A DNA stretch of 64,000 bases, from contig NC_134028.1 of the NCBI RefSeq assembly GCF_964204645.1, forward strand, positions 9,238,001 through 9,302,000. Direction: 5' to 3'. The notes beneath the pieces are model-generated. The model was given only the letters and a program-made list of their open reading frames with translations. It was not told where the DNA came from and did not search any database. Positions 1 through 64,000 of this stretch are shown here, piece by piece (within the stretch, counting starts at the first letter, position 1; each line of letters starts with the position of its first letter). The position numbers were made by a program, and so were the translations under genes. The stretch comes from Tubulanus polymorphus (taxonomy: Eukaryota; Animalia; Nemertea).

Positions 1-359
1 TTATTCGCCAGCAAAGATTCGGATGAGCGGGCCCGCGCATGAAGCATCGTTTTTCCACGTGCTGCCAATTTCTAGTCTATCAATTCGCAGAATGCGCATA
101 TGCATATTCGCATAATCCGAGTTAGTAACTCAGAGTAAAGAATAGTTTTGTAAAGTTTTTTCATCTTTCGGATACGGTGAGTAACTAAAACGAAAATGAT
201 TTTGATTTTATTCGTTCATGTTTCGGATATGCCGAGTTAAATGCTCAGAGTGAAATAATTTGATTTTGTTTTAGCTGTAACTCCAAGTACCATCCCGTGA
301 AAAGGTCGATAAAGAAAACATCTTTCATTATAGAATCGTTGTTGAAATGGTTTTATAAT

Positions 360-715
360 AGTAATAGGGGTAATAGGCTTTCATACCAAAGGTCGAGAGG
401 TCGAGAAAGTAAAAAAATAAATTCTCGCACACTCGAATTTATTTTTTATTTTTACTCACTCGCCCCTTCAACCTTTGATATGAAAGCCTATTAACCCTAT
501 TACTCTTAAAATAATCATATACATGAATAACATTTAAATTGACGGATTATTCAATATAAAAGTGTGAGCTCTTATAGAATAGATATATAGATATATTTTA
601 AACATTATTTCAATATTTATATTTGTATGAGTTAGATTTTTAAACATTAAAAGTGTTAGTAAAGTGTGATTGAAATAATACATGATATAAATCATTGTAC
701 TTCTAAAATCAATTT
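360..715 (+). repeat. Left terminal inverted repeat of the Polinton
   Basis: Reverse complement of 17722-18083 with a few substitutions and small indels. Confidence 0.95.
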
Positions 716-737
716 TAAAAAAAAATTTGATATTAAA

Positions 738-3700
738 ATGGAAGCAAATAAGTACTACTGCCCAACATGTAATATCAATATAGATAAATCCCAAAAATCA
801 AGACACAATAAAACTAAAACACATTTAGAGAATAAATTGAAACTAGAAAATAAAGATGATATATTAGAATCTAAATTAGATGAATTAAAGAATGAAAAAG
901 AAACATATAAATGTGATACATGTAATCAATCATTCAGTGATAAAAGATATTATAAAGAACATTTAAAATCTAAAAGTCATATTAGAAATAAGAATAATGA
1001 TATTTTAGGTGAAGATTATTTTGATAAAGATAATGATAAGAAACAGAAGACAATTAAAACCATAAAAAATAAATTAAACAATAAAAGACCATACATGGAA
1101 GATGTAAGAAATTATATTAATTCATTGGATAATAAAAAAGATATAGAGATAACCGAAGCATTTAAAAGTGATATTGGCCCAGCAGCTATCGAGTTTAAAT
1201 TTCATAAAGGAAAAACATTAGAAGAAAATAAAAAACATTTAGAAAATATGAAAGAAATAATAAAAATAATAACTGATGTTGAATATCCTAAAATTAGTAT
1301 ATCTTCTAAAGTAAAGTTTATAAAATCTGAAGATAAACCAATATATAATATAAATTCTCATTCACAACATATTATATCTAAACAACATATAGATGATAAA
1401 TTAGATTAATGTTATAATGAATTAAAAAATAATATAGAAGAGAAATATTTTGAAGGATCAGGTTTGATATTTGATGAGATAATATTTATGACTTTACATG
1501 TTTATAACACAAAATATAATAAGTTAACTAAATCAAAACCAATTGATGAAAATAATGTATCATATTATAAAGAACCAGATATTGAAGCATCGAGTTATAT
1601 TAAACTACCATTTAAAACTAATGCTGTAATAAATGTACAAAATGAAGATGATAAATGTTTTCTATGGACAATGATAAGTTGTTTACATCCAACAGAAGAT
1701 ATTACACATAGTTTTAGATTAACTCATTATAAACCATTTGAAAATGATTATAAGATAGATAAGTATCCTGTTAGAATTAAAAACACCCCAAAGATAGAAA
1801 GAGATAATAATATAAAGATAAATGTATTTAATTTAATCAAATTACCAAATACAAAAGGTAACAACATAAAACATTATACATTAGAACCTTTATATCTATC
1901 AAAAGATTATGATTCAAATGATGTTATAGATATACTATATTATGACAATCATTATACGTGGATTAAACAAATCGATTTATTTTTTAAATCAGAAAATGAT
2001 CACCATAATAAAATATATCTATGTAGAAAATGTTTACATAAATTCAGTAATGAAAGTACATTATTAAATCATAAACAATTATGTGAAAATCATGATTATT
2101 GTAAATTAGTTTTACCAAATGAAAAAGATAAAATATTAGAATTCAAAAAATATGATTACAAAAATAAAGTACCATTTGTTATATATGGAGATTTTGAATC
2201 ATTAAATAAAGAATTAACTGATCAAGATAGAAAAGAAATATATTATAAAAGAAAGAAATTAAATTCTAATGAAAATGATTTTTCAGATGAACCACCAAAA
2301 ACAAATACAATTAAAAAGATTCATCAATCAGCTGCAGCTTTCGGGTTATATATTAAATCTGATTATCCAGAACTAATTGAAAGTGAATATTATGATTATA
2401 GAAATGAAAATGTTATCAAACATTTTTGTGACTTATTAATTGAATATGAAATAAGATTTAGTAAATTATTGAATACAAATATAGAAATTATAATGACAGA
2501 AGAAGATAAAGAAGAATTTGCGTTTGCAGATAAATGTTATTATTGTGAAAAGATATTTAATTATAAAGATAAAAAAGTAAGAGACCATGATCATTTGAAT
2601 GGAAAGTTTAGAGGCGCCGCACATGAGAATTTTAACTTACAAGCTAAGAAAATTAACTTTGTACCAGTTATATTTCATCATCTATCAGGATATGATGCAC
2701 ATTTATTCATCAAACAGTTATGTCATAAAATAGAAGAAATTAATAATGAAATAGAAAGATTAAATTCAAATAGATCAAAAGATAAAATACCAACTTATAA
2801 ATTTAGAATGTTAGCTAAAACATCTGAGAATTATATATCATTCCAATTTGGTTGCCTAAGATTTATAGATTCATATAGATTTTTAAACAGTTCATTAGAT
2901 AACTTATCAAAATCATTAGTTGATGATGAATTAAAGATATTAAAACAACATTATCAAAATAATGATGATTTTCAATTAATGAGATATAAAGGCGCAATTC
3001 CATATTCATTTTATAAATCACATAATGATTTTAATATAACTGAATTATTAAAAGAACAATTCTATGATGAATTAAAAAATGAATATGTTAAAGATGAAGT
3101 ATATAATAGAACATTGAATATTTGGAATCATTTTGGAATGAAAAATCATGGACAATTAGTAGATTTATATCTAAAATCAGATGTATTATTATTAACTGAT
3201 ATATTCGAAAGGTTTAGAGATGTAAACCTAAAATATTTTAACATTGATCCATGTCATTGTTATTCATCACCAGGATTAACATGGGATTGTGGATTAAAAT
3301 TTACAGATATAAAAATGGATTTGTTAACAAATATAGATCAATTATTATTATTTGAAAAATCTATAAGAGGAGGAGTTTCAGGTGTATTAGGTGATAGATA
3401 TTTCAATGTAAATAATAACCCTGGATATGAGTTATTATATATAGATGCAATTAATTTGTATGGTTGGGCAATGATGGAACCACAACCTTATGGAGTATTT
3501 GAATTAACTGATGTTTTACAGAATGAAAATAATGATAAATTTGATGGGAAGAAAAGAATTCTAGATATTGCAGATGATTCAGATACTGGTTACTTTTTTG
3601 TTGTAGTCTTGGAATATCCTGAACATATTTAATTTAAATCTAGAAATCTAGCTTACTGAACATAAAACTGTAACTCATGAAGAATTATCAAATTACCAAA

Positions 3701-4773
3701 AAAGAATTAAACCCGAAAATCATATTCATACAGAAAAGTTAATGGTAACTCAAGAAGATAAATATAATTATGTAGTACATTATAGAATGTTAAAGTTTTA
3801 TCTAAAACAAGGAATGGTTCTAAAAAAGTACACAGATATATTTCATTCAGTCAATCTAAGTGGTTAGAAAAATATATAGATTTTAACACTAAACAGAGAA
3901 CTGAAGCTAAAACTGATTTCGAGAAACATTTCTTCAAGTTAATGAATAATGCATTCTATGGTAAGACTCGTGAAAATATTAGAAATAGAAATGATATTGA
4001 GTTAGTTAGTAATGGTAAAAGAATTAGACATTTACAATCATATCCTAAGTTCATTGGTAACAGAATATTTGATGAAAATTTAGCCGCAGTTAAGATGAGA
4101 AGAACTTCTATGAAATTTAATAAACCAATCTATGTTGGCGCTTCAGTTTTAGAATTATCAAAATTACTAATGTATGAATTCTATTATAATGTATTACAAC
4201 CACTTTTTGGAGAAAAACATATAGAAATATTATATTTTGATACTGACAGTTACATATTAAAGATAAAAACTGATAACATAACTGATGATTTAAAAACATT
4301 AAAACATCATTTTGATTTCAGTAATTATCCTAAAGAACATGAATTGTTTAGCAATGATAATAAAAAAAGTTCCCGGTAAATTCAAAGATGAATTAGGTGG
4401 TGAAGAAATGATTGAATTCATAGGTATTAGATCTAAAATGCATTCATATAAAACTAAAGAACATGAAGCTAAAAAGTTAAAAGGAATAACCAAAAGTGTA
4501 GTAGAAAAGAATATTCATTTCAAAGATTACATCAATTGTATATTCAATGAAGAAGTTAGAAAACATAAGATGAGATGTTTAAGATCTGAAGATCATGAAA
4601 TTTTTATTGAAGAAATTGAAAAGATAAGTCTAAACCCATTTGATGATAAAAGATATATTTTAGATGATGGAATTCATACAGTTGCTTATGGTTGTAATTT
4701 AGATGAATACTTAAAATCTAAAAGAGAAGAAACAAAAGAGAACGAGATAATGAAAAGAATTCTAACGTGTTAA
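738..4773 (+). pseudogene. Protein-primed family B DNA polymerase (pPolB, group-2 type with embedded endonuclease VII/HNH-like domain), disrupted
   Basis: N-terminal C2H2-type fingers; reading through TAA 1407 gives FEGSG; NEDDKCFLW; ExoI YGDFE; CYYC..VRDHDH.NGKFRGAAH; motif A IDAINLYG, motif B MNNAFYGK, motif C YFDTDS; PGKFKDE; LNPFDDKRY. Stops at 1407 and 3630, further lesions at ~3650-3830 and a frameshift at ~4365. Confidence 0.95.
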
Positions 4774-4802
4774 TCAAATTTTAATAAAAATATGTTATTA
4801 AA

Positions 4803-5156
4803 ATGGAGAGTAAACAAACACACAGTGAGAACAACAAATTATTTCTAGATAGAATAAAAGATATCACAAATGTAAAATCTGTAGATTATAAATTCAAAAG
4901 GTTAACAGAATTAACAATTCATAAGAAATATCTAATTACAAATATTGTTACAGTTACTAATAACTATGGAGATAAATTAGTTATACACTTAGAACATGAA
5001 GGATTAAAAGGAAATACATATAAATTCAGAACATATTTACCGGATAGATTTCATAGATTATCAAGTGAAGATCTAGAAGAATTATGTTCAGGTGATTTCT
5101 ATTTCATATATAAGGGTAAGAATGAAAAAGGGCACCATGAAATAGATTTTGAATAA
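4803..5156 (+). CDS. Polinton hypothetical protein (117 aa)
   Basis: Intact ORF directly after pPolB, TAAAATG start. Confidence 0.7.
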   Translation: MESKQTHSENNKLFLDRIKDITNVKSVDYKFKRLTELTIHKKYLITNIVTVTNNYGDKLVIHLEHEGLKGNTYKFRTYLPDRFHRLSSEDLEELCSGDFYFIYKGKNEKGHHEIDFE

Positions 5157-5170
5157 AATATGTAAAATAA

Positions 5171-5928
5171 ATGGTAGAATTAAAAGAATACAGAATATTT
5201 GTTGATTCAAGAAAACTTACAAATTATAAATCTCATAATTTACTAGTACAATTAGAGAGAGAATTTAAAAATTGTGTAGATTTGAAATTAGTAAATGTAA
5301 GTTTATGTAATTCTTTTTACAATATATCGAATAAAACTATTGAAGATAATACTTTTTAATTCATATTAGAAATGTAAATAAATGGTTTCATCTATTTTTA
5401 AAACCAGGATTATATAATTCAGATACATTAGCTCAAGAAATTAATAGAAGAGCACGGTTGAAAATTAGAAGTGAAGATAAATTTATAATTAGATTTATAA
5501 AAAGTGATAGCACAAATAAAATTAAAATAAAGTTACATGATGAAAGTCAACACGCATTTATGGTAAAAAAACCTATAGCTAAACTGTTAGGAATTGTACC
5601 AGATACTATTACAGGAAACGTAGATGGTAATTCAAATTTAATGACTTTTACACACTTTTATATTTATTGCAATTTAATCGAGCCTACAAAAACTTTCGAA
5701 GCAACTAAAGAAACAATTTGTAGTTCTAGTATACTAAATATTTTACCGCTAAAAAATGTTAAACAATTTGGAACTCAAATAAATTATAATTTAGCTGAAT
5801 GTGATTTTAAACCTTGTATTCCACATTTCAATAATTTTAAATTAGAAATAAGAAATCATAATGGTTATTTAATTGATTTGAATAACTTTCCTGTGATATA
5901 TGAATTAGTTATAAGATGTAGAGAGTAA
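5171..5928 (+). pseudogene. Minor capsid protein (penton-like, single jelly-roll), disrupted
   Basis: N-term IFVDSRK..SLCNSFYNIS and C-term FYIYCNLIE..ILNILP..FKLEIRNHNGYLIDLNNFPVIYELVIR resemble Polinton/PLV pentons; break near 5357. Confidence 0.75.
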
Positions 5929-5944
5929 TTTTTTCATTATATAA

Positions 5945-6286
5945 ATGAATATAACTGTTGGACCGAGTATATGTTTTGGGTTTGATTTTAAATGTGAGAA
6001 AGAAATTTAATTTAACATTAATGATGTAATTACACATATTAAAAATATTGCATTTTCTAATGAAACAACATTTGAGTACGAAACAACAATAGATAAAGAA
6101 ACTTAAAATTTAAAAAAGATTACTAATTTAATTAGAGAATCTTTAAGATTTTATGAATTAGATGAAGATTTTATCATCGATGATATTAAAAAAAATAATA
6201 ATTGAAATATATACAAATGAAACTAGTAATGAAATAAATGTTGAATTAATCATCACTAAGATAACTAAATATTTTGATGATAGTAA
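5945..6286 (+). pseudogene. Degenerate small Polinton ORF
   Basis: TAAATG start at 5945 followed by coding-like sequence with several stops. Confidence 0.4.
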
Positions 6287-6302
6287 TTTTTTTGATAAAT
6301 AA

Positions 6303-6524
6303 ATGAGTGATAATAAGTGGATAATAACTGGATTATATAATGGAGCATTACTATCAGTTGGAACTGTTGGTTATTCAATGGTATTAAAAAAAGTATTCAA
6401 AATGGGAAGTGTTACTGTTGAAAGATTTGATATCAATGATATTTTAAAATTAACATTAGCAGTAACTTTATCTAATTTAACTATTGATTATTTAGAAAAA
6501 CAAAAATATATTCTTCCCATATAA
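6303..6524 (+). CDS. Small hydrophobic (membrane) protein, 73 aa
   Basis: Intact ORF, TAAATG start, two hydrophobic segments. Confidence 0.7.
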   Translation: MSDNKWIITGLYNGALLSVGTVGYSMVLKKVFKMGSVTVERFDINDILKLTLAVTLSNLTIDYLEKQKYILPI

Positions 6525-6548
6525 ATACATAATTATTTTACTAAATAA

Positions 6549-6971
6549 ATGGCTTCTGCAGTTATAACTATTATAGGATCGGCAATTGTTAACGCTTTAG
6601 CATTTACTAGTGGCGGTTATTTATTTAAGCATATTGATAAAAATGGATCATTAACAGAACAAAAAAGGCATAACTTAGCATTAGAGAAATACAATAAAGC
6701 AGCAGAAGAATATAGAGAAAAGAGACAAAACTATATGGATTATATTAACAAGGAATTATATGATCAGAAGATTTCACATAGAGATTTTCAATCAGTCGAT
6801 GATGCAATGAGTTTATATAACGCGGTAAACAATAAAGAAAAATTACATCTATACAAACCTAAATTATCAGATTATTATACCTCAAGTAATGAACAGAAGA
6901 AATATGAAATAATTTGGATTTTAGGTGGAACAGTTATTGTTATATTTGTTGCTTATAAGTTTACTAATTAG
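6549..6971 (+). CDS. Membrane protein with coiled-coil, 140 aa
   Basis: Hydrophobic N-term (AVITIIGSAIVNALAF), coiled-coil EQKRHNLALEKY, C-terminal TM (IIWILGGTVIVIFVAY). Confidence 0.75.
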   Translation: MASAVITIIGSAIVNALAFTSGGYLFKHIDKNGSLTEQKRHNLALEKYNKAAEEYREKRQNYMDYINKELYDQKISHRDFQSVDDAMSLYNAVNNKEKLHLYKPKLSDYYTSSNEQKKYEIIWILGGTVIVIFVAYKFTN

Positions 6972-6990
6972 TAATTTTTTTGCTAAATAA

Positions 6991-7434
6991 ATGGAAGATA
7001 AAGTTGATAATATTGATATTATTCCTCATGATATAAATTAAACTAAATTAAAAATATATTTAGAAAAACAAATATTAGAATTTGAAAGTGACTTAAAAGT
7101 TAAAAAGAAAAAATATTTAAAAAGTAAAATTATATATTATTTGATTATAAGTGGTTCGGTTACAATGAGTTCTGTAATAACATTTCTAGCAATATTCAGT
7201 CCATTAACACCTTTAGCTATATCAATTGGTGTGTTAGGATTATCATCAAGTGTTTTAACTGGTATAAGTTCAAAATTAAATATAAAAAGTAATAAAGAAA
7301 AAATTAAAACTAATATAAAAGAAATTAATAAATTAAAGAATACACTAGATTATATAATAAGTTTAAATGGTCATATAACAGTTGAAGAACAAAATAAATT
7401 ATTAAAAAGAATTAATAAATTATTAATTTTTTAA
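6991..7434 (+). pseudogene. Membrane protein (coiled-coil, hydrophobic hairpin, coiled-coil) with an in-frame stop
   Basis: TAAATG at 6991 in frame with ORF 7141-7434, interrupted by TAA at ~7039; long hydrophobic stretch. Confidence 0.65.
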
Positions 7435-7442
7435 TTATATAA

Positions 7443-8835
7443 ATGGTAGATAGTTTTCCAAAAGCTTTCCAATATAATAAATCAATTAAATATAATATTC
7501 CAGCAATAGATTTTAATAAAGATATTTCATATAGAAATGAAGTTTTAAATTCATTAATTGATTTATATATTTATGTTACTGAAAGTAATAATTTTCATGT
7601 AAAGATGGAAAATATATTTCATGTGTATACAATTAATTTCAAAAATTCAAATGAGGCAAAACAATGGTTATTAAAATCTAATATGAAGTATTGGCAGAAC
7701 CAATTAAATTTTGCTGTTTATTGCGCAACAACAGGATGTGGAATTAGTTGGAATGATCATTTAAACAAACCAAGTTTACCATTGATGTTATCACTTTTTA
7801 GATTTCATACATATTTTCAAATAAAATTAATATTAGATGAATTAGAATGTCCTTTACCAGGTTCAAAATATTTTAAAGAATTGAATAATAATATTAATTT
7901 TTCTAAGTTTTATAAAATATGTAATGAATTTAATATTAATTCAAATAAAGATTTTAGAGCAAAAATTGGAACAATGGGTGGATTAGGAATATTATATACT
8001 AAAGAATTTGGAAAAATAATGACAAATTCAGATATAAGAACACTAAATTGGAATGAATTACCAAAATATTATGATAATATACAACAACCAAACAATAATG
8101 GTTGGGTTAATTTCATTTTAGAAAATGGTGAAGGTTTTACTAAAGCTGGAATACAAAGAATAAATCAATCAATTAGAACTTATTTGATATGTATTTTAGG
8201 TGCGCAAGTTGAAACAAGATCCCCAATAATTGGAAATGATAACACTTCATTCGATGCACAGAAACAATTCAAAGTATTATTTGAAGATTCAATTCATAAT
8301 GATAAAAATAGATCGATTCCAGAAAACATTGTAAGATATCAAAATTATTTAGATAAATCACATATTAGATTAAATTATTGTATAGGCCCTAATCTATTTA
8401 TTATTTCTAATGATTTAGTATTAAAGATGGGAAACATAATTGGTTACAATAATCTAATTAAAACTGCAACAATAAATAATTCATTTGGATTGAATTATAT
8501 AAATAAAAAGATTATTACTGCTCCAAAATTAATGGAAGGTGAAAAAAATAAAAACATATTCAATCAACTGAAACTAAAACTAATAATATTAAATTAAATA
8601 ATGATTCTAAAATAAAAGATTATAATACATCAGAAGATGGTGCCGTACGGCACCCACACGGTGATATAAAAACTGATAATGGTGCCGTATGGCACCCACA
8701 CGGTGATATAAAAACTGATATTATTCAACATGAAATAATTAAACTAAATGATGATAATAAATCCCATGAAAATACTAAATTAGCTATAACTTGTATAGGA
8801 ATTGTAATCGGAGGAATATTATATTTTAAATTTTA
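7443..8835 (+). pseudogene. Polinton hypothetical protein with C-terminal TM anchor, frameshifted near 8550
   Basis: 384-aa ORF (YWQNQLNFAVYCATTGCGISW) continues in another frame after an A-run to KLAITCIGIVIGGILYFKF-stop; 42-bp tandem duplication at ~8637-8720. Confidence 0.65.
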
Positions 8836-8846
8836 ATTTTTTTATT

Positions 8847-10286
8847 ATGTTAATGGCAGAAGGTGGAGAAGATATTCCAATGGATCCTTTAGATGAACCT
8901 GGTATAAGTGATGAACAACCACCTGATTTTAGTGAAACAAGTTTTAATGACGGTAATGAGCCAGGACGTAATTCAAATTTAACTACACCTGAATTTATTG
9001 ATAAAACACGTTCAAAGATAAGTATTGAAAATGAAGTACCAGAATTGGCAAAAAAATACGAATATGATGAAATTATTCATGATTTTAAACCAATATTAAA
9101 AAAATCTGGTTTCAATATAACAAATTAAGGTATGGATTATTTAGTAAAAGGTTTAAAATATTCAAATGGTGATTATCATTGGCATTTGAAAGATGACTAT
9201 TATTTTAAGATTTCTTCTAATAAAAGTCTCGATAAAATAATAACAAGACCAACTTTTATTAAATTAGAACAATCTAGAATTAAGAAAATCATTAATGATG
9301 TTTTAAATGATGTTACAGAACAAGAGATAACTTTAAATAGAAAACAATTTATTCGAAGAAATGATGATTTTTTGAAGATAATTAATGAAAATTTAAGACA
9401 AAAAAAAATTCCTAAAGAAGCTGATAATTCCAAAACTAGTAAACCTAATTCAAGAGAAGTTCAAACTAAAAAACTTTTACCAAATGGATTACTTGATGCA
9501 ACAGATCAAGAATTAGAAGATTTAATTAATATATTTTCTGTTGAAGCAATTAGAGAAATTAAAAGTATAAGACTTGCATCTGATAAAATTGCGCATGAAA
9601 AAAGTATAAGAGATATTGAAATGAGAAATTTAGAAAAAGAATTAACTGATAAAAATAAAGAAATAGAACAATTAAAGTCTGATTTAGACCATCAAGCAAT
9701 TGGTGAAATGGAATATAATCAAAAAGAATTACGTTTAGAAAAAGAAAAAGATGATTTAAAAGATAATTTAGAAGTACTGAAAGGCGAAAGAGATATATTA
9801 TTAAAATCATATGATTATAATATTAATAGATTAAAAGTTGTTGTTAAAGATTTGTTGATTAAACCAAATTCTGAAATATCATTGAAAGATAGAATAAAAT
9901 TATTATTTAAATTAGAAGGAATAACAATTCTTTCAACAATTCTAACTGCTGTAACTATGTTATTTACAACAATAGGTTTAGCAATATCAAGTGCTTTGAA
10001 ATCTACTCCTACTCCCAATAAACCAGATAAACCCCCGAATGATAATAATTCTATACAAGATAAAGTTAAGGATGGTTTAAAGAAATTAGCAAAATATTTA
10101 TGGGAACTATCTAAAAAATCTGCTGCAGCTTTACCAGGAATTATTGCATCAATTGTTGGTTTCATATTGAAATCTGCAGGAAACATTATTAACTTTGCTG
10201 CTGAACATATTATTTTATTTTTAATTACAGTTGTAAGTGCAATTATTTTTGGGTTAGTAAACATGATATCAAAAAATATCAAGTAA
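8847..10286 (+). pseudogene. Long coiled-coil protein with C-terminal hydrophobic/amphipathic helices, one in-frame stop (9126)
   Basis: ORFs 8847-9128 and 9132-10286 are in the same frame; E/K/L heptad region followed by hydrophobic helices. Confidence 0.7.
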
Positions 10287-10342
10287 ACAGGATAAAAAAT
10301 AAACATGATAAAAAATAAATAATTAATTTTTTTGTTAAATAA

Positions 10343-11315
10343 ATGAGTGGGAGTTATATCAATCCTTCTAAGAATCATAGAATATCTAATGCTATTAAAG
10401 CAGAAAGATCACATCATATAATTACTCATAACCCTTCTAATATTAATCCTGATGAAACTTTATATGTTAGAATCCCTCGATTAACACAAAATACTTTTTA
10501 TGTTCCAAATAGTATTTATTTATCAGCCGATATAAAAGTAACCGGTAATAATAATAATTATGTTGTTGATAATGTTGGAAGATATTTGATTAAAAAATTA
10601 ACTATAAAGATCGGTCCAGAAACAGTTTTCTCATTAGATGATTATAATTTATTTATGTATTATAAAGATTTATGGTTAACTAAAGAAAACAGAAATAATA
10701 TGATATTTCAAGGAATCCAATTAGAAAACCAAAATAAATTAAGATCAGGAGCTAATGACGCAATAGTAACTCGTACCGCAGATAATTTGATAAAAAAGAT
10801 TTATGGAAGCAAATATAAAATTCCATTAGACTTTGACTTGATAAATAATAATGCACCTTTATATAAATATGCAATTCAAGAAGACATTATATTAGAAATA
10901 ACATTTGCTCCTGTAAATGAAATTGTATTATCTAGCGTTGTTTTAAAAAGATATGGGTTATAAATTATCGAATATATATTTAGAATATGATACAGTAACT
11001 GATGAAAATATTTCAAGTATAATTCAAACTAAATACAATCAAGGATTTTCATTATTATATGATTATATTGATAAATTTAAAACCGTAACTATCAATGCAA
11101 ATGATGAAATTATTAATGAGAATATTAACTTCCCAAGAAGATCTATTAAAGGTATATTAATATTGTTTACCATTGCAACATATTCTAATGGTGCAATACA
11201 GGTTGATAAGTATTATAATCCTGAAATAACAAAAGTAGAAATAACTATCGAAGGAATAGCAAATAAAATATTTTTATATATTGTAAATTCTCAATTGAAT
11301 AGTGTTATGTATTAA
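10343..11315 (+). pseudogene. Major capsid protein (double jelly-roll, hexon-like), frameshifted and probably internally deleted
   Basis: IITHNPSNINPDETLYVRIP..VVDNVGRYLIKKL..YKDLW..IPLDF; frameshift ~10945 into YKLSNIYLEYD..RRSIKGILILF..YYNPEITKVEITIEG; short for an MCP; call rests on recalled family resemblance and gene position. Confidence 0.72.
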
Positions 11316-11347
11316 AATTTTAACTTTAATAAAAATTTATATAATAA

Positions 11348-12392
11348 ATGGAAGGTGGAATATATGAAATACAAACTCCAAGTGAAATGATATCAGATAT
11401 ATATTATATATTACCTTATGATGAATACATTAAGTATTTTGGAGATTACTTTAATCAATTCAAATATAGAATAAGTAAAATAAAAGATAATATTGAAACT
11501 AAAATAGAAAATAATATTGAAACTAAAATAGAAGATAAGAATGATATTGAATATAAAATAGAAGATAATATTGAAACTAAAATAGAAGATAGTAATAATA
11601 TTAAAACTAAAATAGAAGATGTAACAGCATCTACATCTTATAATATACCCTCTACATATGATATTGAATCAAAAAAAGATTATTATAATCCAAAATATTG
11701 TGATGTATGTAAGAAATATATATATCATATAAAAATTGGGCATCACATAAGAAATCAAAGAAACATATAGAAAAAGAAAAGAATAATAATGATAATAATA
11801 TATCAGTTAGTAATATAAAAGATAATGTTAACCCAATTGAAACTAATGATAACGATATAACAGATAATGAAATAATTGATGATTCTAAAAAACATTGTAA
11901 CATATGTAATTTAGATATTTCTAAAAGTAATTTTTCTAAACATAAAAAATCTAGGGGCACATAGAAAATGAAAAAGAATTAATATGTGATTATTGTAATA
12001 AAGAAATTGAACCTGTTGATAAAATTACTCATTATAAATAAAAATTACATCTAATTAATGTTTATAAAGATGTGGGTATGTTACCATTGTTAGATGAACC
12101 AAAAAAATATATCAAATATTTTAATCCTGAAACTAAACAATATTATATATTCTTTAAGTTGTTATTTGATAAATTATTAGCTTATGCAGAAGATAATCCT
12201 GACCAAATATATAAATTAGCGTATAATGGATACCTAGATTTATTTAATTTAATAAATGATTTTGAATTTGATTTTGATGGTGATAATTCATATGATTACT
12301 TTGAAAAATTAAGAATAAAAGCTGGATTAAGTGATGATGAACGTAGAATGAAGGGTGAAATAGAATTAATAAATATGCCAAAGACTTCCTGA
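11348..12392 (+). pseudogene. Zinc-finger/low-complexity protein, frameshifted
   Basis: NIETKIED tandem peptide repeats; CDVC..H, CNIC..H and CDYC..H fingers spread over different frames. Confidence 0.6.
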
Positions 12393-12549
12393 TGAATTTG
12401 ATATAAACAAAGATGATTTTATAAATGTATTAGAAACAAAATTAGAATAATTATTATAAAAATATTTATATATCTATAAAAATATTTATATATCTATGCA
12501 CTAGACGTATGAGTAAGAAAGTAAGAATCCAAGAATCCTTGCCAAGAAA

Positions 12550-12630
12550 TATAAATTATAAACATAAATTATAAACATAAATTATAAACATAAATTATAA
12601 ATATAAATTATAAACATAAATTATAAACAT
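12550..12630 (+). repeat. 13-bp minisatellite (ATAAATTATAAAC)n
   Basis: About six tandem copies. Confidence 0.85.
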
Positions 12631-12690
12631 AGTTTTAATATATGATTTATTCATTATTATATATTTCATTTAATAATTCATATTTCTATG

Positions 12691-12773
12691 TACTAGACGT
12701 ACGTAAGAATCCAAGATTCTTGCCAAGAAAGTAAAAAAGGTAAGAATTCTTGGATTCTTACGTACGTCTAGTA
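12691..12773. terminator. Hairpin at the convergence of the two Polinton gene blocks (putative bidirectional terminator)
   Basis: TACTAGACGTACGTAAGAATCCAAGA ... TCTTGGATTCTTACGTACGTCTAGTA, 26-bp perfect arms; the terminator role is inferred. Confidence 0.5.
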
Positions 12774-12789
12774 TATCCAAATTAGGATT

Positions 12790-13400
12790 TTATTTTATAA
12801 ATTTATATTCATAGGGAAATTGTAATCTCAGTAATAATTTTGAACCTTTATTATTCTTTAATTTATTCATATATTCATCATGTAATTCAGTAGGTATAAT
12901 TTGATTTTCTTCCAATGATTGTTGCATAGATTTTTTATCTTTGTTATAAAATTAAACTAGAAATCTTATATTCTCCCTAAAGTCTTTAACAATTGAATTA
13001 TATTTTTGATTTAAAACCCATGTTGTTATCCCAAAATTTCTCCCAGAGAAAGCTAAGTAACATAACTCACTTTCTCTCACTTTATAATCATATAAATTTG
13101 CGTAATCATCTACAATGAATAATGTATTTGATCCTTTATAGATATCAATTGCTATTTTAATACAATTATCTAAATTTTCTTTTACTGTTTTAGGATTTAA
13201 TATAATAAACTTTTTTATCTTAACTATGTCTCTATTATATGTTTTATTCATTTCATAAGTAGGAAAAATAATATTATATTATCAAAATGATTCTTATAAA
13301 TAGTTTCTAACAAATCTAATATGAAATGTGTTTTACCACAATTGGTTACTCCAGTTATTAACATATTATGCGGTTCAAATATAAATAAATCTTTATTCAT
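12790..13400 (-). pseudogene. A32/FtsK-HerA-type genome packaging ATPase, disrupted
   Basis: MNKDLFIFEPHNMLITGVTNCGKT (Walker A), TLFIVDD (Walker B), SGRNFGITTWVLNQKY..I.K.FREN; frameshift ~13265, stop at 12952. Confidence 0.9.
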
Positions 13401-14484
13401 TTATTCTTTTAATTTTACTAGATAAAATCCATTCATTAAAATTATCATCATATCCTTTATATTTCACCAAAGAATACTTTTTTCCTTTAAGAGTTTTTGT
13501 TTTCAATACGTTTTCTATTTTGTATTCTATTTCATCTGGATTTGGTACTAGTGATAATTCTTGTTCATAGAAATAACCTAATATTTCTTCATCTTTTAGA
13601 TCTTCTAATTTATAAACAAAAGGTTTAGTTAATATTATCTTTTTAATTTTAAATATTTCTCCTGTAAAATTAGGGGTATAACCTTTATAAAATGTTTTTC
13701 TATATTTAGATATTCTTACGTGTTGTCCTATTTCAAATTTAGGTTCTCCAAAATCATGTGTAACAAACGCACCATATAAATTATTCCAAACTATTTCCGA
13801 ATTATCTTCTTTTCTAGCTTGTTTAGGTTTCATATTTATAGAACTATGTTTAGAATTATCATAACCTTTCACTAAATCATCTAATACATCGATATATTTA
13901 TATGTTTCATTAGCAGTAAAATATTTCCACATTCTAGTTTTCAATGTTTTATTAAACCTTTCTATAATAGATGCTTTTTTATCTGAGTGTGTTGAAAAAT
14001 AATCTACATTGTTATCCGATAATAGTTTTTTAAAATGTTTGTTATAAAATTCCTTACCTTCATCAAATTGTATCTTATCTGGAATAGCTTCTTTAAATAT
14101 ATTCTTAAAAGCATTTGTTACTTCTATACCAGTTTTATTTTTGATTGGAATTGACCATGCGTATCTACTGAATATGTCTATAACATTTAATATCCAGAAA
14201 TATCCTTCATTGTATTCTTCTAAGTTCTTCATGTCAATTAAATCTGCTTGCCATTGTTGACGGATATATGAAACCATAACTTTTCTTGCTAAATAGTTTT
14301 TATCCATTTTCTCGTGGATTTGATATGTTGGTTGATTTTGTAACCATGATTTCAATTCACTATATTTTATATCACCATTTTCATTATCAGATTTCATTTT
14401 ATTCCATAATTCTGAAACGTTAAAATATGATACTTCACTCTCTGGGTTATAATATAACTCTCTTGAATATTGTTCTTTTTTCAT
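13393..14484 (-). CDS. Retroviral-type (rve, DDE) integrase with C-terminal chromodomain
   Basis: WQADLIDM, IDIFSRYAW, IQFDEGKEF, IIERFNKTLK; chromodomain YKIENVL..LVKYKGYDDNFNEWI; ORF intact; 6-bp TSD fits. Confidence 0.95.
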   Translation of the reverse strand: MKKEQYSRELYYNPESEVSYFNVSELWNKMKSDNENGDIKYSELKSWLQNQPTYQIHEKMDKNYLARKVMVSYIRQQWQADLIDMKNLEEYNEGYFWILNVIDIFSRYAWSIPIKNKTGIEVTNAFKNIFKEAIPDKIQFDEGKEFYNKHFKKLLSDNNVDYFSTHSDKKASIIERFNKTLKTRMWKYFTANETYKYIDVLDDLVKGYDNSKHSSINMKPKQARKEDNSEIVWNNLYGAFVTHDFGEPKFEIGQHVRISKYRKTFYKGYTPNFTGEIFKIKKIILTKPFVYKLEDLKDEEILGYFYEQELSLVPNPDEIEYKIENVLKTKTLKGKKYSLVKYKGYDDNFNEWILSSKIKRINE

Positions 14485-14490
14485 TCTATT

Positions 14491-14889
14491 TTAATCCATT
14501 AATAATAATTTAGATTTAGTTTCAATGGCTTTATGATTTGACTTATTTTCTGGTATAATAGGTTTATTGTCTGTACACGGATAACTAAGTTTCCGATCAT
14601 CATTGGAATCATCTTTATCATCAGATTTGAATTTTGATTTATATATTACACCAGATAATATAATAACTGTTACTAATCCAATTGTAATATATAAGTAAAT
14701 ATTGCTTCCAGCATTAGAAGAATTAGATGGATTATTATTTGAATCAATATCAGATAAAGTCTGTGACTCATTTATATCAGTTAATTTCTTTTTCTTAGCT
14801 TTTTTTAATTCTGAAGATCTTTTACCTAATTCTCTTGCCCATTTAATTTGTTTCTCGGATCTAGCCTTTTTCTTAACTCCATCACTCAT
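14491..14889 (-). CDS. Basic N-terminus single-TM protein, 132 aa
   Basis: Intact ORF, TAAATG start, TM IYLYITIGLVTVIILSGVIY. Confidence 0.65.
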   Translation of the reverse strand: MSDGVKKKARSEKQIKWARELGKRSSELKKAKKKKLTDINESQTLSDIDSNNNPSNSSNAGSNIYLYITIGLVTVIILSGVIYKSKFKSDDKDDSNDDRKLSYPCTDNKPIIPENKSNHKAIETKSKLLLMD

Positions 14890-15493
14890 TTATTTTAGTT
14901 AATTTTTGTTCTGATTCATTTTCTGTTTCGACGACGTTTGGTTGTAGTACATCTGTTTCGTTCTTACCTGATTTATATTCCATAGGATTGATATTCGAAA
15001 ATGTTATGACACCAGTAGAAATTAATGTCATAACCGATCCTAATTGAAATGAAGCATAACCAACCCATTTTTGTAATTCAGTCATAACTAAGTAGTCATT
15101 TTTCAAATCACTATATAATTTATTTTCATCATTAATTGGTATTAACTGGTTACATAATTTTGAATAACATTTGATAATACCATCACTTATAGAGTCGTTT
15201 ATTCTAGCTAATCTAGCTTCTTCATAAATCTTAAAATATTTTATTACTTTGTCTGGTTTCATAGCATCTAATTCTTGAAAAGTAATAATTCTATTTAAAA
15301 ACTCTTTAGATTTTCCACCAGCAATTAATAATTCAAGATGGTGTTTACAATATAAGTAGTATTCATAATCTATATTGTTATTAACTTGAATATTATTTTC
15401 AATTTTGGTTGGAATATCCTTATTATCACTAATGCCCAAATCATCTAATGTCTTTTCAATATCAATACTATTCTTACTCGATTTCTTTGACAT
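14882..15493 (-). CDS. Polinton hypothetical protein, 203 aa
   Basis: Intact ORF, TAAATG start, overlaps the next gene start. Confidence 0.7.
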   Translation of the reverse strand: MSKKSSKNSIDIEKTLDDLGISDNKDIPTKIENNIQVNNNIDYEYYLYCKHHLELLIAGGKSKEFLNRIITFQELDAMKPDKVIKYFKIYEEARLARINDSISDGIIKCYSKLCNQLIPINDENKLYSDLKNDYLVMTELQKWVGYASFQLGSVMTLISTGVITFSNINPMEYKSGKNETDVLQPNVVETENESEQKLTKINE

Positions 15494-15853
15494 TTATATT
15501 AGAGAAATTTAATAAGAAAAATATTATAAGTATTATAAAATGATACCAGTATCTCTTTAGATTAATACTAGCTTAGTAAAAGGTAAAGAATTTTAGTATT
15601 AGTTATTGTTTTTTAAGTAATTTTTATTTGTGATGTAAAGTATTCTTTTTGAAAAGAAAATATTAAAAAAACAATAACTAATACTAGCTAGTTGAAGATA
15701 TGTAATTTTTAATATATTTTATTTGAATTCTATTTGATATCTCACTACTTTTGTTTATCTATTAGGAGCAGTAATTATAACTGTCCAGATAAGTCATTTC
15801 GGATCCTTGATATCAAATTCCTCAACGTATTGTTCATTATTTGGATCATTGTA

Positions 15854-16009
15854 TCATTGATCAATAAATTTCTTTGCCTTTGTTAACTGTTCTAAATATA
15901 ACTGTAAATCAAGTTTATTAGATTTAATTATGTTTTCCTTCTTTTCTAAAGGTCTTAAATTTTTCCAATTCCAAACAAGTTTTTTATTGTATTCATCATT
16001 CCTTTCCAT
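15854..16009 (-). CDS. 51-aa ORF resembling the C-terminal part of large-DNA-virus HNH/endonuclease VII-like proteins
   Basis: MERNDEYNKKLVWNWKNLRPLEKKENIIKSNK; TAAATG start; below the ORF-track length cutoff. Confidence 0.45.
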   Translation of the reverse strand: MERNDEYNKKLVWNWKNLRPLEKKENIIKSNKLDLQLYLEQLTKAKKFIDQ

Positions 16010-16216
16010 TTATAAATCAAATTTTTATTAAAATTGATTAACATTTTAGAATCCTCGTCCATTTCTTCGACTAACGTCATCCTTTTTTATTCCTCGCTGC
16101 TTTTGATAAGTCATTTCGGATCCTCGATAATGAATCCTCAACTGAAAATCAATTCAACGAAACGACTGGTGGAATTACTATTTCATAAACACATATATTT
16201 ATTATGTAAATTTTAG

Positions 16217-16560
16217 CGATCGATAATAGAACAATGGAGAACAATAGAAAAGCGGTCCAATCGGACCGGTTATTGCGCAATACACAGTTATATTTTTATT
16301 CTGTAAACTACAACATTCAAACATAGAACTGTAACCAATCAATATTGAGCAGCTGTTTCCGTCAACAACGATCAATAATAGAACAATGGAGAACAATAGA
16401 AAAGCGGTCCAATCGTACCGGTTATTGCGCAATACTTAGTTAACAGTAAACAATCAATACAGAACAACCGCCGACATTAACAACGATCAATAATAGAACA
16501 ATGGAGAACAATAGAAAAGCGGTCCAATCGGACCGGTTATTGCGCAATACACAGTTAACA
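16217..16560 (+). repeat. Three copies of a ~75-bp unit inside the Polinton, candidate enhancer
   Basis: Unit core AGAACAATGGAGAACAATAGAAAAGCGGTCCAATCGGACCGGTTATTGCGCAATAC; units start at ~16217, ~16365, ~16480. Confidence 0.85.
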
Positions 16561-16638
16561 GTAATCAATACAATATTAAAACAGATACATACAATCGAGA
16601 TTACATTTTTTGATATCTAAGACCTTCAGTGTTATAAT

Positions 16639-17107
16639 TTATAATTTTGTCCAGAATTCTTTAATTACTGGATTGTTTCCAATCATTTCTTCAATTTCTG
16701 GTAAATATCCGATTACTTCACTAAATGCTAATCCTAATATTTTGAATTTTTCATATTTTATTAATCTACCTACTCTTCTCAGTTTTCTTTCAAAACCGGC
16801 ACTGATATCTCCACTCGTTTTCTTAGTTTTCGATTCTTTGAGTCCCAACAGCAATTTAAAGTCGCGTTGCTGGTAATTTTGGTAATTGTAGTTCGCGCGG
16901 TAATTGTTTATTATGTATTATATCACTCAGAATTTTCACCATTTCTTGATGATAGTCCAAAAGTTCTTGTAATTTTTGTGAAGTTTGTTCGTTAATTACG
17001 AGAGTTTCATCCTCCATTTCTATTGATTCCTGAGTTTCACTATCCAGCAGCAATCGTTCCTCACCCGTTGGTTGGCTTAGAATTTCTGGTTGATCTTTGT
17101 GTTCCAT
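16639..17107 (-). pseudogene. Hypothetical protein(s), probably one frameshifted gene
   Basis: Abutting ORFs 16856-17107 and 16639-16854; TAAAATG start at 17107. Confidence 0.45.
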
Positions 17108-17721
17108 TTTAATCTAAAAGACGTCGTGAAAATGAATTACTGTACTTAAATATGTTTAAAGGTTTCCCTACTTCATAATAACTACAAAAACGGTACTTAC
17201 ATTTAGATTTAGAACTGTAAACTGTGTTTTGAGAGAGAATATCCAATACGTACTATGTATGTGAAAGTTGATTTCTAACTGCCGACGTGGAGCACGTTCG
17301 ACCAAACTAATTATTTCTGCACGTTTGCCTGGATTGTAACAGATGTTCTTTATGATGAAGTTTATTAATTCTTTAGAATTGAAAACACGATATATTTGGC
17401 AACATATGTTTTAGTAGTAAACAAGAGCTATGTATTATATACATACAAAGCTCAAATAGAATTGCCAGCTTTCTAACCACTGATTAAAACCTCAGAATGC
17501 GGTTGATTCTGTGAAATACTATTCCATAATTCAACAAAGTTTTACAGCAATATTGAAAACCATCTTTGCTAATCTTACGCTAACTAAATTCTGTTAATGC
17601 TAATTTATCTAATTCACATTTAGAACAATTCTTGTAGTATATGTTTATGACGCCGGTGTTATTTGTAATATTGATAGTTTGTGGTTGTTCTGATTCCATT
17701 TATTATACATATTTTTTTACT

Positions 17722-18083
17722 AAATTGATTTTAGAAGTTCAATGATTTATATCATGTATTATTTCAATCACACTTTACTAACACTTTTAATGTTTAAAAA
17801 TCTAACTCATACAAATATAAATATTGAAATAATGTTTAAAATATATCTATATATCTATTCTATAAGAGCTCACACTTTTATATTGAATAATCTGTCAATT
17901 TAAATGTTATTCATGTATATGATTATTTTAAGAGTAATAGGGGTAATAGGCTTTCATAACAAAGGTTGAAGGGGCGAGTGAGTAAAAATAAAAAATAAAT
18001 TCGAGTGTGCGAGAATTTATTTTTTATTTTTTACTTTCTCCACCTCTCGACCTTTGGTATGAAAGCCTATTACCCCATTTACT
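17722..18083 (-). repeat. Right terminal inverted repeat of the Polinton
   Basis: Reverse complement of 360-715. Confidence 0.95.
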
Positions 18084-18177
18084 TATAATCTTAACCTGCG
18101 TAACTTATTGTTTGCCTATGCTTTCACAAACATTGAAAGTACGTATATTTGCCAACGGTTTTTTAATACAACTCGGT

Positions 18178-18799
18178 TAGGCCATACCAAAAGAAAACCC
18201 TGTTTCTCGGGCCCAACTGACACGATATTTCGTTGTTTCATATAATCATTTTTAGAATAGAATATAATTGCCTACCAACCCTTTTTCAAAATTTTGGGTG
18301 AAATAACTTTTTTCGAAAATATATAAGTGGCCGCCGACCGACTACCAAACTCATCATTTATTTCTTCTTTTTAATCAGATCTTCGAAGTCGGCACTTAGA
18401 TCAACATCATAGAAATATTAATATTCTAATACATCGAATTTAACAATTTGATTCTGGAACTGGTGCAGTCATGCTGAGACAACTCTGCTAATCGGGTATT
18501 TGATGGCGACCTTGGATTGTAGAATTCCAGGAATTTCGTGAAATATGTTCAAAATATAGATTTTTTTTTATAATGTACAAACAACTCAATTTCCAATTAT
18601 GATTGTGGTCTACTAGCTGTAAATCATATTCCTGACTAAAGATTTTGGTCCAGTAAAAGGTATTAACGGCGACCTTCCCCCATTTTCAAAAGTATACCCA
18701 ATTTTATTTTCTATTAAAAGAAAATAGTAATGCCTACCTATCTACCCACTTTGGTGATTGCCCTGCCCGAGAAACAGGATTCCATTTTGGTGTGGCCTA
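18178..18799. mobile_element. Non-autonomous DNA transposon (MITE)
   Basis: TAGGCCATACCAAAA..CCTGTTTCTCGGG and CCCGAGAAACAGG..TTTTGGTGTGGCCTA inverted ends; no clear TSD. Confidence 0.6.
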
Positions 18800-18918
18800 C
18801 CTGACAGTTTATGAAAATTAGCACAGACAATCGCGAGCGTTCCAAATCGATAAGTAAAAAATTCTATGACACTGTGTGGAACGGATTCTATACATTTTGT
18901 TGAGGTCCGCTATTGAAC

Positions 18919-19803
18919 ATGGACGATGCGGCGTATGCCTCCGCGTTGGACGCTTTCATGTTTTATCGTGGTGGACAAGCAGAGATGCAGAAACGTCTTT
19001 CGGACGCGTTACGGACTTGTTTCCACCAGGAAGGAAATGGACTGCGGGTTCTATCGATCGGGCCGGCGCGAGGTCATGCGTTGGAAGATGCAATATACAC
19101 AGTAGGTGAATATCTTAAGTTTGAGCGCGTGGACTGCGTGGAATGCAACAGTGCTATGATTGCTGAATTGAAAGAACGTATTGGTTTACTAGCTGCAAAC
19201 TATCGTTTTGATTTCACCGTTTATCATCGAAAATTCTCAGTCGAGGACGCGACCGCGGCTTCCTTCCTACCGAGTAACTTCTACGATTTAATCGTGTTCA
19301 ACCACGTGATGTATTATTTCGACGATCCTGGTCGTGTGATACACGAAGCCGTCTGTCGACTTACTCGAAATGGTGGCCACGCGTATGTATGTCTCAACGT
19401 CGTAAATACAGTCGGGAAGATGTGCGGCGAAATCGATCGTATTTTGCCAATGAGAGGAGAGAGGAAGGCGAAAGCCCCACGCCATCGTTGGAATCCGTTT
19501 GATATGCGAAAGATTCTGATCGATGCAAAAATGCGAATAGTTTTGGATTCTACCGATGAATATGGAATTGCATTACACAACGCTTTGAGACCAGCTCGAC
19601 CCTGTATCAGTGAACAGGATAGAGAAATGCGGAGACTCGCTGATTGCGTTTTATCATTTTACGCTCAAAGAGATGTCAGTGAATTAGCCGAGGAAGAACG
19701 CGCTCATATACAGAATGTCATCCGTCGACACACATATGAAACGTACGGGTTTTCTTTTGATAAACAAATAGTCGAAAGTTATTTGGTAGCTATTAGAGAA
19801 TGA
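18919..19803 (+). CDS. SAM-dependent methyltransferase, histamine N-methyltransferase-like, single exon
   Basis: Motif I LRVLSIGPARG, VDCVE, YDLIVFNHVMYYFDD, LTRNGG. Confidence 0.8.
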   Translation: MDDAAYASALDAFMFYRGGQAEMQKRLSDALRTCFHQEGNGLRVLSIGPARGHALEDAIYTVGEYLKFERVDCVECNSAMIAELKERIGLLAANYRFDFTVYHRKFSVEDATAASFLPSNFYDLIVFNHVMYYFDDPGRVIHEAVCRLTRNGGHAYVCLNVVNTVGKMCGEIDRILPMRGERKAKAPRHRWNPFDMRKILIDAKMRIVLDSTDEYGIALHNALRPARPCISEQDREMRRLADCVLSFYAQRDVSELAEEERAHIQNVIRRHTYETYGFSFDKQIVESYLVAIRE

Positions 19804-21385
19804 AATTGAAAATAATTATGTAAACAAACGCGAATTAGAAGAAATATATATTAACTGAATTTCTTTTAATAGCTTTCCCTTAAAATTCTTATTAGTTACA
19901 TATTCTGATAAGTTTTGATTATATATTGATAGATTTTTCTCACAGAGATGTCATAAGTTTACATACTCAAAATAATTAACATACACTATTCTAAATATTC
20001 TTTAATTGTTTTTTGTCAGGACTCTCTGGTTTTATTCAATTTCCACATCAGATTTTTCTATTTCTTCTCTCCTTCACTTTGACCAGTAGAATAGCCGTTA
20101 CTACTCCAATGAAGAAACCAAACACAGTATCTAACACAGACTTGCGATCAGGAATTCAGTGACCACAAATCCAAAATTCTATAGACGAAATGTACCTGCA
20201 GATTTTCTCGTTTGATGGCGCTCAGGTGCGGATCCAGGGGTGATTGCTTTGGATGTTAGAGTACTCCCCCTAGATTCAAGCTTTTAGTGGGCGTTATTTT
20301 GCTTACTGTACGTCGACACGGTTAATTCTTTGAACATGATATCCTCACAAGTCGTTGGATCCGCTATAATATAAATCCAAAGGCTTATAAGTCTCACATC
20401 ACTCAAAATGTCTTAAAATTATGCAAAAAATACACAAGTTTTATCAGCAACCAGTCAGCTGTTTCTAGCGTTGTTGCTAGATTTGTGTTTTTGGTAAACG
20501 TAAGACATATAGACCAAATATTTGTTAGTCTCTTACGGGATATTTCAATGATATCCCGTATTACTTGTAGTTAAGAAATGATTCAAAAAAAACTTTTTAT
20601 TCTATTCTGTTTCCATTTCTTATTCTATTTCGTGTTATAAGTTATGAGATTTTATTAGATAAGTTTTATATACCATAGTTTGGTTAGATAGAAATAAACT
20701 ATTCTTTTCTCAGATACGTAGGAACGACTGTGTGTCGATGTTTAGTCAGTAAATTAACCCTTACTAAAAGCAGGAAGCGAAAGAATTTCATTGCAAATGA
20801 CCGAGAAATAATGGATTTAGGTTCTGACTGGCGCCACCAAACGAGAATAATTCAGAACTTAAATTTGTAGATATCCCGTTATAGTTGTAGAACCACATTA
20901 GAGAACCACTTTAGGGCGCTATCGGCGACGCTTTACAATGTCACTGACTCGAGATACAGGGGGCGCGAGCTATGCGAAGTAAACTATGTTATATCTTTTA
21001 TTATTCTATTCTGTGTACATTTCCCGTTTTGTAAATTAGGAATTTTTATCGAATAAATCTCATTATGTACCATAGTTTGGATAGAGAGAAAAGATAAACA
21101 TAGAAACGACTGCGACGACACTGAAGCTGTTGAAACTGCCACAATTTAAAGCAATAATCTCTCGTTATCTACGCTTACTAAAAAAGAAAAAAGTCAAGTG
21201 GCACCCATGTGAAAAGTTGTTCCAGGCCAAATTAAGCGCGGGCTCAATTTGGCTCGGGCCAAAAACGCTCATGTGTCATCGAAGTTACTATCAAAGCGTA
21301 TCAAAACCATCGAAATTATACGGAAAACAGACTAACACAGTGCGCAAAACCAACCTCTCTGCGGCTTGTACGCCTCAACTTACCT

Positions 21386-22641
21386 AAACTAGGGGTCCAG
21401 GGACACCATGCCCACTTGGGAAGTGGTTTAAAATGCTCAACAATCTAGCAATTTTAATATTCAACGCCCCCTGGTGACTATATAAAAAAAACAATGACCT
21501 TGAAACCCACCACAATCATAGAACATGTCAGCGGCTACAATTTTGTAATCGATTGTGATAACAAAATATGCCTCGTTACCAATTCAATATGGAAATACTA
21601 AGTAACTTTACTATTCATCGCCCCCTGGTGACATCCAAAACCCAATGATCTTGAAACTCTCCACATTCATAGAACATGTCATGAACTACAACTTTGCAAT
21701 TGATCATGATAACAAAATATGCCTAGGTACCAATCTAATAAGGAAATACTAAGTTATTCTACTATTCAACGCCCCCTGGTGACCATATAGAATAACTAAT
21801 GTCCTTAAAACTCACCACAATCATAGACGATGTCATAAGCTACAACTTTCCATTGATTGTGGTAACAAAATATACATAGGTACAAATATAATATAGAAAT
21901 ACTAAGTTATTGTATCATTCAACGCCCCTGGTGGCCATATACAAAAACCAATGACCTTGAAACTCACACGTTATGGGCTACAACTTTCCTTATTGATTGT
22001 AGTAACACAATATGCTTAGGTATCAATATAATGTGGAAAAACTTTTTCCCACCTACCAATGAGTACTGATGACACCAAGATGACCGCCAATTGCGTCATA
22101 ATTGGCTGATCAAATATACCTGTCTCAGGTATAAAACATCCCTTTCCAATGAATACCCACCACAAATTGCAATGAGAAATGGCAAACTAGTAGGAAGCTA
22201 CAGGACCCAGAATTCCGGCCAAAATTGACATTTTTGGGCACTAAAAAGGTCATAGGACGACCATCTTGAGTCCGATCGACCCAATTTTTTCTTATGCTGA
22301 TGGGCCCTTTGGGGATTAAAATATATATTAAAGATCAAGGTAATTAATCAAAGCGTCTTCAAAATTTCCCTCAAAAACTTCAAAAATGTGTAAAAAGTGC
22401 TGATTTTGGCGAACAACAATGGCTGCCAGTCGGCCATCTTGATTCTGACAGGGCCAGTTTTTGGGCTGAAGATGTGTCTAGGGTAGATACATGTGTAACC
22501 CAAATATCAAGACATTACATTGAAGCGTCATCAAAACTTCCCAAAATAACTGGATTCCGTCTACGGACGGAAGAACGGACGGACGACGGACGAAAAGTGA
22601 ACGCAATAGCCCGCTGGGACTAAAGTCCCAAGTGGGCTAAA
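21386..22641 (+). mobile_element. Helentron/DINE-like non-autonomous element with internal ~155-bp tandem repeats
   Basis: Starts AAACTAG; about four diverged core repeats (CAACGCCCCCTGGTGAC..GCTACAAC) at 21450-22040; GGAC microsatellite, hairpin TGGGACTAAAGTCCCA and GCTAAAA end; pieces of the 3' part recur at 23650-23897, 24340-24414 and 25297-25544. Confidence 0.6.
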
Positions 22642-22823
22642 AAGCGACAAAAAACGTATTTGGTAATTAAGAAGAATTGATGTATATTTTATTCTCGTAA
22701 AGAAAGAAAGGTGTATACATGTACGTATATACTAGTGGCGATTGACAATAATAGTTTATACATAAGACTAAAATGTTGATGCGATGAAACATGTAAATAT
22801 ACGGCAGCAGAGTACATTTGATC

Positions 22824-25800
22824 ACACCGCAAGTGATCATCGTCAAATATGATCATGTATTTAGGGAGGGGTGCATATCACATATCATTAAAAGGGTATT
22901 CCGTAAGTTTATCGGAAAAGATTAACTGATATTTGGAAATACAGAGTACAAGCTTACGAATTCAAACTTTCTATAGGTGCATGTATCTGTTTGATATTTT
23001 TCATTTGCATGTGAAATTCCGGAGGGCAACAACACCTGGGCGGGGCCCTGTACCCTCTCCTTGGATCCGCCTCTGCGTAGTTGCAGAAACTTTAATCAGT
23101 ACCAGTATAAGGCATTCTCCTTGCCTTTCACCGAGCATACCGAACACGCACGCACGCGCGAACGTACACACACAAGCACGCACGCACACGCACACGCACA
23201 CGCACGCACACACACACCGGAACCACACCTAAGACATTCATTATTTATAATAGAGTGTGAAGGTCTGCAAGGATATAGATGTGATAAAATATCACTTACA
23301 TTTTTATTAAAATGTCTTAGGTGAAGAGTTCTGAGCTGGTGAACATATACAGAAATGAGATTCACAATATAATCAATACATGTCATGAGCTACATTTTTG
23401 CAAATGATTGTGAACGGCCCGCTGGGGCTATACCTGACTTAATTATTAGTTACCTATTCGTTGGTGGTTAGCTTATTTAATCGGATGGGCTTATATCAAC
23501 GATATATATGGTATGTGAAAATATTCGATCGTGAAACTTAACCACGTGGGGAGACGAATCTGATGACATCAGTAACAATTATCAAATATCATGACTTTAA
23601 GTTAAAACCTGTTGATATTTTCCTCAAAAAACCCTTTTCTATTTACGAATGAGCAAAAACGCGTAAAAAGTGCCCATTTTGGCAAACAACAATGGCCGCT
23701 ACTAGTCAACCATCTTGATTCTCGTTGGGCCAGTCTTTGGGCTGAAAATGTGTCTAGGGTAGATAGATACACGTATAAAACAAATAGCAAGACAATCTAT
23801 TAAAGTCTTTAAAACTTTCCAAATAACTGGATTTCGTCTATGGACAAAAAGTGAACGCAATAGCCTATTGGCACCCAAGTCCCAAGTGGGCTAAAAATGA
23901 TTTTAATTATGTTATAACAATATGCTGTTTCAGATTTTGCCCTCCATTTGGACTTCTCTACATTTCATTCAAGTCATATGAAAAAGAACGATTTGACATA
24001 TTCTAGAAATCGTCCGTATGTACATCATGTTCGGTACCAAATAAATTGATGCCCCCCCCCCTAGCTATTCATTTACTAAGCGCAAATGTAGAACTAAGAG
24101 ATCGTAAACTAATGATACGTCTCTGTGGATAGAATCGCAAACAGTTTTGATGACGTAATACATTCCTGAGTATATAAATTAACATCAGTAGACTGGTCAG
24201 TAGAAATACACCGGTGTATGTCAGCGAATGTGAGGAACCCTGAAAAAATAAAAGTAACATACCTCAGTAATAATGAGAGCCACAAGGGGCACTACGCCCA
24301 GCCTAGTTAGCTCCTTTCTCTTTTCAGAAGCAAGAGAGCTGGCAACTAAGATGGCCAATAGTCAGCCATCTTGAAACAGATCGGGCCCATCTTTGGGCTG
24401 AAGATGCGTCTAGGCAGGGGCGGATCTAGGGTCTGATTCAGGGAGGGATGAACTCCCAAAATAGGGCACAACACCGCAAGTGATCATCGTCAAATATGAT
24501 CATGTATTTAGGGAGGGGTGCATATCACATATCATTAAAAGGGTATTCCGTAAGTTTATCGGAAAAGATTAACTGATATTTGGAAATACAGAGTACAAGC
24601 TTACGAATTCAAACTTTCTATAGGTGCATGTATCTGTTTGATATTTTTCATTTGCATGTGAAATTCCGGAGGGCAACAACACCTGGGCGGGGCCCTGTAC
24701 CCTCTCCTTGGATCCGCCTCTGCGTAGTTGCAGAAACTTTAATCAGTACCAGTATAAGGCATTCTCCTTGCCTTTCACCGAGCATACCGAACACGCACGC
24801 ACGCGCGAACGTACACACACAAGCACGCACGCACACGCACACGCACACGCACGCACACACACACCGGAACCACACCTAAGACATTCATTATTTATAATAG
24901 AGTGTGAAGGTCTGCAAGGATATAGATGTGATAAAATATCACTTACATTTTTATTAAAATGTCTTAGGTGAAGAGTTCTGAGCTGGTGAACATATACAGA
25001 AATGAGATTCACAATATAATCAATACATGTCATGAGCTACATTTTTGCAAATGATTGTGAACGGCCCGCTGGGGCTATACCTGACTTAATTATTAGTTAC
25101 CTATTCGTTGGTGGTTAGCTTATTTAATCGGATGGGCTTATATCAACGATATATATGGTATGTGAAAATATTCGATCGTGAAACTTAACCACGTGGGGAG
25201 ACGAATCTGATGACATCAGTAACAATTATCAAATATCATGACTTTAAGTTAAAACCTGTTGATATTTTCCTCAAAAAACCCTTTTCTATTTACGAATGAG
25301 CAAAAACGCGTAAAAAGTGCCCATTTTGGCAAACAACAATGGCCGCTACTAGTCAACCATCTTGATTCTCGTTGGGCCAGTCTTTGGGCTGAAAATGTGT
25401 CTAGGGTAGATAGATACACGTATAAAACAAATAGCAAGACAATCTATTAAAGTCTTTAAAACTTTCCAAATAACTGGATTTCGTCTATGGACAAAAAGTG
25501 AACGCAATAGCCTATTGGCACCCAAGTCCCAAGTGGGCTAAAAATGATTTTAATTATGTTATAACAATATGCTGTTTCAGATTTTGCCCTCCATTTGGAC
25601 TTCTCTACATTTCATTCAAGTCATATGAAAAAGAACGATTTGACATATTCTAGAAATCGTCCGTATGTACATCATGTTCGGTACCAAATAAATTGATGCC
25701 CCCCCCCCTAGCTATTCATTTACTAAGCGCAAATGTAGAACTAAGAGATCGTAAACTAATGATACGTCTCTGTGGATAGAATCGCAAACAGTTTTGATGA

Positions 25801-26117
25801 CGTAATACATTCCTGAGTATATAAATTAACATCAGTAGACTGGTCAGTAGAAATACACCGGTGTATGTCAGCGAATGTGAGGAACCCTGAAAAAATAAAA
25901 GTAACATACCTCAGTAATAATGAGAGCCACAAGGGGCACTACGCCCAGCCTAGTTAGCTCCTTTCTCTTTTCAGAAGCAAGAGAGCTGGCAACTAAGATG
26001 GCCAATAGTCAGCCATCTTGAAACAGATCGGGCCCATCTTTGGGCTGAAGATGCGTCTAGGCAGGGGCGGATCTAGGGTCTGATTCAGGGAGGGATGAAC
26101 TCCCAAAATAGGGCACA
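22824..26117 (+). repeat. Tandem duplication, 2 x 1647 bp, apparently identical
   Basis: Identical ORF sets offset by 1647; junction at 24470/24471 with ACA microhomology. Confidence 0.95.
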
Positions 26118-29100
26118 ACAGAGAGTTAAAAGGGCACCACGAAGAATTAACTCATCAACTCACTTTTAGGAAACACAGGAGAAAAGCTGGAAATGAACTG
26201 TTTAGGTACCAACTTAATATTTTTTCTTTTTCAAGTAAAATTTCACAGGAAAGATCACAGGACTTTATAGGGCACCCTAAAAAGCACCCTCCCCTTGGTT
26301 CCACTACCGCTAGGGTAGATACATGTATAAACTAATTATCAAGGCAATCCATGAAATCAGTTCTTGGTGTTTGGATAGAGAAATTATCGTATATATTTGA
26401 AAAAGTTCTGCACTCCGAATCGCATCCTCACCTGAACACCTCGTACGTTTTCAAATAAATGATTTCGTTTCCACTTAATAAGATATTCAAATATAGTGTC
26501 GTAAATCGGTTGCATTTCTTTCAATGATTTCTGGAATGAAACAAAATAATTTGGAAAACCAAGTAACGATAACAAACTAAACATATCTAACAACAGAAAT
26601 CAATAGTAAACTTACTCTTAAATCAAAACTGGGTGGATTAAACAGATCGAAACACTGAATATTTGGTTTGTCTCCTATTCCCCACATTTCTATCGCGTAT
26701 GAAAATGGAATCTGAAGTACAGAAAGAAACGTTCATGTATGATTTATTTTTCAGGAGGTTGTTCTTGGGCAATATGAAGTAGCATGTATGTCTTCCCAGG
26801 GTAAGCTAATCGTAAAGGGGCATGAAATTGAAGAAAGGAGTAGGAGCGGTGTGGCAGAGTGGTTAGAGCATTCGACTATGGAAAGCCAGGTTGTGGGTTC
26901 GAACACTGTACATTACAGGCTATTATAGGCTGTACTGCGCTAAAATGAAATTCGAGATGGCTGTCCTGGCAACCATATTTGATGGCCAATAACCTCAATT
27001 TCAAATAGATTTCAGATTTTCAAGAAAAAAATTTAAGCAAGGTTCTTCTTCAAAATTCGGCTTCCCAGGAAGTTGAATTTATGAATTTAAATTCTCCAAT
27101 TCCTAGGAATTGGAGAATGCATGACGCTTTAGTGCATGATTTGTACATATAAATATATGCTCAGTTCACACAGCAAAAAAGCCTTCGATCTCAAACCCAT
27201 AACATTTAGATTCGCTCCACTTGTATAACTATAGGCTGAGCCTATGTCTAGCCTAAAAACATATCAAAGATTGAAGTTTTGCCCAAGCGAAAGAATATGC
27301 GCAGTTCGGTTTTACTTACATGTCGAACACCGGCCATGAAATCAAACACTGTACCATCAGCTGTGTAATCATTCAAGTCGTACGCCTGGCCGTATTTCAA
27401 CTCATGTATCGTCGATTTCGATATCTTCTGCGCGAGATCTTTCAGCAGAATATCATTTTCTCGCACGCGATGAGTTTTCCTCGATACTGTGTCTTTTGAG
27501 TATTACAGAAATACAAGTAATACAGAAGTAAAATAGAAGTCATATAAAAGAAGTAAATAGAAGTCATATAAATAGAATAAACAGGTACCAATCATCTACT
27601 GCCTGGAAACCCAACCCTAGCCTTCACAGACTTCGAAGACATTCCTCGTTGTAGTGGTTTTTGTTTGGTGAAGTTTCGACAATCAGTTTTTATAAGATTA
27701 TCAAAAATTGTAAGGGATTCACAGTAGGCAGGCCTATATCGAATCAAATCAATTAACCGAATAAATAAATACGAGGCAAAAATCTTCCTTATTTAAAGGT
27801 AAAAACGAATAGTAGCCATTGTCTGTCGATAGTTTGAGAGGGTGGGCACATACAGCAGATTTACAGATGCATCTACTACAATCATGTAATTCTCGATTGA
27901 ATGCCTCTCTTACTACTGTGGTGACATTATAACAGGCATATTTATAGACTAACACCTACTAAAAAGATGAAAATTCAAAGAAGCCACCATTTTTGCCGAG
28001 AGTCCAAAAAAGGTTTTTCGCCAACTTAAACTGACAACCGAATATCTGATCTATCTCAATTTTAATAACATCGCTCTGACAACTATGAAGGCTGTTGATA
28101 GACTTACAATTACACTCACCAGCAAATGGAAGATATATTTGTTTAATACCGGAATGGAAGGAGAAAAATGCATCAAACTTGTATCGTACGGTTAGATCTC
28201 GCAGTACAAAACATTCAGGCTCTACAAAACGGAAGCAAACAAGTTAAATACATACATGGATGATTGGTTAAATGTTGGTGAAAACTAAGCCAATACCCAA
28301 TTCAAAAAGTGACACTGTAAAATAATTCATCAAGCTAAATGCAGCACACAACGCAGGGAAACACAGAAACATTACCAGCCACTCTCGGTTTTCTACCAAA
28401 ACCTCAAAACGTTAACCTGATTAGATGAATTGAGTTAATTGCCAAGTGAAATGATCCACCTCCCATGTTCATCAACCTTGACAGCAGTCCCGATTGTTTG
28501 GCTCTAAAGGGAAATCTGGGGCAATACATTGTGTGGCAACGCTGCAAAAATATCAGGACCACTTGCTTGAAAATATTGAATTGTACAAATTCAAAGAACA
28601 GTTTTATCTAGCATTACATCCGCAGTCCATAGGTTATGAATAAATAACGAAGCGAGTAGTACTACATGTATATAGGTTAACTATTCATTTGACGCACGAG
28701 CTTTCGCTACCATAAATGTAATAGAAGCTTCATCAGGTGAATGAGTAGGCCTAACCTATATAGTACTACTCGTCTCGATATTTATCAGGCGCGGATCTAG
28801 GGAGGGGGCCTCGGTCCCTCCTTTAAGTGAAGATCGTTTTTTTCGACCGACCTCCCGCCACTCGCTTAATATTAACGCTGCGCTGTGTTGTATTTGTCAT
28901 GAATTCTTGCCCCAGAATGCAGGAAATGGCCCCAAAACAGGGGCTTCGCGTCTGCGGCGCGAAGCGTAGGAAGGTCTCGCGCCTACGCCCCTCAGTGTCA
29001 ATACAGTATCATCATAGCTACATTTATTAGGTGCCCCCCCTAAATTGACTCTAGATCCGCCTCTGTTTATTCTAAACCTGGTTAACACGGCTACTCTACC

Positions 29101-29854
29101 AATCTTTTCAATAGGTTACGGTAACTACCGGTATAACCAATTTTGAGCAATATCTTCTCGTCAAGTTTTGATCCATCTCTCAGAGGGCTCTGAGATGCTC
29201 CGTACCTGAGAATGCATGTGGTCCCCTGTACTCTTCATCGGTCTTATCGTTCGAACTTCCTTCACCGGCGAAATTCCAATCGAAATTACGATTAATATCG
29301 ACGCCCGACGACGTGCCCCTCCAACAATAATTACCGGTATTCTCGATGTGTCTCCGTCCGTCCGGATTCACGATGCCGACGATAAACAAATCCACTTTGT
29401 TCACGACGTTTCGCGCGAATCGACGGTGGACGGAATTTTTCGTCGATAATCCGTGACTGATCCGCCGCAGGAAGTCGAGCATACTCTCGACGGGGAAAAA
29501 CTCACGCGCGTGTTCCCCATATGAGAACAGAATCCGTGGCGGCGTCGTGGCGCCATCTACAGCGCTAGAGTTATAAATGTGAATGAGAAACTGCGGGTAT
29601 TTCTGTCTGGACACAAACTCATAATCGACGCGCATGAATTGCGGCGCGCGTTCGACGTACATTTCGATGTGTTCTCGGATGCTCGTTAAATTATGATACG
29701 TTCGATAATCGGGCAGATATTTTTCCCTGCGCGGTTTCACATCGCCTGCTTGCGTCGAACACAGTATGACGAACGACCAACATATAACAACGACGTTAAG
29801 AATTCGGTGAAGCTTTACGATGACTAGACTCAACAGGTAGAACTGATTCATCAT
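25716..29854 (-). CDS. M14 zinc metallocarboxypeptidase (CPA/B-like) with N-terminal hydrophobic segment and C-terminal TM; coding exons 29854-29206, 28221-28120, 27492-27320, 26711-26616, 26530-26432, 25886-25716
   Basis: GEHARE (Zn ligands), VNPDG, CWRG, DINRNFDW, YRGP.AFSEPE, SFHSG, AIEMWG (catalytic Glu); GT-AG introns with compatible phases. Confidence 0.9.
26062..26309. mobile_element. CAGGGGCGGATC-family non-autonomous DNA transposon with 5-bp TSD (CTAGG)
   Basis: Interrupts GTCTAGGGTAGATAC of the Helentron-like repeat and duplicates CTAGG; right end degenerate. Confidence 0.6.
26842..26907 (+). mobile_element. tRNA-derived SINE head or tRNA pseudogene
   Basis: A-box TGGCAGAGTGG and B-box GGTTCGAAC without a complete cloverleaf. 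Confidence 0.5.
28695..28739 (-). ncRNA. Minimal type I hammerhead ribozyme
   Basis: Minus strand: CAC-CTGATGA-A-GCT..AGC-GAAA-GC-TC-GTG; flanking inverted repeat 28652-28772 can extend stem I. Confidence 0.7.
28786..29065. mobile_element. CAGGCGCGGATCTAG-family MITE with 5-bp TSD (TTTAT)
   Basis: TIRs CAGGCGCGGATCTAG / CTAGATCCGCCTCTG, with TTTAT on both flanks. Confidence 0.75.
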
Positions 29855-30090
29855 TCTCCTAATCACCTTTCTTCATTCGATGCCATACTGAAAAGAAGAA
29901 AAAGAAAAAAGTAAGGAAATTGGCAGAACTAGACTGTTCAGGGAGATCACAATCACAAGACTTCCTTATCCCATGTTTTTTGCAGAACTTTCCAACAAGG
30001 TTATAATCTAGTAGTGCGCATTTTCCTTTAAAGAAAGAAGTGCCATTGAAAATAACTGAACCTAAACCCGATGATGTCCTAACAGGAATC

Positions 30091-31281
30091 CAGTGGCGGA
30101 TTTAGAGTACCTCATATGCCTCACGTGAGGCACCCTGAAAATCTGAAATGCCCTTTTTGAAGAATGGCAAAAAAATTCAAAATCGGCCGAAATCTTCAAT
30201 GAGGCAAAATTTCTTCAAAAATACGGTCAACCCCCAATATCCACGGACGTAGATTTTACATGTGATATCAAAGACATGTTACTACAAAAATTGATGGACA
30301 CAGCGACTAGGCCCATCTCAGGGGGGTTACTGGGTTACTAGTAACCCCCTTTTGGCTGATATAGTGCCCTTTTTCTGTGGTACTTTTTATTACTTAAACT
30401 GAGACAAAAAGAGCACTTCTTGAAATTAGGCACACGTTCCACAAAAAGGGCACCTTAATATAGACGCAAGGGGTACCTTCATATAAATGCAAGGGGCACC
30501 TCCTTTACAGAAAGGACACTTGTTACGCTAGAAGACACCCTTTCCACAAAGAGGGCACTTTCATATGCAAAATTTTTCAAAATATGGCACTTTTTAGTAC
30601 CTCCGGCGCACCTTTTCCATAAAAAGGATGTCAATTTTGAAATTACATTCAGATAACCTTAGATTACTTCCTGGGCCTTACAAATTCTTAAAATTTTCTT
30701 GGGTTGGACCACCAAGCCCCGGTATTATTTGGCCATAGCTTATGAACACAAGAACGTTATTGGTTGAATTGAACAAAGATATAATGATGATGGCCAGTAC
30801 TGGTACCAACAAGAACTGCAGTTCACCTCTTAATGCTCTAAAATGGTACCATTTTCAACGAAAATTTTGAAAATCCCCCTCGAGCTCCCCCGACTCTCGG
30901 CTTGACGCCACTCGGACTCATTTGTTCATATTCCACTTTCAATAAAATGTCTGTATACCATTGAAAATTGTTATGCACACGTTGTGTTTCAACTACAGCG
31001 AACCCCTGATATACAGCCATACTCTCCATACCGCCAAAATTGTTCTGCACCGATGTGGGCGGTATATCGGGAGTTGACTGTGTTTCACTCGACATTCCAT
31101 CACATTTTTTGGCTGAACATTCACATGTTGTAGTCTGGTTTATTACCACAAAAGAATCCAAAAAATGCTTGAAAATGCCTTTAGTGAAATGAAGATGATT
31201 CTCATAAGATGCCTTTTTCGGGAAAAAATGCCCCTTTTTCTTTGGTGAGGCAGCCTAAATTAGAACCTGGATCCGCCCCTG
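30091..31281. mobile_element. Longer non-autonomous element of the same TIR family
   Basis: CAGTGGCGGATTTAG ... CTGGATCCGCCCCTG; internal GGGCAC/TGCCC sub-repeats. Confidence 0.55.
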
Positions 31282-31802
31282 AGAATTTCATACCATATGA
31301 AACCAAAAGCTTGTCAAGTTGATGATTTCTCTGTATTCCATAAAAATCTAATAAATCTGTATTTTCCCCCGAGAAACCGGCCCCTGTATTTTCCCCAGAG
31401 AAATTAGTTCCCCATGCTTCTTCCATTTCCCAGAAACATGGTCACGCTGAACCCTGCTTTGGGACATGAATTGACCCAATTAACCCAGCCCAGTGTTATG
31501 CTTGTTAAGGAACTCTGGGGTATCTGTGCGCTGGTCTGTGTGTATTTAGGCTAGCAATCTGTTGGTCCGCGTTCGAATCTGCTATTTTCTCGAACAATAT
31601 TCTTCACACTTTCCATGAATTTTCTAAATCGCCCACCTGGCAAAATAGCATTGACAGGAATAATGCCGCATTGACAAAATATCACCTACCTTACACCACA
31701 GCTTGGTCTTTTGTATCTTTTATAGACTGATCTGTGGAATGAATTCTTCCTTATTATTTGAAGATCAGTAAAAAGGTTATCTAACGCGTCTCATTAGATA
31801 TA

Positions 31803-31921
31803 TGGACCAGTTCCACAGTTCTGAGTTAGACAGTTAGAGTTAACCCTGAGTTAACGTTAGTTCAATTTCAATGAGTTAACTCAGAGTTAAATCTTAACTC
31901 ACAACTGTGGAACTGGACCAT
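31803..31921. mobile_element. Palindromic MITE; related tandem derivatives at 32661-32885
   Basis: TGGACCAGTTCCACAGTT..AACTGTGGAACTGGACCA with GAGTTAACTC sub-repeats. Confidence 0.65.
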
Positions 31922-34272
31922 GAGCTTTAAAGTTACTCTCTTTTTCAATTCAATTATGGGTAAAAGTGCAGATCCGAACCTCTCGTGATTGACACAATCT
32001 GCTGAATGACAGAATCCAGGCTAAAATCTTTCTAGTGAAGATATCTAAAAATTAACCAATGGCAATGACCAATGAATGTGAGAATGTACCGAATCAGATG
32101 ATTGCGAATTGCTGATGAAATTTTGAATCTGAAACAATGATATTTAATGTAATTGATTGAACCGTTTACACGGAGGGGTGCGGATCTGCACTTTTACCCA
32201 ATTATGTTTGACCTTTTATAGTTTTTATATACCTTTCTATCAAAGTCAAAGTAGGAAAATCAATTTTTTCCACATCTTGGTCGACGTCCTTGGGCGGTGT
32301 CAAAATTAAGTCACAACCACCTGATTCTACAATTAGGTGGCAGCACTTTACGGAACATGTACACTTGTAAATTTGTACAGTTCAAAACTGTGTAATATGG
32401 TTTCCGGATTCAATCACGGATTTATATCACTCTCGTGATTGGAGCGACTTGAATTTGGTGTCATTGGACTCATCCAACTCCTGATGAGAGCAGAGCGGGC
32501 GGTTTGAATATTGTTTAGACAATTGAAATAAAGTACTCATATGAAAGACAGGGTGAAGTTTATCGTGGTAATTATTGTTTATCGTTCTGAATGATGACTA
32601 TGAGATTTAAACTTCTTAACATATTGATACTGGACCTGATCTGGATTAAACGTGGTCTTCTGGATCCAGTTCCACTTGCGAGTTAGAGTTAACTCACAAC
32701 TCTGGATCCAGTTCCACTGTGAGTTGGAGTTAACTCTGAACTCAGGATCCAGTTCCACAGTTATGAGTTGAGTTAACTCTGAACTCAGGCTCCAGTTCCA
32801 CAGTTGAGTGAGTTAGAGTGAACTCTTAGTTGAAATTACCTCATTTGCAATGAGTTTAAACTCGGTGTCAAATGTTAACTCGGAACCGTGTAGCAGGTTT
32901 ATGTTGTTAATAGTTAAGTCTACCGCGGTAAATAATATGAGAATGTTAAAAATGTGTCCATGTGAGTGCATATAGCTGATGAGGTTGGCAGTGTTTTAAA
33001 TGACCTCTTTGTTAATGATTCAACCACAAAATGTATATTCAATAAACTACTTTCTATGTCCGACATATATTTCATAGGCCTGATGAAAATTAAAACGAAT
33101 AACACTATTCATCGATACATTCGTTAGTTTATTTATTTATTCATTATTGAAATTCAGTATTAACAAAATCGCGTCGAAAGGCATATTTCGCTGCTTGACT
33201 CCATCCAGTATGGCCAGAGTTGTCCGTAAGATAGTCCAGCGGTCTATTCTATACAGTTGAGTGTGGCTATTCTACCGGATGACTCTGAGACACCTGAAAA
33301 TACGTTTAAAACAGGAACTGTGGATTATCCGTGGAGAACACGATAAATAGTCACCACACTGACCAGAAACATATGTATTATCACTGAAGAGAAAGACACA
33401 GCTAGGCTTTGGTCTAGTGGATGCTCCTCTTGCGTGCTGTAGGTCTGGAGCTCGAATCATGCTATAAGTTTAGAGTTATGGCGTCACCTGGTTAGGGTTA
33501 CTTAAATCTCGGCTTTCGCATTACATTGATCACCGGCTTTTTCGTGGAACCACACTCCGTCCCGGTGTTTTTTTCAATGTTTCGGGGCGTAAGGAGGGTA
33601 TTACTGCTTCTCCCAAGCCACGAGGGATTGAAAATAAGCGACGTCAACAGTCTTCAGAGAACCAGTGACAACTTGACACTTGGCATACATAAATACTAGT
33701 ATCTATATCTTACAAAGTGATTTCAGTAAGATAAAAAATTTTGAAGTTACAAAAATGATCGTATTTGCTAAAAAATATTCCCAGTATATAAAGAGTAAAA
33801 TTCTAGGACGTTTGTGAAATTAATGATATGCAATGATGTCATAGAAAAAAAGAATAAACGCGTATTTAATTGTTCACAGAGAAATGGCCATCACTTACGT
33901 CGACCAGACAAACTTACAAACGTCATCAGTTGCCAAGCGCCGAGTGGACTGGTGGTTTGAGCGTGAAACTGGCATGTTCGAGGTCCAAAATTTGACTCAG
34001 GCTTTAAGGTTATTTTCAATGCCGTTATTTATATAAAAATTCGTATTTCTTTATAATAGAATTTTATTAAAATAATTTCAACAAAAAATTCAAAATATTA
34101 AGATAGACATTATAGAACCATGCAGTATAGATATTCATTGACGTCAGAAGATGATACATTTACATGATACATTAATTTCATACATGGATTTTATTAATTT
34201 AAATAGTATCACTTTCATATACAAAATCAATCAATATAAGTTAGGGTTATATACATGCAAGTCGTCAACAGT

Positions 34273-35746
34273 TCAATATTTAGCTGCAGAATCGTAAGAT
34301 GGTGGAGGGCCATTATAATAGTTCATCGGTGGAGATGATGCACTCGCTGGTGGATAGGGGGCGTTGTTCTGAGGGCCACTGTAAGCATTATGCGCTGGAG
34401 CTCCCCCGTACACTACTGTTGACGAGGCTGGTCCATTCGCAGAAATATAACAACAAACAAACTTTTGAACAGAAATTGGGCGGACATTTTTCATATGTTT
34501 TTGGGATAATCTAGTACCTTGATTCATCGCTTGGTGTCGCTTTGTATACCAAAATATAAAACCGCCGATGAGACAGACCATCAGTAGAGCGACCACAACC
34601 ACTGGTACAATGATTTTAACTAACCTATAAATAAATATCAATCAGCTTCAACACGAAAGAAAACACAATAATTCAGCAAAAGATTTAAAGTTTAGGTTCA
34701 AATTTAGAGTTAAATCATATATATTTCAGTAGTGTTTCGGCTAAACAAATAATAGCCATCTTCAGGGGCCGGTTCCATAGTCAGGGCTTACACTAAAGAC
34801 CAGTCTAAGACCAACTTAGTTCTATAGCCAATCTAACAACTTAAGACCAGTCTTAAGATTTAAGACCACTTTTGGTCTTCTAGTCGTGACTATGGAACCG
34901 GCCCCAGGCGTAGTGAGGCTTATTCTTTGATTTACTATAATTTTTTTTGTTTGTTACTATTGTTTTATTAACTATAGTTTTTTTGGTCTTTGTTACCTTA
35001 ACTTCTATTCTCATTTCAAGTTTGTTATCACTCGCTCAGATCCTAACTGAAACAAACCCGGTTGCGGATAAGTTGGTTTATGTTTACTCCTTGCCAACAC
35101 AGAACTGAGAATATTCAGTTATTAATTATTCGATTTAGTTGAAATTACCAGATAAGGTCGAAATTTGTATATCATCCTCAACGCGGATGATAAATTGATA
35201 TAAATAGGCCCGAATTTTGAAAGTAAAACCAGAGTTTGGCAGAGTATGGAAGCGCCTTACGTCCTGCATGGTTCAGAACAAGCAGTACGGTGGAAAGAAA
35301 GATTAAAAGGTGCTAAAATTATAATGATATATTCTAAATGCTGACTTGTCCTTTAATGACTTTACTGCAGGTAGGATCAATGATTCGTGAAGTGCATCTT
35401 AAAGTTACAAATATCATCGTAAAAATACATTTTCACTGAAGTCATTTATCCAAGAGTTATCTTCAAAAAACCTTCGGGCATCTGGCCCCGGATAAACTGC
35501 GGGCCCCTTGACTGTCTTTTGAACCTGTTAATTACCCAGCGTTTTCACATGAACTTTTCGTAGTTGTTGTTGGTCCGTTCTCATTCTCAGGTATTCTATA
35601 CCCCTCTCTTGTGCAGCAGTATTTGATGTAGCTTGTTATTCCTTTCCCTCCGCAACAGAATTTTCCACCTGTACAATATTCAACATCGAACCAATGTCCC
35701 CCATAGTCACTGTCCATTTTACTACAGAACGCCGTGCAAACAGAGC
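34273..35746 (-). CDS. Shisa/WBP1-like single-pass membrane protein (Cys-rich ectodomain, TM, Pro-rich tail with PPSY); exons 35746-35536 and 34624-34273; 5' exon not identified
   Basis: CTAFC..W...YC....CCG......YCC; TM IIVPVVVVALLMVCLIGGFIFW; PPPSYD; phase-2 GT-AG junction is compatible. Confidence 0.75.
34765..34903. mobile_element. PIF/Harbinger-like MITE
   Basis: GGGCCGGTTCCATAGTC..GACTATGGAACCGGCCC TIRs with 3-bp CAG duplication. Confidence 0.7.
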
Positions 35747-37630
35747 CTGTAAATGTAATGAAACAAATTGATGGATGTCCCGGGTTCGAATCTATTCACT
35801 TAGAAACCCGCTAGTACATACATACTTTAAACTACCCACATAACAAGATCTTGTGAATATATCTCGTTTGAAAAACCCCCATCTCCCACACACTGCATCC
35901 CTCACCCACATACCGCATCCCCTCATCCACACCCTCAGTCACTCACCCAATTCAGTGTCACACTCGGAATGTAATAACCTACCGTTGTATCCAGTAACAG
36001 AAGATATATCCACAATCAGCATCCATACAATTAAACAGTACACGATATCAACTTCAAAACCTGACAGTTTAACAGCAGTGAAATTAGACATTTCTGAATA
36101 TGATTTTATACACGGATAAATGTTTTCTCTTCCCGCGAGATGCGATATCGAAAAAGGAGGCACTTAACACTGTAGTATTAGTGATTCAAGTACGGCGCCC
36201 CTGTAAGGCAGACGATCGATGCTAAAACAGCTGGTATGGTGATATATTACATCACGGCACGTGTGAAACCGCCTTTTATATATCAGTGTACAAATATTGT
36301 CACGTGTATATTTTACTCCGCGCGAGTTTTATGACAAAAAAAAACAAAGGTCGACGTTATTTTCGTCAGCTAAAAACGGGACAAAACGACAGACTGAGGT
36401 CGATAACCGATAGAAGGTGAAGGTCGAATTATCTTACAACTCATACCGGTGCAACGTGCATAATCACCCAATAAAACATAGTCATCGACGTCGTCGGTTT
36501 TAGTCAAATTCTTATCTTGATTACTTTATTCTAAAAAACCTAGTATTCAGTTTACTAAAAGGGGATATTTGACCTATATTATACAAACAATAAGAGAGTA
36601 CAAACAGACAAACTTGTTCCCCAAATATTTCAAGTAAAGAAATTTCTATATGAACCCGAACAGGCGCCTGTCGGCTTTACCTACGAGCGACTTGGATGAT
36701 TGCTCGTAGGTTTTACTATTACGCGGAAATCGAAAACGAAAAAGAAAACAGTTGAATAATCAAATATAATCATGACTAATTGATATGACGACGTTCATCT
36801 TTTGTATTTACTTTATGACTGCGACCTGTCTTCAAAGTTTTTAAACGGGTCAATAACCGGGCGTCGTAATAACGGGTCAATAACCGGCAGAGTACGTACG
36901 TTATGTGTCATCGTCAGGTTGCTTGTGACGTCATTTTTAAATTTCAGGGCGTACCGTTATTCACGAAACTTTGCAATGGATGGATATAAGATTACTTGTT
37001 TTAACGGCTGAGCTAGGGGATGATCTTTTTGCCGGTTTAAGGGAATTAAATAGGCAATATTATCGTATCTAACATGATAAAGTGACGTGTTTTATGTGAA
37101 ATTCAGAAAGGACGCATAACTTTGGCCCTCTAAATTTCGATGATTTTTAGGGCTTGACTAAAACCAATAACACCATAACTAAGGTCATATATACGTTCGA
37201 TTTTGGCCGAATATGAAGTTTAAATGACATAAATATCTAGTACATTAATTGAGGTATGGAACATTTACCGAATTTCAAATGTCATTTGAGAAAAAATTAT
37301 TTTTTTTTAGTTTCGATACGGCGGTTAGTGAACCAGCGACGAATTCATCAGTCTCCACACCTGATTGGTCACCAGTCACCACATCTGACTGGTGATCAGT
37401 CACCACATCTAACTACTCATCACTCAACACACTGAACAGACAAATTAACAATATCTGTCAATTACTAGGTCTATTGTCTAGTTATTAGCAGGTTTGGCTG
37501 GCATGCTCGAGTATCAGGAAAAGAGCGGCTATACTAATGCCAAAAGAGCCGGTGTTTGTAATTCAGAACTGTCTGATTGGACATTCAACAGATCTGTATC
37601 CACGGTAAATAGTTCAGTTACCACTAGTAA

Positions 37631-39533
37631 TAGACTGGTTGCCGGTCTCTACCTTCAGTTAGAGACCGGTTGATTCCATCCTCCATTTTACATTTTCGAT
37701 GTATGTCAAACATGTCAGTATCGCGTTACTTCCGGGTTAAAATGGCGTCTCATCGAATAAGCGAAACTAAGAGTAATCAAAACCGCAATGGATCAGCTGA
37801 TTATCTATGAATCATAAAAAAATGTAATCTGCAAACAAACGGAAACTTAAAGACCGAAGAAAAGGCATTAATTGCTGTGAGTATCGAATTAATCCGCTGA
37901 TATTACTCGGAATTCAAATAGCCACTACTGAATTGATACTTTTTAATTTTGTAGGTAAGAAAAAGGAATCAGCTGTAATAGTCATTCTGAGGGAACTTGG
38001 CTGAAGGGCGACGTGGTTTCTTTGTCCACCATATGTAAAATATATTCACTCAATTGTTGTGTTTCTGATGATGTAAAAATGAATAAAGTCGGAATAAAGT
38101 TTACAATAGTTGAACTCCTTGCCAGTTTTTTGATATCAGATATTTGGATCCAACGTGGCATCTCTACATATATTCCTGATGATACAGACAGCAAGTTGGG
38201 ATAGACCAGTAAATCAGATCAACTGGATATTCGCAATAATTTCCTCTCCTTATGGACCATACATGATTTTTGCTAGAAATTGAGTATAAAATCCATCACG
38301 ACAAACTTTTTTTACTGGCAATTCTATATTTATTGTCCACTTTCTAGTACAAAATCTTATTCAATATACAGACTGCCTGACAAGACGGTGACATACGTAT
38401 TATGTGACATAGCAAATTGTGTGACAACAGAATGACACTGATATCTCTAACTTAACTCGAATCACAAAGACCAAGTCTTGACCAGAAAGTAGGCCTAAAT
38501 CCAATCTCAATTCCAATTGCACGCTCGCTCGTGTAGTTATTAATAAATTCCAGCTCTTTAAACCTCATCACTGTATCAGAATCTAGGAGTTTCACCACTT
38601 GTTATTTGGAATCTAATTTCATGATGATTAATGCTGGATTCGTTAATCTCTTTGATTCGTGATTGAGGTTACTTTCTGAAATTAAGCCGATATTCATATA
38701 CTAACAATTAAACCTGGCTCGACTTTTCAATTCATGTTTCGTCCGTTTTTTTTACTTGACTTGAACTCACCATGATACAACAACAATTCATTCTGTGCAT
38801 GCTGAGCTCATTCAATTTAATACGTATAACTTCTAATTCTTAAGAAAACCTGAGTTGTATCTCAGAAAATCAACATCAGAACACACACAATGACCTACAA
38901 TAGACAATCAACAGAATATTTGTAAATAAGTATTCATTTACTGTTCACAAGTTTTAAAAGACATTGAAGTGAAGTAAGTGAAGGTACCTGTCGTATAGGC
39001 TAATATTTTCACCACACTGAATTGACTGCTAATATCTAGTGTCACATTCAGCATAATCAATCAGTCATCTTAAGCGAACAAACAAATTGCCGGTGTCGTG
39101 GCTTCTGCTGAATGGCTGGTTCAGTTCAGTAATTCAGTCAGTAGAAATTGGTTTTTCCATCTCAAGTTCGTCGGTATTGTTGTCGATTGACGACCTTTCC
39201 TTTGAGCAGGGTATTTAGATGGTGCTGTAACGGAGACATACTGCCTTGTATGTCGATATCTCCGAGGCCACACGCAGTTCAGGTTCTCACAGAAGCGTTA
39301 CCTGATAGTTTTGGTCGAGTTTCTTTCTTCCATTGATGTGAAACTCGACTTTTAAGAGGTCCATGGAACGTAAATCGAGACACTCAGGAGGCGGCCATGT
39401 TACATTGTGCACGTGATGAAATACTGAAATCTGATTGGATCAGTATATTCCACGGAAAATGGCGGACGGGTTAAACCTGCCCTATTCTGACTGCGAATGC
39501 AGGTGGCGCAAAATTGGACAGGCGACCAGTCTA
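37631..39533. mobile_element. Academ-like DNA transposon, deleted/non-autonomous copy
   Basis: TAGACTGGTTGCC ... GGCGACCAGTCTA inverted ends (TAG termini); left end nearly identical to the element at 39568; no TSD seen. Confidence 0.55.
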
Positions 39534-39598
39534 GCTCTACTCCGACCTACGGAAGCCGGGCAGTTGATAGACTGGTTGCCGGTCTCTACCTTCAGTTA

Positions 39599-39936
39599 AG
39601 CCGGGCGTAGGTCGGCCTTGCGACGGCTTGCGACTCACTGCGACGCGACTCACTGCGACCGCCAGCGACGATCGCGTCTCAACGACCAACCGACCTACGC
39701 TACCTTGCGACTGCCAGCGACGGGTTGCGACTGGCAGCAACGCCAGTCGCAATGAGTCGCACATGTTCTACTTTCTGCGACGCGACGCGACCGTCGCAAC
39801 CGATCTACGCGCTCTTGCGACTGGGAGCAACTAGTCGCACACAGTCGCTGACAATCGTGTCGCAACCGACTTACGCCCCCACTTGTGACGCAACGCGACG
39901 ATCGCGTCGCATCGCAAGGTCGACCTACGCCCGGCT
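39599..39936. mobile_element. Tourist/PIF-Harbinger MITE nested in the Academ terminus
   Basis: TIR AGCCGGGCGTAGGTCG / CGACCTACGCCCGGCT, TTA TSD; the empty site is visible in the sister copy at 37651-37670; internal TGCGAC/GTCGCA repeats. Confidence 0.9.
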
Positions 39937-40028
39937 TTAGAGACCGGTTGATCCCATCCTCCATTTTACATTTTCGACGCATGTCTATGCCATATCAAGT
40001 GACGTATAACATGCGTTTCCGGTACAAA

Positions 40029-41332
40029 ATGGCGTCTCTTCTGGACGCTCTACGTGACGTTATGCGTATTAAATGTACCTATTCGCAATTGAACACCGAA
40101 AAAAACGTGGAAATCCAGTGTCTTAAAGTTCAGCAAAAGGCCATCAAGGCAGCTCTCAAATCGGATGCGATCGTTTTGTTACCGACCGGGTATGGTAAAA
40201 GTCTGATATATGAACTGCTTCCGCATATCGTTGACATAGATACTGTATGTAAAAATCCAAACTCAAGTCAACAAGATGTCCTTTGCTCAGCGTCTAAAGT
40301 TATCATTGTAGCTCCATTAAATGTCATCTTAGAGGAAAAGCAAGCCTTAAGCGGCGCTGTGTGGTTAAAAATGGACAGTGAGTACCACTCTGGGCCCCCT
40401 ACCTCTTAGTTTTGAGTTGAGACCCCACTGACAAACTTTTTGGAAATACATCAATCTGCAATGAAGGGAGTTGAGAGTAGAAAGTAATCCCTCATTTTGG
40501 AATGATGTTTTCCCAACTCAACGTTTCAATTAAGCCACTTCCATTTGTCTACTAACACTTGCAAACTCTAGATGAAGCAATTTTTTGCAACGATAATGTT
40601 GCAATGTAGCATTTCTGCTGATCAGGGTTCGAATCCCTGCACAAGCAATTCACTTTACTACAGTGAGCGACTATATGGATACAGGACAGACTGTTCGTGG
40701 TCCTTCAGTAGAAATATTACATTGTAGCTTCCATTATTTCTTATAGGGGAAATATCCGAGAACTTCGAAAAGGGAAACTGCAGATATATAATTGGACATC
40801 CCGAAATAATCCTCTCAAAACCAATCTGCAGCGTGCTTCAAAAAGAATGCTTCACGACTAAAGTAACCCATGTGATCATCAATGAAGCGTATTGTATCAC
40901 ACAGTGGGGTGAAAAGTTTCGACCAAGATACTATCAATAATCAAAGTTAAGAGCATATTTTCGAAATGCAAAATTTATTGCAATGACTGGAACTGCAACC
41001 GTAAGAATGCAAGATGAAATAAAAATAAATCTGTTGATGCAAAACTATGTAACAATTTCTGCGAATCCTGATAGAGAAAACATAAAATTAACAGTCGTGA
41101 AAAGAATGTCTCAGAATCAACACCTTTCAGCTGAAGAGGCATTTTTAGAAACAGCCAAACCTTGATCGATTACCTCATTTTTTGAAAACACTGACTTCCC
41201 TAGGACTGTTGTCTATGTAAAGGTGAAATGGTGTGAATTACTTTATGATCATATCTACCAACAGTCGATCATTAGAAATCAACACGAAAAGATGAAGTTA
41301 GTGCTCAGTTTCATGCACCCTCAACAGCAGAG
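40029..41332 (+). pseudogene. RecQ-like SF2 helicase, disrupted
   Basis: LLPTGYGKS (I), IIVAPLN (Ia), YIIGHPE, INEAYCITQWGEKFRP (degenerate DEAH), AMTGTAT (III), NPDRENI; stop ~40938, frameshift ~41160; intron ~40378-40746. Confidence 0.8.
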
Positions 41333-41479
41333 GTAAGCCTGATAATGACCAGTAAAATATTTAAACATACTTTTCAGCAATTAATATGCATTTGAACTAT
41401 AAAAACCCATCTAGCATGTTAAAAGTTCCCTTTCCAAACTCATCACAAATTTCAATAAAAGATGGCAAACCAAGATATG

Positions 41480-42960
41480 AGTAATAGGGTATATGTTGTT
41501 TCATACCGGAGGTCTAGAGGTCGAGCCCACTCGCCCTCTCAACCTCTGATATGAAACAACATATACCCTATTACTCTAATAATTTCATATAAATGAACAT
41601 TATTTATATGAATATCATATATATGAAAAATCAATTATATAGATTTGGAATAAAAAAATATGTAAAATAAATGAGAATATAAAAAGTTAAGAGTAATTAA
41701 CGAGTTGAAAATATAAATTTTAATTAAAAAGAAATTACTAAATAAATGAAAGAACAGATACTACAATTCAAAGATATTGATTTACATGAATAAGAAAAAT
41801 ATTTTACAACTAAAAATTTTATTCCTATTAAAGATTTGATTAAAACTGCACGTTTTCGTTTTCAAGTGAAAAATATTACTGAATTAATGTTTAAAAATCA
41901 TTATCTAATAATAGAGTTATCGAATGATAAAGATAAAATCTTATTCAACACAATAATTCCCAAAATTCACAACATTTGAAGAAATAGATCAACATTTGAT
42001 AATTACATATGAAATACAATCACTTTTTAATGATGAAAATTCACATAAAACATTATTTTTACACTTACGTTATTGCCCTTTCAGAGAATGTTATGTATTA
42101 TTTTTCAGATTACAAGAAAAAAGATTTAACCCTGACATTCCAAATGAAAAATCATTCAAAGATGTGGGAATTCAATGTAACTTATGATAATATCAATTAT
42201 CTATCAGATAGAATTAATAATATTAAGTGTTATGAAATATGTAATAAAAGATATAAAAATGAAAAGAGTTTGAGAAATCATATATTCATGAATTAGATGA
42301 AAAGTTTTATAATTCAAATTAAGTTTGATAATGAAAAAGATTAATTTCCTATACATATTGATGGATGAGTGTACGAATGGTACGAATGGTACGAATTGGA
42401 AGAATGGATGAGTCTTCCAATTCATCCACTCATCCATTCATACACATTCTAAATTCTATAATATTTCAAATAATAATTTTATTTTATTTCATAAATTGAG
42501 AATAAGACTGTTAAATTGGTTGAAATATTGTAAAAATAATATTTCATTAAAAAGGCGGGTTGAGGTATTAATGTATTAAATATGTATTAAATACGTATTA
42601 ATGTATTAAATACGTATTAATGTATTAAATACGTATTAATGTTTTAAATACATATTATGCTTTATTTCTGAAATTGAAGTCACAGAAGTAATTTATTTTT
42701 TTATTTATTCAAATATGATATAAAATTTCTTTACATTTGACTAAAATAATACAAGCTGATACTAAGTTATTCAAGGTAAAGTTTTTCTAATATTATTTAG
42801 TCAAATGTAAAGTAATTTAGCATCAATAAGAAATATTAGAAAAACATTAGAAAAACAATAGGTCTCTTTAACAACACTAACTTATTCAATTGTATTTTTT
42901 TCTAATTGAATCTATCTAAAATATTATAGATTCAATTAGAAAAACAATACAGTTGAAAAG
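41480..42960 (+). mobile_element. Truncated second Polinton of a related family: terminal hairpin plus degenerate AT-rich ORFs
   Basis: AGTAATAGGG terminus alignable with 360-530; TAAATG starts at 41671 and 41746; C2H2-like CYEIC..RNHI; tandem repeats and hairpins at 42567-42958. Confidence 0.75.
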
Positions 42961-43059
42961 GATTCGAAGAGATGAGTCGAAATCGATCGAAACGTTTGAA
43001 CATGTAAATAAACTCATTATCATCATGAAGATTGTGATAGTTGCGTTTTTATTATTATT

Positions 43060-43590
43060 TAAGCCAATCTTTAATTAAGAGAGTTGGATATATGGTCAAA
43101 TTCAGCCGAAAGGAAGGTTTCATCGCAGACCCGTAGTGCACGGAGAAAGAGGCCTTGAGCGAGACCAATTTTGATGGATTTAGCAGTAAACGAAAAGAAG
43201 TGAAGGTATGCCTCAGCGTTGATAGGTTTACGGTAGACTGAGAAAATCAAATGAGAATATTTATTGTGAATATAAGAACATCTAAAAACGGAATTTGGTC
43301 ATTTTGTTCCCATTCAAAAGTGAATTTCAAAGATGGATATTGGGAGTTGTGAAAGTCGATAAAAAGAGGTAAGATCAAAATCATCAGAAACTAAGCACAG
43401 GATGTCATCAACATATCTAATCCAAAAGTTAGGTTTAGAGCCAGCGTAATTTGGAAGAATTTCGGATTCAAAATGTTCAAGGAAAAGATTAGCCAAAATA
43501 GGGGATAATGGGTTACCCATAGCGAAACCGAAAATTTGTTCAAAGAATTTGTCTTGGAATTGGCAATATAGATTGCTCACCAATTTACTC
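43060..43590 (-). mobile_element. Penelope-like retroelement reverse transcriptase remnant
   Basis: FEQIFGFAMGNPLSPILANLFLEHFE, FWIRYVDD, then (frameshifted) PFLDVLI and SVYRKP, typical of PLE RT and thumb. Confidence 0.85.
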
Positions 43591-43641
43591 AATTAACCTG
43601 TTCTCCTCTGTATATATACCCCTGTTTTTAGTCTACATCTC

Positions 43642-43683
43642 ACACCTGACGATGATCTCTAGTGTGAGATCGAAACGTCGTGT
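43642..43683 (+). ncRNA. Minimal type I hammerhead ribozyme (PLE pseudo-LTR)
   Basis: ACAC-CTGACGA-T-GATCTC-tagtgt-GAGATC-GAAA-CG-TC-GTGT; adjacent to the PLE RT. Confidence 0.8.
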
Positions 43684-44100
43684 ATTCTATATATTTTAGA
43701 TTGTTCGAATAAATGAATTCTTGATTTTAAAATTCTTTTAATCTGTAGATAGTGGGTATCTTATTATCCGTTCACCACGTTTGAGTGTGGTTATCGTTCT
43801 ATATTTCCCAATGATTCAAAATTCATCCTAAAAAATGCTTATCACGTGACCATCTGAGCCGGTAGGCCTACAGGTGAATTTTCATATGAAACCTTTATAT
43901 TTTTAGGTTATTTTTAGTAAACTCTGAGAGCGAGTCTTGTAAGCAGTAATTTCTACAGAGCATGTGAAATGTTTGGATTATAGAGTGTTCCATAGTAGTA
44001 GTTTGAAGGAAGCATTTTGATTCGTCGTTCCGCAGTAACAAAATGTGAGGGAGCACTACTGACTTCACAGACTGTCGCGTCAAACAGTTCTGTTGTCTTC

Positions 44101-45383
44101 ATGGATAATTATACCGCTATCACCACTACAACTCGTAGAATATACTGGACTACTCTGAAGACACCAGATTATATCAGAGCTTTCGATAGATTTGCTTTGT
44201 TCCTTACCAACTATGGCAAAATATTCAAATATGTTTTCATGTATCCGCCGGGAAGTGTGTTTAACTTTCTGACAATAATTTTACTGATAAAGTGTCGCAG
44301 ATATCAGTCAGTTCGTTACACGTTCCCCTATCTCATAACACTGGTGGTTTCAGATCAACTTGTCGTGTTGTTTGAATTAAAGTATTTCCCTTATCATTTG
44401 AAGGACTTTGTCACGCGTCGTCTAGGATTCTATAGAAAATGTGACGTAAGCCTATATTATCTGACATTCGCTAAACACGGTAAACTATGTCCATCACTTT
44501 ACTATTTCTATTACTATTTCTACTATCTGCCGAATCGAGTTTCTCCTTCATGTATATTTTCAAACCTATTTCATAACCAGGCAATATCTGTATCAAATTA
44601 CATGGTTATAGTGATTGCTATCGAGAGATTTGTTTCTATTCGTTTTCCTTTCTTTCACTGAAACATTTCACCGTCACTCGGCGCAAAATTGCAATAGGTT
44701 TTATCATCCTCTGGGCGTATATTATGGACTTGGATACTAAAATCGTGTACACTAGTGGTGTTAAATTCACCAAGAGACTTCGATACAATGAAACATATAT
44801 GAGTACTTGGTGTAGTGGGTCAATAGGTTATCATTATGAATGGTTACGAGACACGATCAAAGCTGTAAAAAATTTTTTACAAGATATGTTTCCTTCTGTA
44901 ATGATTGTAATATTATCAGTGTTAACTGCTGTATTACGCAATAAGAGATCTGCAGCTCAACTCAAAGTGAGGAGAACAGATCGTCATCAATCTTCAACCA
45001 GTAAAACTCTTCTCGTTGTAGTTATTGTGTATATTTTACTAGTTTTACCACATGCGTTTTGTAAATTTATGGTTGGAATTACGTTCAACATTAAGTATTC
45101 TTTGGTTGTAAATCACGGTATATTTAAAGTAACGCCGGTACAGAGATTCTACCTGGGAGATTTATGGTCACAGTTAGACATTTTTCTCGACATATTTCGA
45201 CACTTTGTATTCTGCATTAATTTCATATACATCGGAACATTGAAAGTTTTCAGAAGTAAATTTATAAAATTATTTACCGATTGTTTTTGTTGTAAAATGA
45301 AATCAAACCTGAATAGATTCTTTGAACCGGGGCGCCGTCTGGGGTTGGTTTTACGTGTCTCAACCCTTAAAACATTGAAATAA
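44101..45383 (+). pseudogene. Rhodopsin-family GPCR (peptide receptor-like), frameshifted at ~44655
   Basis: TM1 GSVFN, TM2 LVVSD, TM3 IAIERFVSIRFP, TM5 FP, TM6 LVLPHA, TM7 CINFIY; the two halves are in different frames. Confidence 0.75.
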
Positions 45384-45809
45384 CTCTGGTTCCATGGATA
45401 ACTCAAAGCACCACAGCTGCGGGACCAGATAGAAGTTAATCCAATGATGAATAAATAAATGATCATTACAACAGTATAGAATTGTTTACAAATAAAGAGT
45501 ATTGAATTGTGTTCATAGTTTGAGGTGTTTATACCAGTGAAACAATGTGATACACTATTACAAAGAAGACGGATTAATTGATGGACTCAATTCACTGATG
45601 TGATCGGTCGAAGTGAAATTAATATTTCAGAATCATCGACTTCAACAAACAATGGAAATAATACGGTGAATATAATTAATTGAATATAATCAAATTAATT
45701 GAATATTATCATTCGTATGCCATGATTAACAAATAAAACTTTCATAGTTTAATTCAAATATATAACATTTTCTCTAGTTTTTAACACCAGAAACTTATTG
45801 AATTGAATT

Positions 45810-46010
45810 GAATTTATTTTGCATTTCAAAATTACATTATAAAATAGAAAAATTTACAGGGTTTCGTGTGAATTTTTTTTTTGCAAGGTAGCGCAATTAT
45901 GAAAATGCAGGAGACCCAGAGAAGTCAAAAAGTGACTTATACGAATCCGGGCCCCCAAACCGAAAAAATGCACGCACACGCGAACATACACACACGCATG
46001 CACGCACGTA

Positions 46011-46054
<44 letters not shown>

Positions 46055-46930
46055 CACACACACGCGCGCGCACACACACACACGTAATAAACAGGAGACA
46101 TATATCAAGCAGTATATGACAGTATACATAATTTCAATACATCAAATAGCGTTTAACTACACAATCATAATACATCGCATTATGAGAGGGTGATTTTTAC
46201 CCGATTAACTGTCTTTTATAGTGTTTCCTAAATATATAAATACTTGTAGATTTTTTTTAGTTCGACTGCTCGGGAATTCCATAAGTTGGGCCAGAAACTT
46301 TTATCGAAAATTGTTTTTTACGGGTTCAATCATTAGGGACGATGCTTTGAAAAATCAATAACTCTGTCTCAACTTACATTCAAAGCAAGTATTGTTTTAT
46401 CAATCAAAACAATACCTGATGTTGATTGGATTAATATACATGTAGTTGAGTAAGAGTACTCCGACCGAGCAGATGAAGGTTTAAATGGCGTCCAATTTTC
46501 CAAAATATACCGCTGCCGGAAGTAGTAGACTGATCAGAGGATTCTTCATACCTGTTCTATGAAACTGTAAGATGCGAAGGATACAGAATCTTGGATTCAC
46601 TCATGGGCAGGCAAAATTTTGTAATGCCTAAATCTAGCATAGAAAAAAAAGCATTGTAGCATTGGTTAACTGGTCGATGAATCGGGTGGTGCAATATCAA
46701 GGTTTGCGTAGACATTCAAAAATCGAGTAGCGGATTGATAGATTCGTCAAGAACAATTTGAAAAAAGAGGGGTTTTTATCGCCATTACAATAGACAAATT
46801 CTAGGGCATTAAAGAAACGACTGTTAGAACAACGCCGATGAGAAATCATTATTTGGGAAAGTTGTGCCATTTCACTAATACGTTCACTACTAGATACCAT
46901 AGGCCTCGCTTTAGTTTCTACGATTTCTAA
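45810..46930 (-). mobile_element. Degenerate LINE 3' remnant containing a CA/CACG microsatellite (45970-46085)
   Basis: Minus-strand GPNLWNS-like RT C-terminal motif near 46275; AATAAA followed by a (TTCAA)n tail. Confidence 0.4.
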
Positions 46931-48181
46931 ACATTTCAATTTTCTGTTTCATTTTCAGTCTCTGTTTCTATTTCTGAATGCGTCGAAAGCAGAAACCATA
47001 TGCAGGCACCTCGAGGCAACGTAAAAGTGGCGTAAACATTCAGATATGGTGGGCCACTGAGGTGCATCAGACATACTGTTCCAACGTCATGATGCGGACA
47101 GAGTGAATTTCACAACTTAGGAAGTACGTATATATCCTTACAAGTAATACGTTCATCGTTGTCGATGCAATATTTATCTATAAACTGGCTCCCGGGTACC
47201 ATTAGTCCTAATCAGCAACACAAAAACGTACGTTATAAAAAAGTCGATGACAAGTTGAATAAGCTTATCAATCTATCTAAGTGGAAGTGGACCTCTGGCA
47301 ACGGCAACGAAGATGTACATTGCCTATCTTTTAGATTTTGTCATCGAGAGGAACATGCAACCCTCTGAACGACAATAATATTCATACGACAGTATTTTTA
47401 ATACGTATATAACTTTTCCTCATATCACAGAGGCCTTGTTTACTATATATAACTATGAACCCGTTTGAGAATTCTCGCCATAACATTTCGGCAAAACGTT
47501 ATCTGGATTGCGTTAAGAAAATGATGCGTCTCATCAGAAGTAGTTTTCTTCCTGAACTAACTATGAACAGACAGTCTGTTCATGATTGAGTCAGGAAGGA
47601 AACTACCGTAGTTCTGATCACTTCGACGCGCGGCACTTCTCTCAAACGTGCTCAGCAGCGACGGGAGGGAACATTGTTCGTAGAATAGCTTTGCATTATT
47701 TGTCAGAATGAATGAACGTGGATTCTGCGTTGTTCTTATTGATGGTTGGAGTGAACCAATCATAATAATTCTAGATACAAACAACTAGTAGATAGATACA
47801 TATATCAAATTAGTCCAGTGTGACTTGTCAAAGATAACACACATTACACGCGCGCATCGTCTGGGCTGATCGTGATTGGTCACTTAACCTTGACCAGTAA
47901 CAGGACCTAAGCTATCAAAGGTAATTAACAATTCCGACTCCATATGGTGGTGGGCTTTAGTTGATAGTACATTGTGGATTAACGTTAACAGCGATCGCCA
48001 GGGGGCATAAGGGACCAGCCCCTAAATCTGAGATGAGATCTGCATTTATTCAAAGCGGTTTCGTTCGGAGATACTAGGAAATGCTCGTGGAGTTTTGGAG
48101 CTCCAAATATGGATAGACGATTGACGTTGGATAGACGAGGCATCGTAATGCGAAATGGATTTTTCAAAACTATCCTGGTGA

Positions 48182-62162
<13,981 letters not shown>

Positions 62163-64000
62163 CAACCGCGGAAACTACGTGTGACAATCCGTAACAAAAA
62201 TTTGAATACAAACAAAATGGTGCTACCGTAGCCTAGCAACTAATATAAGTTACAAACGGATATATTCGAAACACACGGATTGATCATGGGTCGAGCCGGA
62301 TTAGATAATATACATGTATTTATATTTTGACTTACGTAGAAGGTACTATATTGGAAGTGTTTGTGATGACGATAAAAATTTGCTCAAAAAAGATAATCAA
62401 AAATTAAAGATAAACCCACAATTTAAAAAAAGAAGATATGAGAGTAGTATGACGCTTAAACTGAAGTGCTATGAGTCGTTTTCAAAACTGAAAACGGCAT
62501 TTCAGTCGAATCGTCAAACTACTGTCATAGTGTTTCTTTTGAATGCTGGTTTTTCTTCAATTCAAATATAGATAGTTATCAATTGTCTTTGTAGACTAAT
62601 TGATTAATTAGCACGTTATGAAATAATGATAAAAATGAACATTACGATGGATACTATTGATGTACGTAATATAACGAATCTATCGTGAGTAAATGGTAGA
62701 TTATGATTTCAGTTAGAACATTGTAATCAACGTTGCCTACGTACATTGCTCGGATCGGGGTGTATACGTCTTGTATCCGACGTATTTTTTTTAAGATGTC
62801 AATAAAGCCTATTTTCAATTCTCTCTTCAGTAAAAGAGAGTTTTCTAATCGACATTGTTCCCAGTTAAATAAGGTTAAATGTTTTTATATCAAATTAACA
62901 ATACACTCGTCCGGAATGTATCGTAAGTTTTCAAGTTGGTAAAATAGTTTTCGCTATCAGATCTAGTCTACATAAGCAAAATTCACGAAAGACTGTGTGC
63001 GGACTGTACACCGGCCTCTATCTGGTTGAGTTGGGGTAGTTATGGGAAGTTGACCACCGTTTAATGTTTGTTGACGGCAAAGCTTTTCTATTCGAATTTC
63101 TGCGCTTGAAATTCTTATTGAATATTTCGTGGTTATGATTATTTCTATCCGTAAGCCCATCACCTTCGACCGGCTCTAAAGCGAGGAAGTAGAAATTGCG
63201 AGATGAACGTTAATGCGGTGTGATGATTTCATCTTATCAATTGAAAATCACAATTTGCTGTGAGAAGCCAATATATCGATGATTGAAAATACGTTTTTTA
63301 ATGATTTTGTAATATCTCTGCCGTATCTGTAATGGTACTGCGGTAATTGAGCTTCGGTCGCATTTAATGCTTAGTTTGATTCGAAGTAGGGTTTGGGAAA
63401 TCGATTGGGTCGCTATGAACTAAACAATCGAATCACTAACATCGTCAATAGCGCTCGTTTTACTTCCATATTTCAATGAAAATCGAAACGACTTTTCTCA
63501 TAGCCGAATCAGTTAGCAATAACTATACCCAACCATGGAGCGATAAAAACTCTTAAGCACGTTTTTTGCCTCACGTATGATGCTATCTGGATTCAGTAGC
63601 CTGAAAGGGTACAATGAAAAGACTTATCTTACCTGTGGCGTCGAATATACGGGGCGCATAGACACGTCCTCTGTTGGGATAGCCGTTAGTGTGTCGGTAC
63701 CCTTTCCTGGCGCTTATCTCTGGAATCGGGGTTTATCTCCGTAAAAACAATTAACGAATCGACTTTAAATTCAATATTGCGCTATACATTTTTCGTGAAA
63801 GAATTGATTCGTAATTCTAGTTGTTATGGGCTGGTCCATTCTTTAAGTTTTAAGTTTAAGTTTTCTCCATTTAAATAAGCTGGTAGCCTTACGATACGAT
63901 CTGGAACTAGTTCAATCGGGAATTAGCTCAATTAAAAATAATTAGAGACCGGAGGTTTTTTCGTATGTACATTTCTTTTACAAAAACGACTCCCCGGAGT

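Follow-up and report, generated by a model that had tools for sequence, protein, structure and literature searches.

The closest described relatives of the element reported here are the Maverick/Polinton elements of animals, or adintoviruses. Excerpts of PMC8502044 describe terminal inverted repeats (TIRs), a 6-bp target duplication, a protein-primed DNA polymerase (pPolB), an rve integrase and a packaging ATPase. All are shared with our element, as are many germ-line copies and, probably, a major and a minor capsid protein. The words 'promoter' and 'helper' are absent from the main text of PMC8502044. Smaller Polinton-like genomes (AHEV_PLV1/2 and CBEV_PLV1; ~12 kb) come from the occlusion bodies of insect entomopoxviruses. 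In excerpts of PMC11296320 they are proposed to be poxvirus parasites, one of their lineages groups with the maverick-polintons and no integrase was detected in AHEV_PLV1; the main text nowhere mentions promoters or transcription.

Promoter motifs common to virophages and their helpers are described in excerpts of bioRxiv 10.1101/2022.07.28.501842. There, Mavirus, Sputnik and the PLV Gezel-14T are small DNA viruses that lack a polymerase and bear the promoter motif of a large virus; their hosts are protists, the motifs are of the mimivirus family and the helper is in culture. Conversely, our element has an animal host and a pox-type motif, and no helper for it was found. To our knowledge, the yeast linear plasmids pGKL1 and pGKL2 have neither capsid nor integrase. 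They resemble the element in being linear, AT-rich and protein-primed DNA whose genes nearly all have a TAAA-type initiator, and differ in encoding a pox-related polymerase themselves and in having an upstream element of early type (excerpts of PMC6211774). In vaccinia virus, late promoters overlap the start codon with TAAAT and a following G and have T at the 10th base upstream, whilst intermediate promoters combine TAAA with A-rich upstream DNA (excerpts of PMC11980589 and PMC5294985).

The window, meaning the whole 64,000-nucleotide stretch of DNA that was analysed, contains a decayed, multi-copy Polinton/Maverick of the nemertean Tubulanus polymorphus at positions 360-18083. The features are listed in Table 1. 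The element has a GC content of 24% and long TIRs of the form 5'-AG...CT-3', with TATAAT duplicated on both sides. The repeat arms match at 96% (412-746/17691-18025) and 92% (360-421/18022-18083). Reads leaving the element at position 360 enter varied flanks (n=576); the element is integrated at many nuclear sites. One sequencing run that may be of RNA contained almost nothing of the element, which says nothing about its expression. A further inverted match pairs 714-758 with 15989-16033, and reads connect 17717 to 16031.

Table 1. Features of the element in window coordinates; L numbers denote related loci.
Feature	Position	Strand	Start and upstream tract	Remarks
Left 6-bp target-site duplication, TATAAT	354..359			same 6-mer at 18084-18089
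Left TIR, first bases AG	360..746			carries A-tract promoter and pPolB start
Protein-primed DNA polymerase B, N-terminal zinc fingers	738..4773	+	TAAAATG, A-tract	at least 4 ORF pieces; homologue in L049
117-aa ORF, candidate phi29-type ssDNA-binding protein	4803..5156	+	TAAAATG, A-tract	
Likely minor capsid protein	5171..5928	+	TAAATG, A-tract	two pieces; orthologue L003:565-1326
Small acidic ORF	5945..6302	+	TAAATG, T-tract	broken; orthologues L002-L004
73-aa hydrophobic protein	6303..6524	+	TAAATG, T-tract	homologues in 9 loci
140-aa protein, both ends hydrophobic	6549..6971	+	TAAATG, T-tract	homologues in 15 loci
Membrane protein	6991..7434	+	TAAATG, T-tract	broken; orthologues L002, L003, L020
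PZ, conserved protein	7443..8597	+	TAAATG, T-tract	shorter than orthologues; 307 homologues
Coiled-coil/membrane protein	8847..10286	+	deviating start, T-tract present	two pieces
Major capsid protein	10343..11315	+	TAAATG, T-tract	broken; 73% identity to intact L003 protein
Variable cargo ORF with repeats	11348..12392	+	TAAATG, A-tract	broken
A32-type packaging ATPase	12952..13400	-	TAAATG, A-tract	two pieces
rve integrase with chromodomain	13393..14484	-	not TAAATG	frame open; rve PF00665 E 3e-9, above cut-off
132-aa basic/membrane protein	14491..14889	-	TAAATG	orthologue in L003
Conserved 203-aa helical protein	14882..15493	-	TAAATG	homologues in 19 loci; model all-helical
Short cargo ORF	15854..16009	-	TAAATG, A-tract	promoter resembles terminal-repeat promoter
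Cargo ORF	16856..17107	-	TAAAATG	broken
Cargo ORF fragment	17580..17699	-	TAAATG, A-tract	begins in right TIR
Right TIR, last bases CT	17691..18083			arm comparison
Right 6-bp target-site duplication, TATAAT	18084..18089			matches 354-359

The genes expected of a Maverick are present, namely a protein-primed family B DNA polymerase, an rve integrase and an A32/FtsK-type packaging ATPase, though the polymerase, capsid and ATPase genes are all broken in the window copy. Motifs that we take to be those of the polymerase are visible in its ORFs by direct reading; Pfam found no PolB match in these pieces, and zinc-finger and endonuclease VII matches fell below the cut-off. Pox_A32 (PF04665) matched both ATPase pieces weakly and the L003 orthologue above cut-off (E 4.6e-11). 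The Capsid_N match of the major capsid gene was below cut-off (E 0.0017). The minor capsid assignment is likely and derives from the Atlas neighbours of the L003 orthologue, which are small NCLDV/Preplasmiviricota proteins (TM ~0.8, DUF5901). For the candidate ssDNA-binding protein, the nearest named Atlas cluster is PF17427 (on 44% of members, score 0.84), which we treat as a lead only. The conserved protein to which we give the name PZ yielded a confident structure model (pLDDT 86), but searches of three fold libraries gave no significant match (Z at most 3.9); it has an invariant Cys and His, and peptidase matches are weak (Z <=3.1). The variable cargo ORF has no homologue among the 80 related loci surveyed. 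Pfam matched no adenain-type maturation protease in any scanned ORF, an apparent difference from the adintoviruses (excerpts of PMC8502044).

The gene starts match poxvirus post-replicative promoters, in that TAAATG or TAAAATG lies over nearly every start codon, here and in related lineages. A preliminary description of the window had placed exact TAAATG at 13 starts on both strands, with a deviating integrase and coiled-coil gene, and all of these positions were correct (Table 1). The remaining three starts that it listed read TAAAATG. Hence, TAAAT followed by G covers the start codon in 13/18 cases, as in poxvirus late promoters. The 18 starts were listed by hand, combining those of the preliminary description with the integrase. 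By comparison, 35/687 other ATGs in the element have TAAATG (Fisher p 8.5e-13). Judged by the base composition of the 45 nt upstream, the binomial p is 5e-11, and shuffled ORFs gave 6.4%. A mechanical first-ATG rule, diluted by fragments of broken genes, found the motif at 10/31 ORFs of at least 50 aa. On the host side of the window it was found at 0/43 ORFs of at least 60 aa, many of them spurious. At the deviating coiled-coil gene, orthologues in L001, L003 and L004 begin with TAAATG. Other host copies of the integrase differ just upstream of the ATG, yet have no TAAATG; the orthologue in L020 has it.

Across the 80 loci, starts were counted where homology anchored them. Two clades and another four loci, with GC contents reaching 44%, had TAAATG at 57/61 such starts: 20/22 in clade A, 31/32 in clade B (31-43% GC) and 6/7 in the other four. 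Conversely, the remaining loci had TAAATG at 5/232 starts, comprising 0/22 in nine AT-rich loci and 5/210 in 52 GC-rich loci. On capsid trees, with nine near-duplicate rows dropped in one analysis, the motif takes 2 changes, and the trees are compatible with a single origin as well as with more than one (p-AU 0.48). Most sampled relatives lack it, and our literature search found no report of a TAAATG start motif in Polintons.

The motif could be a by-product of AT-rich composition, of TAA-ATG stop-start coupling or of an upstream poly(A) signal. The GC content of the element, the AATAAA, ATTAAA or TATAAA contained in many starts and the tandem gaps of 3-30 nt would fit. However, AT-rich loci outside the motif clades lack TAAATG, whereas two loci of 38-39% GC have it at 6/6 and 7/8 starts. 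The TAA is the stop codon of the upstream gene in only 2/57 cases. Furthermore, TAAATG is found at 20/20 starts of 10 divergent gene pairs in clade B, where the ATGs are separated by 14-37 nt or overlap, and at the first genes inside terminal repeats; no same-strand gene ends there. Retention in divergent pairs speaks against stop-start coupling as well as against poly(A) signals. The composition, divergent-pair and stop-codon counts largely refute a by-product, which we consider very improbable.

A different possibility is that host polymerase II reads a lineage-specific initiator at the start codon, perhaps with guidance from an element protein, for example PZ, and that likeness to poxviruses is convergence or a relic. 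The element sits in nuclear DNA, and excerpts of PMC8502044 report adintovirus transcripts in cavefish tissues. The gaps between genes had been thought too tight for polymerase II. They are real but no shorter than in motif-free relatives, where the median is 6 nt; the family thus manages with very little intergenic space. The confident model of PZ, with no known fold, would allow a role in transcription. However, in a quick tree with long branches PZ occurs in lineages both with and without the motif, and hence cannot alone account for it. The poor Kozak context noted previously also holds: T is at -3 in 57/61 starts, whereas loci without the motif keep a purine (167/232). Given the spacing used by polymerase II, a TATA box placed at the ATG would initiate transcription inside the gene. 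We regard transcription by polymerase II as unlikely.

The preliminary description had placed a T-tract ahead of many starts. This is true of part of them; seven have an A-tract instead. T occupies the 10th base upstream at 9/16 of the window starts having TAAA. In clade A the count is 33/39, compared with 32/87 for TAAATG away from starts (p 4e-7), in agreement with the vaccinia late promoters of PMC11980589 as excerpted. The A-rich class (7/16 window starts, which have TAAA but lack T at the 10th base, three being copies of one promoter) may correspond to poxvirus intermediate promoters. The sequence TTTTTNT had been put forward as an early terminator. This did not hold; coding strands contain it 6 times against an expectation of 8.3, which is no depletion, and hence it is more apt to interpret the T-tracts as upstream promoter elements. 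Trans-splice acceptors were also ruled out, as the tracts have no terminal AG. In clade B the T peak is shifted upstream by one base, and the classes are incompletely kept between orthologues, the L003 counterpart of the ssDNA-binding lead having a T-tract. These two features, and the deviating integrase start, were counted against transcription by a helper.

As previously described, the element has no RNA polymerase gene detectable by Pfam. Neither a polymerase nor a pox transcription factor was found by Pfam in 24 element ORFs, 19 locus ORFs and 42 of the 120 additional frames listed. Transfer of a poxvirus gene was considered for the L003 deoxynucleoside kinase and rejected; none of its 22 matches is named viral. 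Protein-based scans of IMG/VR with the capsid, a PZ alignment, the integrase, a capsid alignment and the polymerase found no relative. In motif scans of IMG/VR, none of at least 239 loci listed came near the almost complete TAAATG use of these elements. The highest, L092, has TAAATG at 6/16 starts, several after T-tracts, and its contig encodes an RNA polymerase subunit that matches Pol II better than the vaccinia enzyme (263 vs 96 bits). The next, L090, which presumably resembles a prasinovirus, has the motif at 4/19 starts. Hence, the motif also occurs outside the poxviruses.

The polymerase could be another cytoplasmic enzyme with the same initiator, from a non-pox large DNA virus such as that of L092 or from a resident pGKL2-type element encoding polymerase and capping enzyme. 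A TAAAN initiator, poly(A) leaders and a pox-related polymerase are all used by the yeast linear plasmids (excerpts of PMC6211774), and the papers listed in our literature search include none on a poxvirus of nemerteans or their kin. However, the exact TAAATG overlap and 10th-base T agree with the vaccinia late consensus. The enrichment in L092 is partial and is the best of at least 239 loci picked for one motif. In addition, excerpts of PMC6211774 state that pGKL-type transcription genes are not reported in Polintons. Such an enzyme is, in our judgement, an improbable source. Within the poxviruses, many conserved salmon gill poxvirus genes are marked by TAAATG (excerpts of PMC4542343), as is a late gene of an entomopoxvirus (excerpts of PMC3061580).

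We therefore lean, by a little, towards the reading of the preliminary description, that the RNA polymerase transcribing the genes is that of a co-infecting helper of poxvirus type and not host polymerase II. Support for the promoter reading is strong, though indirect: the motif is lineage-wide, independent of GC content, kept in divergent pairs and anti-Kozak at -3, with the 10th-base T of vaccinia late promoters. Conversely, short gaps and TTTTTNT fail as discriminators, and neither a helper virus nor a transcript end nor a poxvirus-derived gene was found. The helper polymerase would start within AAA, slip and add a poly(A) leader, giving mRNA of the form A(n)-AUG. The T at -3 would then never be read by the ribosome, which would explain fixation of a Kozak-hostile base. 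The A-tract class (polymerase, ssDNA-binding lead, ATPase and minor capsid) may fire at the intermediate stage of the helper, and the T-tract class (major capsid and membrane proteins) at the late stage. In vaccinia it is at these stages that naked DNA in the virus factory can be expressed. The integrase maintains copies in the host germ line; Mavirus also integrates. Our likening to vaccinia is drawn from DNA sequence, and the classes agree in part. The packaging ATPase is intermediate-like, as is vaccinia A32. Conversely, the major capsid gene is late-like whilst vaccinia D13 is intermediate, and the vaccinia polymerase and ssDNA-binding genes are early whilst those of the element are in the A-tract class (excerpts of PMC11980589 and PMC5294985).

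Mavericks are common in animal genomes, and their gene activation and need for a helper are an open question that a lineage-specific poxvirus-type promoter makes testable. Tentatively, and with less confidence than for the helper polymerase itself, whole animal Maverick lineages may be germ-line 'poxvirus virophages' with a two-stage intermediate/late programme, waking only on poxvirus-type infection and perhaps limiting the virus. If so, start-codon context would be a barcode of the helper and would predict that ribbon worms and other hosts have poxvirus-like viruses still to be discovered, and Maverick lineages with other start motifs would use other helpers or the host. The virophage lifestyle would then reach beyond protists into animals, and with it, possibly, inherited defence against viruses.

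The preliminary description held that genes of the element start in the poxvirus late promoter motif, TAAATG, and that the element is hence a candidate helper-dependent parasite. All 13 of the TAAATG starts listed there were read exactly. The motif was present at 13/18 gene starts, compared with 35/687 other ATGs (p 8.5e-13). The starts at 738, 4803 and 17107 have TAAAATG. With this form allowed, the counts become 16/18 and 43/687. The two terminal repeats of the element differ at just this point, so TAAATG and TAAAATG interchange in one promoter. The integrase start deviates from TAAATG, both here and in other host copies; the integrase of L020, a related metagenome locus, has the motif.

Because the 18 window starts were listed by hand, an independent test was done on related loci. 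An alignment-based scan of metagenomes for PZ, a conserved protein of the element, gave at least 404 confirmed loci, of which the best 80 were kept. A start was defined as the first ATG of an ORF homologous to a window gene, with its N-terminus aligning to that of a relative less than 90% identical. Usable starts came from 79 loci. TAAATG was found at 20/22 starts in clade A, the lineage of the window element (four loci), and at 31/32 starts in clade B, a second lineage (ten loci, 31–43% GC); both sets were drawn once the motif had been seen, with all members counted. Four further loci, a post-hoc set, had TAAATG at 6/7 starts. The motif was at 0/22 starts in nine other AT-rich loci and at 5/210 starts in 52 GC-rich loci. 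TAAATG was also seen once in each of the AT-rich loci L016 and L017, there in a family outside the count. In a quick PZ tree, SH-aLRT values were 99 for clade A and 100 for clade B, between which PZ is ~40% identical. A single origin of the motif was neither established nor rejected (p-AU 0.48). The TAAATG start pattern is real and general.

Base composition, stop–start coupling, a poly(A) signal and translation context do not account for this pattern. Base composition fails since L015 (39% GC) and L020 have TAAATG at 7/8 and 6/6 starts, whereas L049 (33% GC) has it at 0/8. For stop–start coupling, the TAA is the stop codon of the upstream gene in 2/57 cases. A poly(A) signal of the neighbouring gene was rejected on the ten divergent pairs of clade B, where the motif is at 20/20 starts; the paired ATGs are 14–37 nt apart or overlap by 22–37 nt. 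With regard to translation context, T is fixed at −3 in the motif lineages, compared with a purine at −3 in 167/232 other starts. In five loci (L015, L020, L021, L033 and L039) head-to-head ATPase and PZ genes overlap by their first 22 bases, and the promoter of each gene sits within the coding sequence of its partner. Two supporting arguments of the preliminary description are not discriminating. Short intergenic gaps had been cited, but genes are packed as tightly in elements lacking the motif, with a median of 6 nt between tandem genes and often 8–50 nt between divergent ones. The poxvirus early terminator TTTTTNT had also been invoked; it is not depleted from coding strands.

PMC11980589 describes the vaccinia late promoter as TAAAT followed by G, overlapping the start codon, with the 10th base upstream conserved as T. 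The intermediate promoter is TAAA; it lacks this T and has A-rich upstream DNA. T occupies the 10th base upstream at 33/39 clade A starts with TAAATG, compared with 32/87 non-start TAAATG sites (p 4e-7, though orthologous starts are not independent). The corresponding T peak of clade B lies one base further out (94%). Nine window starts form a T class (major capsid, PZ and membrane proteins). Seven form an A-tract class (polymerase, a phi29-type ssDNA-binding lead, minor capsid, ATPase and cargo genes), which is weaker evidence because 3/7 copy one promoter and the orthologue of 4803 in the close relative L003 has a T-tract. The vaccinia A32 ATPase is intermediate, in agreement with the element ATPase in the A-tract class, whereas the vaccinia capsid homologue D13 is also intermediate and disagrees with the element major capsid in the T class. 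In salmon gill poxvirus, many of the conserved genes bear TAAATG (PMC4542343), as does an entomopoxvirus late gene (PMC3061580). The poly(A) leader of poxviral and yeast-plasmid mRNAs arises by slippage on AAA (PMC6211774). Such slippage would leave the T at −3 out of the element message.

Start contexts differ in other loci. AT-rich L006, L007 and L049 lack TAAATG and often have TATA-like bases just 5' of the ATG, which we take to recall asfarvirus late initiators. GC-rich loci, such as L010, L012 and L025, have TCAAT or TCAGT before the PZ start, presumably resembling a Pol II initiator. These contexts may be signatures of different helpers or of the host. In L003 a deoxynucleoside kinase (10340–10981, minus strand; PF01712, E 1.7e-31) lies under a T-tract TAAATG start; its closest matches are unnamed.

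The element has terminal inverted repeats of ~390 bp, with ends AG...CT, and is flanked by a target duplication, TATAAT. Its genes are for a protein-primed polymerase (identified by motifs in the ORFs), an rve-chromodomain integrase, an A32-type ATPase, a probable major capsid protein, a likely minor capsid protein and several small membrane proteins. Most reading frames are broken; that of the integrase is open. In a DNA run labelled as the same species, depth was mostly several hundred on the element, compared with ~30 at 18851–19500, and 576 reads exit the element at position 360 into mixed flanks. Hence, the element is present in many copies at many sites. Reads also link 17717 to 16031 and 848 to 15909 (opposite strands); therefore, other copies hold other genes behind the terminal-repeat promoter. 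PZ has invariant residues Gln87, Cys94, His122 and Asn149. Papain-like or NlpC/P60 peptidases match it several times, each time weakly (Z ≤3.1), and Pfam gave no adenain hit in the ORFs scanned; the lead is that PZ may be a divergent protease. One host gene of the window is 100% identical to a Tubulanus polymorphus protein, which makes the host a ribbon worm.

Features of the element and of the surrounding host DNA
Feature	Position	Strand	Remark
Polinton/Maverick	360-18083		17,724 bp, 24% GC
Inner inverted repeat, inside each terminal repeat	353-511, 17928-18088		~69 bp, spacer 21-25 nt
Possible phi29-type ssDNA-binding protein	4803-5156		adjoins polymerase; Atlas score 0.84
PZ	7443-8597	+	
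13-bp tandem array and 42-bp inverted repeat	12534-12789		point where two gene blocks converge
Variable cargo zone	15600-17720		right end
115-bp repeats	16175-16556		in cargo zone
Methyltransferase (single ORF), rhodopsin-family receptor piece, heparan sulfate 3-O-sulfotransferase exons	18919-19803, 44724-45383, 48182-48871, 61554-62162		host genes
151-bp satellite and near-identical tandem duplication	21451-22043 and 22824-26071		host DNA; duplication with 1647-bp spacing
Short ORF	43314-43520	-	presumably part of a reverse transcriptase from a Penelope-type element

In our proposal, element DNA would be transcribed in the cytoplasmic factory of a helper by a polymerase of the poxvirus type, together with factors for the intermediate and late stages. 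Replication genes would be expressed first and capsid genes afterwards. Free DNA in a vaccinia infection is not known to be usable outside the intermediate and late stages. Neither the element nor the scanned frames of TAAATG loci yielded a pox polymerase or transcription gene. It is probable that the element depends on some kind of helper, and we lean towards a helper of poxvirus type. Transcription by host polymerase II seems unlikely. Adintovirus transcripts reported from cavefish tissues (PMC8502044) count against the helper reading. No helper was found among at least 239 loci from two IMG/VR motif scans. The best listed was L092, a large DNA virus fragment that is not pox-like, with T-tract TAAATG starts at 6/16 ORFs. 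An RNA polymerase subunit of L092 is closer to Pol II than to that of vaccinia; thus, non-pox viruses can have the TAAATG motif in part. Its RNA polymerase beta subunit seems to hold an intein.

There are precedents: virophages and Gezel-14T bear the promoter motifs of their helpers (bioRxiv 10.1101/2022.07.28.501842), and entomopoxvirus occlusion bodies contain Polinton-like elements (PMC11296320). The word 'promoter' is absent from the main texts of PMC11296320 and PMC8502044. Among the papers listed in our search of the literature on animal Polintons, Mavericks and adintoviruses, which covered mostly papers outside subscription, none was on poxvirus-type promoters. Promoter mimicry of a helper is already known; what would be new is pox-type promoter mimicry across lineages of integrated animal Mavericks.
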